Positions 1 to 64,000 of a stretch of DNA of 64,000 nt are shown here, piece by piece. Position 1 is the first letter of the stretch, and each line of letters starts with the position of its first letter. The notes below the pieces were generated by a model, which made no database searches, had not been told where the DNA came from, and saw only the letters and a list, made by a program, of their open reading frames with translations. Location: assembly GCA_039028735.1 (NCBI GenBank), contig JBCCHQ010000001.1:4585-68584 (forward strand), given 5' to 3'. The stretch is from Planctomycetota bacterium (GTDB taxonomy: Bacteria; Planctomycetota; UBA8108; UBA1146; JAJFFE01). Position numbers and translations under genes: made by a program.

Positions 1-1
1 G

Positions 2-253
2 GTCGACCCCGACATGATCGACATCGCGGATGGGGCTACGTTTCATGGCATGTTCCAGGCGCACAGCTTCGAAGACCGCGTGCTGAAAACCGACCGCGTA
101 ACGATCGGAGCGGGGGCGACCGTCAGTGCCGGGGCTGTCCTCTTGTACGGTGCACATATCGGGCAAGGAGCACAGTTGGGGCCGCACAGCGTCGTCATGA
201 AACACGAACACCTCTTGCCTACTCGCCACCACGAGGGCTGCCCCACCCAATAG
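2..253 (+). CDS. 3' fragment of a hexapeptide-repeat (left-handed beta-helix) protein, truncated by the window edge
   Basis: The reading frame is open from the window start. IGAGAxV/SAGAVL-type hexapeptide repeats are visible. The fragment ends at TAG 251-253. Confidence 0.4.
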   Translation, partial: VDPDMIDIADGATFHGMFQAHSFEDRVLKTDRVTIGAGATVSAGAVLLYGAHIGQGAQLGPHSVVMKHEHLLPTRHHEGCPTQ

Positions 254-436
254 TCTCCCGATCGCCCGGTTGCAACCGTCCCCAACAGCTCGGCTCACGA
301 CTCCACAGCTTTTTCGCGTTTTGCTGAATCCGGTCGCGTGACCGGGCGAAATGACGTGCAAGAGGAGGAATGGTCCGCCCTCTCCCCACCGGCATCGCGG
401 CTGGTCGGGCAAGGTATTTAGGGAAAGGTAGAGAAG

Positions 437-1033
437 ATGTTCTCCCCCAAGAGACTTGCGTTGTTGAGTTTGATTGCCTTTGGTCTGTTCGCGGCTCCGA
501 TCTCGGCGCAGACCATCACGGCGATCGTCGCCCAAAGCGGCGGTACTTTCGATACAGACAACTCCGACTATGACATTTTGCTGACCGCGGTGCTCGCAGC
601 GGGCCTCGATGATGATCTCGACGACGCGAACGCAAACCTAACAGTGTTTGCCCCCAACGACGGTGCGTTCATCAAGCTGGCGCAGGACTTGGGCTACACC
701 GGCTCCGACGAAGCGGGTGCCTGGCCGTTCCTGGCGCAGGCTCTTGCCGACCTCAATGACGGCGTCGATCCAATTCCAGTGCTCACGAACGTGCTGCTGT
801 ACCACGTTGCTCCCGGCCGCATCAGCCCGCTGGGCCTGATCATCCGGACGTTCTTCAACATCGATATCAACACGCTGCTACCGGGCGCAACGATCGACCC
901 GTTCTTCTTCAAGCTTCGCGACAACGATCCAGACCTGAAGAACCCGCGAGTCCGCAACCCGCTCAACATCAACGCCGACAACGGCAAGATCCATACGATC
1001 AACCGCGTGTTGATCCCGATCGACATTCCCTAG
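437..1033 (+). CDS. Secreted fasciclin (FAS1) domain protein
   Basis: ATG start with an AAAGG RBS. There is an N-terminal signal peptide (LLSLIAFGLFAAPISAQ). FAS1 hallmarks are present: TVFAPNDGAF, LLYHV and HTINRVLIP. Confidence 0.75.
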   Translation: MFSPKRLALLSLIAFGLFAAPISAQTITAIVAQSGGTFDTDNSDYDILLTAVLAAGLDDDLDDANANLTVFAPNDGAFIKLAQDLGYTGSDEAGAWPFLAQALADLNDGVDPIPVLTNVLLYHVAPGRISPLGLIIRTFFNIDINTLLPGATIDPFFFKLRDNDPDLKNPRVRNPLNINADNGKIHTINRVLIPIDIP

Positions 1034-1081
1034 ACCTCCTCCTCGGGTTCGCTCCCTCGTGAGCCCGAACTCGTGCGACAG

Positions 1082-1126
1082 AACAGGCCACCCGGCTGGC
1101 ACACGGGTTGGCCTGTTCTTCTTTTT
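1082..1126 (+). terminator. Rho-independent terminator after the fasciclin gene
   Basis: The stem is AACAGGCCACCCG ... CGGGTTGGCCTGTT. It is followed by CTTCTTTTT. Confidence 0.6.
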
Positions 1127-1323
1127 GAGCTGCGCCCGCCCCTGCCGCCCGGAAGATCTTTGCCGCTTTCACTGCTGGTTCTCGTTGTTACAGATGTCGA
1201 CCGCAAGGTTGGCAGCGCGTCCTCTCACGACGGCTCTTCCCGCCGGTCGTCGCTGCGAGTGCGTACCACGACGCAATCCCTCCACCGTCCAACGACGGAG
1301 AACTCAGTACGACAGGCACCCTC

Positions 1324-4300
1324 ATGGCCACACAACGGCAGCACCGCCAAGACCTGGCGGAGTCCCTGACTCCATCCAAACGCTCACAACACTGCGTTCA
1401 TGCGCAGCTACGGCTCTTGATCTGCATCGTGTCGGCAGTAGCTCTGTTTGTTGTACCCGCATGCAACACCGGAGGTCGCGGTACCGAGATCGTCCCGATC
1501 GACCCACCAGAGTCCATCGATGTGACCGGAGTGACACCAGATGAGGGCAGTGCTGGCACGGTGGTGACCATCAGTGGGCACGGCTTCAACCTGGATCCGA
1601 CGATGAACGAGGTGCTGTTCGTCCAGAACGGTCCCGGCACTGCCCGAGTTGCGGGGCAGATCCTCACGGTCACCTCGAGCGGAACCGACGAGTACGGTCG
1701 CCTCGTTACCGCAATGACGGTCCGGGCGCCGACGAACCTGCACACTTCGACGATCAACGTCAGCGTCTTTGACGGTGACGATTTCGTTTTCGCAGGTGCG
1801 AGAGACTTCTTGGCGACACCGGTGATCACTGCCGTTGTCTATGGTGCGACGAACGCCGGCTCTGGAATCGCGAACATCATCAACGACACGGTCGCGGACC
1901 TCAACGTGATCTTGTACGGATACAACCTATCCAATGTCGTAGGTGCCATCGCCACCGACGAGAACGCTCAGCCCGTCAACGTGATGGCAATGCCCGGGCT
2001 GCCCGCTGGGGCGCCGGCACCTCCGCCTGGCGTAACGGCGGCCACCGTCTTCATTCCTGCAGGCACACCGATTGCATTTCCCAACTGCGTAGAGTCGGCC
2101 ATGGTGCAGCTGCAGGTGCAAACGGCCGGCAACACCGCCGTACCTCTGGTGAGCAATCGCGTGTTGATCAAGTTCCGCAAAAGGTACCCGTCCGGTGCCT
2201 TGGACGACCTGCACGGCAGCGTCACGAGTCTGGTTGTCCCTTCGGGGGTTCGCGCGGGCCAGATCGAATGTGAATTCAACCTGCACGCCGATGCGGATGG
2301 ATCGAGCGCAGTCTTCGACGTTACGCCGCAGTACTTGGATCCTGCGGGAACTTATGTCGACTGCACTGTTGTCGATGGCCCCGTTCAAGTACTTCCGGGG
2401 AAGGCCGTCGAGCCAGCAAGCGCAGCGATTCAGGCCGCTGGGCACAAGAGCTCGTTCATCTGGGACAGTGGCGCAGACCTGCCGCTGTTTGAGGGTGTGA
2501 CGCAACTACGCCTACTGGTGGAGCAGACCGGCAACACGTTTCTGTGCGACCAAGCTGCCGACGGCGAGTTCGTTTCGGCGCCCATCGCTATTGCCAACAC
2601 TGGGGCGTCGGGATTGGGATCGATCTTCGAGACGTTTCGCAGCGAGCGCTATCTCGACGACAATGCCACTGATAATGGTGTATGGGTCGTGGGGTCCGGA
2701 CAGGCAGAGGGCATCGGTGATCCGGCGACGGCTCCCAGCCTGTTTGGTGCGGGGACCGTCGACGTGTTCCTCGAGGACGGGATCGCCTACACGATCGACA
2801 CCGACGCGGGGATCATCGTCGTGGATGATATCAACCTGGGACTCCCCACACCGCTGACTGACGCTGCAAATCCGGGGGCACTGCTCCATGAACTGCACGT
2901 GCGGTCGCTAACGATCGAACCCGGTGCAATAGTCACAGTTGTCGGCGAGTTCCCAGTCGTCTTTCGAGTCAGTGGCAGCGGAGTCGCCGGAGAGACGGTT
3001 GTGCAAGTCGACGGCGTCTTGGATCTGTCCGGGGAAGATGGGCAGGACGGCACGGACGTCACTCCAGGAGCTGGAGGCATTGGCATCGCCGGAGGCGGGA
3101 ACGGCGGTACGGGGGCACAAGCAATTGCTGGCGCACTCGACATCCAAGATATCGTGCCAGCGACGTCCGGGACCGGACCTGGTGCGGGCCAGTTCGGCCG
3201 CAGTACATCGTGGCTCAGCGCGTCGGTGGCGACCGCGCGCGGTGGGCCTGGCGGCGGCGCCGGTCACGCGGCAGCCGGATTGGACGGCGTTAGCACGAAC
3301 ACATCCAACGCGATCGCGAAAGCACAGCCCGGTCGCGGCGGCAGCGCCTATGGTGACTCTTTGCTGGTGCATCTATCGCCAGGCAGCGGCGGCGGTGGTG
3401 GCGGCACTGGCATTCGCTACGTTCCATCGTCACAGGTCCTGAGTGACAAAACCGGTGGCGGTGGTGGTGCCGGCGGCGGTGCCATCGAAATCGTTGCCGA
3501 CGGAGTCGTCGAGATCGGCGGCAGCATCATCTGTGACGGGGGCGCTGGTGGACTCGGCGCACCGGGACCTTACGGCGCGCAAGGAGGTGCAGGCAGCGGC
3601 GGTTCCATCGCGATTCGTGCGACCCAGGGCCTTCGCATCGCAGACGACGCGGTGCTGACTGCGCGTGGGCGCCCTGGGACTCAGCACAACAACAGCAGCA
3701 CGACGTGGCTGAGTGGCGGCAGTAGTGACGGTCGCATTCACCTGGAGAGCAACGGTCCTTCGCACTACGCTGGTTTTCATACGTTCACAGGTCTCGAACC
3801 ACCGCTTTCCGACAGCGCCGTGCGGACTGGCGTCAGCGCACTGCAGGTCAATGTCGGTAGTGGAGGCGATGGTACGCTGAATCTATCGAGCGCCGCGGTC
3901 GGTGCTACTTGGGTCGTCGACAGCGGCGCGACGTCAGCGGATCGCGCACGTGTATTTGATGAGGCAGGCACTTTGGTCCTCGTCGCAGGCCAGCCCGGTG
4001 GCGTCATCGAACTGACAACGCTGATCATTCCAGAGCAAGTTACGCTGCGTGTTTGGGGTGGCAACCCGCTGACACTGCGAGTAACCGGCGCGGCAAAGAT
4101 CGATGGCACTATCGATGTCTCGGGGGGCCCTGGTGGTCTGATCGACGACTCGGGCAGCGATCCGATCGCCGGCGCGGGCGGCCGTGCTGGGCCCGGGGGT
4201 GGCGACGGCGGGAGTGGTGGCATCGTGAGCGGGAGCGCGAATGTCATTGGAGGAATCGGTACCCTACCGCACTCACTACCACCTGAACTCCTTGCCACAT

Positions 4301-5388
4301 CACCGTACTCGGCGGGACCTCAAACTAGCGCGCCCGTCCCCGCGGTGCCGGCGTTGCCGGCCTACGGAGGGCGCAACGTGATTGGTGGGAGCGCTCTCGA
4401 TGCGGCCAGTAGCGGCGGCGGGGGTGGCTTTGGACATCCCGGCAACGAGGGCGCCGCGGGTAACGTCGGTGCGACGACGGTAGCTGGAGGTGGCGGTGGC
4501 TCCGCCTACTTGAACAACGACTTCATCCAACCCGGTACCTTGGCCACCTTGTTGGCCGGGGGGGCCGGCGGCGGGGGTGGAGGCGCGTCGGACTTCTCAG
4601 ACCTTCAGCTTGCGCACGCTCCGGGGACAGGCGGTGGCGGGGGTGGCGGTTGCTTGCAGATCAGCGTCGGTGGAGCGTTCGACCTGAACGCAACCGCGCA
4701 GCTGCTTGCGCGCGGCGGCGACGCGTTTCGCGCGACTCAATGGAGCGGGAATGGCGGCGGCGGTGCCGGCGGCGCGATCCGACTACAAGGGCTCAGCGAG
4801 ATGCGCATCAATGGCGCAGTGATCAGTGTGGCAGGCGGCCAAGCGAATCGACCCGTCGCTGACCACCCTGACCCGGCCCAAGTGATCGGCGCCAGCTACA
4901 TCGAGAACAGCGGTGAACTCGGCGGTATCGGCGGATCGGGACGGATCCAGATTGAATCGCCGTTTGGCATCAACAGCGAGCCAGCCGCTTCTTGCGCTGT
5001 ATCGAGTGCAGCGGGGATCTGCCCGGCGCCCACTTCCGGTTCTTTCTTCTTGGCAGATGCTGGCACCAGCGTTGGGCAGTCTCTGACCTATCACGTGTCG
5101 GTCACGAACGGTGTCTATCCCGGGCATCCCCAGTTCCACCTGATCCGACAGGATCCGGGAACACCGCCCGGAGACACGCCGCGCGTTCTGTCGTTCATGC
5201 GCGGAGCCAGTGAAGACCGGGCGCGCCCCGGAACGATCGGCGAGTTCGGGCCTTGGACCGACTCTCCGTCGACACTGCGAAACACGCAGTATGTGCAGCT
5301 GAAACACATCTTCGTCGCTCGCACGGACTCGGCGGGGATGATCCTGCCGCAGATCCTCGAGGAGGTTGAGGTGCTGTTCGACTACTAG
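1324..5388 (+). CDS. Giant (1354 aa) glycine-rich secreted or lipoprotein with an N-terminal IPT/TIG-like domain
   Basis: ATG start. There is a hydrophobic signal with Cys (LFVVPAC). VTGVTPDEGSAGTVVTISGHGF is an IPT/TIG-like segment. Long Gly/Ala/Ser-rich repeat tracts follow (GGGGGGTG, GGAGGLGAPGPYGAQGGAGSGG, GGGGGGGCLQ). There is no dockerin-like tail. Confidence 0.7.
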   Translation: MATQRQHRQDLAESLTPSKRSQHCVHAQLRLLICIVSAVALFVVPACNTGGRGTEIVPIDPPESIDVTGVTPDEGSAGTVVTISGHGFNLDPTMNEVLFVQNGPGTARVAGQILTVTSSGTDEYGRLVTAMTVRAPTNLHTSTINVSVFDGDDFVFAGARDFLATPVITAVVYGATNAGSGIANIINDTVADLNVILYGYNLSNVVGAIATDENAQPVNVMAMPGLPAGAPAPPPGVTAATVFIPAGTPIAFPNCVESAMVQLQVQTAGNTAVPLVSNRVLIKFRKRYPSGALDDLHGSVTSLVVPSGVRAGQIECEFNLHADADGSSAVFDVTPQYLDPAGTYVDCTVVDGPVQVLPGKAVEPASAAIQAAGHKSSFIWDSGADLPLFEGVTQLRLLVEQTGNTFLCDQAADGEFVSAPIAIANTGASGLGSIFETFRSERYLDDNATDNGVWVVGSGQAEGIGDPATAPSLFGAGTVDVFLEDGIAYTIDTDAGIIVVDDINLGLPTPLTDAANPGALLHELHVRSLTIEPGAIVTVVGEFPVVFRVSGSGVAGETVVQVDGVLDLSGEDGQDGTDVTPGAGGIGIAGGGNGGTGAQAIAGALDIQDIVPATSGTGPGAGQFGRSTSWLSASVATARGGPGGGAGHAAAGLDGVSTNTSNAIAKAQPGRGGSAYGDSLLVHLSPGSGGGGGGTGIRYVPSSQVLSDKTGGGGGAGGGAIEIVADGVVEIGGSIICDGGAGGLGAPGPYGAQGGAGSGGSIAIRATQGLRIADDAVLTARGRPGTQHNNSSTTWLSGGSSDGRIHLESNGPSHYAGFHTFTGLEPPLSDSAVRTGVSALQVNVGSGGDGTLNLSSAAVGATWVVDSGATSADRARVFDEAGTLVLVAGQPGGVIELTTLIIPEQVTLRVWGGNPLTLRVTGAAKIDGTIDVSGGPGGLIDDSGSDPIAGAGGRAGPGGGDGGSGGIVSGSANVIGGIGTLPHSLPPELLATSPYSAGPQTSAPVPAVPALPAYGGRNVIGGSALDAASSGGGGGFGHPGNEGAAGNVGATTVAGGGGGSAYLNNDFIQPGTLATLLAGGAGGGGGGASDFSDLQLAHAPGTGGGGGGGCLQISVGGAFDLNATAQLLARGGDAFRATQWSGNGGGGAGGAIRLQGLSEMRINGAVISVAGGQANRPVADHPDPAQVIGASYIENSGELGGIGGSGRIQIESPFGINSEPAASCAVSSAAGICPAPTSGSFFLADAGTSVGQSLTYHVSVTNGVYPGHPQFHLIRQDPGTPPGDTPRVLSFMRGASEDRARPGTIGEFGPWTDSPSTLRNTQYVQLKHIFVARTDSAGMILPQILEEVEVLFDY

Positions 5389-5491
5389 ACGCGCGCGGAT
5401 CCAAGCCCGGATTCGATACACGTGATTCCCTCTCGGCGAGCCACCGAGTACCGTCTCTGTTCACGACCGGTGTTGCAACAGAACGGGACTC

Positions 5492-6649
5492 ATGGCTGCC
5501 GAGCGGCATGTGATCATCGCGGGTGCTGGAATCGGGGGGCTTTGTGCGGCGATAGCGCTGCGTCGCCGCGGGTTCGCGGTCACGGTTCTGGAAAAACAAT
5601 CCGAACCGCGCGAAGTCGGTGCCGGCCTTTCGCTCTGGGTCAACGCAACACGCGCCCTCGCAAGCCTTGGACTCTCCGAACTGATAGAAGAGCTCTCTGT
5701 GCCTGCTGCAGACGGCGGGTTGTTCGACCATCGTGGACAGTTGCTGACCGCAATGTCGACACGCGCGTTCGAGCAGCGATTCGGTGGCGCTACGGTTGTC
5801 GTACATCGCCCCGACTTCTTGCATGGTCTGTGTGCCCGCTGCGATGCATCGATTCGTGGTGCAGCCACGGTAGTCGAAGTGCAGCAGACTGATTCTGCCG
5901 TGAAGGCGATCCTCGCAAATGGCGAGGAGGTACAGGGCGACTGTCTCATCGGCGCTGACGGCATCGGGTCCGTCGTGCGTGCGGCGATCGGCAGGAACTC
6001 GCAACGCCGGTACGCCGGGTGCACAGCGTACCGGGGTGTCGTGCGACTCGAGGACGCTGGGTTGTCCCTCTCGGACAGCTTTTGGGGGATCTACCTGGCG
6101 CCCGGGGTGCAAGCTGGGTGCACGCCGATGGCCCAAGGGCGCGTTTACTGGTTCATTGGCGTCAACGCTGCCGAGGGAGGTCCGCAGGGTCCGGGAGGGC
6201 ATCGTGACGCTGTGCTCGACCTGCTGTCTCCATGGCCCGATACGATGCAGCGCCTAGCGGCAGCCACGCCCGACTCCGACATTCTTCGCAATGACCTCTA
6301 CGATCTGCCATGCGTCGACAACTGGAGTGAGGGACGTGTGACGTTGCTCGGCGACGCCGCCCACGCAACGACACCGAATCTTGGGCAAGGCGCGTGCATG
6401 GCGATCGAGGACGCAGTCGTCGTTGCACGCTCCCTGGCAGAGCACGACACTCACGAGGCCGCGTTCCAAGCGTACGAGGCAGCTCGTTTGCGGCGCTGCA
6501 ATCGCGTCACGCGCAGCTCGCGCTTCCTTGGGCGTGTCCTGCAGTTGGAGAATCCGCTGCTGATCAAGCTGCGTAACTTCGCCATGCGCCGGGGCAGCGA
6601 GCGCAGCCAGATGCAGCGCCTCGCTTGGCTCCTCGAACATCAACTATAA
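5492..6649 (+). CDS. FAD-dependent aromatic-ring monooxygenase (salicylate hydroxylase / UbiH family)
   Basis: It carries the GAGIGGL dinucleotide-binding motif. It carries the DAAHATTPNLGQGACMAIEDA FAD fingerprint. It is 385 aa. Confidence 0.85.
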   Translation: MAAERHVIIAGAGIGGLCAAIALRRRGFAVTVLEKQSEPREVGAGLSLWVNATRALASLGLSELIEELSVPAADGGLFDHRGQLLTAMSTRAFEQRFGGATVVVHRPDFLHGLCARCDASIRGAATVVEVQQTDSAVKAILANGEEVQGDCLIGADGIGSVVRAAIGRNSQRRYAGCTAYRGVVRLEDAGLSLSDSFWGIYLAPGVQAGCTPMAQGRVYWFIGVNAAEGGPQGPGGHRDAVLDLLSPWPDTMQRLAAATPDSDILRNDLYDLPCVDNWSEGRVTLLGDAAHATTPNLGQGACMAIEDAVVVARSLAEHDTHEAAFQAYEAARLRRCNRVTRSSRFLGRVLQLENPLLIKLRNFAMRRGSERSQMQRLAWLLEHQL

Positions 6650-6683
6650 AGAACGCTGGCGCTCCTGCTGTCGAGATTGCATC

Positions 6684-8681
6684 GTGGGCTGCATGAAACG
6701 CTACACTCACCTCCAGCCTCAGACGCCCACGCCATGTACGGCAAGATTCACCCGCGTGTTGGTCGCGCTCTGTGCCTTCGTCTGTGTGCTGGCGGTTTTT
6801 GGAGGAGACTGCGGCCTCCGACTGGCTCGAGCACAAACGAAACGGTCCCGCGCAAGCGTCAAGCACTACGCACATACGATTCGTGATTCGACGACGTGGG
6901 ACAAGCTAGCGGCACGACCCAAATGGGCGACGCAAGCGCGGACGGAAGTGGTCAAGTTCCTCGTCGACACGACTCAGAACCATCGTGTTTGGTTGATCAA
7001 CACGCGGCGCTTCGAGAACCACTACGAGTTCGTCCGTACGCGCTCGGCATTGTCCAACACGGTGCCCAGCTTACGGGCATTCAACGACCGTGAGTACACC
7101 AGTCCGAACCGGCGCTTCGAGATGGGATCGATCATTCACTATGAGGACTCTGATCTTTGGACAGTGGAGTTGGCTGCATGCGACACGTTGTCCGGGGAGC
7201 GTATCGTGCGGCTCTTCCATCGACTCAAGCGGGCGCTGTGGATTGGCGACCAACTGAAGTTCCGGCCATGCAGTCCGCTGCAGATCGCGAACCTGGCGAA
7301 GTATGGCGAGCAGCTTCCCATCATTAGCACCGACGAGGTGTTTCGAGGTGTACGCTACCAGCCGCTGACGGTGGGTGTCTCCTACGGCTACCTGCGTCTC
7401 GTCGATGGCGAACTCGAGGCAAGTAGCGTGCGACCCGATCAGATCCTGGTGCTGCGCGACTTGCCTGCCGAGGTGCCGCTGTGCGCTGGCGTGATTTCGC
7501 AACCACTACAGGCGCCGCTCGGGCATATCGCAATCCTGTGTGCCAACCGAGGCACACCGAACATGGCGCTGAAGGGCGCGCTCGCTAACGACAGGCTGCG
7601 CCAGCTCGATGGGCGATTGGTGCGACTTGAAGTGCAGGTTCAGGAGTACTTGGTGTCAGCAGCACGGCTCAGTGACGCGAAGAAGGATTGGCAGCGACGA
7701 GCCCCGCCGCGGCCGCGGCTCCCGAAGCTCAATCGCAGAGTCGTCGATCTCGCGGATCTATCTGCCGTAGCGCTCGAGGACGCTGACTATGCCGGAGCGA
7801 AAGCAGCACAGTTGGCGGAGGTCGGCCGGATCGGCGGGATCACGACGCCAGGCGGCTTCGTAGTGCCGATCGCTCGCTACCTCGGTCACGCTCACGCGTC
7901 GGGTGCGTTGCAGAATCTAGATGAGAAACTCGCGGACGAGGAGTTCGGCGGAAGCCTGCCACTGCGGACCGCGTGGCTGGCATCCGTGCGTGAACGGATC
8001 GAAGCGCACCCGATCGACTTTCGGTTGCTGAGCGCCGTGCACGATCGGATCAAAGAGGCGGCGCCAGAGTCACGCTGGATCTTGCGATCCAGCACGAACG
8101 CTGAAGATCTGGCCGGCTTTTCTGGCGCGGGCCTGTACCGGTCCGTTCGCATCAATGCCGGCGCGTCGCGAGCCGAACTGGCGCAAGCCATGCGCAAGGT
8201 CTGGGCAAGCGTGTGGCTGCCGGGCGCTTTCGAAGAACGACAGTGGTATCGCATCGACCACAAGCGTGTTGGCATGGCGATCCTCGTGCAACCATTCCTC
8301 GACGCCGTAGCCACAGGTGTCGCGATCACGGCAAACCCCTTCACCGAAATCAGGCCCGGCGTCTACATCAACACGCAAGCTGTCGGCGGCAGCGTAACCG
8401 GGGCCGCCGGGGATGAGATCCCTGAGCAACTTCTCGTCTACGATTTCATGGGCGACCTCGACATCGAGATCATCTCGCGTAGCTCCCGGACCAACGGAGA
8501 ACCGCTCCTCGCCGAACCCATGGTCCGAGATCTCGCCCAGCAACTGCGAAAGATCCACAACCATTTCGTCCCCACCTATCGCAACCGGGGCAACGCCGTA
8601 GACGTCGAATTCCTCACCACAGCCACCCAACTAATCATCCTCCAAGCCAGACCCCACAAAACCCACCCCCAAACCCCCTGA
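6684..8681 (+). CDS. Membrane-anchored protein with a C-terminal PEP-utilising / pyruvate phosphate dikinase N-terminal-type (PPDK_N, ATP-grasp) nucleotide-binding domain
   Basis: The ORF begins at GTG 6684, with an alternative ATG at 6693. There is one N-terminal TM segment (VLVALCAFVCVLAVFGG). The C-terminal ~330 aa carry RSSTNAEDLAGFSGAGLYRSV and the surrounding PPDK_N pattern. The N-terminal ~300 aa are unassigned. Confidence 0.65.
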   Translation: MGCMKRYTHLQPQTPTPCTARFTRVLVALCAFVCVLAVFGGDCGLRLARAQTKRSRASVKHYAHTIRDSTTWDKLAARPKWATQARTEVVKFLVDTTQNHRVWLINTRRFENHYEFVRTRSALSNTVPSLRAFNDREYTSPNRRFEMGSIIHYEDSDLWTVELAACDTLSGERIVRLFHRLKRALWIGDQLKFRPCSPLQIANLAKYGEQLPIISTDEVFRGVRYQPLTVGVSYGYLRLVDGELEASSVRPDQILVLRDLPAEVPLCAGVISQPLQAPLGHIAILCANRGTPNMALKGALANDRLRQLDGRLVRLEVQVQEYLVSAARLSDAKKDWQRRAPPRPRLPKLNRRVVDLADLSAVALEDADYAGAKAAQLAEVGRIGGITTPGGFVVPIARYLGHAHASGALQNLDEKLADEEFGGSLPLRTAWLASVRERIEAHPIDFRLLSAVHDRIKEAAPESRWILRSSTNAEDLAGFSGAGLYRSVRINAGASRAELAQAMRKVWASVWLPGAFEERQWYRIDHKRVGMAILVQPFLDAVATGVAITANPFTEIRPGVYINTQAVGGSVTGAAGDEIPEQLLVYDFMGDLDIEIISRSSRTNGEPLLAEPMVRDLAQQLRKIHNHFVPTYRNRGNAVDVEFLTTATQLIILQARPHKTHPQTP

Positions 8682-8874
8682 CCCCCACCCAGGGTTGTGG
8701 TCTCCGCTATCGAGCAAACTCTCTTTGAATGGCAGAGGAGGGTCTGCAGAGACTTCTCGAGAGCAGCATCTGTAGCAGAATCAAGAGCGCCATCGTGTCC
8801 GCCAACGGTACGAATTGCGAGTCATCGACCGATTCCTCGGGAGGGGACGCCTTCGCCGCGGGAGTCGAGCAATT

Positions 8875-9411
8875 CTAGGACCGCGGATTACCCGGGGTGA
8901 GGGAGATTCTTTGGGTGATTTGGGTGTGGTGGTGGCTGTGGATGAGGGCGAAGCGGAGCCATTGGCGGGGGGTGAAGCCGCCGAGGATTGGGTGAGGGAT
9001 TCTGCGCTTGATGGTGTCGAGTTGGCTCGTGTGTGGGCGCAGCGTTGCGATCAGTTCTTCGCAGGACGCTAGGGTGTCGGTCAGGTCGGTGGCGGCGGGC
9101 GCGGGTTGGGGTAAGACGGAATCGGGAGCGCTGGCGCCGCTGGGGATGCGTCCGGAGACGAGGACGGCCCAACCGACGGCTTTGATGCTAGGCTCGTTGT
9201 TGCCGACAGCGGGGTCCTGATGGAGCTTGGCGACCGCACGCAGGTTCAACAACGTGGCGGTGGCAATGTGATCGACGTGTTGAGCAACCGACCAGGCAGA
9301 AACTTCCGGTCGCACGACCGCGGCACCTTGCGCATGCTCGGCGACGACATCTCGCCAATGTCGAAGCTCCGCGTCGAGGGCGGCAAGAGAGCGCTGAGAG
9401 CGTGGGTACAA
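8875..9411 (-). CDS. DinB/YfiT-like (DinB_2) metal-dependent hydrolase or thiol transferase family protein
   Basis: A WS.AQH.DHI first His motif and a C-terminal HSHHH cluster are present. It is 178 aa. Confidence 0.55.
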   Translation of the reverse strand: MYPRSQRSLAALDAELRHWRDVVAEHAQGAAVVRPEVSAWSVAQHVDHIATATLLNLRAVAKLHQDPAVGNNEPSIKAVGWAVLVSGRIPSGASAPDSVLPQPAPAATDLTDTLASCEELIATLRPHTSQLDTIKRRIPHPILGGFTPRQWLRFALIHSHHHTQITQRISLTPGNPRS

Positions 9412-9540
9412 ATCCGACTCCTAGGTTGAGCGATACGCCGAAGGCACACTCCTGCGCGATGGCCGGAGCGTACGCTCGGATCATTCGCCGACCCGCTATG
9501 TTGGATTCAGAACACCGCAGTTTCGACGCTATGCACCGCT

Positions 9541-12500
9541 CTAGGGACAGGCACCGTTGTTGGTGCAACCGAGAGGCACTCCAGTCGAATCGATGCCGCA
9601 CTGCGGGAACGGCGGAGGCATCGATCCCCCGCCAAAGAGGAACGTCAACGCAGAGACCGCGTCGGCGATGTCCAAAGAGCCAGAGTCGTTGACGTCGTTG
9701 GCCTCGAGACACCTCGTAACTGACCCGTTGAAGAGATACGTCAAGATCGCGATCGGATCGGCAACGTTGACCGTGCCGTCGATGTTGGCATCACCCCGGA
9801 TGAACAGAGTGCCCAAGGAAACGGTCACCGGCGCAGTCGCTCCACCAACATTCAAGTTCGGACTCATATCACGGGCGAGCGCGATGTACGTACACGTCGC
9901 GCTTCCAGGAAGGCCCGTGTCGACATAGTAAGGACTCTGCTGCCAGCCGCTATCATTGCCTGGGCCGCTGGTGCATTGGAACGAGTACTCGACTGCGCTC
10001 GGGTCCGACGCCGTGACCGCACGCATTTCGAACGAGTTGCCGCCCAACGCTGTCGGCGCCAGATCCCATTGCAACGGGTTTGGCGTGGGTGGGACCACAT
10101 CGGAATCTCCTTGGATGGGTCGCTGTACCCGCCCCGCCGCATACAGACCAAGCACTTCTCCGGGTGCCAAAGCCCGCGACCAAATGGCCACCTCATCGAT
10201 CGCGCCTCCAAAATCGCGATTCCCGAAGCCAGGATCGCGCCCGATCACAAGATCCGTGTCGAACGCTTCGGGCAGGTGAGTGGCACCGCGCACGACCGAC
10301 GTCCCGTTGCGATAGATCGTCGCCTGTGTCGGTTCGATCACGAGCGCGACATGACACCACTCTCCGTCCGGGATCTCCAAACCCGAGTCCCATCCCCATT
10401 GCCCACCGTCCCAGTGATATCGCAATTCATGGTGGCTCCCGAGATTGAGCCCCGTGGTCGTCGATCCCCCACGCCAGAACACGATCCCGTTCGTACCCGT
10501 CTGGGCACCATCCCTGCGCACCCACGCAGAAATCGTCAACGTGTTCGTGTTCAACACGAACGGGTTCGTTTCGACCATGTCGTCGATCCCGTCGAGATCC
10601 ACGCCCCCCGCCACCTGTCCCGCAACGAAAACGGGCCCGTTCATCAAGAGTCCATGGCGCAGTGGCGGTGGCGATTGATCGAGAACTAGCGTGCCGATCG
10701 TGTCCGCAACGTCGAAAGTATAGTGGACGAGCAATCCCTGCTCGTAGCCGTCGCTGCCGGTCGTGAAAGTCCACGGCTCTCCGTCCAGCACGGTACCGTC
10801 CCCCAGGACCGTGTCGACCTGCCACGTGTAGGTCGTTTGCGCCGGCAGCAACGGCATCGGATGCAGTGCATCGGCTCCGTGACGGCCACGGTACTCCGGC
10901 GACGTACGCGTTGCTGCAGCGACCGTCGCCGCGTCGGTCCCAAAGTAGACGTCATGCTGCGCAACGGTGAAACCAGGCGACCACGACAACACCGGGTGCC
11001 GCGGGGCGCTGTTGTCGAGCTGCTGCGGTGCCGGTGCATCGGCAGCTCCTCCGGCCGCTACTTGCGCCACTTGCGCCGCTGTCATCGAGTAAGAATAGAT
11101 GCGCACATCATCGACTGCACCACCAAAGAAGCGCGTACTGTTACTCGAGTCTTGCCCGATCCGCAGCGTGCCGTCGAAGGCTTCCACAGCATGAGCCGTC
11201 GAGTTCATCGCCACCTGCATCGGCGCTCCCGGTCCCGGCTGCATGTAGATGCGGCCGGCGTTCGGCGTCACAACGAGAGCAACGAACGTCCACTGTGCAT
11301 CGGGGAGCGCCAACCCCGAGTTCCAGGACCACTGCCCACCGTCCCAGTGATAACGCAGTTCATTGCCTGTACCGAGATTCAGACCTGCCACCGTCGACCC
11401 ACCACGACAGAATACGAGACCGGCCCACTGGTTCTGCGGACCTGACCGCCGTACCCACGCAGTGATGGTGACACGGTTGGTATTCAAGTTCGGCGCCGAC
11501 ACCTCCACGACATCGTCGACACCGTCGAGTTGCAGACCGCCACCGTAGACAGCGGCGACGCTGTCCGTTGCAAAGTCCACGCCACCTACCAAGGTGCCTG
11601 GTCCGCTGGCGACCGTCTCGTTTGCAGCGATACTGCCTGTAGTCTCATCGAGGCGCCAATGACCTGCGAGCTGTTGCCGCTGCACGTTCACGGCCACGCG
11701 CGCGGTGCTCATCAACACGCCGTCGCTGATCGTGTAGTCAAAGGAGTCGTTGCCAGCGAACCCAGTCGTGGGAGGCGTATAGATCACCTGATCGAAACCA
11801 CCAGTGCCGGTACCCGCAGAGATAACGACAGTCCCTCCCTTGGCGGATGTTGCATCGACAGCAGATACCAGAATCGGATCGCAGTTGCCGTCATGATCGT
11901 TGTCGAGTACGTCGATCGCAAATCCCACACCGCTGACGATCTGCATCTCATCGAGAAACAGCTCGTCCAACTTCGCAAAAGGCGGCAGCGCCGTTGGGTG
12001 CGCAGGCAGACTGTCCAGGCAAGTGCGCGACGCCATGTGCGCACGCTTCACATCCAGCGTACGCGGACCGATGCTGAGACATGCGCCGCACATGTTGTTG
12101 CACGGCGAGGTGTCCAAGCAATGCCCAGCCCCCCAGTTGTGGCCGACTTCGTGACCGATGATACCCGCCGAGTCGAGGCTCCAGCCGTACATCGAATTCG
12201 TACAAACGACCCCAACCCAGGCCAAGCCGCCATATCCAGATAGGTTGGACTTGTTCGTCATCAAGTGGCCAACGTCCCGCGTGATCGCCGTCTGGTTCGC
12301 ATTCCATTCGGCGCGGAACTGATTCAACAAATCGCCGCCACTGATGTCTGAGTAGAACGCAACGCTGCGGACAACAACACCTGTTAGAAGGTACGTGACC
12401 ATCAAGTCGCGGTTGTAGTAGAAGTCCACATCGTTGAGCAGCGCCTCCACGCGATCGGTCGTCTGCAGCACGGTGCCGCCTTGTTGCGTGAAGTATTCGA

Positions 12501-13098
12501 AGTCGCAGTCGAAAGCGATCTCGCAGCGCGTCATGCCGCACAGGTTTGGCGCGACGCCGCCGAACGGCTGCGCACCCGATCCCTGCACTGCGTTCGTCGT
12601 CGCCGCCGCGACCCCGCACTGAAACTGAACTCGACCGGGCGTGAAGACCACGTGCTGCCCGCGTGGTGCTGTGGCGATGAAACGGCGCGCTGGCTCGATC
12701 CGCACCGTCGCCACGGAATCTGCGTGCACTGCCGCCCGCAGGCCATGATCACTGAAACTCGCAACGACCACAGCGTCCGGCAGGTGCGTGACGATTCCGC
12801 GATACGTGCGCGGCGCCGGCAGCGGCATCGCGACAGTCTGGCCCCCCGCCCCGTATACGGATGCCTGCAGCCCCGCAGCTCGCATCGAATAGCGAGTCAA
12901 CTGTAGCTCGTAGGCGCTGCCACGCATCGGCACCGAGACTCTGACCTTGTCTGCTTCAGCAGGAAGCTGCAACTGCACTGTTTGGTAACTGCGTGTGCCC
13001 CACTCCGTTTCGAGACCATCGGCAATCGGGTCAGCCGCACGGACGTGCGATGCGACGAGCAGAAGACTGAGAAGAAACAGTAGGCGGAGACAGGTCAC
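9541..13098 (-). CDS. Large secreted multidomain metzincin metalloprotease with two LamG (concanavalin-like) domains and a C-terminal Cys-containing dockerin-like module
   Basis: The track starts at TTG 13152; GTG 13098 with a GAGGAAG RBS is preferred. There is a signal peptide. HEVGHNWGAGHC is the HExxHxxGxxH zinc site. A cadherin/Big-like segment is present. The two LamG_3 repeats each end in ...GGAIDxV.IY/W...A..V. The tail is RGDANIDGTVN...ACP-stop. Confidence 0.8.
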   Translation of the reverse strand: MTCLRLLFLLSLLLVASHVRAADPIADGLETEWGTRSYQTVQLQLPAEADKVRVSVPMRGSAYELQLTRYSMRAAGLQASVYGAGGQTVAMPLPAPRTYRGIVTHLPDAVVVASFSDHGLRAAVHADSVATVRIEPARRFIATAPRGQHVVFTPGRVQFQCGVAAATTNAVQGSGAQPFGGVAPNLCGMTRCEIAFDCDFEYFTQQGGTVLQTTDRVEALLNDVDFYYNRDLMVTYLLTGVVVRSVAFYSDISGGDLLNQFRAEWNANQTAITRDVGHLMTNKSNLSGYGGLAWVGVVCTNSMYGWSLDSAGIIGHEVGHNWGAGHCLDTSPCNNMCGACLSIGPRTLDVKRAHMASRTCLDSLPAHPTALPPFAKLDELFLDEMQIVSGVGFAIDVLDNDHDGNCDPILVSAVDATSAKGGTVVISAGTGTGGFDQVIYTPPTTGFAGNDSFDYTISDGVLMSTARVAVNVQRQQLAGHWRLDETTGSIAANETVASGPGTLVGGVDFATDSVAAVYGGGLQLDGVDDVVEVSAPNLNTNRVTITAWVRRSGPQNQWAGLVFCRGGSTVAGLNLGTGNELRYHWDGGQWSWNSGLALPDAQWTFVALVVTPNAGRIYMQPGPGAPMQVAMNSTAHAVEAFDGTLRIGQDSSNSTRFFGGAVDDVRIYSYSMTAAQVAQVAAGGAADAPAPQQLDNSAPRHPVLSWSPGFTVAQHDVYFGTDAATVAAATRTSPEYRGRHGADALHPMPLLPAQTTYTWQVDTVLGDGTVLDGEPWTFTTGSDGYEQGLLVHYTFDVADTIGTLVLDQSPPPLRHGLLMNGPVFVAGQVAGGVDLDGIDDMVETNPFVLNTNTLTISAWVRRDGAQTGTNGIVFWRGGSTTTGLNLGSHHELRYHWDGGQWGWDSGLEIPDGEWCHVALVIEPTQATIYRNGTSVVRGATHLPEAFDTDLVIGRDPGFGNRDFGGAIDEVAIWSRALAPGEVLGLYAAGRVQRPIQGDSDVVPPTPNPLQWDLAPTALGGNSFEMRAVTASDPSAVEYSFQCTSGPGNDSGWQQSPYYVDTGLPGSATCTYIALARDMSPNLNVGGATAPVTVSLGTLFIRGDANIDGTVNVADPIAILTYLFNGSVTRCLEANDVNDSGSLDIADAVSALTFLFGGGSMPPPFPQCGIDSTGVPLGCTNNGACP

Positions 13099-13265
13099 AG
13101 GGACTTCCTCTCGAGTTGTAGGCAATGCAGAAAGAGCCTCGAGTGCATGCAATCAGGTAGTGAACCGACAGCGGCGGCGCGAACGCCAGCGAACGGCTGC
13201 GCAAGCACTGGCACCATGATAGCGCGCATTGGCACAGCCACCAGGTTGGATCGACGATCGAACCC

Positions 13266-16166
13266 CTAGAATCTCTCGCGCTGCACTTTGGTCTCCCAGG
13301 TCGGCACCATGGGCAGTTCTTCGGCGATCAGCGACAGGATGGCCATGGCCGTCGAGTACGATTCGGTACGCGGAAAGACTCGATCGTTCCAGCCGCCGTG
13401 CGGCTCGATGGTGCGCCAAAGTAGGTCGCGCATTCGCTCCCGATAGCGCGGTCGCTCCACTTCCGGGAGGTGCTCGACAGCGATCGCGGCGTAGGCGTGA
13501 CCATAGAAGAAATAGTAAGGCGCCACGCCATACGGCTTCTCGTGAGTGCCCTGCTGGCTCTTGCGCTTCAACAGTTCTTTCCAGTTGTTCTCGTCGAAGA
13601 AGCCATCGATGGCAGTACGCAGCCGTTCGACGCTACTACGGCCTGCGCGTAGCAGCACAAGTTCAGCGATTGCAGACCGGGCCGACGCACCGGCCATCGG
13701 CTCGTCGGGATTGCGCAACCGCCCGGCATACGCATAGGCCGCGCCCTCGCCACGCCCTGTTTCCAAGCGGTCGAGCGCCTTCTCGACCATCGCAGCATCG
13801 ACGTCATATCCAGCAGCCTCCGCGCGGAACAGCGCGATCAACGTCGAGCCGGTCATGAACGGGCTGAAGGTGCGTGCTGCATAGTTCCAACCACCGCCTC
13901 GCACTTGCCCCAGCTTCAGGCATTCGATCACGTGCGGAATTGCCGTGTCGACACGACCAAACAAAGTCGAGTCTCTCAGCAGCCCACTTTCGAGCGCACG
14001 CACAAAGAAGCTCAGAGCATAAGTGTGCCCCCAATAACGGACGTCGTAGTTGCGTTGTGGCTGCGCGGCCATCCCTGGATCTTCGGCGATCGCATCGAGC
14101 ATGAAAGCCGTCGCGCGCAACAGGGCCCGCCGGCGCGCCGCATCGAGACCGGGCGCCTCCAGCAACGCTTCTGCAACGATCGCCGTACCGCCGACACGGT
14201 AACCAACCGGGATGCGTCCGTCGGGACGTACTCGGTAGACGCCTTCGTACGGCCACTCGGCAGCGCCTTCCGAAGCTGTGCGAATCTTGCTCAAACGCTC
14301 GCGCTCTCGCTCCTGCCATCCCTCGAGCTTGGCATCGGGCAGCCGACCGATCGCTGGATCTGGTTTGTAACTCTCCTGGTTCTGCAAAAGGAGCTTGCAC
14401 GCCTGTTGCACCGCAGCGGCGACATTGGGAGTCTTCGCATCGTCCGTTTCGGCGTTCGCGTCGACCTTCGAAGCCGCCGCCGTCGACGCACTTTGACCAC
14501 GCACGTGGGCACCGACTGACGATGACGGGGCCGCCCCCGCCTTGCGGTACAACACGACATACGCCTCGGTGCGATGGAACGGCGCCCAGGTCTTGCCACG
14601 CCCTTCGTTCACGTACGGCGCCAGCGTATAGCCGACATGCAGGCGGCGGTCGTCACCGACCAGGGCCGAAGCATCGACGACCCATGGGCGCACGAGATCA
14701 CCCGGAGCCCAGCCCGCACGATCGTACTTCCACGTGCCCCCCTGGGGCCTGCACGGGTTCAGGTAGTTGTCCGTCTTCCAAAGGTTGTTCGTGAAGGTCG
14801 TCCCGTTGATCGTCAGCGTACGCTCGATCGGCATGAACTCGGCTGCGTTGTTGGTGTTGGGATGCATACCGTGTCCGGTGACCACCGATCGGACTTCGGC
14901 CGCTACCGTGTCCGCCCCCAGCTCTACAACGCGCGGGACATAGAAGTCGGACACGGGCTTGTCAGGGTTACCGATCTCAGGACGACCCGACCATAGGCGT
15001 ACCACGTCGTACGCCAGCCGTTTCGACTTCCCGGGGTAGAAGTCGAACGCTACCGTAACGATCCATCCTTCTCCCTGAGTGCCACAGGTCTGTTCGATGC
15101 GTCGCTGACCTTGCAGCAGTGACCGAAACGCCGTGACATCTGCCTTCCAAACGCCCCCTTTGTGATACGGCGTGATGTACCGGACAAGCTCATACTTCTC
15201 ATCACCGTCGAACACATTGATGTAGGCGGCCCGATCCCACGGATCGAAGCGGGTATCGGGCTTGTCGAGGCGCAGCGTCATGATGATGCGCGCGTAGTCG
15301 CTGTTGTCTTCGGGGAATTCGACGACAGACTCGTTCTTTGGATGGTCTTTGTCGTTGATCTTGCGATTGATTGCGACAATGGACAACGGGGCCGGCGGCG
15401 CCGCGGAAAAGCCGCTGAGGCGAGCGCGAAAGTCGTCGACGAATACGTCACCTGCTGTCTCAGAGTTGCGGGCACCAAACCCAGGTCGGCCGACGAACGC
15501 TGTCATTTCCGGAATGAAGTAGCCGTCGTACAACGCATCCCCGTCTATCGAGACATCGACGAGGGCGCCGCCTGTCACGAAGCGAATGCGCGCCTTGACA
15601 GCGTGTGGCTTCTCGTCGCGAAACTCCTTCGGTGTCGTCATCTTGTGAATCTCGGTGCCGTTCCAGTGCAGCGAAAGTTCGTGCTGCGGGCGATCGTAGG
15701 CATTGCCGGAGCCCCGGAACGGGTCACGATTCGGCGGGTTCGATGCATCGAAACCGATGCCGAACGCGCGCGCGACACTGGGCGCCTCCCACTGTTCCAC
15801 TGTGGGTGCCGCTCCGTCGCTACCGTACTCAGCCGTATCGAGCCAAACGAATCCAGCTCCCTCGGTGCCGGTATTCATCGACAGTGTCCACTCCAGCTCG
15901 ATCGTCTCGAAGTAAGCACTCGACGGGGCTGCGAAACCAACCGAAGCGTCCGACTTCCACCACGACGCCAGTAGATACAGCTGCCCGCGCTGCAGTTTCG
16001 CGCCGCCCTTGCGCTTCTTGGCTTCACCAGTGACGGTCGCGACGAACTGCGACGCGGCTTCCGGGTCGTCGAAGTTGCACCTGTAGTCGACTGCGTCCGC
16101 GGCCACGACCAGAGACTGGGTCGCAACACAGCAGAGAAGGCAGATCAGTAGGACGGGTCTGTTCAT
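13266..16166 (-). CDS. Secreted fusion protein: lectin-like N-terminal region + PNGase F-like (peptide-N4-glycosidase F) domain + C-terminal prenyltransferase/terpene-cyclase-like alpha/alpha-toroid repeats
   Basis: ATG start and a signal peptide. DRAAYINVFDG..YELVRYITPYHKGG...FRSLLQG...VAFDFY and NPCRPQGGTWKYDRAGWAPGDLVRPW match PNGase F core motifs (from memory of the Elizabethkingia enzyme). The C-terminal repeats GGWNYAARTF, GGWNDRVFP, RYWGHTYALSF resemble QW/prenyltransferase toroid repeats. Confidence 0.7.
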   Translation of the reverse strand: MNRPVLLICLLCCVATQSLVVAADAVDYRCNFDDPEAASQFVATVTGEAKKRKGGAKLQRGQLYLLASWWKSDASVGFAAPSSAYFETIELEWTLSMNTGTEGAGFVWLDTAEYGSDGAAPTVEQWEAPSVARAFGIGFDASNPPNRDPFRGSGNAYDRPQHELSLHWNGTEIHKMTTPKEFRDEKPHAVKARIRFVTGGALVDVSIDGDALYDGYFIPEMTAFVGRPGFGARNSETAGDVFVDDFRARLSGFSAAPPAPLSIVAINRKINDKDHPKNESVVEFPEDNSDYARIIMTLRLDKPDTRFDPWDRAAYINVFDGDEKYELVRYITPYHKGGVWKADVTAFRSLLQGQRRIEQTCGTQGEGWIVTVAFDFYPGKSKRLAYDVVRLWSGRPEIGNPDKPVSDFYVPRVVELGADTVAAEVRSVVTGHGMHPNTNNAAEFMPIERTLTINGTTFTNNLWKTDNYLNPCRPQGGTWKYDRAGWAPGDLVRPWVVDASALVGDDRRLHVGYTLAPYVNEGRGKTWAPFHRTEAYVVLYRKAGAAPSSSVGAHVRGQSASTAAASKVDANAETDDAKTPNVAAAVQQACKLLLQNQESYKPDPAIGRLPDAKLEGWQERERERLSKIRTASEGAAEWPYEGVYRVRPDGRIPVGYRVGGTAIVAEALLEAPGLDAARRRALLRATAFMLDAIAEDPGMAAQPQRNYDVRYWGHTYALSFFVRALESGLLRDSTLFGRVDTAIPHVIECLKLGQVRGGGWNYAARTFSPFMTGSTLIALFRAEAAGYDVDAAMVEKALDRLETGRGEGAAYAYAGRLRNPDEPMAGASARSAIAELVLLRAGRSSVERLRTAIDGFFDENNWKELLKRKSQQGTHEKPYGVAPYYFFYGHAYAAIAVEHLPEVERPRYRERMRDLLWRTIEPHGGWNDRVFPRTESYSTAMAILSLIAEELPMVPTWETKVQRERF

Positions 16167-16342
16167 CGGGGCTTGCCGTTCTAAATGGGAGTTTATTGTG
16201 CCTCAGGTGATACCCGACGAATCGATCCGGCGCTACCCCGCCCGCCAATCAGAGGCCTACTGCAGCCTCAGCGAGGCCTCCATGGACGCCTGACGGCAAG
16301 CACGGCAAAATAGCGTCCTCGAACAACCATCAGGAGAGAACG

Positions 16343-17059
16343 ATGCGCACTGCCCCCCGATTCCTACTGGCCGTTACTCTATTCGCAACGACTTCGTGCT
16401 CGTTGTGGCAGCCAATCGCTGACAGCGAATGGCGAACGGAAGTACCCGACGGCATCAACGACCGGTTCCTCGACCCTGCCCTGGACCCCGACGAGTGGTT
16501 GAATCGGTGGGAGGTCGAGAGTCGCGAGATCTACACTTCACGCCACGCAATACTTGCAGCAGTGGGGCTCAAGGCTGGCGATCGCGTTGCAGACATCGGC
16601 GCGGGTACCGGCTTGTTCGTCGCGCCGTTCGCACAATCGGTCAGTGCCGCTGGCAAAGTCTACGCCCTGGAGATTTCGCCGGGGTTCGTAAGTCACCTGC
16701 GCGATCGAGTGGCACGTGAGCAGCTAGCGAATGTCGAGGTCATCCTGTCTCAGGAAGCTTCGACAACGCTACCGCCGGCATCGGTCGACGTCGTCTTCCT
16801 CTGCGACACCTACCACCACTTCGAGCATTACCGGAAGATGCTCGCGTCGATCCGGCAGACTCTGCGGCCGGGAGGGCAAGTTGTTGTTATCGACTTCGAG
16901 CGCATTCCCGGCGTATCGCGCGAGTGGATCCTCGGCCACGTACGCGCCGGCAAGCCCCAAGTCATCGACGAGTTCACCGCCGCAGGCTTCGTACTAACCG
17001 CTGAGATCTCGGTGGCTGGACTCGAAGAGAATTACTGCCTGCGCTTCACCCGGCCTTGA
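16343..17059 (+). CDS. Class I SAM-dependent methyltransferase with an N-terminal signal/lipoprotein-like peptide
   Basis: ATG with an AGGAGAG RBS. Motif I is VADIGAGTGLFVAP. It is 238 aa. Confidence 0.75.
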   Translation: MRTAPRFLLAVTLFATTSCSLWQPIADSEWRTEVPDGINDRFLDPALDPDEWLNRWEVESREIYTSRHAILAAVGLKAGDRVADIGAGTGLFVAPFAQSVSAAGKVYALEISPGFVSHLRDRVAREQLANVEVILSQEASTTLPPASVDVVFLCDTYHHFEHYRKMLASIRQTLRPGGQVVVIDFERIPGVSREWILGHVRAGKPQVIDEFTAAGFVLTAEISVAGLEENYCLRFTRP

Positions 17060-17130
17060 GCTCCACACATTCGCGGCCAAGGGCAAAAAAAGCACTGCGC
17101 TCGCGGTGCCGATCGACCGATACAGTCGAT

Positions 17131-17622
17131 ATGGAGATCCTTCTCGGAACAGCATTAGGCATACCTGTCGCGTGGTTCTTCTACTGGCGCAGTCAGCGCT
17201 GGAGTGACCATAACTTGCGGCAGCACCAACAGCAGCTCGAAGAGCAGCAAGCCGAACGCGAACGCGTTGCGGAGGCGCGCCATCGCGAGCTGCAACGACT
17301 CCTCGCCGAGAAGGACGAGCTGGCCAAGAAGTCCCGGAGTCGAGGCGTGCCGCAAAGACTCCTGGCAGAAAACGTCCCGCCGACCCCACTTCCCACAGCA
17401 GTGGTCGAAGCGCCGCTGCCCATGGCCACGCCGGAACTGCTACCCCTTGGAACGTCGCACAGCCAGCCGTCGCCGTACCCATCGTGTCCAAGTTGTGCAG
17501 AGAAGAGTTGGAACGGCCTCTGCTGCCTCGCCTGCGGCCACACAAATGATGACCTCACGCTGACCAACTCCTTCGGACGGAGCTTACTACAGCTGCGCGC
17601 CGCACGCCGCGCCAGCGCGTAG
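17131..17622 (+). CDS. Hypothetical membrane protein with a coiled-coil region and a C-terminal Cys-rich zinc-ribbon-like motif
   Basis: The internal ATG at 17131 is preferred over the track TTG 17056. One TM segment is present (ILLGTALGIPVAWFFYW). There is a Gln/Glu-rich coiled coil. The Cys motif is CPSC...CCLACGH. Confidence 0.45.
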   Translation: MEILLGTALGIPVAWFFYWRSQRWSDHNLRQHQQQLEEQQAERERVAEARHRELQRLLAEKDELAKKSRSRGVPQRLLAENVPPTPLPTAVVEAPLPMATPELLPLGTSHSQPSPYPSCPSCAEKSWNGLCCLACGHTNDDLTLTNSFGRSLLQLRAARRASA

Positions 17623-17660
17623 GGATGCACGTCGACAGCTACCCGCACCAGCGGTGACGT

Positions 17661-18335
17661 TCAGCGTAGAGACACCTGTTCCTTCGGCCCCAAGAACTTC
17701 GGTCGCGTCCCCAACACGTTGACGTCTAGCCATGCCTTGGCGCGCGCGAGGACTTCCCGCAATCTCACTCTCACTCGATAGATCCCTATCGCATCCGTCG
17801 CCACACAACCGACCGCGTCGATGCCGTGCGACTGAGCGAGATAGACAGCCCTTTCGGCGTGGAACTTCTGCGTGACGACGACGAATCCGTTTTGTCCAAA
17901 CACTTCGCGCGCGCGCACAACGGAATCGAGTGTCCGAAAGCCGGCGTAGTCCAGCGTGATGCAGTCCTCGGGCACGCCCGCTTTGATCAAATCCTGACGC
18001 ATGTCTTCCGGTTCGTTGTATTCGACGCGAGAGTTGTCGCCAGAGACCAACAACCCACGCACTTTCCCCGCATGGAACAACTCAGCGGCGGTGCGCACGC
18101 GCTCGCGGTAGTAGACGTTCAACTTCCCGGACCGCAGGTGTTTCGTCGTGCCCAGCACGACGCCGACACTACGCTCGGGAACCGAAGATACTTCCGTGTG
18201 GATGCGTTCGTGGGCTGCCCGGGTCACGTTGTGATCAATGAGCACCAATGCCAGGGCGGCAACGAAGGAAAGGATGGCAGCACAGATCAATACCCGACGC
18301 AGCCGCGGCCAGCGGCAAAGCAATAGTAGAGGCAC
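17661..18335 (-). CDS. SanA/YdcF-like (DUF218) membrane-anchored protein
   Basis: It has an N-terminal TM segment. The DUF218 core is VVLGTTKHL...LLVSGDN...GFRTLDS...VVVTQKFHAERA. Confidence 0.7.
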   Translation of the reverse strand: MPLLLLCRWPRLRRVLICAAILSFVAALALVLIDHNVTRAAHERIHTEVSSVPERSVGVVLGTTKHLRSGKLNVYYRERVRTAAELFHAGKVRGLLVSGDNSRVEYNEPEDMRQDLIKAGVPEDCITLDYAGFRTLDSVVRAREVFGQNGFVVVTQKFHAERAVYLAQSHGIDAVGCVATDAIGIYRVRVRLREVLARAKAWLDVNVLGTRPKFLGPKEQVSLR

Positions 18336-18503
18336 TTTGTCGACTCTCGTCCGGGCGGCGTACCCTGCACTCTACCCAAGTCGGTCGGGCATCTCCATGG
18401 CCTAAAACAAGTGCACTTCTTGCGCAACGCTGCGGCGAATGTCCAGAAAGGAGACGCTGCATGGCGGCACCGCAGCGCTGCTACGAGTCCACAACGCCCG
18501 TTT

Positions 18504-18788
18504 CTATCGTGGCACGAAGTACTCACCCTGCGGCGTTCCCGCCAGCAGCAACATGGCTTGCGCCATCACGTCCGGCGGAATGTTCTGGAGCGACGCCTTG
18601 TGCGACTCCACCGAGTCCCAGACTTCGACGGCGACGATCCGCGTGGGGTCGTCCTGCCCTTGGAGGAGTTGGCACGACACGCAACCCGCGGATCCTTCGA
18701 TGGCAGGCAGGAACTGGTTGATCAAGTTGCAAAGGGCCGTCTCTTGGCCAGGTTGCGCCCGAAACTCGCTGATCCTCGTAACTGTCAT
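18504..18788 (-). CDS. Antibiotic-biosynthesis-monooxygenase (ABM) domain protein
   Basis: ATG with a GAGGAGG RBS. It is 94 aa with an ABM-like ferredoxin-fold pattern (RISEFRAQPG...VAVEVWDSVESHKA). Confidence 0.6.
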   Translation of the reverse strand: MTVTRISEFRAQPGQETALCNLINQFLPAIEGSAGCVSCQLLQGQDDPTRIVAVEVWDSVESHKASLQNIPPDVMAQAMLLLAGTPQGEYFVPR

Positions 18789-18982
18789 GCATCGCCTCCT
18801 CGGTCGGCCGGTGTTGAGCCGGCGACGTTACCACGGCGCGCCACCCAGCGCGACGTCGCTCGTTTGCCCAACCGGGCTGGGCACCACTAGATCCGCGGCG
18901 CCGCCCGTGCGAAACTTTTCTTGCGATTCTGCGCATCACTCCCCAGTTCGGCGGGCATTCAGGGGTAGAAGGGAGCCTAACC

Positions 18983-21568
18983 ATGACACACTCACCCGAT
19001 ACCTTTACCGCCCGAACCCTGCTCGAGAACTCGACCTGGCTCAGTAGCCTGGCCCATCGGCTCGTAAAGGACGAACAACGTGCCGATGACATCATGCAAG
19101 AGGCTTGGCTCGCTCTGATTGAGAAGCCGCCGCGCGACACGGACACCCCTCGGGCGTGGCTCGCAACCGTGGCACGGCGCCTCGCCAACAAGGGATTTCG
19201 CAGCGAAGCTAGAAGACTCGAACGAGAGCAGAAGGCGGCCCGCTCCGAGGCCACCGTCCCCAGCGACATCGTAGAGCGTGCCGAGATCCATCAGCACCTC
19301 GTCGACGCAGTCTTGGCACTGTCAGAGCCATACCGCAGCACGCTCCTCGAGCACTACTTCGATGAGCGCAGCGCGGCTGAGATCGCCAGTCGCCGCAGAC
19401 AGCCCGCAGCGACGGTACGTTCGCAGATCGCCCGCGGCCTCGAGTTGCTCAGAGATCGTCTCGACGGACTGCACGACGGCGACCGCCGTGCATGGTGCTT
19501 CAGTCTCTTGCCACTCGCCGTCATCGGAGCAACGGGTGTCGCGGGAACGGCCGTCGAAGTGCAAGAGCCGATACCGGTCTTGCAACGCCCGTCGGTCTGG
19601 CTGACGACTGCCGCCGGCGTCGCAGCACTGATCTTCGGCTGGACCCTGCTATCTCCAAACGATGGCGCGCGCCCGCAACAGCAAGCCAAAGGCGGCTCAG
19701 ACACGACCGTTCACGCGCCGCCGGCTGACGCCGATGTGGACGGCGGCGGTGGGATGGCTCCGATCGACGACAGCGACTCGGTCGTCGGTGTAGTCGTCGA
19801 TGCAGTCGTCGCGCCCGCCGACAGTTCAGTATCGCCGTCATTGCCCGACGCAGCCACGGCGACCGTACCAGGAGCCCATGAGGCACAAGGAGTCGTCCTC
19901 GACGTACACGGCCATCCGGTCGCCGGCATCGACATCTATCTTGATCAGCGGGCGGGACAAGGCGATCCACGCGCTACCGCCGCAGCCCCGCGACCGAACC
20001 AACGGATCCTTGCCACGACTGACCAAGACGGCATCTTCGAAGTACGCAGTAGGAAGCTGACCAGCTACATGTATCTGCTCGCCGAGAGTGCCGACTATAC
20101 GACACTACGCCGCGGGTGGTTCCAGGACAAACCCGAGGCCGAGATCCTGATCGTCGTCGGTCAGCGAGCGGCGCTGTCGGGTACCGTCCACAACGAAGAG
20201 GGGCTACCTCTGGCTGCAGCCATCGAAGTCGACGCACCGCACGCCCAACTGATCGATTTTCCGGAGTCGCTCGAGAACACCGGTCCCATGACCATCGCAA
20301 CCAGCGCTGACAGCGAAGGCAACTTTACCCTGCGTAGCTATCCTGCCTTCGTCGGCGCCAACCTCAGCATCAAACACGCCGGCTACAAACCGCACTGGGT
20401 GCAGATTGCAGCGATCGACAGCGATTCGATCGACGTCGTGCTGGAGCGCGCAGAACGCCCAGCGAAGAAGCTGGTCCTAGGTGTCGTGCTGCTGGCCGAT
20501 GGCTCCCCCGCCACCGCAGCCAGTATCCACTTTGGGAACAACAAGACGACCGTCGACGAGGACGGTAGCTTCGAGTTCCTTCCGCGCGGCATGATCAACG
20601 ACGCAACCCCCCTCGTGGCCATCATTCCCGAGCGCGCACCGGTAATCCTGCAGAACTTCGGAAAGACTTGGAAACAGGGGAGCGCCGCCGACCCACTCGA
20701 GATCACTGCAGGTGCAGAACCGCTGGCGATCGAGGGCGTAGTCCTGGGTAGCAACGGCGAGCCAGCAGCGGGGTGGGTAGTTCGACTGGCCGATGCAACC
20801 GAGATCAGCATAGGCCACTACCCGGCGACCTACGCCGAAGGACTCGCCAGTGGCCGTCACTCGAATCTCGACATCTACACCGACGTCAACGGATCGTTTC
20901 AGATTGCGGGTTTGATCGATCGCAGCTATCGAATCTTCGCGTATCAAGAGGGCACGCTGCTGTCGATTCGTTCTGAACCCATTGCCGCCGGCACCAACGA
21001 CGCCGTCCTACAGTTGCCCGACGACGCCGTACTACCGCCGCAGCGTGGGCGTGTTGTATCGCGGCGTGGACGGCCCCTCGCAAACGCCCGAGTCACACCG
21101 ACACTCACGACGAACAGCGGTGACACGGGCAGCGTTTGGATCAGTGGCACGAGTGTCACAACCGACAACAATGGCTACTTTTCGCTGACAGACTGTCCGC
21201 GGACTGAAGTCATGATCGCGGTCAGCGGCGCCGGCATCATGCCGACCAAAGTGGAGCTCGACCGCAGCGGCGGTGTCTTCGAGATAGAGGTGCCCGAGCG
21301 TTGCCGCTTCCGGGTCGAAGCAGATCACCTGCCCAACGTCCCCGACGATGGACAGATGCTCGCGGCCGACGGCACCGTTCTGAACGTCTATCGCTTCGTG
21401 GCAGGAGGCAACTCCTCAAGTAATCGGATGACGATCGTCGAGGGACGCACGCCGATCCTCGCCGTCAGCGAGGACGCCCGCACGCTGGTGCTGAGTCGCG
21501 GCGGCAAAGAGGTTGCACGCTTGTCGATCGATCTGAATCCAGACGTCGTGTCCGACCTACGCCCCTGA
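18983..21568 (+). CDS. ECF sigma-70 factor fused to two TM helices and a large extracytoplasmic C-terminal region (carboxypeptidase-regulatory/Ig-like repeats)
   Basis: ATG with a GAAGGGAG RBS. Sigma region 2 is DDIMQEAWLALIE. Region 4 is SEPYRSTLLEHYFDERSAAEIA...VRSQIARGLELLRDRL. The TM segments are WCFSLLPLAVIGATGVAGTAV and VWLTTAAGVAALIFGWTLL. About 600 aa with GVVLDVHGHPVAGIDIYL-type beta-sandwich repeats follow. Confidence 0.75.
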   Translation: MTHSPDTFTARTLLENSTWLSSLAHRLVKDEQRADDIMQEAWLALIEKPPRDTDTPRAWLATVARRLANKGFRSEARRLEREQKAARSEATVPSDIVERAEIHQHLVDAVLALSEPYRSTLLEHYFDERSAAEIASRRRQPAATVRSQIARGLELLRDRLDGLHDGDRRAWCFSLLPLAVIGATGVAGTAVEVQEPIPVLQRPSVWLTTAAGVAALIFGWTLLSPNDGARPQQQAKGGSDTTVHAPPADADVDGGGGMAPIDDSDSVVGVVVDAVVAPADSSVSPSLPDAATATVPGAHEAQGVVLDVHGHPVAGIDIYLDQRAGQGDPRATAAAPRPNQRILATTDQDGIFEVRSRKLTSYMYLLAESADYTTLRRGWFQDKPEAEILIVVGQRAALSGTVHNEEGLPLAAAIEVDAPHAQLIDFPESLENTGPMTIATSADSEGNFTLRSYPAFVGANLSIKHAGYKPHWVQIAAIDSDSIDVVLERAERPAKKLVLGVVLLADGSPATAASIHFGNNKTTVDEDGSFEFLPRGMINDATPLVAIIPERAPVILQNFGKTWKQGSAADPLEITAGAEPLAIEGVVLGSNGEPAAGWVVRLADATEISIGHYPATYAEGLASGRHSNLDIYTDVNGSFQIAGLIDRSYRIFAYQEGTLLSIRSEPIAAGTNDAVLQLPDDAVLPPQRGRVVSRRGRPLANARVTPTLTTNSGDTGSVWISGTSVTTDNNGYFSLTDCPRTEVMIAVSGAGIMPTKVELDRSGGVFEIEVPERCRFRVEADHLPNVPDDGQMLAADGTVLNVYRFVAGGNSSSNRMTIVEGRTPILAVSEDARTLVLSRGGKEVARLSIDLNPDVVSDLRP

Positions 21569-21583
21569 GAGCGATCTTCGCGC

Positions 21584-22201
21584 CTACCGAAGTCGTTCTT
21601 CAAGCTGTGCCAGGTGTTCTACGCGCCAGTCCGCATCGACACCGAGTCCGACAACGAACACTTCCGCGCGAGCGCCCGCAGCCACGTCGTTGGTCGTATC
21701 GCCGACGAGAATCGCTCCGTCGGCGGTGGCGCCGGTGTTGGCAAGCCCGCGCTGAATGATCTCGGGATCGGGCTTGCCACGCGCCACGTCATCTCCACCG
21801 GTCACTCGGTCGACGAGTTGCGACAAACCGATTGCTTCGAGGATTGCTCTCGCCAACGCACGCGGGCAGTTCGTTACGACCCAGATCGGAATGCCGCGAC
21901 GCTCGAGTGTCTGAACCAACGCCGCACCACCGTCGATCGGCTGGATGCGATCAACATACTTCGGGAATGCTTCGTCATACTCCGCAACAAGAGATTCCGG
22001 TGTCGCTCCTGGAAACAGGGTTTCGCAGTCCGCCTCGATTCCTTGCCCCCAATAGGGTGTGACCCCGGCGACGCCGAGCGGCGCGAGGCCGCGTCGCTCT
22101 CGGCACTCATCGAGAACGCCGACCCATGCCTCGAAGGAATTGGCGAGTACCCCGTCCAGGTCAAACAACACCGCCTGTAGCTCTCGGGGCCATGATCGCA
22201 C
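21584..22201 (-). CDS. HAD-superfamily hydrolase (phosphoglycolate phosphatase / beta-phosphoglucomutase-like subfamily)
   Basis: GTG 22201 with a GAGGAGG RBS is preferred over the track TTG 22255. Motif I is LFDLDGVL. Motif III has K in GKPDPE. Motif IV is VGDTTNDVAAG. Confidence 0.75.
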   Translation of the reverse strand: MRSWPRELQAVLFDLDGVLANSFEAWVGVLDECRERRGLAPLGVAGVTPYWGQGIEADCETLFPGATPESLVAEYDEAFPKYVDRIQPIDGGAALVQTLERRGIPIWVVTNCPRALARAILEAIGLSQLVDRVTGGDDVARGKPDPEIIQRGLANTGATADGAILVGDTTNDVAAGARAEVFVVGLGVDADWRVEHLAQLEERLR

Positions 22202-22293
22202 CGAAACACCTCCTCTGCGTTGCCGAGAGCATCGCAGAGGAGGCGCTGTGATCAACTAGAAACGCAACCAGAACTACAACCGTTAGACATCGA

Positions 22294-25200
22294 TCATGGG
22301 CACGGCGAGCTACTACACGTGAGGGTGTCTGCTGTCGGATCGACCGCGCACAAACCATGCGGAGCTGGCGGAGAGGCGCCACCGGAGAACAACGCCGACA
22401 ACTTGTACACAGCGTCGCCAATATTGTTCTGTCCGTCATCGTTGGCGTCACACGCGTCGGCACACGTAGGCGTCGTGCCGCTAGCGAACAAGAACGTTAG
22501 CAAGAACACCGGATCGCCAATGTTGAACGTACTGTCGCCGTTGCAGTCGCCACGATCGAAGCTCGGCTGTGCGGGCCCGCACTCATCGGGAACACCGTTA
22601 CCGTCGCCGTCCAGGGAGTACCCATTCGCGATGTCGCAAGAGTCGAGCACGCCGTTGCTGTTGCAGTCGAACTGCGCTCCCACAGCCAACTCGCAAGCAT
22701 CGAGGATGCCGTTGCCATTGCAATCATTGCCGGCCAACTGACAAACATCGGGCACGCTGTCGTTGTTGCAGTCGGTCATTACACCGGTTGCGAAGTCGCA
22801 CGAATCAGGAATACCATTGCTGTTGCAGTCTGCCTCCAGTGCGACCTGACTCGTGTTGCGGTGGATCGCGACGCCGCTCCCTGAGAACGCGCTGGCCAAG
22901 GCAATGTCGATACGACCATCAGCGTCGTAGTCTGCAGCGTCCAACCGCGAGTAGCTTACCGAACCGCCGACGTATGGCTCTGGAACAAACGCGCCCGCAC
23001 CTTGGTTCAGCATGACGCCGACCGTGGATCCAGCTAGATCGGGGCGGCCATCGCTGTCGAAGTCGCCGACTACCAGCTCTACCGGAGCGGCACTCCCTGG
23101 CAAGAGCACCGACGTGAAAGCACCGCCACCGTCGTTGCTAAGGAGTGCGACTGCAGTGCTCCCACCGGTGGCAATGTCGTAGTCACCGTCAAGATCCGCA
23201 TCGATAGCGACCAGCGTTTCTACGGGCTGTCCAACCGCAGTGATCTGAGGTGCTCCAAACACACCGCCTCCTTGGTTGAAGAACGTTCGCACCTCGGAAG
23301 AGCGCCCGACGCAAAGGTCAACAAGGCTATCGCCGTCGAAATCCTCTGCGATAACCCACCGTGGGATCGAGCCAGTCGCGTAGTCGACTCGTGTGAAAGA
23401 AGATCCAGCACCATCATTGAGCAGCACCGAAACGTTGGCATGCCAGAAGTTCGCGGTCACAAGATCCAGTGCACCGTCGCCATCGAAGTCCCCGGCCGCC
23501 ATCGACCTGGGTGTGCTCCCCACCGTCGTCCCAGATCCGAGACTGAAGACACCTGTACCATCGTTCAAGAGCAGGACGACTGTCGATGAGTAGCCGCCAG
23601 CGACATCGATATCTCCGTCGCCGTCAAAGTCACCGGCAGCCAGTGTGTCGATACCGTTGACAAGATGAATCACGTTGATTGTCGACACGAAGGTGCCGTC
23701 ACCGTTGTTCAACGCAACGTGTAACGGGACAGTCTGGTTGGTAGCCATCACTACGTCGAGATCCCCGTCGCCATCGAAGTCTGCCGTCGCAATGTCGTTG
23801 GCTAGCCCCGCCGGCTGGATCGGAATCAAGTGATGAAACTCGAACTGCAGCAAGCGAGACTCGACATCGCAGTCATCAGGGCGGCCGTTTCCGTTGCAGT
23901 CTTGACTGCTGCCGCTACTGAGATCGGTCGCGTCGTGCACGCCGTTCTGGTTGCAGTCTGCCAGCAGGATCGCCTCGACCGTGTCGATCATGCCGTGGCC
24001 TACTTGTGACGTTGAGCCCGCTACGGGCACTGCGGTCGTCGTCAACACAGCTCGCAGCTGCGCAGGCGTAATGCCAGGTATGGCTTCGATGATCAGAGCA
24101 GCAGCCCCGGACGCCGCCGGCGCCGCCATGCTCGTGCCCCACTGCACGTAGTAGTCGGCTGCACCAGTACCGTAGTTGCTGTCGTTGTCGATCAAGAAGT
24201 CGGGATCCGGGAAGCCAGCAAAGGTGCCAGAGTCCTTGCACGAGATCGTCACACTGCCGGGCGCCACGAGATCGGGTTTCGCTGCACCGTCGATGCGTGG
24301 CCCTTGACCGCTAAACGGTGCTAACGTGCCGACGACCATCCAGTCGAACCAACGCGGAAGACCATCGGAACGCGTCCACGAAGTTCGCTGTGTCCAACAG
24401 CCGATGGTGATGGCGTCGTCAGCGGTTCCCGGGTGGTTCAGGGTATACTGCGGGTCTGGCACGTCGAACGTAGCCAGACTCCAGGTACTGGGATTGAAGA
24501 CGTGAACCAGCGGTGTTTGCCCGGAAAGCGCGGCGTTCGTGATCGTGAAGCTGTAGGTTCTCGACGCACCGACCGCGAGCGGCGTGATATTGAGAAAGTA
24601 CTGCTGTGCCTCAGTGCCACGGCTACTGGTACCGGTCCAGTGCACCCCCGCTGCGGGAACGGTGCCGGTCAATGTTCCCAGCGTCTCGCCGGGGAGCAGG
24701 TTCGTACAGATCAACGTCATGTTGCTGTCGCTAACGCCATCTTGCCAGATGAGCCGCAGATCTTCAGACGGTGTGTACGGGAAACCGCTCGTGTTGTTGA
24801 TCGTCAAAGTAAACGCTGCTGATGTCGAGTTTGGTGCGACCGTCATTGAGGCGTGCTTCGCGACGTTGCCATCATTGCCAGCGGCGACAAAGCATGTCAT
24901 CCCGCTCGCAGTCGCGGCATCGATCGCCTGGCACACGAGAGACGAGCCGTCCATGTACGTGTGGACGCCACCGTAGCTCAAGTTGTAGATGTGGCAGCCA
25001 ACGAACAGCGCGCGGTTGATCGACTCGATGATGTCGGTATCAGACGCAAATGCTGTGACGTCGTCACCGATCTTGTAGAAGTGCAAATCCGCACCGGGGG
25101 CAACACCGGTGTGAATCCCCGAAGACACGACACCACTTCCGAGCACAGTACCGGTGACATGGGTACCGTGGGCCATCACCGTATTGGTCACGGTCGTAGA

Positions 25201-25902
25201 CCAGGCACCCGGGCCCGCGCCCGCGTGCGTCCCCGTTGTCATGTCGAAAGCTTCGGTCGGCGTTGGGAAGTCCAAGTGCGTGAGATCGATCCCACTATCG
25301 GCAACAGCGACCTTGACCCCAGTACCATCGCGCGGCAGCGTTTCGATGCCCAGAGACACATCCCACGCCCGCATCATCTTTCGGGCTTCGAAATTCAAAG
25401 GTGCACTCCACTGCTCGGCCGACACCACAGAAACTACGAGCGGGTGCGCTTCCAGGTAGTTCAGCCGGCTGTAAGAAACCGTGGCGAGATAAAACCCGAA
25501 CGGATGCTTGCCGACGACAGGCGGAACCCACCCGGTCGGATGCAACTGCACGCCAGCCGTGGTCATCGCGAGCCACTCGGGGCCAAGCAGCGGTCGCGTC
25601 ATGTAGATTCCGACTTGCTCGGTCGTCGGATCTCCACGGTGAACGGCTGCAACCGGCGCCGAAGCTTGCGGCGTGCTCGCGAAGTTCCACGCGTTCCGGT
25701 CGTTGCGAGTCGCCTCGGCGCGGCCACCCTCGGCGCCATCCAGGGGCGCAGCCTCGACTGCGTTCTTGATCCGCTGGTGCCCATAGATGACGTCGCAAAT
25801 CTTGCCGTCAGCCGACGCCTCAGTCACAAACAGCACGATCCCCACGAACGCGACGGCGCGCGCCCAATTTCGCCGGGACTGAATCGTCAAAGAGTTCTTC
25901 AT
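22294..25902 (-). CDS. Secreted subtilisin-like serine protease (S8) with FG-GAP/VCBS repeats and a C-terminal Cys-containing dockerin-like module
   Basis: ATG 25902 with a GGAGGAG RBS and a signal peptide. The catalytic triad context is VAVADSGID, HGTHVTGTV, GTSMAAPAASG. Multiple DFDGDGDLDV/GDFDGDG FG-GAP loops are present. The tail is RGDCNGDSTFN...SPCP-stop. Confidence 0.85.
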   Translation of the reverse strand: MKNSLTIQSRRNWARAVAFVGIVLFVTEASADGKICDVIYGHQRIKNAVEAAPLDGAEGGRAEATRNDRNAWNFASTPQASAPVAAVHRGDPTTEQVGIYMTRPLLGPEWLAMTTAGVQLHPTGWVPPVVGKHPFGFYLATVSYSRLNYLEAHPLVVSVVSAEQWSAPLNFEARKMMRAWDVSLGIETLPRDGTGVKVAVADSGIDLTHLDFPTPTEAFDMTTGTHAGAGPGAWSTTVTNTVMAHGTHVTGTVLGSGVVSSGIHTGVAPGADLHFYKIGDDVTAFASDTDIIESINRALFVGCHIYNLSYGGVHTYMDGSSLVCQAIDAATASGMTCFVAAGNDGNVAKHASMTVAPNSTSAAFTLTINNTSGFPYTPSEDLRLIWQDGVSDSNMTLICTNLLPGETLGTLTGTVPAAGVHWTGTSSRGTEAQQYFLNITPLAVGASRTYSFTITNAALSGQTPLVHVFNPSTWSLATFDVPDPQYTLNHPGTADDAITIGCWTQRTSWTRSDGLPRWFDWMVVGTLAPFSGQGPRIDGAAKPDLVAPGSVTISCKDSGTFAGFPDPDFLIDNDSNYGTGAADYYVQWGTSMAAPAASGAAALIIEAIPGITPAQLRAVLTTTAVPVAGSTSQVGHGMIDTVEAILLADCNQNGVHDATDLSSGSSQDCNGNGRPDDCDVESRLLQFEFHHLIPIQPAGLANDIATADFDGDGDLDVVMATNQTVPLHVALNNGDGTFVSTINVIHLVNGIDTLAAGDFDGDGDIDVAGGYSSTVVLLLNDGTGVFSLGSGTTVGSTPRSMAAGDFDGDGALDLVTANFWHANVSVLLNDGAGSSFTRVDYATGSIPRWVIAEDFDGDSLVDLCVGRSSEVRTFFNQGGGVFGAPQITAVGQPVETLVAIDADLDGDYDIATGGSTAVALLSNDGGGAFTSVLLPGSAAPVELVVGDFDSDGRPDLAGSTVGVMLNQGAGAFVPEPYVGGSVSYSRLDAADYDADGRIDIALASAFSGSGVAIHRNTSQVALEADCNSNGIPDSCDFATGVMTDCNNDSVPDVCQLAGNDCNGNGILDACELAVGAQFDCNSNGVLDSCDIANGYSLDGDGNGVPDECGPAQPSFDRGDCNGDSTFNIGDPVFLLTFLFASGTTPTCADACDANDDGQNNIGDAVYKLSALFSGGASPPAPHGLCAVDPTADTLTCSSSPCP

Positions 25903-26158
25903 GGTGCTCCTCCGTTTCGGAACGCACAACAGCTCAGGAGCAAGCCCACCATTGCTCTATCCTGCATAGAGGCCCCGGGGGCGTCTCTGACAAACTTGTG
26001 CGAGAAAACGAGAAGACAGGGCGCCTTCGCCGAGCGCGAGAACACAAGGCGCGCGAAATCAGTGACTTAGCCCGACGGCAGCAAAGCTCCACACGACGTC
26101 GGTCCACGCTGATCCAGCGATTCTGCCCCCCTTCGGAGCACCTCGGGGGGTACCATGC

Positions 26159-26758
26159 GTGGTGCCGATGACTAGATACACAACGCATATCTCCTTGCTG
26201 CAGCGCGTGTCCGCCAGCACCGATCCGGCGGCCTGGCGAGAGTTCTGCGACCGCTACGGCCTCCTGATCCGCAGCTTCGCCCGCCGCCGGGCACTGCAGC
26301 CCGCCGACTGCGACGAAGTCGTGCAAGATGTCCTCACAGCTCTGACGCAAGCCATGCCGGGGTTCGAGTACGACCCAACGCGCGGCAAGTTTCGTGGCTA
26401 CTTGAAAACAATCACGCTGCGCGAGATCCAGAAACGCTACCGACAACATCGCGAGTTGCCGCTCGCTACCGATGGCGAAAGCCAGGGCGTCGAGCTGGAA
26501 CGCGACGACGCTGCACTCGATCAGACTTGGGAAGACGAGTGGCGCCAATATCATCTGCGGCAGGCCATGCGTAGCATCGAGGTGGAGTTCTCGGAGGCAG
26601 ACCGCGAGGCGTTCGATCTCTACGCTGTCCACGGCACACCGGCCCAGGAAACTGCAACGCGTCTCCAACTGAGCGTCGATCAGGTGTACCAGGCAAAGTC
26701 GCGAATTCTGAAACGCATCGAAAGCCTGATCGAGCGCCAAGTCGAGGACGAAGGATGA
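26159..26758 (+). CDS. ECF-type RNA polymerase sigma factor
   Basis: Sigma-70 region 2 is DEVVQDVLTAL. Region 4 is TATRLQLSVDQVYQAKSRILKRIE. Start is GTG 26159 or ATG 26168. The stop overlaps the downstream kinase start (ATGA). Confidence 0.8.
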   Translation: MVPMTRYTTHISLLQRVSASTDPAAWREFCDRYGLLIRSFARRRALQPADCDEVVQDVLTALTQAMPGFEYDPTRGKFRGYLKTITLREIQKRYRQHRELPLATDGESQGVELERDDAALDQTWEDEWRQYHLRQAMRSIEVEFSEADREAFDLYAVHGTPAQETATRLQLSVDQVYQAKSRILKRIESLIERQVEDEG

Positions 26759-28590
26759 GTAACGATTGGTTTCACGGCGATGAGCTCCTCGGCGAGCTGC
26801 GCAAGGCACCTCGCAGTGATGCGGCCCCACGAGTTCCCGGATACACGCACCTGGAAGAAATCGGCCGCGGCGGCCAAGGGGTTGTCTTCGAGGCGCTCCA
26901 ACAATCCACGCAACGAACCGTTGCGATCAAGGTGTTGCACGAAGATGTGACTCGAGTCGTCGAGCGGAAAACTCGTTTCGAACGCGAGATCGAACTGGTA
27001 TCGACACTAGAGCACCCCTGCATCGTGCGTGTCTACGACAGCGGTGTCACTGAAGACGGCCAACTCTACTACGTCATGGAGCGCCTCGTAGGTGTCCCCC
27101 TCGACCAGCACATCAGCGATACGCAGCCGACACAGGCGTGGATCGTACAACTGCTGATTCGAATTGCCGACGCAGTCGGCTTCGCCCATCAACGTGGGGT
27201 CATGCATCGAGACCTCAAGCCAGCCAACATCATCGTCTCTTCCGATGGAGCACCTCACATCCTCGACTTCGGCGCCGCCAAGCGTGCGCTTCCGGTAGAA
27301 GACGGCGAGGGATTCGCAACATTGACTCCACGCGAAGACGTCACGGTGGCCGGTGATTTCCTCGGCACGCTGGCGTTTGCGTCGCCGGAACAAGTCTCCG
27401 GGGATCCAGCGCGTGTAGACATCCGTACAGACGTCTACGCCTTGGGGCTGATTCTGTACCATTGCCTGGCTGGTCGGTTGCCGTACGATGTCTCGGGCGC
27501 TGTCGCCACCGTCGTGCAGTCGATCGTGGACGCACGGCCGCAGCCGTTGAAGGCTCACTCCGAACTGCAACTCATCGTCAGTAAGGCGCTCGACAAGGAT
27601 CCAGAGCGGCGCTATTCGTCTGCCCATACGTTCGCGCGCGACTTGGAGCGTTTCCTTCGCGGCGATCCAATCGAAGCTCGCGGCGACTCGACTTGGTACG
27701 TCTTGCGCAAGACGGTTCAGAAGCACAAGGTCCCGTTCGGCTTGGCTGCGCTCCTCACGGTGTCCGCCGTGTTCTTTGCCGTCTCTATGTTCATCGCGTA
27801 TCGCAACGTCGCTCGTGAACAGAGCAAGACAAGCGACATCAAGATCTTCTGGGAAGACACGCTAGGGTCAGTGGCGCCCGCACGCCCCGGCGCAGCCATT
27901 ACCTTCGCCGACGTACTCAACGAAGCCGTGGCTTGGATCGAGATCACGACAGAAGGAGAACCTGAGATCGAAGCGTCCCTGCGTACGACCGTCGGCAACG
28001 GCTACCGCAACCTCGGGCGGTTCGACGAAGCCGAAGAGCAGCTGCAGCGGGGATTGGCGCTGCGGCGCGAGCTGTTTGGCCCGAATCACGCAGACTCGAT
28101 AGCGAGCTTCAACGCCATCGCTTTGCTCCGACAGAGCCAACAACGCTACGACGAAGCGGCCGCCATGTTCACTGCGGCCCTCGATGCTCGCATCGCACTA
28201 CTTGGTTCTGAACACCCCGCAGTGGCGCAGAGCTACCAGAACCTCGGGCGTGTGGCGTTCCAGCAACAGCGCCTCGACGAAGCGGAGGCGCTGTACCTGA
28301 AAGTACTTCAGCGGCGAATCGCGCTGTATGGGGCGAAACACCAGGGCGTGGCCATGGTGCAATTCGATCTCGCTGAAGTTGCACGAGTTCGCGGTCGCCT
28401 GGAGGAGAGCCTCTCGCTCCATTCCACGGCTCTTGCGACGCGCAGGGAACGGCTCTCGCCACCGCACCCCGATCTCGCACGCTCGCTACGCGCTCTAGGA
28501 GAGATACTCACACTGCTGGGACGAACGGCCGAGGCGCAAGCGGCGCTCGCTGAGGCCGACGACATCGGACGCAGCCTGCGCGGAAACTAG
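26755..28590 (+). CDS. Ser/Thr protein kinase with a TM segment and C-terminal TPR repeats
   Basis: Kinase motifs are EIGRGGQGVV, AIKVL, HRDLKPANII, DFGAAK and SPEQ. The TM segment is VPFGLAALLTVSAVFFAVSMFIAY. TPR-like repeats follow. It is translationally coupled to the ECF sigma gene. Confidence 0.85.
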   Translation: MSNDWFHGDELLGELRKAPRSDAAPRVPGYTHLEEIGRGGQGVVFEALQQSTQRTVAIKVLHEDVTRVVERKTRFEREIELVSTLEHPCIVRVYDSGVTEDGQLYYVMERLVGVPLDQHISDTQPTQAWIVQLLIRIADAVGFAHQRGVMHRDLKPANIIVSSDGAPHILDFGAAKRALPVEDGEGFATLTPREDVTVAGDFLGTLAFASPEQVSGDPARVDIRTDVYALGLILYHCLAGRLPYDVSGAVATVVQSIVDARPQPLKAHSELQLIVSKALDKDPERRYSSAHTFARDLERFLRGDPIEARGDSTWYVLRKTVQKHKVPFGLAALLTVSAVFFAVSMFIAYRNVAREQSKTSDIKIFWEDTLGSVAPARPGAAITFADVLNEAVAWIEITTEGEPEIEASLRTTVGNGYRNLGRFDEAEEQLQRGLALRRELFGPNHADSIASFNAIALLRQSQQRYDEAAAMFTAALDARIALLGSEHPAVAQSYQNLGRVAFQQQRLDEAEALYLKVLQRRIALYGAKHQGVAMVQFDLAEVARVRGRLEESLSLHSTALATRRERLSPPHPDLARSLRALGEILTLLGRTAEAQAALAEADDIGRSLRGN

Positions 28591-30020
28591 GTCGTTTCTA
28601 CCAGTTCCTTGTCGCGACAGTCGACACAGATACCGTGTGTCGCGTGAATGTCCGACGCTGCTGGGAAGAACTGCGCTACCGGAATCCAGGCACCTTCGGC
28701 AGTGCGAATGCGCTGGCACCAGGCACAGACACTCAGAAAGTCGCCGTCGCCGATCACCAGATCGAAGGCCGGGCTTCCTGGCTTCCACAACGCAACGATG
28801 GCTTCATAGAGTCGACTGCGGCGGGCCACGAGCTCATGGCGGTGTGCATTGAGCACCGCCAGATCATCAGCCGTCGGATCGGCGAGTTCCGGGAGCTCCC
28901 GATCGGCACCTTCTAGCTGAATGATGCGGCGCAGAGCTGCCGTAGCAGCCATGTCGTAGGCCGTTCGCGCCTCGTCGATACAGCCCATTTCGGAAAGCTT
29001 GCGGCCGAGGCTGCGCGCTCGCTGGATCAGTTCATCGTCTCGCAATCGTTGACGATACAGATCGATCAACTGTCGCCCGATGCGAGCTGCCTCCTCGGGA
29101 TCGCCGTGAATGCGGGCGCGCCGCAGCTTCAACTCACAGACCATCGTGTTGTGAACAGGACGCCACGCCTCATCGACTTCCAAACGATCGTCGAGGGCTT
29201 CGAGTTCCACCACTAGGGCGTCGACGCGTTCGGGAAACAGCTGCACTTCGAAGCGTATTCGATTGCTGTGGGCACCAATCAGGACTGCACGCTTCTCTGG
29301 AGGGAGATCGTCCAGGCGTTCGATCTGCTCCAGCAGCACCTCGTGTGCAGCGGTCCAGTCTTCGTTGTACTCGTGGATTCGTGCCCACACCGCCAGCGCG
29401 GATGTCTCGACCACTTGCCGGTTGCGCGTGTCGCTGATCTCGGGCAGCAGCATCTCGGCCCTTTGCAACTCAGTGACGGCGGCGTCGACCTCATCGAGTT
29501 GCAGCAGAGCGTTGGCGCGCCGGACTCGTGCAAATGCCGTCGAGTACGGCTCTCGTATCTTTGCCGTCGCGCGCAACGCCATGCCGAGCAGCACGAGTCC
29601 CTCGAAGAAGCGACCTCTCGACGAGAAGGCCAGCGCCAGGTTTTCGAGGCACCCCAGCCAAAGGCGATCCTCGACGCTACGCCCTAGCTCGACTCCGCGT
29701 TGCCACAGGCGCTGCGCTTCCTCGGCATCACCTCCGTACCAGTGAGCAAGCCCCATCAGGTGCAGAGCGCGCCGCTGACCAACTCCGGCGCCTTGTTCGA
29801 TCGCGAGTTCGAGCAAAGGTCGCAGCTCGACCGCAGGCACGTCGTCGATCTGCTCGGTGATCCATCGCAAACGGTCTGCATCATGGACAACGCTCACTGA
29901 ATCCGCATGATCAGCGTATGCGCGAAGCGCTGCTTTGGGATCCCGATCGCGATCGCGGTCCAGAACCGATAGTGCTGTAGCGCTCGTCATGCTCACGGTG
30001 CCCCCTAGAAGCGACCGCAT
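28587..30020 (-). CDS. Hypothetical TPR-like helical-repeat protein with a C-terminal CxWC...HGICxDC putative zinc-binding motif
   Basis: It is 477 aa. The helical-repeat region resembles TPR. The C-terminal motif is SVCAWCQRIR...THGICVDCRD. Confidence 0.45.
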   Translation of the reverse strand: MRSLLGGTVSMTSATALSVLDRDRDRDPKAALRAYADHADSVSVVHDADRLRWITEQIDDVPAVELRPLLELAIEQGAGVGQRRALHLMGLAHWYGGDAEEAQRLWQRGVELGRSVEDRLWLGCLENLALAFSSRGRFFEGLVLLGMALRATAKIREPYSTAFARVRRANALLQLDEVDAAVTELQRAEMLLPEISDTRNRQVVETSALAVWARIHEYNEDWTAAHEVLLEQIERLDDLPPEKRAVLIGAHSNRIRFEVQLFPERVDALVVELEALDDRLEVDEAWRPVHNTMVCELKLRRARIHGDPEEAARIGRQLIDLYRQRLRDDELIQRARSLGRKLSEMGCIDEARTAYDMAATAALRRIIQLEGADRELPELADPTADDLAVLNAHRHELVARRSRLYEAIVALWKPGSPAFDLVIGDGDFLSVCAWCQRIRTAEGAWIPVAQFFPAASDIHATHGICVDCRDKELVETT

Positions 30021-30211
30021 CGGTTACTCATCCGGGCGTCAGGGTTTCGACGATATCTGGTCGTATTGCTGTTGCGCCCAAGCCTCAGCTGTACGTTCGT
30101 ATGTACCTTCGTACGTTGCGAGTCAGTCGCTCGCGTCGCTAGCGTAGTCGCGGCCCCGCAGGCAAGCAAATCCTGTCGGGTCGAAAACCGAAATCTCGAG
30201 AGTCGCTCGCA

Positions 30212-31147
30212 ATGCCACTACTGCCTGCTGTCCAGTGTGATGACGATGTCGATCATCTCCGCACTGATGTCGCAACTTGCGTTGCCGCAATTGCCGCTGT
30301 CGCCGCACAGGAAGGGTTGCCGGCAACGGCCGCCAGCTTCTACGAGGACGGATCGGCACTCGTTGGCTCGGTCGGCGACTCGGTCATCAAGATCTTCGCG
30401 CCGTTCGACGAAGATCTCTGCAACACCGAACAGCGCGTACTCACTACGATCGACAGTCGCTTGACCTGTCCGACTCCAGCACTCGAGCGGCGCGGTACAT
30501 TCGAGGGTTGGCCCTACATTGTGATGCGACGTCTCGACGGCGTTCCCCTTTCCAACATCTGGGACGACCTTCCCAGCACCGACAAGAAGCGGCTGTGTGC
30601 GGCGATGGGGCAAGCAACAGCAGAACTGCACCAGCTATCGACTTCGGCCATCGATGACATTCCGCCGCAATGGGAGTCGTTTCTGCAGCAGCAGCGCACG
30701 TCAGCGGTCGATCGCCAGCGCAAGCACCCGATTCCCGAACCATGGCTGGCTCAGATCGATCCATTCCTAGCGTCGGTACAGCTGCGAGAGTCCTCCCCAG
30801 TGCTCCTCCACACCGAGTTGATGCGCGCTCACTTCTTGGTCGAACAACAGCGCGGCGAATGGCAACTGAGTGGACTCGTCGACTTCGAACCAGCCATGAT
30901 CGGCGCTGCAGAGTACGACTTTTCATCGGTAGGGCTGTTCGTGACATCTGGAGAACCCGGGCTACTTCGCACTTTCCTGCAAGCCTACGGCTACGGCGAC
31001 AAAGACCTCGACGAACAGCTGCAGTACCGCGCCCTCGCCTACACGCTGCTCCATCGGTATTCTTGCTTGGCCTGGTACTTCCGCTTCATGCCGATGGAGG
31101 GCCTCGACACCCTCGAGCAGCTCGCGACACGCTGGTGGTGCTTCTAG
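30212..31147 (+). CDS. Phosphotransferase enzyme family (APH/CotS-like kinase) protein
   Basis: ATG start. The APH-like core is VMRRLDGVPL, a Brenner-like HTELMRAHFLV, and DFEPAMIGAAEYDF. Confidence 0.55.
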   Translation: MPLLPAVQCDDDVDHLRTDVATCVAAIAAVAAQEGLPATAASFYEDGSALVGSVGDSVIKIFAPFDEDLCNTEQRVLTTIDSRLTCPTPALERRGTFEGWPYIVMRRLDGVPLSNIWDDLPSTDKKRLCAAMGQATAELHQLSTSAIDDIPPQWESFLQQQRTSAVDRQRKHPIPEPWLAQIDPFLASVQLRESSPVLLHTELMRAHFLVEQQRGEWQLSGLVDFEPAMIGAAEYDFSSVGLFVTSGEPGLLRTFLQAYGYGDKDLDEQLQYRALAYTLLHRYSCLAWYFRFMPMEGLDTLEQLATRWWCF

Positions 31148-31180
31148 GAGTTCGGCTACGAATTCGGCTAGACTCAACCC

Positions 31181-32392
31181 ATGACAACAGCGAAGCAGCC
31201 AACCACGGATCCCAACGCGGCCGAGTTCATCGAGGAACTCGCACGAGCACTGCATATCTACGGCCTACCGTCGCATCGCCTCGAGGAGGCGCTGCGCGGA
31301 ATGTCGCAAGAGCTGGCCGTGGACGCACAGTTTCTCGTGACGCCCACCGCGATCGTTTCGTCGGTCGGGACCACGACGCATCTTGCACGCATCGATCAAG
31401 GGCAGACGCACCTGGAACGCCTTGCCGATGTGAATCGCATCATGAGCAATGTCCGCAAGGGGCACGTCACCCCTGCTGAAGGTACTCAGCAGATTCGCCG
31501 CTTCGACACACAGCCCGCACGTTATGGCGTCGTCGCTACTATCCTCGCGTTCGCGTTGGCTTCCGCCAGCGCCGCCGTGTTCTTCGGCGGCGGCTGGCGC
31601 GAAAGCGTCAGCGCTGGGTCCATCGGCGCCACGATCGGCTGCATCTCGATGCTCGCGGGGAGCCGTCCCCGTCTCGTCCGACTGTTGCCGACGTTCTCCG
31701 GCTTCTTGGCCGCGCTCGGCGCTCACGTCCTCGCCACCCAGCTACAGCCAATGTTCGGGTTCTTGGCAACGCTCGCGGGCTTGATCATCTTGATACCGGG
31801 ACTCTCTCTAACGATCGCGATGAGCGAACTCGCGCACAATCACTTGGTCAGTGGCACTGCGCGGCTCGTCGGATCCACGATCACGTTCCTACAGCTTGGC
31901 TTCGGCGCGGCGATTGGTTGGAAACTCGCGCCCATGTTCTGGCGGGAAATCACGATGGTGGACCCGGCGCCGCTGCCGCAGTGGTGGCAGTGGATCACGC
32001 TACTGGTAGCGACCGCGTCGTTCGTCGTGCTCTTTCGCGCCCACCCGCGTGACTACCTGAGCATCCTTTTGGGTGCCACCGTCGCCTACGCGGCTTCGCG
32101 CTGGGGCAGTGAGACCTTGGGCCCAGAGATCGGCATGGCGATCGGCGCGTGGGCCCTCGGCTGTGCCAGCACCCTGTTTGCACGAGCAACTCATCGCCCC
32201 GCCGCGATCCCGTTGCTCCCTGGCCTACTGCTGCTCGTCCCAGGCAGTCTGGGACTGCGCTCGCTGCAGGCCCTGGTCGGAAACGATGTGTCTCTTGGCG
32301 TCCAATCCGCTTTCACAATGACGCTGTTTGCCGTGTCGCTAGTGACGGGGCTGTTTCTCGCCAATCTGACGCTGCGTCCCCGGCAGCTGTAG
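31181..32392 (+). CDS. Threonine/serine exporter (ThrE) family membrane protein (DUF1212 + DUF3815 architecture)
   Basis: The N-terminal cytoplasmic domain is EFIEELARALHIYGLPSHRLEEAL. About 10 TM helices follow. Confidence 0.7.
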   Translation: MTTAKQPTTDPNAAEFIEELARALHIYGLPSHRLEEALRGMSQELAVDAQFLVTPTAIVSSVGTTTHLARIDQGQTHLERLADVNRIMSNVRKGHVTPAEGTQQIRRFDTQPARYGVVATILAFALASASAAVFFGGGWRESVSAGSIGATIGCISMLAGSRPRLVRLLPTFSGFLAALGAHVLATQLQPMFGFLATLAGLIILIPGLSLTIAMSELAHNHLVSGTARLVGSTITFLQLGFGAAIGWKLAPMFWREITMVDPAPLPQWWQWITLLVATASFVVLFRAHPRDYLSILLGATVAYAASRWGSETLGPEIGMAIGAWALGCASTLFARATHRPAAIPLLPGLLLLVPGSLGLRSLQALVGNDVSLGVQSAFTMTLFAVSLVTGLFLANLTLRPRQL

Positions 32393-32502
32393 CGCTGCAG
32401 CTCGGCTACGAGCCACGCGCGCTAGTTGGAGTGCAACTGTCGTCACTCCTCGGTAGAATCTCGCACTTCGAAGGACAGTCCAATACAAGAGGAGTAACAC
32501 CG

Positions 32503-32853
32503 ATGGTCAAGCGCGTCGACTGGTACTACCACCGCAACGGCTGAACGAGCTGCACTCGATCTCAGGAGTTCCTGAGCGAAGCTGACGTAACGATCAAAGA
32601 ACAGGTCGACGCCAAGAAGGAGGTCCGTGACCGCGCGGGGGCACTAGAGGTCCTCAGCAAGGCGAATCGGATCATCACGTGTCGTGGCAAGAAGATCGTC
32701 GAGTTCGACATGAAGAACGAACCGCCCGCACAAGACGAGCTGTTGAAGACCGCTCTCGGCCCGACGGGGAACCTGCGAGCACCAACCATCGCTTGCGGCA
32801 AGACGGTGATCGTTGGCTTCCATCCCGATGCGTACGGAGAAGTGCTCAGCTAG
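32503..32853 (+). CDS. ArsC/Spx/YffB-family thioredoxin-fold protein with an in-frame TGA (codon 14) at the redox Cys position: candidate selenoprotein (U-T-S-C motif)
   Basis: ATG 32503 with a GGAG RBS. The frame runs MVKRVDWYYHRNG-TGA-TSCTRSQEFL... and continues to TAG 32851-53 (116 aa total). The tail LRAPTIACGKTVIVGFHPDAYGEVL is ArsC/Spx-like (cf. Spx [25 protein letters not shown]). The TGA is at 32542-32544. Confidence 0.6.
32556..32579 (+). promoter_or_regulatory. SECIS-like hairpin 12 nt downstream of the in-frame UGA
   Basis: The sequence is TCGatCTCAGG-AGTT-CCTGAGCGA. It has a 6-bp core stem plus a 3-bp outer stem. The apical loop is AGUU. Confidence 0.4.
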
Positions 32854-32887
32854 AGCACACTCACTGCGAGACGCGCTACCATTTGGT

Positions 32888-34672
32888 CTACTCGGCCAGA
32901 TCGAAGATCACCTGCAGCCGCACGAAATCGACATCCGATACCGTGATGCGCATCGGTCCACCCTCCGTGAACGAGAAGCTGCGGCGACGCACGGTGACCG
33001 TGGCGGTTGCACCATCGATCTTGACGCGGCCGCCGATCTTGCGAAACGGCAGGAAGCCTGTGACGTTGAACTGGTCGACGGCGATCTCGAGTCCGCCGTG
33101 GCTGACACGCACGATCGTGGCGTCGTGCTTCTCGCCGATGTGTGGCTCCATTAGCTGGCAAACCTTGAGGTCATTGACGGCGCGTTCGACCATGTCAGCG
33201 ACGCTTGCCTGCAGTGTGCTCTGACTCGCTTGGGCGTTCAGGTCTCGGGTCAGTGCGCCTGCTTTCAGCTCTGCCTCGGCTTCTTCCGGCCTGGACTCGA
33301 TTGCGTAGAGCCAGCGGTGCACGACGAGATCGGGATAACGGCGAATCGGCGAAGTGAAGTGGAGGTAGGCCTCGCGTGCCAAGCCCCAATGCTGCGCAAC
33401 GTCTTCATGATCCTTGACCTGATAGTCGGCGCGTTCGACGAGGCCCATGATGCGCTGAATCAGCGCTTCTGAGTTCGGCCGACTGCGCACGAGACGGACC
33501 AGGTTGCCGATGTCGCGTCCCGTCAGGCGATCCTTCTTCGGCACCCTGACCTTGAACTTCTCCAGCATCTTGGCCAGTGCCGCGACCTCTTCCGGATCCT
33601 TCTCGGGATGAACACGGTAGATCGTGGGTAAGCCACGCGTGCGGAAGGTATCCCCGACGGCCTGATTGGCTGCGAGCGCAGTCTCTTCGATCAGGGTCTG
33701 CGAGAAATAGTTCGGTGCGACGACGATACCAACAACCTCGTGCTTCTCGTTGAAGACAAACTTCTTCTCCACCGATTGCATGCGCAGCGATCCCGCTTGA
33801 TCGCGCAACGATTGCTGCGTGCGGGTCCAGCGCCACAACAGGCGAAGTACTGGCTCGAGGAAACGGATCGCCTGCGTCTCTTCAGTGTCCTTGTCGTCGA
33901 GCAGCTCTTGCACGACTCGATACGTGCAGCGGTACTTGCTACGAATCACCGTCTTGGCGACGCGCGAATCAACTCGCTGCCCCTTCGGCGTGAACTCCAT
34001 GAACACTGAATGGGCCAAACGATCGCGATCTGGCACCAATGAGCAGAGGTGATTCGAGATCTTCTCCGGAAGCATTGGAATGACCTGATCCGCGACGTAA
34101 ACGCTGGTGCCGCGCTCCAGCGCTTCGTCGTCGAGTGCCGTTCCGGGTTGCACGTAGTGGCCAACATCGGCGATATGGACGCTCAACTCTACGTTGCCGT
34201 TGGGCAGCTCTCGCATCGAAATCGCATCGTCGTAGTCCTTCGCGTCGTCCCCGTCGATCGTGAAAATCAACTGGTCGCGAAGGTCCTCACGCCCCTCGAA
34301 ATCCGCCGGGTCTGGGTCATCGGGCAGCTGCGCCATCTCGCTCTTGACGTCATCGGGGAACACCGTGCGGACGCGAAAGGAGTGCAAGAGCTGCATCTCT
34401 TCCGACTCTTCGTCATGGTACGGCCAAGGACCGGTGTCCATCGGCCCAAAGGCAGGAGGGCGTCGTCCCGGCACAGCAGTAGTGGCGCCTACGTCACCCA
34501 GCTCCTCGGCGCTCAGATCGTCGCCGCTGCGCTTCAGCGTCCAACCAGACTTCTGCGGCGCCTCTTCTTCCACCTCGCCGCCCAAGGCCCGCTGCAGGTC
34601 TTGGAAGCTACCGAAGCCTTGGGATTTCTGCGAGTCGTCGCCGGACGACGAGCCTCGCTTCGATTTACTCAT
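32888..34672 (-). CDS. rnr: RNase II/R-family 3'-5' exoribonuclease (RNB domain + C-terminal S1)
   Basis: ATG 34672 (MSKSKRG...) is preferred over the track TTG 34795. The N-terminal region is acidic low-complexity. The RNB active-site motif is DGDDAKDYDDAISM. The C-terminal S1-like region is GEKHDATIVRVSHGGLEIAV. Confidence 0.85.
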   Translation of the reverse strand: MSKSKRGSSSGDDSQKSQGFGSFQDLQRALGGEVEEEAPQKSGWTLKRSGDDLSAEELGDVGATTAVPGRRPPAFGPMDTGPWPYHDEESEEMQLLHSFRVRTVFPDDVKSEMAQLPDDPDPADFEGREDLRDQLIFTIDGDDAKDYDDAISMRELPNGNVELSVHIADVGHYVQPGTALDDEALERGTSVYVADQVIPMLPEKISNHLCSLVPDRDRLAHSVFMEFTPKGQRVDSRVAKTVIRSKYRCTYRVVQELLDDKDTEETQAIRFLEPVLRLLWRWTRTQQSLRDQAGSLRMQSVEKKFVFNEKHEVVGIVVAPNYFSQTLIEETALAANQAVGDTFRTRGLPTIYRVHPEKDPEEVAALAKMLEKFKVRVPKKDRLTGRDIGNLVRLVRSRPNSEALIQRIMGLVERADYQVKDHEDVAQHWGLAREAYLHFTSPIRRYPDLVVHRWLYAIESRPEEAEAELKAGALTRDLNAQASQSTLQASVADMVERAVNDLKVCQLMEPHIGEKHDATIVRVSHGGLEIAVDQFNVTGFLPFRKIGGRVKIDGATATVTVRRRSFSFTEGGPMRITVSDVDFVRLQVIFDLAE

Positions 34673-34791
34673 ACTGCATCGCTCCAAAGTCTCGAAGAGG
34701 TGAGATCGACTGCTGGCCACGACGCGCCCGCGTCGATGGCTTGCCTTGAGATTAGTGCAGGTATTGTCGTGTGGGGTACGCCGGGGCGCAA

Positions 34792-35394
34792 TCACTTCCC
34801 CGTGGTCGCAGGGGGCTTCTCGACGTAGACCTTGAGCTTGGCGAGCAACCCCTCGTTGGCGCTGATGAAGTACTTCATCAGCGCGGAAAGCTCCTCGGAA
34901 TCGCTATATCCAATCCCATAGGACCTCACTCTTGTCCGAGTCTCCGAAAGAGCGTCGAAGACGATTGTGTTCGAGAGCTTGTCGGCATCCTTTTGCAGGA
35001 CCTCAGGCCAGTTCGAGCTGAGTTCGGCGCGCAACGTCAGCAACTCTTCGGGTACGTAGCCGAGAATATGCAGCGTGTTGGTTCCCGGCGCACCGATCTC
35101 ACCGTCGTCGTAGCGCGTCAGGATCTTGCCGTCCACACGCAAATCCACCTTCGCCTTCTTTGCCGCCCAGGCCTCCCAACCTTCTTGCGTCGAGTAGGCA
35201 TGCCAGACTCGAGCAACAGGAGCCTCCAGCACGGCTTCCTGGACCAACACCAACTCACTTGCAGCGGTCTTCAGGATCCGACTCGAGATTGCCTTCGGCG
35301 CTGCTTCTTTTGGGTCGGAGGCTGCAAAGGTATAGCCGGCGACAGCACAGCCGAGGGCCAACACGAAGACGATGACCTTGCCAGGGACAGCCAT
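34792..35394 (-). CDS. Secreted SRPBCC-fold (AHSA1/polyketide-cyclase-like) protein
   Basis: ATG and a signal peptide (MAVPGKVIVFVLALGCAVAG). The SRPBCC pattern is VLEAPVARVWHAYSTQEGWEAWA. Confidence 0.45.
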   Translation of the reverse strand: MAVPGKVIVFVLALGCAVAGYTFAASDPKEAAPKAISSRILKTAASELVLVQEAVLEAPVARVWHAYSTQEGWEAWAAKKAKVDLRVDGKILTRYDDGEIGAPGTNTLHILGYVPEELLTLRAELSSNWPEVLQKDADKLSNTIVFDALSETRTRVRSYGIGYSDSEELSALMKYFISANEGLLAKLKVYVEKPPATTGK

Positions 35395-35421
35395 ACGATG
35401 CCTTCTCTCGATCGAAACGTA

Positions 35422-36615
35422 CTAGAAGTGATAGCTCACGGCCAAGGAGATGAAATCGTCCTCGCTGAGCGCACGGGCCACGCTATCAGAATCTGTATTC
35501 AGAAAAAGCCTGGCGGTCAGCTCTACGAACCAGCTGTCGCCAACGCGGCGCTCGGCCTCGATGCTCACAAGCGTCTCCGGTGACTGTAGGTCCACGACCG
35601 CTCCGGCCAAGATCGCAGTATCCTGGGCGTCCTCGAGTGACCACCGGGCGCCGACAAAAACATCGTGGTCGAACGCAGTCCTCGGCGATCGCCGCGATCG
35701 GTCGTCGACCAATAGCTCAGACAGGATCCCCAGGTTGCCGTAGCCGTCAATGAACTGAAAGAACGTGTACTCGAATCCTGCGACTGCGGCGAAGAACCGG
35801 CGCTGGTCGTCGTCGCGCGAGATTGCCTCGAGCTTGCACAACCAAGCATCGCGAGTCCATTGTACGTCGACGCCGGTCTGATCCATCAGGGCGTAATGAG
35901 GACGTAGGACGGTGCCAGACGCCCGGACTTCGGGCACCAACGTCGGCTCGCGACTCGTCCCCGAGAAGTGCGACAGACCAACGTCGAAGTCACCGAGCGA
36001 ATGGGCCCAGCGCACGGCCCAATCTTGATGCCCTTCATCAGCGCTGGACTCGTAAGTAGGGTTTGAGCTGATCGGAAACGGGCCACGCAGACGCTCCTCG
36101 TTGAAGGTGCGCTCTCGAAAGTACGGAAGGTAGAAGAGATCCAAAGCTCCCCACTCTCCCTCGAGAGTCAGGTTGACCATCGGCTGCCCCAGCTTCGCTT
36201 CTTCATCGATGTCCTCGACACCGTCGGTCTGGTTGATGACGTCCACGAGATGGCGTGACTCTGTGACACCCCAGAAGACTTTGCCGACGCCGGCGAGCAA
36301 CGTGAAGCTGTCACCGAGATACAACCAATGCAACTCACGAAGGTCAGCGTGGGTGCGATCATCGTCATTGCTGTCGACGCGGACGAATGGAGTCGCAACG
36401 ACTCGCTGTAGACCATCCTGCCACTCGTAGACGATCTCCGGCTCGACAGCAACCGACACCGACAACGGGTCGTCGTCTTGATCGGCGAACCTTGGGTTTG
36501 CCGGGAACGCACGCAGCTCACCGGTGACAACACCTGAAAAGTCAAAGACGCCACCTTGCGGCGCCTGGCAGCCGACCATGACAAGGAGAGCGGTAGCCAA
36601 TAGCGCTCGCATCAA
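35422..36615 (-). CDS. Outer-membrane beta-barrel protein (DUF1302/porin-like), operon partner of the RND exporter
   Basis: It has a signal peptide. Amphipathic beta-strands alternate. The C terminus is ...ISLAVSYHF (terminal aromatic). Confidence 0.5.
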   Translation of the reverse strand: MMRALLATALLVMVGCQAPQGGVFDFSGVVTGELRAFPANPRFADQDDDPLSVSVAVEPEIVYEWQDGLQRVVATPFVRVDSNDDDRTHADLRELHWLYLGDSFTLLAGVGKVFWGVTESRHLVDVINQTDGVEDIDEEAKLGQPMVNLTLEGEWGALDLFYLPYFRERTFNEERLRGPFPISSNPTYESSADEGHQDWAVRWAHSLGDFDVGLSHFSGTSREPTLVPEVRASGTVLRPHYALMDQTGVDVQWTRDAWLCKLEAISRDDDQRRFFAAVAGFEYTFFQFIDGYGNLGILSELLVDDRSRRSPRTAFDHDVFVGARWSLEDAQDTAILAGAVVDLQSPETLVSIEAERRVGDSWFVELTARLFLNTDSDSVARALSEDDFISLAVSYHF

Positions 36616-37421
36616 CGCGCGCGCTTCAACTTGGCTGGAGTGAACGCGGAATCAGTCAGTTTCAGCCCTAGCTCCCACTCCTGAAACTGCAGAAGCGTCT
36701 GCTTGCCGTTTTGGTGATTGACCATGTTCATGCTGTCGGGGCGCCAATACTTCTCCGCGTACTTCTTGTAGCCTCCGTAGGTCAGCGTCTTCAGCAACGA
36801 ATCCTTGCGGTCATAGAACTCGATCTTCTGCACCCGATACTCAGCCTTGTCCCACCAGACGATTTGCTTCTTGTATCCAGAGTTCTTGTAGCGCGGAATT
36901 CTACGAACGACGAAGCAATCCTGGCCGTCGACCTTCTCCTCTTTCAGAAAGGCGTACTCGTACTTGCCAACCTCTTGGGCCAACAAATCCTCGAACGCGA
37001 ACTCGGAGCCTACGAACGGGCCCGACTTGTTCGCGGATGAAATTCGTTTCACCCGCTTCAGCGCCGGTAGAAACAGCCATTGATCATCTGGATCGAGCAC
37101 CTTCGTGTGTGACAACAGGGCCGTGCCTTTGATGTCGCGCGGGGAGTCGAAGATGACCAGCGACTTGTCCCCCAGCTTCTCGTCCGTAACTTCGAGGCTT
37201 TGCCGGCGCAGCTCGCGCGTCGTCTTGCTCCCATGGCGATTCTGCAAGACCATCTGCAGCTTACTCTTGCTGCCTTGCCAGCCAAGATCGCGGGCCTCTG
37301 CTTCCTTTGCGATCTCGAGGCCCTTCGATTGCGCGTCTGACTGCGCTTGCGCCATGAGCGGCGACGTGATCACCGCTATCGCCAACGCCGCGTAGGCGAC
37401 GGGGGTCATCGTCAGCTTCAT
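36612..37421 (-). CDS. LolA-like outer-membrane lipoprotein-sorting family protein (periplasmic partner of the RND exporter)
   Basis: It has a signal peptide. The conserved core is KSKLQMVLQNRHGSKTTREL...LLSHTKVLDPDDQWLFLPALKRVKRIS...VRRIPRYKNSGYKKQIVWWDKAEYRVQKIEFYD. It overlaps the upstream and downstream genes by 4 nt. Confidence 0.65.
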   Translation of the reverse strand: MKLTMTPVAYAALAIAVITSPLMAQAQSDAQSKGLEIAKEAEARDLGWQGSKSKLQMVLQNRHGSKTTRELRRQSLEVTDEKLGDKSLVIFDSPRDIKGTALLSHTKVLDPDDQWLFLPALKRVKRISSANKSGPFVGSEFAFEDLLAQEVGKYEYAFLKEEKVDGQDCFVVRRIPRYKNSGYKKQIVWWDKAEYRVQKIEFYDRKDSLLKTLTYGGYKKYAEKYWRPDSMNMVNHQNGKQTLLQFQEWELGLKLTDSAFTPAKLKRAR

Positions 37422-39793
37422 GAAACGGCTCCTTCCGGGGTTTCGCTTTCAGCACTGTGTGCGGTTGTTTCGACGACGTCACTGCCTGGCGCGGTCCGGT
37501 CTCCCTTGTCGAACGCTAGCAGCAGCGCTGGCAGCAACAGGAAGTCAGCAATGAATGCACAAGCAATCGTCAAAGACGTCAGCACACCCATATACGATGT
37601 AACTCGAAAAACACTCAATCCAAGCATCGCAAATCCGATCGACAACACAATCGTTGTCACGAAGATCGCACTCCCTGCATGGCGGAAAGCGTAGCGGAGT
37701 GAATCTGCCGCATCATCCCCGCGGCGACGGGCACGGTTGTACTTCGACAGGAAGTGCACAGTGTCGTCGACGATGATCCCCAGCGACAACGGACCGACGA
37801 CCGAGATCGCGAATCCAATCGTGCCCTCGACATAGCCCCAGACTCCGAAAGCCATCAATGCCGGCGTCAGGTTGGGCATCAAGCTGAGAAATCCAAGTCG
37901 GACATCGCGAAAGACCAGAAACAGTACGAGCGCAATCAGTGACAGTCCGAGAGTCCCGCCGATAACCATCGCCCACAAGTTGCGATGCGTGATGTTCGTA
38001 AACATCAAAGCCGTCCCGCTGGGACCGATGACTTCGAGGCCCTTCTCGCGCAGCCAGGTCTGAGAGAGCTCGCCGTCGACGGCCAAAACCGAAGTAGCCA
38101 CGTTGCCGTAAGTCACATCGACTCGAACGGATCTCTTGTCGATATCGATCTCGTCATTCAGGTCGAGCCCGTACGGTAGAGATAGCTCGTACAGCAATAG
38201 GTACTGCGAAGCGAGCTCCTGCGAATCGGGCAATCGATAGTACGACTCGTCGTCGCCATGCATGTTCTTGTTCAGACGCTTCATCGTGTCCGCGAAGCTC
38301 CGCACATGCGCCACCCCGGGGCGTGCTCGCAGCCATTCGGTGAACTCTTCGAGTTTGCCGAGGAACTCTGGATCACAGATCCCCTGCGACTCGCCAGAGT
38401 CGATCGAATAGCTGTTCACGAACAGCCCACCGATGGTGTCGACTGCAAAGTCAGCGGACCTCCGAAACTCCATGGACTCATCGAAGTATTGCCAGAACTT
38501 GTCTGAGATCGTCAGCCGTCCCATCCCGGCGATCAAGCCTACCGAGAACAGCGCCACGACGATCGCCAACGGGCGGCTGTGGGCAATCACCCATTCGCCC
38601 GTTGCGATCGCCCAGCGCGTCGACAGCGTCAAGCGCCCGCCACTCGAAGCGGGAAGAATCGCCAGGAAGGCTGGCAGCAACGTCATCGAGAAGGCCCAGG
38701 CGAACATGACGCCACCGGCAGTCACGTTGCCAAGCAGGCGGTATGGTGGCGACTCGCTGAGGTTAAGACTGAGGAAAGCGATCGCTGTTGTCACACTGGT
38801 CAAGAACACCGGCATCGCGTTGAGGCGCAACGACTCGATCAAAGCCTCTCGCCGAGAGTGACCGCTGCGCAGTTGATCGAGAAACGTGATCAAGATGTGA
38901 ATCGAGTCCGCAACAGCGAGGGTCAAAACGATCGTTGGCGCAGACGCGCTCGCGGGATCCAGCATCCAGCCCAGTAGCCCAACGACACCCAGAGTCACGA
39001 GCACCGAACAGAAGATCACCGCGAACATACCTACGGTGCTAACGATCGAGCGCAGCAAGATCGTCGTTGCGAGCACCAGCGCGGCGAACAACAGCGGCAT
39101 CACGAACGGCATGTCGCGCTCGGGGGCTTCGGCAAAGGCTGTGTTCGCTGGAATGACGCCGGAACTATGGAAGGTGTGATCCGGGTACTTCTCACGGTAC
39201 TCCGCAACCATACCCCGAATGTGCGTGATCGCCTGCTTCAGTTCGGTGCTGTCTTTGCCGGGAAGCACGACCCGCACGTTCACTGCAGTCGTGCGCCGGT
39301 CGTCTGTGATGAGGCGACGTGCGATGATCGGTTCGGACGCGGACACGCGGTCTGCGCGCGCAGCAATCGCTTCTGTAATGTCGCCGTCGGGAACTAGGTC
39401 CTCGACGATCAGGTCATCGCCCTGTGCCCAGGTGTGCTGAAAGTTCGACAGAGAGTCGACGCGTTGGGAGAACGGGATCTGCCAAGAGTCTTCGGTGAGG
39501 TCGCGGACCAATGACAGCGTGCGCTCCGTGAAGACATGCTCCCCCTCGGGGGGCTGCACCAGGAAGACCACGTTGTCGTTCGTCGTGTAGATGTGCTCGA
39601 TCGCGTCGAACGCCTTCAGGTCCGGATTCTCACCGGCGAAGAAGACGCGGTAGTTCTGCGCGAGCCGCACATCTTTGATGCCAACCGCCAACAAGGCGAC
39701 GACGCCGAGCGACGCGAAGAACACCAACCAGCGACGAGCAATCACCCATTCGGCGTAGCGGATGACCGCCGGCGCCTTCGTCTCTGACTCCAT
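37418..39793 (-). CDS. RND-superfamily exporter (MMPL/HpnN-like, 12 TM, two large periplasmic loops)
   Basis: ATG 39793 (MESETKAPAVIRY...) is preferred over the track TTG 39817. It has a duplicated 6-TM architecture with two periplasmic domains. It is about 790 aa. Confidence 0.8.
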   Translation of the reverse strand: MESETKAPAVIRYAEWVIARRWLVFFASLGVVALLAVGIKDVRLAQNYRVFFAGENPDLKAFDAIEHIYTTNDNVVFLVQPPEGEHVFTERTLSLVRDLTEDSWQIPFSQRVDSLSNFQHTWAQGDDLIVEDLVPDGDITEAIAARADRVSASEPIIARRLITDDRRTTAVNVRVVLPGKDSTELKQAITHIRGMVAEYREKYPDHTFHSSGVIPANTAFAEAPERDMPFVMPLLFAALVLATTILLRSIVSTVGMFAVIFCSVLVTLGVVGLLGWMLDPASASAPTIVLTLAVADSIHILITFLDQLRSGHSRREALIESLRLNAMPVFLTSVTTAIAFLSLNLSESPPYRLLGNVTAGGVMFAWAFSMTLLPAFLAILPASSGGRLTLSTRWAIATGEWVIAHSRPLAIVVALFSVGLIAGMGRLTISDKFWQYFDESMEFRRSADFAVDTIGGLFVNSYSIDSGESQGICDPEFLGKLEEFTEWLRARPGVAHVRSFADTMKRLNKNMHGDDESYYRLPDSQELASQYLLLYELSLPYGLDLNDEIDIDKRSVRVDVTYGNVATSVLAVDGELSQTWLREKGLEVIGPSGTALMFTNITHRNLWAMVIGGTLGLSLIALVLFLVFRDVRLGFLSLMPNLTPALMAFGVWGYVEGTIGFAISVVGPLSLGIIVDDTVHFLSKYNRARRRGDDAADSLRYAFRHAGSAIFVTTIVLSIGFAMLGLSVFRVTSYMGVLTSLTIACAFIADFLLLPALLLAFDKGDRTAPGSDVVETTAHSAESETPEGAVS

Positions 39794-39856
39794 AAGATCC
39801 TGTCCTTCCAAAGGCAACAGTCTCTATCACAGTTACAGTTTATGCACCAAAAAATG

Positions 39857-40297
39857 CTACTTCCGCTGCGCCATCCACTGCTCGAGGTCAGCTGCAGCGT
39901 CGACGCCGATGTCGGCAATCGTCGTCTGCGCGAGCACTGCTTCCAATGCTTCTTCGGCGTCACCAAGCACGCGGGTGATCCACTCCTTCACCGAGCCGGC
40001 GATCGGACACTTCTTCTGCGGGGCATGAAGCGCAAACAACGTGTCGTGCTCGGCCAGTCGAAACACGTCACGTAGAGAGATCGTTTGCGGATCAACGACG
40101 AGGCGCGCTCCCCCATGGACACCTGCCTGGGTCTGCACCCAGCCCTCGCCAACGAGCAGCGCGAGCATCCGGCGAATCACCGCCGGATTGGTATCGACCG
40201 ACTTGGCCAGCATCGCTGAGCTCAGATACTCCTGAGGCACCACCGACAGGCAGACCAGAATATGGGTCAGTACTGGGAATCGCGTGCATTGCGCCAC
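39857..40297 (-). CDS. Rrf2/BadM-family transcriptional regulator
   Basis: GTG 40297 with an AAGGAG RBS is preferred. The track ORF extends to 40423 by reading through the operator palindrome. The wHTH is LTHILVCLSVVPQEYLSSAMLAKSVDTNPAVIRRMLALLVGEGWV. Confidence 0.7.
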   Translation of the reverse strand: MAQCTRFPVLTHILVCLSVVPQEYLSSAMLAKSVDTNPAVIRRMLALLVGEGWVQTQAGVHGGARLVVDPQTISLRDVFRLAEHDTLFALHAPQKKCPIAGSVKEWITRVLGDAEEALEAVLAQTTIADIGVDAAADLEQWMAQRK

Positions 40298-40313
40298 GGG
40301 CGCTCTCCTTCCA

Positions 40314-40342
40314 CTAACCGTAACATACACAGTTACGGTTAG
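40314..40342. promoter_or_regulatory. Perfect 11-bp inverted repeat with a 7-bp spacer (CTAACCGTAAC-ATACACA-GTTACGGTTAG), candidate Rrf2 operator
   Basis: It sits 17-45 nt upstream of the Rrf2 GTG. A near-identical half-site CACAGTTACAGTT lies at 39827-39839 in the Rrf2-RND spacer. Confidence 0.5.
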
Positions 40343-40428
40343 CGGCGGCAAGGCAAATCCGGGAAAAGAGCTGTAAGACGCGGTGGCGATTGGCCTCGCG
40401 GTGCCCACGACTCTGCAGGTCATTCAGT

Positions 40429-41406
40429 TCAGGGGCAGGGGGTGTAAGCCGCGCAGTGGAGGGCGTCGACGGTTGGGTCCCAGCCGCACGTCGACGGCCC
40501 AACCAGCGGAATGGTCGGCGAGCCAAACAGCGCGTTCAGCAGCGCGATCACGTCGACGAGGTTCAACCCCCCATCGTCGTTGCCGTCGCAGGCATCGTCG
40601 CAATCGATCGGCGGCGGCGTCGTCTGCGGGAACAGATTGCCCAATAGGACGATCGCATCGCTGAGGCTAAAGCTCCCGTCCCCACTGCAATCGCCTCGCA
40701 CGAACTCAGGCGCCGTTGTGTCTATGATCAAGTCGTCGAACACAAACGTATTGTCAGTGCCTAGCTCGATGATCTCGACGCGCTTGATGCCAATGCCCGC
40801 AGTCACGCTGAGTGGTGCAAAGACCATCGTCGTCACCGTCGCGCTGGCCAATTCAAAATCATTCTCATCGTAGGCGCGCATCTCGAACGTCGCGGGGGAC
40901 TGCCCACCCGCCACCGAGATCGTCACACCGCTGACCGGCATGTCGAAGTGGATTTGTTGCGGGTCTGTCGGCAGATGCCCGTTCGAGAAGTTGGCCTGGC
41001 GGTTGAACGCAAGAAAATTGCTACCGCTTTGGGCTGGCACACCGAAGCTGGAACCATCATTGAGGATGCCGCCTCCGGTGCCGGTAGCGAAGCCGCTGAA
41101 GTGCACTCCCCAAGCCGAGTAGGTCTCGGTCAGGGCGGTCGTCGAGCTGAAGTTCACGGGTGCAACGATCGGCAGTCCGCTGGCATCGACATCGAAGTTG
41201 ATGACAACCGGTCCCGCGCCAGGAGCAACCGTCGCGAGGGCAATGGCCATCGCGAGAGTGACAACGGCGAGTGTCCCTGGTTGCAGAGGCCTGAATAATC
41301 GGAGCCAGCATGATGGGAGCCAGAATAATCGCAGACTGCGTACTGGGAGCCTGCGCAATGACTGCTTGCCAACTGCCCACTTCACGAAAGAACGGATCGG
41401 CGGCAT
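40429..41406 (-). CDS. Secreted protein of unknown function with a C-terminal Cys-containing dockerin-like module
   Basis: ATG 41406 has a strong GGAGAGGAG RBS. The signal/h-region is near LAVVTLAMAIALATVA, so the true start may be further downstream. The central beta-rich domain is unassigned. The tail is FVRGDCSGDGSFS...CDDACDGNDDGGLN...TPCP-stop. Confidence 0.6.
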   Translation of the reverse strand: MPPIRSFVKWAVGKQSLRRLPVRSLRLFWLPSCWLRLFRPLQPGTLAVVTLAMAIALATVAPGAGPVVINFDVDASGLPIVAPVNFSSTTALTETYSAWGVHFSGFATGTGGGILNDGSSFGVPAQSGSNFLAFNRQANFSNGHLPTDPQQIHFDMPVSGVTISVAGGQSPATFEMRAYDENDFELASATVTTMVFAPLSVTAGIGIKRVEIIELGTDNTFVFDDLIIDTTAPEFVRGDCSGDGSFSLSDAIVLLGNLFPQTTPPPIDCDDACDGNDDGGLNLVDVIALLNALFGSPTIPLVGPSTCGWDPTVDALHCAAYTPCP

Positions 41407-41534
41407 CGATCCTCTCCTCTCCCCACAACCACCGCTCCAGTATCGCGCGAACCCGCACGATCTCAAGCATGGCGTCGGGTCAGCGCTGACAAACCGGCAA
41501 CCCAGATTATTGTTAGTATTTGGGAGCGTGGGGT

Positions 41535-42752
41535 TTACGTCGAGCTACGACGAATACTGCCGAGCAGCGGTAAACAGACGAGAAGGAACGCTAGCGCGAA
41601 AATCGCGCCGAACGTCCCCAAGCCGGTCGGGTAGCCGTAAACGTCAATCAAGGCACCTAGTAACAGGCCGAGGGCCGCAAACAGCAGCCGCACCCCAAGG
41701 CTCGACAGCGAGTTCGCAGTCGCTCGAAGCTCTGCTGGCACGCGTTCGTTGAGGGCAGCCTTGATCACGACCTGCGTCAGTCCACGACCGATCTGGAACG
41801 TCGCGCCGAAGAGCAAGCCCCCGCCGATCGCGATCCAGATCGGGACATTGGTGAGCGCGCAGGCGGCCATCCCGAGATAGCCGACGATGGGAACGATCCC
41901 GATGATCAAGACGACTCGAGATGCCCCCAGCCTTTTCTCGATCCGATGCGCGTAGTGTCCCGTCACGGCGACGATGAGGTTGTACCCCGCCCAAGCGAAG
42001 CCAAAGAACCATAAACTTATCCCTAGCTGTTCCCAGTAGCCCTGAAACACCCAGACGGCGAGCAATGTCGACAACCCATAAGCGACCAGCGCTAGGAACG
42101 ACTGGCGCAAGATCGGCGTCGTACAAAAGATGACCCCAAAGATGCGCCCAAAGTTCTCGCGATGTTGCCACTGCGCTTTGGCGCGCGGCGGCTCGACCAA
42201 CGTCACAGCGACCAAGAGTGGCAACCAAGCGACGACAGCATTGAGGAATGCGGGCCACCAGAGTCCTGCCAAGACCAGCGCCCCGCCAATGGGAGCCGCA
42301 ACGGTCTCCCCCACTTGCGACCAGAACAGGCGACGACCGAGGATGCGCGTCGTTCGCTCTGGTTCACCAAGTGCAGCTTCCGTGTCGTAGAGCAGAGCAA
42401 CATCACTGCCCGAGAAAAAGCTCTGCCCGAGGGCTGCCAGAACTTCGAACACGACGAAGCCAGAAAACGACGATGACGTCGCCAGGACCGTGAAGGCGAG
42501 GCCGTGAAACACTCCAGCTACGATCAGAGAGTTGCGACGGCCGCAAAGGTCTGCGATGTATCCGGACGGAACTTCGAACACGACAATGCAGACCGCAAAG
42601 ATCGCCTGCAGCTGGAAGACTTGCTCCATGCTCAGACCGTACTGCCGCAAGAACGGCACGATCACCGGCATGATCAACAGGAACATCCACAGGCTGTTCA
42701 GGAACAGCACCTTCGAGATGTTTGCGCGCAGACGCTCGGGACCCACCGACAA
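41535..42752 (-). CDS. MFS transporter
   Basis: It has 12 predicted TM helices. The MFS loop motif is GYIADLCGRR. Confidence 0.8.
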   Translation of the reverse strand: MSVGPERLRANISKVLFLNSLWMFLLIMPVIVPFLRQYGLSMEQVFQLQAIFAVCIVVFEVPSGYIADLCGRRNSLIVAGVFHGLAFTVLATSSSFSGFVVFEVLAALGQSFFSGSDVALLYDTEAALGEPERTTRILGRRLFWSQVGETVAAPIGGALVLAGLWWPAFLNAVVAWLPLLVAVTLVEPPRAKAQWQHRENFGRIFGVIFCTTPILRQSFLALVAYGLSTLLAVWVFQGYWEQLGISLWFFGFAWAGYNLIVAVTGHYAHRIEKRLGASRVVLIIGIVPIVGYLGMAACALTNVPIWIAIGGGLLFGATFQIGRGLTQVVIKAALNERVPAELRATANSLSSLGVRLLFAALGLLLGALIDVYGYPTGLGTFGAIFALAFLLVCLPLLGSIRRSST

Positions 42753-42791
42753 CTCATGCCTCTCTCGAGTGCGGCCGGCAGCCGCGCCTGA

Positions 42792-43907
42792 CTAGCGGAT
42801 CTTCTCCAGTGTCTTGCCCAACTTGAAGCCGTCGGCGTAGCCAGGCTTGGTGACCCCATTGACGAGAAGCACTGATTTCATCGGTCCGTCGACATCCTTG
42901 ACGAAGAAGACAACGACCCGTCCCGCCTTGCCGGGCAAGCGATAGAGGTTCAACGTCTGCCCCTCGTGGTGAACCACTCGATCGGGCTCACCGACCGCAT
43001 CGCGTACCCATGCGAAACTCTCGAGGTAAGCAATCTCGCGAAAGAGCTGCAAGCGGCGGGCGCGAACGAAGACACTCATCATCGCTTCCCGGACCAGGTC
43101 TACTTCGCCCCGCATTTCTCGCTGTTGTTGCTCATCGACCTCGCCGGCTGTCTGCCACGACTGCGGCGGGCCTTCCATCCATTGCTTGCGTTTAGTGATC
43201 TTGGCCGGCCCATTCTTCGGAATCACCCACACTTGCTGCTCGAGCCCGAGCGCGCACGAGCCTGACATCGTCAACAACAGCTGCTTGGCCACGTAGCCTG
43301 TACCCTTGCCGTTCTTGACAGCCGTGGCGCGGAAGAAGTCAGGCTTTCCTTCGCTTGCCTTCACAGACCAGTGCTGTAGTTGATCGGCCGCATCTTGAAC
43401 TTGCGCGATGATCTCGCCAAAGATCTCCGGTGTCTTCACAACGATCCCGCCTGTAAGCACCCGCACCAGCTGCAACGCTGACAAGTCACTTCGGAGATCG
43501 AGCAATTGGTATGCATTGTCCGCACGCAACTCGTAGCCAATGCCAGCGGCGCGCTCGTCTGCGTTCGCCAATACCAAGTAGGGGAAGCGATCGCGCATAC
43601 CACGCGGCCCCCGAAAGAACTCACGATGCTCCTTCGGCGGCAGGTACTTGAAGTTCAGCGTGACCGGCGTCCAACGGCTCATCTTACGCCGATGCGGAAT
43701 CTTCGCCTGCCGCTTGTCGGTCGTAGCGGGCTTTGGTGTGTCGGGTTTCGCCGGTTTCGTGGTTGGCTTGCCCGGCGCCGGCGGCTGCGGCCGCGAGGTC
43801 GACTCTTGGCCGCGTGTTGGATCGCTTGCCAGCAAGAGCAACGGCAGTAGCAGAAGTAGCATCCAACGGCTGGATCGTGTGGTGGAAGTCATGGTGTCTC
43901 GTTTCAT
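42792..43907 (-). CDS. Hypothetical secreted protein with a Pro/Thr/Lys-rich linker
   Basis: Start ATG 43907 or 43892 (MKRDTMTSTTRSSRWMLLLLLPLLLLA signal). The PAPGKPTTKPAKPDTPKPATT linker follows. A ~300 aa domain with no recognisable motifs follows. Confidence 0.4.
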   Translation of the reverse strand: MKRDTMTSTTRSSRWMLLLLLPLLLLASDPTRGQESTSRPQPPAPGKPTTKPAKPDTPKPATTDKRQAKIPHRRKMSRWTPVTLNFKYLPPKEHREFFRGPRGMRDRFPYLVLANADERAAGIGYELRADNAYQLLDLRSDLSALQLVRVLTGGIVVKTPEIFGEIIAQVQDAADQLQHWSVKASEGKPDFFRATAVKNGKGTGYVAKQLLLTMSGSCALGLEQQVWVIPKNGPAKITKRKQWMEGPPQSWQTAGEVDEQQQREMRGEVDLVREAMMSVFVRARRLQLFREIAYLESFAWVRDAVGEPDRVVHHEGQTLNLYRLPGKAGRVVVFFVKDVDGPMKSVLLVNGVTKPGYADGFKLGKTLEKIR

Positions 43908-44091
43908 TCTACTGCGGCCATCTCCAAGCCCCAACGCTTCACGCTGCAAACAACCTTGGATCGCTTCGCCGGAGCGCGTCCTGACTTGAGCTCCTAGGGG
44001 TACGCCCATCGCTAGCCTACGACGCTGCGACTCGGCTATTCACTTCATCGCACTCCGTTGCCGCAGAAACAGCTCAGGGAGCGAGCCGCCG

Positions 44092-44505
44092 CTAGAAGGG
44101 CTTTACCCAAACCAGGTATCCGGCGCAGCCGCCCAATGCAACGATCAGCCACCACCATACGGTCGAGAGCCCCGGCTTGCGACTGATCAGCGCAACGCTG
44201 CCTCCCAACGCCAGCCAGATCCCCATCTTCGCCAGCAGCCAACCGTCGGTAAGCTGAATGGTGTCCTTCATCTTCACCTGGAGGCCGAAGCCAGCCACGA
44301 TGATGATCACAAGCCCGATCCCGTGCCCAACCACAGCGAGGAAGCGCGCGGCACGACTGCCCCCTTCGCCAGACCGGGCGCAAGCGATCAGTGCACCCAA
44401 CGACATGAACGTCAGCAGGATCCCGACTAGGTGTAGGACTCGATAGACCGTCTCAGACACGGGACTTCCTTTCGCGAAGCGGTTTCTCGGCAAGGCCACC
44501 TCCAC
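44092..44505 (-). CDS. Small integral membrane protein (3-4 TM)
   Basis: Hydrophobic helices are VLHLVGILLTFMSLGALIA, GLVIIIVAGFGL and LALGGSVALI / WWWLIVALGG. The start is uncertain. Confidence 0.4.
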   Translation of the reverse strand: MEVALPRNRFAKGSPVSETVYRVLHLVGILLTFMSLGALIACARSGEGGSRAARFLAVVGHGIGLVIIIVAGFGLQVKMKDTIQLTDGWLLAKMGIWLALGGSVALISRKPGLSTVWWWLIVALGGCAGYLVWVKPF

Positions 44506-44556
44506 GGGTGAGGCGCCGCCTGGATCGCGAACAGTACCGCCTTCGGCACAATCTTC

Positions 44557-47076
44557 CTACCCACGCTTCAGGGTCGCCAGCGGTGCAGCGCGCAGCGCCG
44601 GCACGAGTGCGCCGAGGCCAGCGGCAGTCGCCAGCACCGATGCCAGGCCGATCGTCACCGGCAGCGCAGCGATCGGTAGCGAGCCACGCAGCTCCAGAAT
44701 CGAGTCCAAGAACACTCCAGCCAGCACATAGGCGCCTCCGGCACCCACACAACCCGCCACGAGACCGACAAGGGCGAACTCGAAGCCAAGGATCGTCACG
44801 ATTTGTCCGCGGCTGACGCCGAGCGCTTTCAGCAGGGCAACCTCCGCTGCACGGCGCAGCTGCGTCGCGGCGATCGCGCCGCCGAGGATAAAGATTCCGA
44901 CTGCGATCGTGAACGATCCCAACAAGCGCACGCCCGCCGCGAGTGTCGTCATGATCGACTGCACCCGCTCGAGGATACCCCGGACCCGAATGACGGTGAC
45001 GTTAGGGAAGTCGGCCGCGACCACCCTCTGCAGCTCCTGTTCGGCTGCATCATCGAGACGGATGCCAATCATGCGCACTTGCGGCGCGGCAGCCAGGGAA
45101 CCGGGCTCGGCAACCAAGAAGAAGCTGATCGCGAAGCTCTGCCAGTCGATCGCGCGCAGGCTGGTGACCTCGAAGGACTTGCGGACACCGTCGATGTCGA
45201 ATTCGAGGACCGAGCCAAGACCCGCGCCAATGTCGACGGCAAAGTCGGCATCGAGACTCACTTCATCGACTGCAGGTTTGTGCCACAGTTTGCCGGCGAC
45301 GATTTCCTGATGACTCGGAATCGCGTCGAACCAAGTGATGCGCTGTTCGCGAGTCAGCGCCCACGGCGCGCGCCGACGCCCCGCCGCGTCGCTTTGCAAT
45401 TCTTGGATGCCTTTGCCATCGATACTGCGCAGCCTCGCCATGACGACGGGCACCGGCTGCACGCTCGCGGTGTCGATCGCTGCCAAGCGACTCTCGAGCG
45501 CCGGCCACTGCTTGGGCTGCACATCCCAGAGGTACGTGCTGGGCGCACGGGCTGGCAGCGCGGACCGCAGCTGCCCACCCAGTCGATCCTCCACCAGATA
45601 CAGTCCCAGCACGACGAGCACGCCAAGACCCAGCGCCACTGTGCCACCCACGACGCCGGCAGCCGGGCGACCCAACGCTGCCACTCCGGTGCGGATGGCC
45701 GGGGAAAGACGATGGCGCGGCACCCGCGAAGAGGCGTACATCAAGAGTCGCGCACCGATCCAAAGCAGCCCCGAAACACCGACGACGATGCCAGTGAAGG
45801 CGGCGGCGAAGGCGGTGTCTGCGCCTTGCAGCGCTGCGGTTGCAAACAGCGTCACGACAATCGCGATCGGCGCCGCGATGCGCACCGCCCACGGCAGCGG
45901 CAGCGGCTCAGCAGATGCGCGCAAGACCCGCGAGGGCGGCACGCGCCAGATCGCGAGCAGTGGTGGGATCGCAAAGCCGGTCGCGACGAGGATTCCGAGA
46001 CCCGTCCCACGCAAGACGACGCCGATGTGTAACGGCGTCCGTTCGACGGCCGCAAACGCGTCCGCGAGCCAGCCAGGGACAAACGCAGCCAGCAGGCCAC
46101 CGGCGACCGCGCCGACCAAGCTGGCGCAGACGGCGAAGAAGATCACCTGTCCGACATATGCCAAAACCAGGTCTCGCTGCCGCACACCCAAGCAACGTAG
46201 CGTGGCCAGCGCGGGCGTGCGACGCGCAATCCAGGTCCGAATCACTTGGGCGATGCCAAGTCCACCCAGCAACAGAGACAGCAAGGCAACCAACCCGAGG
46301 AAGCGTTCGAAACGACCGATCGCTTCGCGCACGGCCGGCTGCGCATCGACATAGGTCTCGATCTGCAAGTAGTCCGCCTCGGGGAGCTCTTCTTTCAGGC
46401 GCACTCCCAGAGACTGCAGCGCCGCGCGCTCGACGCCCGGTAGGTAGAACAGCGCCTTGTAGCGCACCCGACTTCCAAAGCCGAGCAGTGCGGTGCGGTC
46501 GAGCCCAGCGCGGTTCATCAAAACCTTGGGGCCGAGAGAAAGCGAGAAGTCCAAGCGCTCCGGCGCCGCCGCGATCGTGCCGGCGATCGCAAACTCGGCG
46601 CCGCCGATGCGCAGCGTATCACCAACAGCGAGCGCAAACTCTCGGAGCAGCTCAGGCGCAACGACGACGTGGTTCGGCGTCAGCAGCTGCGGCAGTGGCA
46701 GCGCCGGCTCCAACGCAAGCGTGCCGTAGAATGGATAGCGGCCGTCCAGCGCCCAAACTTCGACCAGGCGCGCTTGCGCAGTTTCTGGCACCGACGCCAT
46801 CGTCGGCAGCTCGACGACATCGCAGCGTTCCCGGCCGTTGAACTCTTCCCGTTGTGCCAGCGCGTCGGGCAATGGACGCCGAGACTCGACAGAAAGATCC
46901 GCTGCCAGTAACGCGCGCGCTTGCAGCTGGAGCGTTTTGTTGATGTCTTGTACCAGCGACTCGACGCCGACGACCCCGGCCACTCCCGCGGCCAAGCAGC
47001 CGACGAAGAACGCCAATCGGCCAAAACCCCCGCGGACTTCGCGCGCGGCCAGCTTGAGTGCGAACGGCAGCTTCAT
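44557..47076 (-). CDS. ABC transporter permease with two FtsX domains (YbbP-like)
   Basis: ATG 47076. It is 839 aa with two 4-TM FtsX modules and large extracytoplasmic loops. Its stop overlaps the upstream ATPase gene (ATGA). Confidence 0.8.
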   Translation of the reverse strand: MKLPFALKLAAREVRGGFGRLAFFVGCLAAGVAGVVGVESLVQDINKTLQLQARALLAADLSVESRRPLPDALAQREEFNGRERCDVVELPTMASVPETAQARLVEVWALDGRYPFYGTLALEPALPLPQLLTPNHVVVAPELLREFALAVGDTLRIGGAEFAIAGTIAAAPERLDFSLSLGPKVLMNRAGLDRTALLGFGSRVRYKALFYLPGVERAALQSLGVRLKEELPEADYLQIETYVDAQPAVREAIGRFERFLGLVALLSLLLGGLGIAQVIRTWIARRTPALATLRCLGVRQRDLVLAYVGQVIFFAVCASLVGAVAGGLLAAFVPGWLADAFAAVERTPLHIGVVLRGTGLGILVATGFAIPPLLAIWRVPPSRVLRASAEPLPLPWAVRIAAPIAIVVTLFATAALQGADTAFAAAFTGIVVGVSGLLWIGARLLMYASSRVPRHRLSPAIRTGVAALGRPAAGVVGGTVALGLGVLVVLGLYLVEDRLGGQLRSALPARAPSTYLWDVQPKQWPALESRLAAIDTASVQPVPVVMARLRSIDGKGIQELQSDAAGRRRAPWALTREQRITWFDAIPSHQEIVAGKLWHKPAVDEVSLDADFAVDIGAGLGSVLEFDIDGVRKSFEVTSLRAIDWQSFAISFFLVAEPGSLAAAPQVRMIGIRLDDAAEQELQRVVAADFPNVTVIRVRGILERVQSIMTTLAAGVRLLGSFTIAVGIFILGGAIAATQLRRAAEVALLKALGVSRGQIVTILGFEFALVGLVAGCVGAGGAYVLAGVFLDSILELRGSLPIAALPVTIGLASVLATAAGLGALVPALRAAPLATLKRG

Positions 47077-47795
47077 GCCTTGCCCACCGCACCTGGCTGT
47101 TGCTGCACGTTGTCACGGTCGTCGCGAACAACGCGACCGCCCTCGAGATGCAAACGGCGGTCGGCTTGCGCCGCAATCTCACTGTCGTGAGTCACCAACA
47201 CCAACGTAGTCCCAGCCGCCTCTCGCAAATCCAACAGCTGCTGCAAGACGCGAATTCCGTTGGCGCGATCGAGGTTGCCCGTTGGCTCGTCGGCAAGCAA
47301 CAGTCGCGGGCGAGTCCCGAACGCGCGGGCCACGGCGACCCGCTGCTGCTCTCCGCCAGAGAGCTGACTGGGGTAGTGGTGGGTCCGCGCCGCCAGGCCG
47401 ACAGCGGTCAGCAACTCGCGACTACGCGCGGCCGCATCGGCGACGCCCAGCAACTCCAGCGGCACCAACACGTTCTCGAGCGCAGTCAGGTTGTCGAGCA
47501 GCTGGAACGACTGGAAGATGAAGCCGATCTCGGTGCGGCGAAGCGCCGCAAGACCATCTTCGCGCAGCCCCGTCAGATCCTGTCCCGCCACCACGACCCG
47601 CCCCGAAGTCGGCCGATCAAGACCTGCCAACAACCCCAACAGCGTCGACTTACCGCTGCCCGAAGGACCAATCACGGCGATGAACTCACCCTCGGCAACC
47701 TCGAAGCTCACATCGTCGAGGACCGTAACTGGCTCCCCGGCACTTTGGAAGACGCGACGGAGTTGCTCGCATCGCACGATTGGTTCTGGTGACAT
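47073..47795 (-). CDS. ABC transporter ATP-binding protein (LolD/MacB/YbbA-like)
   Basis: Walker A is GPSGSGKST. The signature is LSGGEQQRVAVARA. Walker B is LLLADEPTGNLD. The H-loop is VLVTHD. Confidence 0.9.
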   Translation of the reverse strand: MSPEPIVRCEQLRRVFQSAGEPVTVLDDVSFEVAEGEFIAVIGPSGSGKSTLLGLLAGLDRPTSGRVVVAGQDLTGLREDGLAALRRTEIGFIFQSFQLLDNLTALENVLVPLELLGVADAAARSRELLTAVGLAARTHHYPSQLSGGEQQRVAVARAFGTRPRLLLADEPTGNLDRANGIRVLQQLLDLREAAGTTLVLVTHDSEIAAQADRRLHLEGGRVVRDDRDNVQQQPGAVGKA

Positions 47796-47969
47796 CGTTC
47801 CTTCAGGTCCGCTGTTGTCAGGTCCGCTGTGGTCCGGAGTAGACCCCGGAGACTTGCCTCTTCGTCGCCGCAGCTATCTTCAGTGAGGCACGCGGCCCCT
47901 GTTGCTGGTGCGCAGCACCATAGACGCGGTGCTGCCGCGTGAAAACCTCGTTGATCGCATGTCTTCGCC

Positions 47970-48713
47970 GTGGGTCGGAAAGGATCCTTCTTGCTCAGCG
48001 ACTACAACACGCGCAAACGCGCCCGCCTGTTTGGTTTCGTCGTTTCTGTAGCGCTAGTTTCAATCCTGGGGTGCGCTCCTGACGGCGAAGAACAGCGGGT
48101 CGAACAGCGCAAGAATCCAACTGCGCCAACAGCCCCAGCAACGACCGGGCCACTCGTCGCATTCCTCGGTGACAGCATCACGGCTGGCCTCCACGTCGAC
48201 GAAGCGCAAGCGTTCCCGGCTGTTCTCGCCACGGAGATGCGGTCGGCGGGGACGCCGATCCGGCTGCTGAACGCCGGGCGTAGCGGTGACACGACCGCTG
48301 GTGGCTTGGGCCGCGTCGATTGGATCCTCGCCCAGAAGCCAGACTGTGTGGTCGTGGAGTTGGGCGGCAACGACGGCCTCCGTGGACAGCCGATCGCAGC
48401 GATCACCGAGAACTTGCGCCAGATCCTGAAACGTATTCGCGCGGCGGGAGCGACGCCGCTGCTGTTGGGTATGCGCATTCCGACCAACTATGGCGGCGAA
48501 TACGCCACCGAATTCGCGGCGCTGTACGCAGCTCTCGCGGCAGAGCTGCAGGTCGCATTCGTCCCGTTCTTCATGGAGGGAGTCGCCGGCGATCCCGCAC
48601 TCAACCTACCTGACGGAATTCACCCAACCGTGGCGGGTCACCGCAAGTTGGCACAGAATCTGATCGAACCCGTCACCGCCGTCGTCAGGTCGGCAACTGT
48701 CAAGTCGGAGTAA
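47970..48713 (+). CDS. SGNH/GDSL-family arylesterase / thioesterase (TesA-like), with a lipoprotein-type signal
   Basis: It is transcribed divergently from the ABC pair. Block I is VAFLGDSITAG. Block III is ELGGNDGL. Block V is DGIHPTVAGH. The N-terminal motif is ALVSILGCAP. Confidence 0.8.
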   Translation: MGRKGSFLLSDYNTRKRARLFGFVVSVALVSILGCAPDGEEQRVEQRKNPTAPTAPATTGPLVAFLGDSITAGLHVDEAQAFPAVLATEMRSAGTPIRLLNAGRSGDTTAGGLGRVDWILAQKPDCVVVELGGNDGLRGQPIAAITENLRQILKRIRAAGATPLLLGMRIPTNYGGEYATEFAALYAALAAELQVAFVPFFMEGVAGDPALNLPDGIHPTVAGHRKLAQNLIEPVTAVVRSATVKSE

Positions 48714-48716
48714 CGC

Positions 48717-51700
48717 CTAGCTGGTCACGACGAGGTCGCGGACAGCGGCCAAAGACAGCGTCTTGCCGGCTGCGAGATCGCTGCCCCAGCTGTCGTTGCC
48801 CACCTTCGCCCGGACCTCCGAAACCCAGGCAACGTCCGTCGGCTCAGGTTCCGTGCCGCCAGTGCGCTCTGCAATCGTGGTCGCCAGACCGTATACACGC
48901 ACCGCAGCCGCAACGGCGTTGCTGACGGCTAGGAAGCGCGCCGCGCACCACAACAAATCAGCGTGCAGCGTCGTTTCCGAGAGTTGTTCGGCGGCTTCGA
49001 GCCCCTCAGTCAGCATCGTGGTCACGGCCAAGCGATCCTTCTGATCGATGGCGACTCGAGCGATGTTCGTCAACGAGCGCAGAACACCTTCTTGGTCGCC
49101 GAGTTCACGCTGTAGCGCGACGCTCTCTTCGTGAAACTGACGTGCTTCGTCGAGGCGACCCGCCAAGTGCGCGACCAACCCTAGATTGCTCAGCAGGTTG
49201 CGCTCCGTTCTGCGGTTGCCCACGGACCGACTGATGTCGAGCGCTTCCCGATACAACGTGGCCGCCGCCGCAAAGTCTTCGCGACCATAGGCAACGCTGC
49301 CGCAACTCTGCAAACAGACAGCAATGCCCTGCTGGTCTCCAAGCTCACGGAAGATGCCAAGAGCTTCATCGTAGTAGTCGCCGGCAGCGTCGTTGTCTCC
49401 TTGCGACAGCGCGACAAGCCCCAGGTTACTGAGGGCGACTCCCGTCTTCTTGCGATCAGAAAGCTGACGGGCAATGTCGAGGCTCTCCTCCAGCCGGACT
49501 CGCGCTCCGGAGAGGTCGCCTTCGCGACGATCGACTACAGCGACGTCGTTGAGGGCGCTCGCGATCCCCGACGGGTCACCAAGCTCGCGCCGAATGCGTA
49601 GCGCCTCGTCGAAAGCCAAGCGCGATGTCGACAAGTCGCCCTGCATCATCGCCAACTTCCCCAAGCACGAAAGAGCCGATGCTCGAGGGTTGTTGCCGCT
49701 CGTAGCAGCCGATAGCTCCAACGCATCGCTTGTGAACGAGCGCCCTTCGGTCCAATGGCCGCGCACCAACCAGTAGTGCCCCAACAATGCGACCAGCTGC
49801 AGCGCGTTGCCGCCCCCGTCTGCAGAATCTGCCAAGAAGCGCTGCAGCGCCGCACGAGTGTTGCCACGCTCGAGCTCGAGCAAGTCGAACCACTGCGCCT
49901 GTTCCGGTCCGGCCAGTTTCTCGTCCGCCTGCCCTGCAAGCTGCAGAAAATAGGCGCCATGGCGCTCGACCATTGCCGCGCTCTCTCCACACTCGTCGAG
50001 CTTCTCCCACGCATACTGGCGAATCGTCTCGAGCGATCGGTAGCGCGTCAATTCGTGCTCGCCGTCGGCAACGGCCGTGACTTCGACCAGTGACTTGTCG
50101 ACGAGGTTCGCCAGAAGATCGAGCACTTCGTAGTCTTCGATCTCGTCGTCGGAACAAACCTGCTCTGCCGAATCCAACGTCCAGCCACCGACAAACACAG
50201 CAAAGCGCCGCAGCAGCGCCTGCTCTTGTTCATCGAGTTGGTCGTAGCTCCAGTCGATGGCTGCGCGCAGTGTTTTCTGGTGTGGAAGAGCCATCTTGTT
50301 GCCGCCTCGCAGCAGCCGAAAGCGATCGGCCAAGCGCTCGGCAATATCGTTGACGGACAACACTCGAATGCGCGCTGCAGCGAGCTCTAGCGCCAGCGGG
50401 ATTCCATCAAGGCTCTGGCACACCTGCGCTACGGCGGCCGCATTCTGTTCGGTCAGCTCGAACGACGACTTCAGGGCGCGAGCACGTTCGACGAACAACG
50501 CGACGGCTTCGTTGTCCGCAAGCTCGCCCACGGGGGGCAAATGATCGAGGTCTGGCAACTCCATCGGTTCGACGTGATAGATCTGTTCGCCAGGAACGTT
50601 GAAGGCCTCGCGACTGCTCGCAATGATTTTCAGATCCGGGTACGTCAGCATCAACTGACTGACGATCTTCGAAATCGGTTCGATCATGTGTTCGCAATTG
50701 TCGAACACGAAGAGCAGTTGCTTCCCCTTCAGGTAGTCCATCAAAGTCTCGACTACACTGCGGCCGGGGTCCTCCTTGAGGCCAAGCACGCTCGCAATCG
50801 TACGCGGTACCAGCCCCTCGTCTTGCAGCGACGCAAACTCGACCAACCAGACGCCGTCCGGAAACGCGCCCAGATTGCGGCGCGCAACCTCCAGGCCAAG
50901 GCGCGTCTTTCCCGAACCCCCGGTGCCAGTCAGCGTCAACAAACAGGTGTGGGTCAAACACTCGAGGGTCTGCTCCAGCTGTCGCCGACGGCCAACGAAC
51001 GTCGTCAACTGTGCCGGAAGGTTGTTCGGGCCGGCGTCGCCAGTTCCCCCGGCTTCGGCATCTCGATAACGCGTCAAGACCTCGTCGAGCGTTCGCCGCA
51101 CGTCGGCAATCGACGCAGTGCGTTGCTCAATGTCGGTGGCGAGGCAGCCTTGTAGCAGCGACCGGATCGCCTTCGGGGTCGTTTCAGGGAGGCGTCCCCA
51201 ATCGATCGATGCCCGTTGGGTCGCAGAGACGCACTCGGCCAATGTACGAAACGTCAAAGCTGCTGACCCGGTAAGCATCTCGAACAGTACGCAACCGAAT
51301 GCCCAGATATCGACGCCTTCGCCCAACGGCCCGCCGCTGAGTTGTTCGGGACTCATGTAGCCAGGAGTTCCCGCCATCGACGGGTTGGCATCGTCAAGAC
51401 CAAGGTCTTCGGCGGCCTGGCCACGCGCGGTTGCGATTCCGAAGTCGAGGATCTTGGCAGTACCATCGCTAGCCAGCATCACGTTGCCGGGCTTCAGGTC
51501 GCGGTGAATCACACCGCGCGTATGCGCTGCCTGCAGCCCGCCCGCAATCTGCTTGGCGATACCGAGCGCGTCCGCGAACGACACTTCTTCTTTGAGTCGA
51601 TCTTGCAGCGACTGCCCCTGCAGATGCTCCATCGTGAAGTAGCGCAGCCCACCCTCTCCCTCGAGGCTGAAGATGGTCGCGATGTTGGGGTGATTCAACG

Positions 51701-52187
51701 CAGCGAGCAGCTGCGCTTCTCGTTCGAACGCCTCCAACGCTGCCGTGTTCGCGACGACCTCGTCGGGGAGCACCTTCAACGCGATCCGCCGCTTCAAACG
51801 TGGATCCTCCGCGAGATAGACGACCCCCATGCCGCCGCGGCCGAGCTCGGCAACGATCTGATACGGACCGATCGCGGTCGGAGGTGCGCCGTCGGAGCTG
51901 GCCGTGCCTACCGGGTGCGGGGCATTACTACCGTCGAATGCGACGGTCGCATCGTCTCCGATTGGTGCAGCAGACGGGGCGCCGGTTGCAATCGTTTCCG
52001 ACAGGTCCACGGTCGCACCATCGGCCAGCGGGGCTTGACCAGCACTCGGAGGCTCGGTGGAAATCGTCTCGGACAGATCCACCGTTGCATCATCAGTAAT
52101 GGGAGTGTCCGGCGGCGGCGGCTTGCCGGCCCCGGGGGGCGCATTCCCGGGGGGCCCATTCCCGGGTGTTGGTTCGTCTGGTCTCAT
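48717..52187 (-). CDS. Ser/Thr protein kinase fused to an NB-ARC/AAA-type P-loop NTPase and TPR repeats (STAND-like signalling protein)
   Basis: ATG 52187 with an AGGAG RBS. The N-terminal Pro-rich region carries tandem (D/G)ATVDLSETI repeats. Kinase motifs are ELGRGGMGVVY, HRDLKPGNVM, DFGIA. The P-loop is TGTGGSGKTRL. The C-terminal ~450 aa are TPR. Confidence 0.8.
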   Translation of the reverse strand: MRPDEPTPGNGPPGNAPPGAGKPPPPDTPITDDATVDLSETISTEPPSAGQAPLADGATVDLSETIATGAPSAAPIGDDATVAFDGSNAPHPVGTASSDGAPPTAIGPYQIVAELGRGGMGVVYLAEDPRLKRRIALKVLPDEVVANTAALEAFEREAQLLAALNHPNIATIFSLEGEGGLRYFTMEHLQGQSLQDRLKEEVSFADALGIAKQIAGGLQAAHTRGVIHRDLKPGNVMLASDGTAKILDFGIATARGQAAEDLGLDDANPSMAGTPGYMSPEQLSGGPLGEGVDIWAFGCVLFEMLTGSAALTFRTLAECVSATQRASIDWGRLPETTPKAIRSLLQGCLATDIEQRTASIADVRRTLDEVLTRYRDAEAGGTGDAGPNNLPAQLTTFVGRRRQLEQTLECLTHTCLLTLTGTGGSGKTRLGLEVARRNLGAFPDGVWLVEFASLQDEGLVPRTIASVLGLKEDPGRSVVETLMDYLKGKQLLFVFDNCEHMIEPISKIVSQLMLTYPDLKIIASSREAFNVPGEQIYHVEPMELPDLDHLPPVGELADNEAVALFVERARALKSSFELTEQNAAAVAQVCQSLDGIPLALELAAARIRVLSVNDIAERLADRFRLLRGGNKMALPHQKTLRAAIDWSYDQLDEQEQALLRRFAVFVGGWTLDSAEQVCSDDEIEDYEVLDLLANLVDKSLVEVTAVADGEHELTRYRSLETIRQYAWEKLDECGESAAMVERHGAYFLQLAGQADEKLAGPEQAQWFDLLELERGNTRAALQRFLADSADGGGNALQLVALLGHYWLVRGHWTEGRSFTSDALELSAATSGNNPRASALSCLGKLAMMQGDLSTSRLAFDEALRIRRELGDPSGIASALNDVAVVDRREGDLSGARVRLEESLDIARQLSDRKKTGVALSNLGLVALSQGDNDAAGDYYDEALGIFRELGDQQGIAVCLQSCGSVAYGREDFAAAATLYREALDISRSVGNRRTERNLLSNLGLVAHLAGRLDEARQFHEESVALQRELGDQEGVLRSLTNIARVAIDQKDRLAVTTMLTEGLEAAEQLSETTLHADLLWCAARFLAVSNAVAAAVRVYGLATTIAERTGGTEPEPTDVAWVSEVRAKVGNDSWGSDLAAGKTLSLAAVRDLVVTS

Positions 52188-52286
52188 CCCGCTCCTACCA
52201 TTCTTCAGCGGCTCAGTATAGGACTACGGCGGCTGACCGCAAAGCAGGATAGTGGTCGCAGGTCCACTGAACCGGAGAGGACAGCA

Positions 52287-52811
52287 ATGACGGCGCCCTG
52301 GAGTCAGATCATTCTCGGCGAGCTCGACGACGAAGTACCACCGACTCGAAACATGCTGGCAGCCATCCCCGACGAACATTTGTCGTGGCAACCCCACGAA
52401 AAGTCCTGGCCATTGAGTCACCTCGCGGGCCACATGGCCAACGTCTTGAAGTGGCAGGTATTCGTGCTGCAGTTTCCGGAATTCGACCTGGCAAGCGCCC
52501 CGCCCCCGGACACCGAAAGTGTCGGCGACAGTGCGGCGACGCTGGCGATCTTCGATGACAACGTGGCCGCATTGCGGGAGGCCCTCGACGCGGCTACCGA
52601 TGCACAGCTCGAGGAGACGTGGACGTTGCGCCACGGAGAGAACGTCCTTTTCTCGCGCGCCCGACAAGCCGTCATCCGCAGCACTGGTGTGCGGCATCTG
52701 ATCCACCACCGCGGTCAGCTGAGCCTGTATCTGCGACAATTGAACGTTTCGGTCCCGTCCACATATGGACCCACTGCAGACACTCCGCCCCCTGGACATC
52801 TTAGAGGCTGA
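52287..52811 (+). CDS. DinB-family (DinB_2) protein
   Basis: ATG 52287 with a GGAGAGG RBS. The motif is SHLAGHMANVLKWQ and the C-terminal is HLIHHRGQL. Confidence 0.6.
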   Translation: MTAPWSQIILGELDDEVPPTRNMLAAIPDEHLSWQPHEKSWPLSHLAGHMANVLKWQVFVLQFPEFDLASAPPPDTESVGDSAATLAIFDDNVAALREALDAATDAQLEETWTLRHGENVLFSRARQAVIRSTGVRHLIHHRGQLSLYLRQLNVSVPSTYGPTADTPPPGHLRG

Positions 52812-52866
52812 TCGGGGCTAGTGGCTGATCGGCCGGGCTCGGCAAATTGCCGGGACGGGTTCACCG

Positions 52867-53448
52867 CTAGCGAGAGCCGGGCTCGAGCTCGGCGCGGAGA
52901 CGCTCTTCGCAGGCGGTCAACCCAGAGGCAACGATCCGGCCGCTCGGATTGACGAGATAGAACGTCGAGCCCCAGACCAAGCGCACGCCGTAAGCTTCGC
53001 AGTCTGCTGTGGCGTTGGCCAGCAACAAGAAGTTCAGGTCGCAATCGTCAGCAACCTTCTCGGCATCGCGACGGCTGCCGGCCGTGACACCGACAATCAT
53101 GAATCGCCGCCAGTCGTCGAACTCGGCTTGCACCTGCACGAGGTGCGGCATCTCCTCGATGCATGGCCCTCACGACGGCAGGAAGAAGACCAGCAACGTC
53201 CAACGGTTGCGCAGCGAGCCCGCATTATGGCCAAAACCAGTGCGATCGATACGAGGCTGCAAGACTTGTAGCTCTGGTGTGGGCGCGACCCATTGGCGCC
53301 CTTGCAGCGGCGGCGCGATCGATCCCTCGAGGTCAGAGTTGCTGAGGGCCAGGAACCCAGCGCGGACCGTGCCACAGCCGGAAGCGGTCACCAACAAGCC
53401 CGAGAGGAAAATGAAAAGCGCCAGCTGTCGTCGCATCGCTGCGTGCAT
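52867..53448 (-). CDS. TlpA/ResA-like thiol:disulfide oxidoreductase lipoprotein with an in-frame TGA at the first redox Cys: candidate selenoprotein (U-G-P-C motif)
   Basis: Track ORFs 53170..53553 and 52867..53151 are in the same frame and are separated only by TGA (53172-53170). Read-through gives WTLLVFFLPS-U-GPCIEEMPHLVQVQAEFDDWRRFMIVGV, which is a textbook TlpA pattern (cf. VLVNFWASWCGPCRAEMP). The C-terminal is STFYLVNPSGRIVA. Start ATG 53448 or 53436 precedes the lipobox-like TASGC. Confidence 0.6.
53135..53163 (-). promoter_or_regulatory. SECIS-like hairpin 8 nt downstream of the in-frame UGA (minus strand)
   Basis: Read on the minus strand it is GCAuCGAGG-AGAUGCCGCA-CCUCGUGC. It has an 8-bp stem with a 1-nt bulge and a 10-nt loop. 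Confidence 0.35.
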
Positions 53449-53453
53449 CTTGC

Positions 53454-53720
53454 CTACTGCACGACTCGACCATAGAGGCCGTTGCCGAGGTACTCGATCT
53501 TGCCCTTCTCTACCAACGCGTCCCAAATCTCCTGTGGGAACTGTTCTGGGCACCTGATGCCGACGATCCCGGACTGGCCGCCTTTGGTCATCGCGCCGTG
53601 GCCAAGGCGAGACTCGTCATCGAGACGGTGCAGCTTCAAGCGCTTCTTGAACGCTTTCATCGCTTGCTGCAGTTCTTCTTTGGTGGGGCCTTCCGACCCG
53701 GTGTCGTCCGACGGTACCAT
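53454..53720 (-). CDS. Small hypothetical protein, translationally coupled to the downstream TlpA-like gene
   Basis: ATG 53720 (MVPSDDTGSEGPTKEELQQAMKAFKK...). It is 88 aa. Its stop TAG lies 5 nt before the TlpA-like ATG. Confidence 0.4.
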   Translation of the reverse strand: MVPSDDTGSEGPTKEELQQAMKAFKKRLKLHRLDDESRLGHGAMTKGGQSGIVGIRCPEQFPQEIWDALVEKGKIEYLGNGLYGRVVQ

Positions 53721-53835
53721 GGGGCCTCCTGTTCGAATGAAGTCGGCTCGCCCAAGAGCGAGTAGGATGCTCTTCGACTGCTGCTGACAATAACAACTCA
53801 CCGCCCCAGAATCGAGTACGAGGAGTCCTTAGCGA

Positions 53836-55998
53836 ATGGCGCCCATGAGTGACGAGAACTTCGGAGAGATCGCCCAGGAAATCGGCATCCGCGTGCAACA
53901 AGTGCGCGCGACGGTGGAACTCTTCGCCGACGGAGGCACGGTGCCCTTCATAGCGCGCTACCGCAAAGAGGTGACCGGATCCCTCGATGAAGTGCAAATC
54001 GCTGCGATTCGCGACTCTCTGGACAAACGTATCGAACTGGCCAAGCGCCGCGACGCGATGTTGAAGTCGCTACAAGAACGCGACCTATTGACGCCGGAAT
54101 TGGCGACAGCTCTCCAGAAAGCGCAGTCGATGAGCGCGCTCGAGGACATCTACCACCCGCATCGAGCAAAGCGGCGCACGAAAGCCACGATCGCGAAGGA
54201 ACGTGGCCTCGAGCCACTGGCCGCACGCCTGCTCGAGCAAGACGCGACGCTCGACGTCACGAAAGAAGCGCAAGCCTTCGTTGACCCCAACAAGGATGTT
54301 CCAGATGTCGACGCAGCCGTGGCAGGTGCGCGCGACATCATCGCCGAGTACGTCAGCGACGACGCCGTGTGCCGCGCTCAACTTCGTGAACGCTTACTCA
54401 GGGACGGCGTCATCACCTCACGACTCGCTCGCGGCAAGAAGGAAGCAGCGAAGAGTGAAGAAGGTGCGAAGTTCCGGGACTACTTCGACTGGAGCGAGCC
54501 ACTCTCGCGGGCCCCGTCACACCGTGTGCTAGCGCTCCTCCGCGGCGAGCGCGAGGGTTTCTTGTCGGTCTCGATGCGCCTTCCCGAGCAAGCGGCGCTA
54601 TCGTTCCTGCACGGCCGCTTCGTCAAGAATCAGAGCGCTGCCGGTCGCGCCGTGCGGGATGCAGTCGACGACGGCTACGACCGTTTGTTGGCACCGTCCC
54701 TCGAGACCGAAGCGCGTACTCATCTCAAGGCGCAGGCCGATGCCGAGGCGATTGCCGTCTTCGCCGACAATCTTCGTGAGTTGCTTCTGGCGGCGCCCCT
54801 TGGACAACGCCGAGTACTTGCGCTGGATCCTGGGTTTCGAACCGGCTGCAAGCTTGTCTGCCTCGATCGACAAGGAACGCTCGTCCACCACACTGCGATC
54901 TACCCGCACAACGGTGAGCGGCAACAGCGCGAAGCGGCGAATTGCCTGCAGCGCCTCTGCAGCGAGCATGAGATCGAAGCGATCGCAATCGGCAACGGCA
55001 CTGCTGGCCGCGAGACTGAACGGTTCGTGCGGTCGTTGGACTTGGACAAGAAGATCGCGATCGTCCTCGTCAACGAATCTGGCGCGTCGATCTACTCGGC
55101 TTCGGAAGTGGCTCGGGACGAGTTTCCCGACCTCGATCTGACCGTTCGTGGCGCGATCTCGATCGGTAGGAGGTTGATGGATCCGCTCGCCGAACTCGTC
55201 AAGTTGGATCCCAAGTCGATCGGTGTCGGGCAGTACCAGCACGATGTGGACCAGAAAGCACTCAAACGCAGCCTTGACGATGTCGTGATGAGCTGTGTCA
55301 ACGGGATCGGCGTCGACGTCAACAGCGCTAGTCCGCAGCTGCTCGCCTATGTTGCGGGTCTCGGCCCTCAGATCGCCCAAAATGTCGTGGCCTACCGCAC
55401 AGAGAAGCAACCCTTCACGTCGCGGGCCCAGCTCAAGAAGGTACCGCGGCTCGGTCCGAAAGCCTTCGAGCAGTGTGCAGGGTTCCTGCGCATCACAGAC
55501 GCAAAGAACCCTCTCGATAGCAGCGCTGTTCATCCGGAACGATACGGTGTGGTCGAACAGATGGCATCCGACTTGTCTTGCAAGGTCTCGGATCTCCTCG
55601 CGAAAGCGGACTTGCGCCAGCAGGTCGATCCGCAGCAGTACGTCGCCGCCGAGGTAGGACTGCCGACGCTGCACGACATCCTCGAAGAACTCTCACGACC
55701 CGGACGTGACCCGCGCGCCGAGTTCGCCGCGTTCTCGTTCGCCGATGGCGTCGAGTCGCTCGAAGACCTCGCAACCGGTATGCAGCTGCCCGGGATCGTG
55801 ACGAACGTCACGGCCTTCGGCGCCTTTGTCGACGTGGGCGTGCACCAGGACGGACTGGTACACGTCAGTCAACTCACGGATACGTACGTCAGTGATCCTG
55901 CGGAAGTGGTCAAAGTGCAGCAACAGGTCCAAGTGCGGGTACTGGATGTCGATCTCGCAAGAAAGCGAATCTCCTTGTCGATGCGGAGTCCTCAATGA
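53836..55998 (+). CDS. tex: Transcription accessory protein Tex (YqgF/HhH/S1 domains)
   Basis: ATG with a GAGGAG RBS. The characteristic Tex N terminus is VELFADGGTVPFIARYRKE. The C-terminal S1 region is GIVTNVTAFGAFVDVGVHQDGLVHVSQL. Confidence 0.9.
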   Translation: MAPMSDENFGEIAQEIGIRVQQVRATVELFADGGTVPFIARYRKEVTGSLDEVQIAAIRDSLDKRIELAKRRDAMLKSLQERDLLTPELATALQKAQSMSALEDIYHPHRAKRRTKATIAKERGLEPLAARLLEQDATLDVTKEAQAFVDPNKDVPDVDAAVAGARDIIAEYVSDDAVCRAQLRERLLRDGVITSRLARGKKEAAKSEEGAKFRDYFDWSEPLSRAPSHRVLALLRGEREGFLSVSMRLPEQAALSFLHGRFVKNQSAAGRAVRDAVDDGYDRLLAPSLETEARTHLKAQADAEAIAVFADNLRELLLAAPLGQRRVLALDPGFRTGCKLVCLDRQGTLVHHTAIYPHNGERQQREAANCLQRLCSEHEIEAIAIGNGTAGRETERFVRSLDLDKKIAIVLVNESGASIYSASEVARDEFPDLDLTVRGAISIGRRLMDPLAELVKLDPKSIGVGQYQHDVDQKALKRSLDDVVMSCVNGIGVDVNSASPQLLAYVAGLGPQIAQNVVAYRTEKQPFTSRAQLKKVPRLGPKAFEQCAGFLRITDAKNPLDSSAVHPERYGVVEQMASDLSCKVSDLLAKADLRQQVDPQQYVAAEVGLPTLHDILEELSRPGRDPRAEFAAFSFADGVESLEDLATGMQLPGIVTNVTAFGAFVDVGVHQDGLVHVSQLTDTYVSDPAEVVKVQQQVQVRVLDVDLARKRISLSMRSPQ

Positions 55999-56315
55999 TA
56001 CCGACGATCACCGTGCAGGAGTGTGCGCGGCGCCTTGCGGCCGAGACGCCACCGCTGCTGCTCGATGTGCGGGAGGATTTCGAGCTCGATATCGCGCGTA
56101 TCGAGGGTGCATTGCACATCCCCATGGCTGCGATTGCGCAACGGCTCGACGCACTCGACTCCACTCGGGAGATCGTGGTCATGTGCCACCATGGCGTCCG
56201 CAGCGCTCATGTCTGCGAATTCTTGCTGAGCCACGGCTTCGAGGAGATCATGAACCTAGAGGGAGGGATCGACAGCTGGTCGCGGCAGGTCGACCCAAGC
56301 ATCGCGAGATATTGA
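55995..56315 (+). CDS. Single-domain rhodanese-like sulfurtransferase (GlpE-like)
   Basis: The active-site loop is CHHGVRSAH. Its start overlaps the tex stop (ATGA). Confidence 0.8.
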   Translation: MIPTITVQECARRLAAETPPLLLDVREDFELDIARIEGALHIPMAAIAQRLDALDSTREIVVMCHHGVRSAHVCEFLLSHGFEEIMNLEGGIDSWSRQVDPSIARY

Positions 56316-56394
56316 CGAACAAGCGCCGGAATCGTTGTACCTGCACGAGGGAACGGCGATAATCGTAGGCTTACAATGCCAACTAGGAGAATCC

Positions 56395-58497
56395 GTGAGC
56401 CACGCCGATGAACTGCTGCGCCTTCAGGCTGCAATCCTCGAGAAGATCGCGGTCGGCGAGAGCGTCAAGCCATGCCTGAACTTGCTCTGCGAACTGGTCG
56501 GCGAGATCGTTGGCGACTGCGTCTGCTCTGTAATGATGTGGAATGCGGACCATACGAGCTTGAACGTCGCCGCCGCTCCCGGTGCTCCGAGCGAACTGAT
56601 CTCGGCCCTGAACGGCCTCGTACCCTCGGAACTGGCGGGCTCCTGCGGTACGGCCGTCTATCTCGGCAAACCGGTCTTCGTCACCGACACTTCGTGCGAT
56701 CCCCGCTGGGTCTCGATGCAGGCCATCGCCGACGACTATCAGATCCGCGCCTGCTGGTCGGTACCGGTCCTCTCACGAACTGGTGAGGTCCATGGCTCGT
56801 TCGCGTTGTCGCACCCGACGAAGCGACAGCCCAACGACTCCGACCGGGCGACATTGAAGACCGCAACGCACATAGCTGGCATTGCGATGGATCGCGACAT
56901 TGAGATCGAGCGTCTTCGCGCGTCGGAGCGGCGTTTCCAAGACTTATTCGACAATTCGCCGGACATGTTTCTCAGCGCAGACGCCACAACCGGGTGCGTA
57001 CAAGACTGCAACGCACGGCTGACGAACGTTTTGGGATTTCAGAGAGACGAGATCATCGGCCGCTCGATCTTGGATCTGTACGACCCGGCATGTCGTCATG
57101 AGGCAACGAAACTCTACGATTCGTTCTTGGAGACTGGAGAGCTGCAGTCCGACGAGCTGCGCGTAGTGACCAAGAACGGCATCGGCGTCGATGTCAGCCT
57201 CAAAGTCACTGCGGTTCGTGATAGTGCAGGCACGATCCACGGCAGCCGCTCGGTATGGCGCGACATCACGATCCGTAAGCGAACAGAGGAAACGATTCGC
57301 CAGTCTCAGAAGCTGGAGAGCCTCGGTGTTCTCGCAAGCGGCATCGCCCACGACTTCAACAACCTATTGGTTGGCATTCTGGGCAACGCCCATCTCGCTG
57401 GCCTTGGAGTCGACAAAGAATCCGACGCTGGCCGCGCCATCGGCCGTATCGAAGCCGCCGGACGGAGCGCGGCGGACCTCACTTCGCAGCTGCTCGCTTA
57501 CGCCGGACGCGGCAAGCTCAGCATGGAACCACTTGGCCTTGCGGATTTGGCTCGCTCGATGGTGGAGCTGCTCTCGGCCACAACGGCGACCCCGCTAGAG
57601 CTCGCGGACAACGTCGTCGATTCGGTCATCGTTGGCGACGCAACGCAGATCCAGCAAGTCCTCATGAACCTCATGACCAACGCTGTCGAAGCCACCGCCG
57701 ATGGTGGCGGAGCCGTCAACATTGACACGGGAATCATGGACGCGGACCGTAGCTACTTGGATCGTTGCATCGGTGGCAGTGCACTCGTCCCGGGTCGGTA
57801 TGCCTACGTGTCAGTCGCGGACACCGGTGTTGGCATGGACGACGCAACGTTGAAGCGCATCTTCGACCCGTTCTTCACGACCAAGTCGACCGGCCGTGGA
57901 CTGGGACTGGCGGCAACGCTGGGCATCATCGCCAGCCACAAAGGCTGCTTGCACGTCGACAGTCGGCCGCAACAAGGCACGACTTTTCGCATGCTCTGTC
58001 CAGCCGCCGAGAACATGCCGCTCGCGCAGCCTGACGCAAAGAGAACTTCAGACGCAGCCAAGCCTGGGAGTGATGGGTCACACCTCACGGCCCTGGCTGT
58101 CGACGATGAGAAAATGGTCCTCAGCGTCCTCGCCCGTATGCTCGAGCACTCCGGATACGATGTCGTTACGGCAACGAGTGGCGAGGAGGCAGTGCGCGCG
58201 ATCCGCAAGAACCCCCAGATCGATGTCGCAATCTTGGACCTGACGATGCCAGGACTCACCGGCCATGAGACTTTCGACGAGATTCGAATACAGCGACCGG
58301 ACCTTGCCGTCGTGTTTTGTAGTGGCCAAAGCCCTGACGACTGCGGCACCCTTGTGCACGAACACTCCCGCACCGCCTTTCTAGCCAAACCGTTCGGTCC
58401 CGACCAACTCAATGCCGCGCTCCAGCGTGCCGTTGCAGCGCCGCAGAGCGAAGCCGGTGAAAGCGCGGTACCCGAGGCCGAAGTGCCGCAAGTCTGA
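56395..58497 (+). CDS. Hybrid sensor histidine kinase (GAF-PAS-HisKA-HATPase-REC)
   Basis: GTG 56395 with an AGGAGA RBS is preferred over the track TTG 56335. A GAF region is present. PAS is DNSPDMFLSAD. The H-box is SGIAHDFNNLL. The G-boxes are DTGVGMD and GRGLGLA. The C-terminal receiver is LAVDDEKMVL...DLTMPGLTG...K. Confidence 0.8.
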   Translation: MSHADELLRLQAAILEKIAVGESVKPCLNLLCELVGEIVGDCVCSVMMWNADHTSLNVAAAPGAPSELISALNGLVPSELAGSCGTAVYLGKPVFVTDTSCDPRWVSMQAIADDYQIRACWSVPVLSRTGEVHGSFALSHPTKRQPNDSDRATLKTATHIAGIAMDRDIEIERLRASERRFQDLFDNSPDMFLSADATTGCVQDCNARLTNVLGFQRDEIIGRSILDLYDPACRHEATKLYDSFLETGELQSDELRVVTKNGIGVDVSLKVTAVRDSAGTIHGSRSVWRDITIRKRTEETIRQSQKLESLGVLASGIAHDFNNLLVGILGNAHLAGLGVDKESDAGRAIGRIEAAGRSAADLTSQLLAYAGRGKLSMEPLGLADLARSMVELLSATTATPLELADNVVDSVIVGDATQIQQVLMNLMTNAVEATADGGGAVNIDTGIMDADRSYLDRCIGGSALVPGRYAYVSVADTGVGMDDATLKRIFDPFFTTKSTGRGLGLAATLGIIASHKGCLHVDSRPQQGTTFRMLCPAAENMPLAQPDAKRTSDAAKPGSDGSHLTALAVDDEKMVLSVLARMLEHSGYDVVTATSGEEAVRAIRKNPQIDVAILDLTMPGLTGHETFDEIRIQRPDLAVVFCSGQSPDDCGTLVHEHSRTAFLAKPFGPDQLNAALQRAVAAPQSEAGESAVPEAEVPQV

Positions 58498-58518
58498 GCG
58501 GATGCCCTTCCCGTCGAA

Positions 58519-58630
58519 CTGCGCTGTGCCTGCCCCATGCGGCGCTGTGCCTAGCCAGTGCGGCGCTGTGCCTAGCCGGTGCGGCGCTGTGCCTAGCCGG
58601 TGCGGCGCTGTGCCTAGCCGGTGCGGCGAC
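58519..58630. repeat. Intergenic tandem repeat, 21-bp unit (CGGCGCTGTGCCTAGCC(A/G)GTG) x ~4.5
   Basis: Four perfect or near-perfect copies lie at 58540-58623, plus a degenerate leading copy and a truncated trailing copy. The repeat sits between the HK stop (58497) and the STK start (58709). Confidence 0.7.
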
Positions 58631-58708
58631 GGGCGCAGCCTTTCGTGCTATCGTTACGGAAGCCGCAATGTAGGGCGTGGCTGCAAGATTCCATAGATTC
58701 GGCGAAGG

Positions 58709-61021
58709 GTGCGCGCAGTGGATGTTGAGCTCGAGCAGTTGCTTTCAGAGTTCATTGAGCGCCGTGATCGTGGCGAAGCGTTGACTGCAGACGCCTTCTG
58801 TCGCGAGCACCCCCACCGCGGCGAACAACTCAGAGACGCACTCCGCGCTTTCGAGTCCACCAGCGAGATGTTTCCAGATCGCATCGCTACGCCGCAGCGA
58901 ATCGGTCGCTATGAAGTCCTCGAGACGCTGGGGCGCGGCGGCCTTGGTGTTGTCGTGCGCGCCCGCGATCCCGAGTCTCCCGACACAGACGTCGCGTTGA
59001 AGCTGCTGCAACCGGGCGCTCTCGTGAACGCTCGCGCGAGGGAGCGCTTTCGCCGCGAGGGTGAGGCACTGCAACGCGTTTCGCATCCGAACGTCGTTGG
59101 CGTCCGAGAGGTCGGTGACGACAACGGTCAGCCGTTCCTAGCTATGGAATTGATCGAGGGGCGCTCACTCGCGGATTGGATCGACGACTTCCGCCACACC
59201 TCGTCGACCGAGCTCGAAGCACGGGCGCTTCCCGGGAGTGGCTCCGGGATGCAGCGGGTGTTGCACGCAATGATCCCTCTTGTCGAGGCAGTCGCCACGC
59301 TGCACGGCGACGGCATTCTGCATCGAGACTTGAAACCACAGAACGTGATCCTGCGCGACGACGGTACACCAGTGCTCGTCGACTTCGGCCTGGCTGGCGA
59401 TGACGAAGTGGCCACCATGACTCGCACAGGTGATGTCATGGGCACACTCGCATACATGCCCCCCGAACAAGCCCGCGGTGAGCGCGTGGATGAACGCGCC
59501 GACATCTACGGGTTGGGTGCCATCTTGTATGAACTGGTCACACTGCAGCGACTGCATGCCACGGCTGACTCAGTGAATCTGCTCCAAGCGGTCACGCAGA
59601 AGGGACCAAGGCCCGGCAGTCACCTGCCGCCCGACACTCCAGCATCGCTACGCCGCGTCCTCTACCGTTGCTTGGCCTTCCAGCCCAAGAATCGCTACGC
59701 AGATGTCAACGACCTGCTTGCCGACCTACTTGCACTCCGGGAGAGTGCGCCCGTGCGGGCTGCCGCAGCCGGTCCGATGGAGCGCACCCACGATTGGATC
59801 CGGCACAACACACGCGCGGCTCTCGGAGTAGGTGTTACGGGTGCGCTGCTACTGGTGGCAGCGATCTGCGCAGCGTTCTTTCAGGTCGCTGCCACCCGCG
59901 ACGCGAAGTTCGTGCGACTTGGCGACGAAGCGACGATCGCCTGGGTGCGGGGCGCCTTCGACGCCGCGCGGTCGCATGCGATCGAAATGCAGGATCTGCG
60001 TCCCGATGATCCGTTGCCGGACTTCTTCCTTTCGGAACCAGCAGGCGCTACCGCAGGAAACGCGCCGGTAAGAGCTGGGTATGCGCAGCTGCGAGAAGCT
60101 ACGGCACTGTTTGCAGCCAGAGAATACCCCGCCGCCATGGCGCAGGCTGAAGCGGCGCGGCGCGCCCTCCCGGATTGGGCGCTCCCACCAGTCGTGATCT
60201 CTCGAATTGCCTACAAGATGCGTGATCGAGATCGCGCGGCACGGGAACTGTCGATCGCTGTGGGACTGCTGCCGGCGTCTGCACAGATCCACCACGAACT
60301 TGCAACCGTGCTCTATCGGCTCAGAGACCACGAGGGCAGCATTCGCTCATCGCGTGAGGCCACGGAGCGCGCGCCTCACGTTGCCGACTACTGGATACAG
60401 CTATCGAAGGTCTGCCTGCGACTCTCGCTTCAAGAGGAAGGGCTTGCCGCCGCGCAGAAGGCGGCCACGCTTGGCAGCGAAGGTGAACGTTCCAAGGGAC
60501 TGCAAGCCCTTGGTGTCTTTCTAGACGCGACTGGCGAGCACGAGAAGGGCCTCGAGATTCTCCTCGATCTGTACCAGCGCAACCCCAACAGTCGCAACAT
60601 CTGTTTCAGCGTCGGCCTGATCTACGATCGACTCGAACAGCACAAGAAGGCACTGGAGTTTTATGAACGTTCGATCGAGATCAAACCAACAGAGTGTGAA
60701 GGGCGACTCAGCGTCGCCAACATCTATGCCGGAGCGAATCGAGAGAACTGCGCCGACTGCGAAGCCTTCTTCGCTGCCAATCCAGAGTACCTCGATTTCG
60801 ACAAAGCTACTGACCTGTGCCGCGAAGCCCTGGATATCGATCACGGCAACTCAACAGTCGTCGTGAAGACGTTGGTCGATGTGATGGCAAACATGGGAAA
60901 GCTGGACGAGGCAATCTCGTGGCTGCAGGCTGAACGCGACCAAGCAACGCGAGATCAACAGATCGTGAATCTGCAACGCGGCATCCAGCAAGCCAACAAG
61001 CTGAAAGCAATCTCCCAATGA
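58709..61021 (+). CDS. Ser/Thr protein kinase with a TM segment and C-terminal TPR repeats
   Basis: GTG start. Kinase motifs are LGRGGLGVVV, ALKLL, HRDLKPQNVIL, DFGLAGD. The TM segment is ALGVGVTGALLLVAAICAAFF. TPR repeats follow. Confidence 0.8.
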   Translation: MRAVDVELEQLLSEFIERRDRGEALTADAFCREHPHRGEQLRDALRAFESTSEMFPDRIATPQRIGRYEVLETLGRGGLGVVVRARDPESPDTDVALKLLQPGALVNARARERFRREGEALQRVSHPNVVGVREVGDDNGQPFLAMELIEGRSLADWIDDFRHTSSTELEARALPGSGSGMQRVLHAMIPLVEAVATLHGDGILHRDLKPQNVILRDDGTPVLVDFGLAGDDEVATMTRTGDVMGTLAYMPPEQARGERVDERADIYGLGAILYELVTLQRLHATADSVNLLQAVTQKGPRPGSHLPPDTPASLRRVLYRCLAFQPKNRYADVNDLLADLLALRESAPVRAAAAGPMERTHDWIRHNTRAALGVGVTGALLLVAAICAAFFQVAATRDAKFVRLGDEATIAWVRGAFDAARSHAIEMQDLRPDDPLPDFFLSEPAGATAGNAPVRAGYAQLREATALFAAREYPAAMAQAEAARRALPDWALPPVVISRIAYKMRDRDRAARELSIAVGLLPASAQIHHELATVLYRLRDHEGSIRSSREATERAPHVADYWIQLSKVCLRLSLQEEGLAAAQKAATLGSEGERSKGLQALGVFLDATGEHEKGLEILLDLYQRNPNSRNICFSVGLIYDRLEQHKKALEFYERSIEIKPTECEGRLSVANIYAGANRENCADCEAFFAANPEYLDFDKATDLCREALDIDHGNSTVVVKTLVDVMANMGKLDEAISWLQAERDQATRDQQIVNLQRGIQQANKLKAISQ

Positions 61022-61401
61022 TGATGTGGTTCCTGAAGATCCTCGGTTACTCGTGGGTCGTGCTCGGACTATGGTGGACATTGCGCCCGCAAGGGGCCCG
61101 CAAACGACTCGAAAAGAAGTTCCACAGCGGCCTCCGGCGCACACTGTTCGTCGCAGCGGCCGCGATCGGTGGCGCGCTCTTCGCAGCCGGCCGCCACCTC
61201 GAGGGCACCGCAAGCTGGCTGGTACCAGCGCTGGGCGTCGTGATCGTTGGCAAGGGACTTTTGTTCCTGCGCGGCAAAGTGAGCGAGCAGTTCGTCGAGT
61301 GGTGGACGCGGCAGCCCAACTGGGTCTACCGTTGCTCTGCGCTCGCTCTCAGCGTAACCGGCTTCGCGATCCAGTGGTTCGCGCGGACTCCAACGGAGTG
61401 A
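61018..61401 (+). CDS. Small membrane protein (2-3 TM), hypothetical
   Basis: The N terminus is MMMWFLKILGYSWVVLGLWW. Its start overlaps the STK stop by 4 nt. Confidence 0.45.
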   Translation: MMMWFLKILGYSWVVLGLWWTLRPQGARKRLEKKFHSGLRRTLFVAAAAIGGALFAAGRHLEGTASWLVPALGVVIVGKGLLFLRGKVSEQFVEWWTRQPNWVYRCSALALSVTGFAIQWFARTPTE

Positions 61402-61408
61402 TCCCGAA

Positions 61409-62296
61409 ATGCCTGTGATTCACGACGCCGGGGAACTCGCCTCCCTGCCTCCGCTCGCCGCGATGCCGTACCCCAACGGAGTCCTGCTCTGTACGCCTGA
61501 CCAATTCGACATCGTCGATGTAAAGAACGACTTCATGACCGGACAGGTCGGCCAAGTCGATCGCACCCGCGCGCATGAGCAGTGGGACGGCGTCCAGCGC
61601 GCGTTCCTTGACGCGGGCATGTTCGTCGAGACGATTCACGCCGCTCCGGGTCTCGAAGACATGGTGTTCTGTGCGAATCAGACTTTCGTCGGACTCGACC
61701 CGAAAGGGCTGAAGATCGGTATCGAAGGGCGCATGAAACACGAATCGCGACGCCGCGAAGTACCCCACTTCGTGCGCCACTTGCAGCGCGCGGGCTACCA
61801 AATGCGTGCGCTGACGACACCCGCGAAACCATTCGAAGGGTCGGGCGACCTGCTGTGGCATCCCGGCCGCCGCTGCATCTGGGCCGGTTACGGACAACGC
61901 ACATCACAGCATGCCTTCGCAGAGATTTCTGATCTCTTTGACGCGCCGGTCATCGCGCTCGAACTAGCAGATCGCCGGTTCTACCACCTCGACACTTGTC
62001 TATGCCTCATCGACGAAAGGACCGCGTTACTCTACCCCGCGGGCCTCACGACAGCCGGACGCGAACTCGTGGCGCAACAGTTCGAGGTCGTCATCGAAGT
62101 CGACGCCGAGGAGGCAGGCAACGCCATGGCCTGCAACGCAACGGCGTGCCTGGGTCAAACCATCATCTTGCAGCGGGGCGCGCCTCAGACGGCCGCCGCC
62201 CTGCGCAGCCACGGCTTCGAGGTGACAGAAGTAGACACTGGAGAGTTCATGAAATCCGGCGGGTCGGTCTTCTGCCTGAAGCAGTTCCTGTTCTAG
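61409..62296 (+). CDS. Amidinotransferase-superfamily enzyme (DDAH / arginine deiminase-like)
   Basis: ATG 61409. The C-terminal catalytic Cys context is SGGSVFCLKQ. Other family-like motifs are FCANQTFVG and HLDTCLCLID. Confidence 0.65.
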   Translation: MPVIHDAGELASLPPLAAMPYPNGVLLCTPDQFDIVDVKNDFMTGQVGQVDRTRAHEQWDGVQRAFLDAGMFVETIHAAPGLEDMVFCANQTFVGLDPKGLKIGIEGRMKHESRRREVPHFVRHLQRAGYQMRALTTPAKPFEGSGDLLWHPGRRCIWAGYGQRTSQHAFAEISDLFDAPVIALELADRRFYHLDTCLCLIDERTALLYPAGLTTAGRELVAQQFEVVIEVDAEEAGNAMACNATACLGQTIILQRGAPQTAAALRSHGFEVTEVDTGEFMKSGGSVFCLKQFLF

Positions 62297-62307
62297 CCCA
62301 ATAAGAA

Positions 62308-62339
62308 GAGGGGAGTGGATCCCGCGATCCACTCCCCTC
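62308..62339. terminator. Bidirectional hairpin between convergent genes (GAGGGGAGTGGATC-CCGC-GATCCACTCCCCTC)
   Basis: It is a perfect 14-bp stem with a 4-nt loop. It lies between the + strand stop (62296) and the - strand stop (62377). There is no U-tract. Confidence 0.5.
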
Positions 62340-62376
62340 GGTTGGGCTCAATGCCGGGATGTGAGGTCCGGTCGCC

Positions 62377-63780
62377 TTAGGGACAGCCGTAGCCCGTACA
62401 GGACATACTGTCGGCGGTCGGATCAGCACCGCACGCGCCCACGGGCGCTGGCGGGTTCGCTCCTCCGGCGAAGAGGTTCTCGAGCATGTAGACAGCGTCG
62501 GTCAAGTTGACAGTGCCGTCGTCGTTACCGTCGCACGCGTCGTCGCAAGCGAGAGGGCCTGCGCCTCCAAAGAGGTTGCCGAGTACTGCCAGCGGATCGC
62601 CGAGGTTGTAGTTGCCGTCACCGCTGCAGTCGCCACGGACGAAGAACGGGCCACCCGGAACGAGCGTCACGTTGCCGTCGTTGCGAAGCACCGGAACCGT
62701 GGCGCCGGCGAAATCGATGGCGACGAGGTTCTCGATCGCAGGCGTACCCAGCGACGACTTCCAGTCGAGCTCAGTTGTCGTTGGGGTCGTCGTTCCCTGC
62801 AGATTGGCTGCGTTCGTCGCGTAGTCGATGCTGACGGCTTCGGACGCAACGTCGAAAAGCACGACCTCGGCTGCACTAGCGAGCGAGTAGACAGCGCCAA
62901 CCGTGATCCCGTTCGGGAGCGTGTTGACGCTGAAGAACTCCGGACCCGCTCCCGCATTCAACGCAGCCAGCCCAGCACCTGCGCTGGCACCGGTGGCGGA
63001 CAGTACGTCTTCGTCGTGACCCAACGCCATCGAGAAGCCGTGCGTTGCGTTCGGGAAGTTGGGGCTGCCAGCATCTTCGGAGACAGCAACACCGACCGTG
63101 AACGTCGCGTCGCCACTGGAGGAATCGAAACCCTGCGTCACGTCGGGGAGGCTGAACGTGTACAGAGGTCCGTTGATACCAATGACGATCTCGCCGTCTT
63201 GGGTCGTCGGCTCAACCGAGTTTCCGTTCTGGAAGATCAGTTCGCTGCGAGTCGGTGGAACCCCCAACGTATCGCAGTACTCGAGGTCGGCCGTACCAGC
63301 CTGCCCGAGAACTTCATAGTCGATATCGAGCAGCTCGTAGCCGGCTCCGGCGGGCAGCGTCAAGATGCCGAAGATGTCACGAATCACGCCGGTAGCAACG
63401 CCGTCGGCGAACAGGGAAATCGAACCGAAGCCACCGGGTCCACCCATTGGGTTCTGGTTCGACGGTGGCCCGACCAACGCATCCGCACCGAGTACAGCGT
63501 CATCGATCGTCACCAGCGCCGGGTCGTGACAAATGCTAAACGACCAACCCAAGACTTCGTCCATACCCGCCGTGCTGTCGAGCTTTGCCGTCGTCGAGAC
63601 GATGTCGCCGGTGAAACCAAAGCCGTCATCCACCGACAGAATGTAGTCCGGACTCGGCGGGCCACCGGTGCCCGGCGTGCCACCGGTGCCACCACCGGGA
63701 ATGCCAATCGTACCGTTCTGCGCCACGGCAAGCGTGGGCGCCAGAAGACCAAGAGCAACTGCCATGAGGGCGCGCTTCAT
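62377..63780 (-). CDS. Secreted protein of unknown function with a C-terminal Cys-containing dockerin-like module
   Basis: ATG 63780 (MKRALMAVALGLLAPTLAVAQ signal) is preferred over the track start 63984. A Gly-rich linker follows. The ~350 aa beta-rich domain is unassigned. The tail is FVRGDCSGDGNYN...CDDACDGNDDGTVN...GYGCP-stop. Confidence 0.65.
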   Translation of the reverse strand: MKRALMAVALGLLAPTLAVAQNGTIGIPGGGTGGTPGTGGPPSPDYILSVDDGFGFTGDIVSTTAKLDSTAGMDEVLGWSFSICHDPALVTIDDAVLGADALVGPPSNQNPMGGPGGFGSISLFADGVATGVIRDIFGILTLPAGAGYELLDIDYEVLGQAGTADLEYCDTLGVPPTRSELIFQNGNSVEPTTQDGEIVIGINGPLYTFSLPDVTQGFDSSSGDATFTVGVAVSEDAGSPNFPNATHGFSMALGHDEDVLSATGASAGAGLAALNAGAGPEFFSVNTLPNGITVGAVYSLASAAEVVLFDVASEAVSIDYATNAANLQGTTTPTTTELDWKSSLGTPAIENLVAIDFAGATVPVLRNDGNVTLVPGGPFFVRGDCSGDGNYNLGDPLAVLGNLFGGAGPLACDDACDGNDDGTVNLTDAVYMLENLFAGGANPPAPVGACGADPTADSMSCTGYGCP

Positions 63781-64000
63781 TAGAGTTCCTTTCGCGGGCA
63801 CCAACCGCAGTTGGGCCATACCAAGATAGAGGGATACAGTCGTCGAGCCCGGCACAAACGCCGCTCGACGCACGCTCACCCAAGGCATGCCGCTGGCAGC
63901 TCTGGGGTGACAGGATCCCTCAGCATTTCTGTTTGTTCTTAACTCATGGTTCGTCACTGCCATTACGGACACGCCACTTCGCAATCGGGCAACGGGTCGA

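What the first reader, a model, noticed from the sequence alone, without database searches (positions are those of the whole stretch)
62380..62643. Recurrent ~85-90 aa Cys-containing, dockerin-like C-terminal module ending in Cys-Pro-stop on four unrelated large secreted proteins
Four genes in this 64-kb window share this tail; see the features table for the four calls. The tail positions are 9544-9801, 22297-22560, 40432-40705 and 62380-62643. All four end with the same architecture: F-x-R-G-D-(C/A)-x-G-D-(G/S)-x-x-N-x-x-D as the first Ca-loop, then a hydrophobic helix ending LF; then (C)-x-x-x-C-D-x-N-D-D-G-x-x-N-x-x-D-A-V-Y-x-L-x-x-L-F as the second loop and helix; then a Pro-rich stretch (PPAP); then C-x(5-10)-C-x(3-4)-C-P-stop. 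This is two dockerin-type EF-hand-like repeats plus a terminal Cys-rich extension. The cysteines covary. The metalloprotease lacks both the loop-1 Cys and the second Cys of the CxxxC pair, which suggests those two pair as a disulfide in the others. The module is always the extreme C terminus. The catalytic or unknown cargo domains are unrelated. That is the hallmark of a protein-sorting or anchoring tag (cf. PEP-CTERM, T9SS CTD, LPXTG) or of a cohesin-binding dockerin used for surface display. It may correspond to one of the recently defined dockerin-like C-terminal anchor families used in NCBI annotation, but I cannot verify this without an HMM search. A cognate cohesin-like receptor or processing enzyme would be expected elsewhere in the genome.
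Basis: seen in the sequence. Interest (0 to 1): 0.8.

Follow-up and report, generated by a model that had tools for sequence, protein, structure and literature searches.

The report
Disulfide-stapled dockerin tag with planctomycete cohesins
Four (plus a fifth, cut) secreted proteins of an uncultured marine-type Planctomycetota genome end in the same ~93-residue calcium-binding dockerin module stiffened by up to three disulfides, and one of them also carries the matching cohesin 'socket' domains, which points to a large, non-cellulose-degrading protein-docking system that has so far only been guessed at.

Summary
Four minus-strand genes end in a homologous ~93-aa tail finishing Cys-Pro-stop, and the last 11 codons of a fifth lie at the window edge. 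The tail is a true dockerin: its profile hits solved type I dockerins (E 2e-6), an AlphaFold model (pLDDT 93) matches only dockerins, and both Ca2+ loops keep their ligands. It also has a conserved C-terminal extension with no solved counterpart. No NCBIfam anchor model matches, and Pfam Dockerin_1 is sub-threshold for the window copies.

The tail is not a terminal sorting signal. Family-wide, about 17% of modules are N-terminal, internal or tandem, and no transmembrane or basic tail follows.

The expected partner is in the window. Protein A (62377-63780) is signal peptide, two divergent cohesins, then the dockerin. Every complete protein with this cohesin also ends in the dockerin, often in tandem gene arrays.

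Cargo is diverse (M12B, S8, M4 and trypsin-like proteases, oxidases, FG-GAP) and includes no cellulases. The family is very large (28,106 clusters at E<=1e-10) and almost confined to uncultured Planctomycetota.

It fits and extends the untested 2019 'planctosome' idea. Binding itself is inferred, not shown. It is a new variant of a known kind.

The parts
62380..62658 (-). Dockerin module of protein A, 93 aa, 6-Cys class, ending C-P-stop (TAA at 62377-62379). This is the tail named in the finding.
63166..63660 (-). Cohesin-like domain 1 of protein A (aa ~41-205; motif LGWSFSICHD)
   Evidence: Homologous to the domains lying between dockerins in Doc-X-Doc proteins, E 1e-17 to 1e-6. X-domain profile hits PDB cohesins, E 7e-5. 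AF2 pLDDT 80-93, and the Foldseek top 50 are all cohesins, best E 8.5e-7.
62647..63165 (-). Cohesin-like domain 2 of protein A (aa ~206-378), a divergent repeat of domain 1
   Evidence: Hit by the X-domain profile at E 1.6e-7 although it was not used to build the profile. Weak d1-d2 similarity. Poorly modelled by AF2.
62377..63780 (-). Protein A, 467 aa: signal peptide (MKRALMAVALGLLAPTLAVAQ), Gly-rich linker, cohesin-like x2, dockerin. 100% identical to the NCBI protein with locus tag AAF581_00235 from a Planctomycetota MAG.
9544..9819 (-). Dockerin module of protein B, 92 aa, 4-Cys class (lacks C11 and C42), ending C-P-stop
   Evidence: HMM E 2.1e-41; alignment
9541..13152 (-). Protein B, ~1185-1203 aa: signal peptide, M12B reprolysin-like metallopeptidase, Big_9/cadherin-like domain, 2x Laminin_G_3, dockerin
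   Evidence: Pfam; translation
22297..22575 (-). Dockerin module of protein C, 93 aa, 6-Cys class, ending C-P-stop
   Evidence: HMM E 6e-45
22294..25902 (-). Protein C, 1202 aa from the ATG: signal peptide, Peptidase_S8 subtilase, FG-GAP/VCBS repeats, Cys-rich CxxxxGxxD repeats, dockerin
   Evidence: Pfam; translation
40432..40719 (-). Dockerin module of protein D, 96 aa, 6-Cys class, ending C-P-stop
   Evidence: HMM E 3.9e-45
40429..41466 (-). Protein D, up to 345 aa (start uncertain): hydrophobic N-terminus, ~170-aa domain with no Pfam match, dockerin
63963..63998 (-). Last 11 codons plus stop (DPLPDCEVACP*) of a fifth tagged gene. It is an FG-GAP repeat protein whose body lies beyond the window. 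4-Cys class.
   Evidence: Logan contig L001 overlaps the window end and carries the full tail. In-frame translation.

Best explanation
The tail is a divergent, disulfide-stapled dockerin. It has two Ca2+-binding loop-helix repeats, as in type I dockerins, followed by a conserved Pro-rich linker and a ~25-residue C-terminal clasp (G-x-D-P-T-x-D-x-L-x-C...C-P). The clasp is pinned to the core by an almost universal disulfide (C38-C87). Many copies add a second disulfide (C76-C92) and a third (C11-C42).

The proteins are exported by N-terminal Sec-type signal peptides. Outside the cytoplasm the module most likely plugs, in a Ca2+-dependent way, into the divergent cohesin domains (motif GWSFGVCHD) carried by proteins such as protein A of this window.

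Every complete cohesin-bearing protein found also ends in the same type of dockerin. Some are enzyme-Coh-Doc or Doc-Coh-Doc. The likely product is therefore a self-linking, non-cellulolytic extracellular assembly that gathers proteases, oxidases and adhesin-like repeat proteins, rather than a classical one-scaffold cellulosome. This is a 'planctosome'-like system.

Shown here: dockerin and cohesin homology and fold, conservation of the Ca2+ ligands, paired gain and loss of the cysteines, the coupling of cohesin and dockerin in one polypeptide, cargo diversity, and the taxonomic range.

Inferred, not shown: the actual cohesin-dockerin binding, the disulfide connectivity, an extracellular location, and polymerisation.
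For: Dockerin identity:
- Profile of 87 tails against PDB sequences: best hits are all dockerins (2y3n_B E 2.4e-6, 2mte_A, 1daq_A), covering profile positions 32-90.
- AF2 model pLDDT 93.2, pTM 0.85.
- 69 of 87 tails hit Pfam Dockerin_1, best E 5.5e-9.
- Ca2+ ligands in 621 modules: position 1 D 98%; position 3 N/D 93-95%; position 5 D 82-90%; position 12 D 99%, in both loops.

Disulfides:
- Cys patterns fall into three classes: C38+C87 only (224), plus C76+C92 (153), plus C11+C42 (148). All other patterns occur 13 times or fewer.
- Fisher p 9e-111 for C11/C42 and 2e-141 for C76/terminal Cys.

Cohesin partner:
- Protein A domain 1 is homologous to the domains lying between dockerins.
- The X-domain profile hits cohesins in the PDB: 2vn5_A E 7e-5, 1g1k_A, 3kcp_A, 5lxv_A, 4uyp_A, 4dh2_A, 1ohz_A.
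- 8 of 17 X domains hit Pfam Cohesin, the only family hit by more than one member.
- The AF2 model of protein A gives cohesins as the top 50 Foldseek matches, best E 8.5e-7.

Coupling:
- 34 of 35 cohesin ORFs in dockerin-seeded genome loci also carry the dockerin.
- 52 of 57 do in cohesin-seeded metagenome loci. All exceptions are cut by contig ends or frameshifted.
- Tandem arrays reach 7 Coh-Coh-Doc genes.

Cargo:
- 59 Pfam families in 72 tagged proteins, none cellulolytic.
- Large cohesin-bearing proteins are M4 and trypsin-like proteases.

Prior hypothesis of the same kind, with M12B peptidase cargo: PMC6461901.
Against: - No binding data and no complex model. AF2-multimer was not available and coordinates were not exposed, so neither the cohesin-dockerin interface nor the Cys-Cys distances could be checked.
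- From general knowledge of dockerin structure, the two Ca2+ loops lie at opposite ends of the helix pair. C11-C42 proximity is therefore not self-evident and rests on covariation alone.
- The window copies score below the Pfam gathering thresholds for both Dockerin_1 (17.6-18.1 against 22.9; tail D has no hit) and Cohesin.
- Cohesin domain 2 is poorly modelled.
- No cell-anchoring protein (a cohesin without a dockerin, or SLH/LTD-type modules) was found, so attachment to the cell is unexplained.
- Dockerins on cohesin proteins and on cargo look the same. This fits self-assembly, but it equally fits a dockerin whose partner is something other than these cohesins.
- The covariation p-values ignore phylogenetic relatedness.
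Confidence: 0.65

Rival explanations
1. The tail is a dockerin-fold, Ca2+-binding, disulfide-rich module that does not bind the cohesin-like domains. It might instead bind a cell-surface glycan, an outer-membrane or S-layer-like component, or simply stabilise secreted proteins in oxic, Ca2+-rich water. On this view the cohesin-like domains are just another beta-sandwich cargo or spacer.
For: - Binding was not tested.
- No anchor protein was found.
- Poly-dockerin proteins with 5-13 tandem modules and no cohesin exist: P0108, P0106, P0123.
- Dockerins on cohesin proteins and on cargo are indistinguishable.
- Many non-cellulosomal dockerin-like modules have no known partner (general knowledge; Peer et al. 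2009, cited in PMC6461901).
Against: - Cohesin-fold and dockerin modules are coupled in essentially 100% of complete cohesin-bearing ORFs, in two independently seeded samples. That is hard to explain if they are functionally unrelated.
- Both domains are specifically homologous to the two halves of a known high-affinity pair.
- The Ca2+ ligands and the symmetric [IL]-[AS] pair at loop positions 10-11 are conserved, as in cohesin-binding dockerins.
Confidence: 0.22
2. The tail is a C-terminal sorting or secretion signal, analogous to the T9SS CTD, PEP-CTERM or LPXTG. A dedicated translocon or transpeptidase would recognise it, remove it or covalently attach it, with Cys-Pro-stop as the recognition motif.
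For: - It is C-terminal in all 5 window genes and in 83% of modules in the genomic loci.
- Cys-Pro is the commonest ending: 86 ORFs, and 156 of the 356 C-terminal modules.
- The cargo is very diverse and there are many tagged genes per genome, as with known sorting tags.
Against: - 17% of modules in the genomic loci, and most of the top database hits, are N-terminal, internal or tandem.
- C-P occurs internally, followed directly by another module.
- No transmembrane helix or basic tail follows.
- The fold is a helical dockerin, not the beta-sandwich of the T9SS CTD.
- No NCBIfam sorting-signal model matches.
- No candidate processing enzyme lies near any of the four genes.
- The terminal Cys behaves as half of a structural pair, not as a free motif residue.
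Confidence: 0.08
3. The similarity is a compositional or low-complexity artefact (Asp/Gly/Pro-rich ends in a GC-rich genome), or the result of recent gene conversion. It would then not be a functional module.
For: The window is 61.7% GC, and the tail is rich in G, D, P and A.
Against: - HMM E-values of 1e-41 to 1e-45 with no other hit in six frames.
- Tens of thousands of homologues with position-specific conservation.
- A confident fold prediction.
- DNA identity among the tails is only 51-59%.
Confidence: 0.01

Closest known systems
Type I dockerin modules of clostridial and ruminococcal cellulosomes (Pfam PF00404; e.g. PDB 1ohz_B, 2vn5_B, 4uyq_B, 5m2o_B)
   Same: - Two tandem loop-helix (F-hand) repeats with Ca2+ ligands at loop positions 1, 3, 5, 9 and 12.
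- Near-symmetrical repeats.
- Usually at the C-terminus of secreted enzymes.
- Cohesin modules are encoded in the same genome.
   Different: - A ~30-residue conserved C-terminal extension (Pro-rich linker plus a GxDPTxDxLxC clasp) that no solved dockerin covers.
- One to three inferred disulfides. Classical dockerins come from anaerobes and, to my knowledge, lack them.
- An invariant F-x-R-G-D lead-in.
- The window copies fall below the Pfam threshold.
- The host is an aquatic Gram-negative-type Planctomycetota.
- The cargo is proteases, oxidases and repeat proteins, not glycoside hydrolases.
The hypothetical 'planctosome' of freshwater Planctomycetes (Andrei et al., ISME J 2019, PMC6461901)
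   Same: - A cohesin/dockerin system in Planctomycetes that does not fit the cellulosome model.
- Proposed to assemble peptidases, explicitly including M12B reprolysin-like enzymes, which is the cargo type of the window's protein B.
- Adaptor proteins that carry both a dockerin and a cohesin.
- Purely in silico.
   Different: - That model has an LTD-anchored protein with P-domains and one cohesin, plus an adaptor of signal peptide-Doc-HYR-Coh. No LTD anchor or HYR adaptor was seen here.
- The cohesin carriers here are SP-Coh-Coh-Doc, Doc-Coh-Doc and protease-Coh-Doc, often in tandem gene arrays.
- The passages of that paper that were read mention none of the following: the Cys-stapled extension, the nested disulfide classes, the obligate Coh+Doc fusion, the size of the family (tens of thousands of clusters), or the broad non-protease cargo.
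Adaptor scaffoldins and clasped dockerins of Ruminococcus flavefaciens and Acetivibrio (e.g. the ScaA dockerin 'intramolecular clasp', PMC3821032; type II X-dockerins)
   Same: - Proteins that carry both cohesins and a dockerin, so that complexes are built hierarchically.
- Extra structural elements that stabilise the dockerin by contacts between its ends.
   Different: - In those systems stabilisation is non-covalent (clasp residues or an N-terminal X module), and distinct dockerin types enforce a hierarchy.
- Here stabilisation is apparently covalent (disulfides) and C-terminal. Dockerins on cohesin carriers and on cargo share one consensus, so no hierarchy is evident.
C-terminal sorting domains (T9SS CTD, PEP-CTERM, LPXTG)
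   Same: A short shared module at the end of many otherwise unrelated secreted proteins, with many copies per genome.
   Different: - Different fold and no transmembrane or basic tail.
- Not strictly terminal.
- No associated processing enzyme found.
- No model match.

Membership tests
Dockerin (type I-like; Pfam PF00404) | Two tandem ~22-residue loop-helix repeats with Ca2+-ligand residues at loop positions 1, 3, 5, 9 and 12 | tested here: met
   All four window tails have D-x-[NS]-x-D...D followed by D-x-N-D-[DS]-G...D. In 621 modules the ligand positions are 80-99% conserved in both loops.
Dockerin (type I-like; Pfam PF00404) | Significant sequence similarity to established dockerins | tested here: met
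   The family profile against PDB sequences gives dockerins as top hits, E 2.4e-6 to 1e-3. 69 of 87 tails hit Dockerin_1, best E 5.5e-9.
Dockerin (type I-like; Pfam PF00404) | Score above the Pfam gathering threshold (22.9 bits) for the window copies themselves | tested here: not met
   17.8, 18.1 and 17.6 bits for tails A, B and C; no hit for tail D. This is an operational cut-off. Relatives in the same family pass it.
Dockerin (type I-like; Pfam PF00404) | Dockerin three-dimensional fold | tested here: met
Dockerin (type I-like; Pfam PF00404) | Ca2+-dependent binding to a cohesin | not testable with these tools
   No complex prediction or experiment was possible. Supported only indirectly, by co-occurrence.
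Cohesin (Pfam PF00963), for the two N-terminal domains of protein A | Cohesin beta-sandwich (jelly-roll) fold | tested here: met
   Met for domain 1: pLDDT 80-93, and the Foldseek top 50 are all cohesins, best E 8.5e-7, TM ~0.55-0.61 normalised to the target. Domain 2 is too poorly modelled to judge by fold. It matches the X-domain profile at E 1.6e-7.
Cohesin (Pfam PF00963), for the two N-terminal domains of protein A | Significant sequence similarity to established cohesins, or a score above the Pfam threshold | tested here: inconclusive
   The X-domain profile hits PDB cohesins at E 7e-5 to 1e-2, covering mainly the N-terminal half. 8 of 17 X domains hit Pfam Cohesin, best E 1.7e-4, all apparently below the 24.1-bit threshold. 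Protein A domain 1 alone gives no hit.
Cellulosome | Dockerin-bearing subunits are mainly plant-cell-wall glycoside hydrolases, and the scaffoldin has a CBM | tested here: not met
   The window cargo is M12B and S8 peptidases, FG-GAP and unknown. 72 tagged proteins from other genomes show 59 Pfam families with no cellulase among the 25 most frequent. No CBM was found on cohesin carriers.
Cellulosome | An anchoring scaffoldin (cohesins plus SLH or sortase signal) that ties the complex to the cell | tested here: not met
   None was seen in the window or in 104 related loci. All complete cohesin ORFs end in a dockerin. Whole genomes could not be scanned.
'Planctosome' (Andrei et al. 2019) | Cohesin and dockerin modules in a Planctomycetes genome, with dockerin-tagged M12B-type peptidases | tested here: met
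   Protein B is Reprolysin_5/4/3 plus the dockerin. Protein A carries cohesins. The source is a Planctomycetota MAG. The model is described.
'Planctosome' (Andrei et al. 2019) | An LTD-anchored protein with P-domains and a cohesin, and an adaptor of signal peptide-Doc-HYR-Coh | tested here: not met
   These architectures are absent from the window and from the surveyed loci. P-domains occur as cargo in 5 of 72 proteins, and HYR in 1 of 87. No genome-wide test was possible.
C-terminal sorting signals (PEP-CTERM, LPXTG, GlyGly-CTERM) | A short motif followed by a hydrophobic transmembrane segment and a basic tail at the extreme C-terminus | tested here: not met
   The proteins stop directly after C-P with no hydrophobic stretch. 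No NCBIfam sorting-signal model hits at E<=10.
T9SS C-terminal domain | A ~80-100-aa beta-sandwich CTD, strictly C-terminal, matching the TIGR04183/TIGR04131-type models | tested here: not met
   The fold is helical. There is no NCBIfam hit. 17% of modules are non-terminal.
   The only weak hits are to the dockerin end of the CelK equivalog NF049990 (E 8e-4 to 0.19). No anchor model appears at E<=10.

The most novel reading that the evidence does not exclude
Every cohesin carrier also bears the same type of dockerin: Coh-Coh-Doc, Doc-Coh-Doc and protease-Coh-Doc, encoded in tandem arrays. The system may therefore be a self-polymerising 'plug-and-socket' network rather than a scaffold with passengers. 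It would be a covalently stapled, Ca2+-dependent extracellular protein matrix or coat, built by uncultured marine Planctomycetota, onto which a very large and varied secretome (proteases, copper and haem oxidases, adhesin-like repeats) is hung. The disulfide staples would be an adaptation of the anaerobe-type dockerin to oxic water.
Probability: 0.3. Interest if true: 0.8.

Novelty: new variant of a known kind. Interest (0 to 1): 0.6.

Why it matters
Cohesin-dockerin pairs are the classic high-affinity building blocks of cellulosomes in anaerobic Firmicutes, and they are widely reused in synthetic biology.

This work finds a very large, mostly unannotated branch of that system in aerobic or aquatic Planctomycetota: 28,106 clusters at 50% identity with E<=1e-10. 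It has three distinguishing features. The dockerin carries a covalently stapled extension. The cohesins are so divergent that Pfam misses them. The cargo has nothing to do with cellulose.

The finding turns the speculative 'planctosome' into something concrete and testable. Defined partner modules sit in one 467-aa protein, and four or five defined cargo proteins sit in one 64-kb stretch. It suggests how abundant but uncultured marine planctomycetes may organise extracellular proteolysis and oxidation on particles. It may also supply redox-robust, orthogonal docking pairs for protein engineering.

Practically, thousands of 'hypothetical proteins' could be annotated with two new profile models, one for the Cys-dockerin and one for the GWSFGVCHD cohesin.

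Tried and rejected
- Plus-strand translations of the four ranges are meaningless; the genes are on the minus strand.
- An exact-sequence look-up of protein C from its presumed ATG was not on record. The look-up of protein A gave only a 3.7-kb Logan contig. That contig did reveal the fifth tagged gene.
The narrower A1 and A5 were used instead, so both scans sample sub-families only (patterns F[VID]RGD.., C..A[CN]D.ND, and GWSF[GS][VI]CH).
- A local jackhmmer run from protein A's N-terminal part drifted by absorbing the adjacent dockerin sequence. It was redone after excising the dockerins.
- The AFDB50 fold library was unavailable. I could not ask whether cultured species or UniProt entries carry the extended fold.
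- Model coordinates are not exposed. I could not measure Cys-Cys distances, or see whether protein A's own dockerin packs on its cohesins.
- Peer et al. 2009 on non-cellulosomal cohesins and dockerins is not held.
- Literature searches for 'GC-type dockerin' and for disulfide-containing non-cellulosomal dockerins found nothing relevant.
- I tested for a type I / type II-like split between dockerins on cohesin carriers and on cargo. None was found.
- I looked for processing enzymes or anchors among the window's other ~40 genes. There are none; they are kinases, ECF sigma factors, an MMPL/LolA-like operon, MFS, Tex, RNase II and others.
- I considered stop-codon read-through or merged gene calls as the origin of the multi-module proteins. 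This was rejected because they have proper signal peptides and back-to-back modules without intervening cargo, and because the window genes use TAA, TAG and TGA.
Full report
**1. Checking the observation**

The four coordinate ranges make sense only on the minus strand. There they are the last ~90 codons of four long ORFs:
- A: 62377..63984, with the true start probably the ATG at 63780 (467 aa)
- B: 9541..13152
- C: 22294..25929
- D: 40429..41466

The four tails align without difficulty: 44-54% identity, 26 invariant columns, all ending Cys-Pro-stop. An HMM made from them finds exactly these four in the six-frame translation of the window (E 2e-41 to 3e-45), and nothing else scores better than E~1.

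The tails share only 51-59% DNA identity and use TAA, TAG and TGA as stops. They are therefore old paralogues, not a recent duplication, a gene conversion or a recoding signal.

A 3.7-kb public contig overlaps the right end of the window. It shows a fifth tagged gene, an FG-GAP repeat protein, directly upstream of A. Its last 11 codons plus stop (DPLPDCEVACP*) lie at 63963-63998 on the minus strand.

The cargo is unrelated between the genes:
- B: M12B reprolysin-like peptidase + Big_9 + two Laminin_G_3 domains
- C: S8 subtilase + FG-GAP repeats
- D: no Pfam match
- A: discussed in section 5

All four have hydrophobic, signal-peptide-like N-termini (by inspection).

**2. What the tail is**

Pfam Dockerin_1 scores the window tails just under threshold: 17.6-18.1 bits against 22.9, and nothing for D. 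NCBIfam release 20 has no anchor or sorting model that matches. It gives only weak hits to the dockerin end of CelK.

Homology to dockerins is nevertheless solid:
- A profile of 87 tails hits solved dockerins first (2y3n_B E 2.4e-6, 2mte_A, 1daq_A, and others), over profile positions 32-90.
- 69 of 87 family members hit Dockerin_1 individually, best E 5.5e-9.
- An AlphaFold2 model of the tail of protein A is confident: pLDDT 93.2, pTM 0.85, two long helices each preceded by a loop.

In 621 non-identical modules pooled from all sources, the Ca2+-ligand positions are highly conserved:

| Loop position | Loop 1 | Loop 2 |
|---|---|---|
| 1 | D 98% | D 98% |
| 3 | N 86% + D 7% | N 80% + D 15% |
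| 5 | D 90% | D 82% |
| 12 | D 99% | D 99% |

The two repeats are almost symmetrical, with [IL]-[AS] at positions 10-11 in both.

**3. The cysteines**

In the 621 modules the six Cys positions occur almost only in three nested patterns:

| Pattern | Modules |
|---|---|
| C38 + C87 | 224 |
| C38 + C87 + C76 + C92 | 153 |
| all six, adding C11 + C42 | 148 |
| any other single pattern | 13 or fewer |

The 2x2 tables are [[431,24],[7,158]] for C11/C42 (Fisher p 9e-111) and [[245,13],[4,319]] for C76/terminal Cys (p 2e-141).

These p-values ignore shared ancestry. Even so, gain and loss strictly in pairs is the signature of three disulfides:
- a core staple tying the extension to the linker before loop 2 (C38-C87)
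- a second staple within the extension (C76-C92)
- a third staple between loop 1 and the residue before loop 2 (C11-C42)

Window tails A, C and D are 6-Cys. B and the fifth gene are 4-Cys. Connectivity could not be checked geometrically because model coordinates are not exposed.

**4. Is it a terminal tag?**

Within the window, yes. Family-wide, no.

An exhaustive profile search of 1.84 billion cluster representatives gave 50,858 hits at E<=1e-3, 28,106 at E<=1e-10 and 2,324 at E<=1e-30. Canonical PDB dockerins score at most 30.5 bits with this profile. By my scaling, that would be E~0.02 in a library of this size. These counts are therefore essentially this family and not dockerins in general.

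The top-scoring proteins carry 2-12 copies. Full modules, extension included, occur in four settings:
- right after a signal peptide
- internally
- as back-to-back arrays (P0108 has five; P0146 has three)
- alternating with ~150-aa domains

In 80 genomic loci, 139 of 167 full modules end within 12 residues of the stop codon and 28 do not.

Cys-Pro is the commonest ending: 86 ORFs, and 156 C-terminal modules. It also occurs internally, immediately followed by the next module. Internal modules are mostly of the 2-Cys class, which lacks the last Cys.

Nothing hydrophobic or basic follows the motif. Together with the helical fold, this argues against a PEP-CTERM, LPXTG or T9SS-type sorting signal. 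Cys-Pro is simply the end of the folded domain.

**5. The partner is in the window**

The ~150-aa domains sandwiched between modules in Doc-X-Doc proteins carry a GWSFGVCHD motif. The same motif is visible in protein A (LGWSFSICHD).

After excising the dockerins, domain 1 of protein A (aa ~41-205) matches those inter-module domains at E 1e-17 to 1e-6.

Evidence that this X domain is a cohesin:
- A 17-sequence X-domain profile hits cellulosomal cohesins in the PDB: 2vn5_A E 7e-5, 1g1k_A, 3kcp_A, 5lxv_A, 4uyp_A, 4dh2_A, 6kgc_A, 1ohz_A.
- Pfam Cohesin is the only family hit by more than one X domain: 8 of 17, best E 1.7e-4, sub-threshold.
- The profile finds a second copy in protein A (domain 2, E 1.6e-7) that was not used to build it, and nothing else in the window.
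- In an AlphaFold2 model of full-length A, domain 1 is confident (pLDDT 80-93) while the rest is mixed (mean 65.6).
- Foldseek on that model returns cohesins as all of the top 50 matches: 1g1k_A E 8.5e-7, and also the non-cellulosomal Archaeoglobus cohesin 2xdh.

Protein A is therefore signal peptide + Gly-rich linker + cohesin + cohesin + dockerin. It is 100% identical to the NCBI protein with locus tag AAF581_00235, annotated as hypothetical, from a Planctomycetota MAG.

**6. Coupling and distribution**

A scan of one genome per species, seeded with the tail, gave at least 450 confirmed matches. The best 80 loci come almost entirely from uncultured Planctomycetota MAGs, many of them marine or aquatic, with up to 14 loci from a single MAG.

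In those dockerin-seeded loci, 34 of 35 cohesin-bearing ORFs also carry the dockerin. The exception is cut by the contig end.

Because that sample was seeded by the dockerin, I repeated the test seeded by the cohesin motif in metagenomes. There, 52 of 57 cohesin ORFs end in the dockerin. The other five are truncated or frameshifted. These genes often form tandem arrays of up to seven Coh-(Coh)-Doc paralogues.

Large cohesin carriers are proteases: M4 thermolysin-like or trypsin-like, followed by Coh(-Coh)-Doc. No SLH, LTD or OmpA-type anchor was seen.

Dockerins on cohesin carriers and on cargo share one consensus.

Cargo in 72 complete tagged proteins spans 59 Pfam families, with no cellulases among the 25 most frequent. 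They include:
- FG-GAP repeats
- proprotein-convertase P-domains
- galactose and glyoxal oxidases
- di-haem peroxidases
- GSDH
- beta-helix
- CHRD

The window's other genes are unrelated housekeeping and regulatory genes, and the tagged genes are scattered among them.

**7. Mechanism**

Best-supported reading, confidence about 0.65: Sec-exported proteins fold outside the cytoplasm, where the module binds two Ca2+ ions and forms one to three disulfides. The module then docks onto the divergent cohesins of proteins like A.

Each cohesin carrier has its own plug of the same type. The assemblies are therefore likely to be chains or branched networks that recruit proteases, oxidases and adhesin-like proteins.

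Shown here: homology, fold, ligand conservation, Cys pairing statistics, domain coupling, cargo and taxonomy.

Inferred: the binding itself, the disulfide connectivity, the location, polymerisation, and how the complex is held on the cell, since no anchor was found.

Rivals:
- a dockerin-fold module with a non-cohesin ligand, or a purely stabilising role (about 0.22)
- a true sorting signal (about 0.08)
- an artefact (about 0.01)

**8. Comparison with what is known, and novelty**

Cohesin-dockerin systems are well known. A non-cellulolytic 'planctosome' assembling M12B and M14 peptidases was proposed from genomes of freshwater Planctomycetes in 2019 (PMC6461901). It has remained an untested idea, mentioned in six papers in the library.

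The present system fits that idea. It even includes an M12B cargo enzyme. It differs in architecture: there is no LTD anchor and no Doc-HYR-Coh adaptor.

It adds features I found described nowhere:
- the conserved C-terminal clasp with nested disulfide classes
- cohesins below Pfam detection with a GWSFGVCHD signature
- obligate fusion of cohesin and dockerin
- tandem gene arrays
- a very broad non-protease cargo
- a family size of tens of thousands of clusters

I rate it a new variant of a known kind, interest about 0.6. It is not a new principle. It is a large, unannotated and experimentally tractable branch of an important protein-assembly system, in an ecologically abundant but uncultured group.

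Noticed in passing
window 63963-63998 (-), continuing beyond the window end; L001:3-998: A fifth tagged gene lies directly upstream of protein A on the same strand. It is an FG-GAP/VCBS repeat protein ending in a 4-Cys dockerin (…NCGMDLVIDPLPDCEVACP*). Only its last 11 codons plus stop are inside the window.
   Followed up: yes
P0108, P0146, P0106, P0174; P0123, P0127, P0131, P0138, P0165 (database proteins): Poly-dockerin proteins exist. Some have 3-7 complete Cys-dockerin modules back to back behind a signal peptide. Others have 9-13 core-only dockerin repeats; P0123, the one scanned against Pfam, also carries an S8 peptidase. Their role is unexplained. They could be multivalent cross-linkers.
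   Followed up: partly
L086 (7 genes), L095/L096 (5 genes), L085, L087, L088, L090, L092, L064: There are tandem same-strand arrays of paralogous Coh-(Coh)-Doc genes of ~435-670 aa. The arrangement repeats across several metagenomes, in a recurring order of ~437-, ~640-670- and ~445-aa members.
   Followed up: partly
P0079, P0084, P0086: One subfamily keeps the loop-1 Cys but lacks C42. It has instead a Cys in helix 1 (DAVCELNW / DAVCLLNW) and a Q-terminated end (…PPDCQ). This suggests an alternative disulfide partner.
   Followed up: no
L023, L026, L050 (JAFMMO01, labelled Proteobacteria); L038, L056, L070 and P0020 (QNYK01, labelled Bacillota): Two MAGs labelled as other phyla carry several Cys-dockerin and cohesin genes typical of Planctomycetota. 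They are probably mis-classified or contaminated bins, not evidence of a wider taxonomic range.
   Followed up: no
window 18983-21568 (+): An 861-aa ORF combines ECF sigma-70 regions 2 and 4 at the N-terminus with a long extension. The extension contains CarboxypepD_reg and dioxygenase-like beta-sandwich domains. This is an unusual sigma-factor fusion.
   Followed up: no
window 26755-28590 (+), 48717-52187 (-), 58709-61021 (+): Three Ser/Thr protein kinases with TPR arrays lie in the 64-kb window. One also has an NB-ARC/AAA STAND-type module. A second ECF sigma factor (26159-26758) sits directly upstream of the first kinase.
   Followed up: no
window 1324-5388 (+) and 13266-16166 (-): Two large ORFs lack the tag. 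One is 1354 aa with no Pfam match at all. The other is 966 aa with only a PNGase F C-terminal-like domain, and it lies next to tagged gene B.
   Followed up: no
window 35422-39817 (-): An apparent operon encodes an MMPL/RND-type transporter (799 aa), a LolA-like outer-membrane lipoprotein-sorting protein (269 aa) and a 397-aa protein with no Pfam match. An Rrf2-type regulator gene (39857-40423) separates it from tagged gene D. No link to the tag was found.
   Followed up: no
protein C, window ~22580-23000 (-): Just before its dockerin, protein C has a run of short Cys-containing repeats (DCNSNGIPDSCD, DCNNDSVPDVCQ, DCNGNGILDACE, DCNSNGVLDSCD, and others). They resemble single Ca2+-loop/TSP3-like units and were not analysed.
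   Followed up: no
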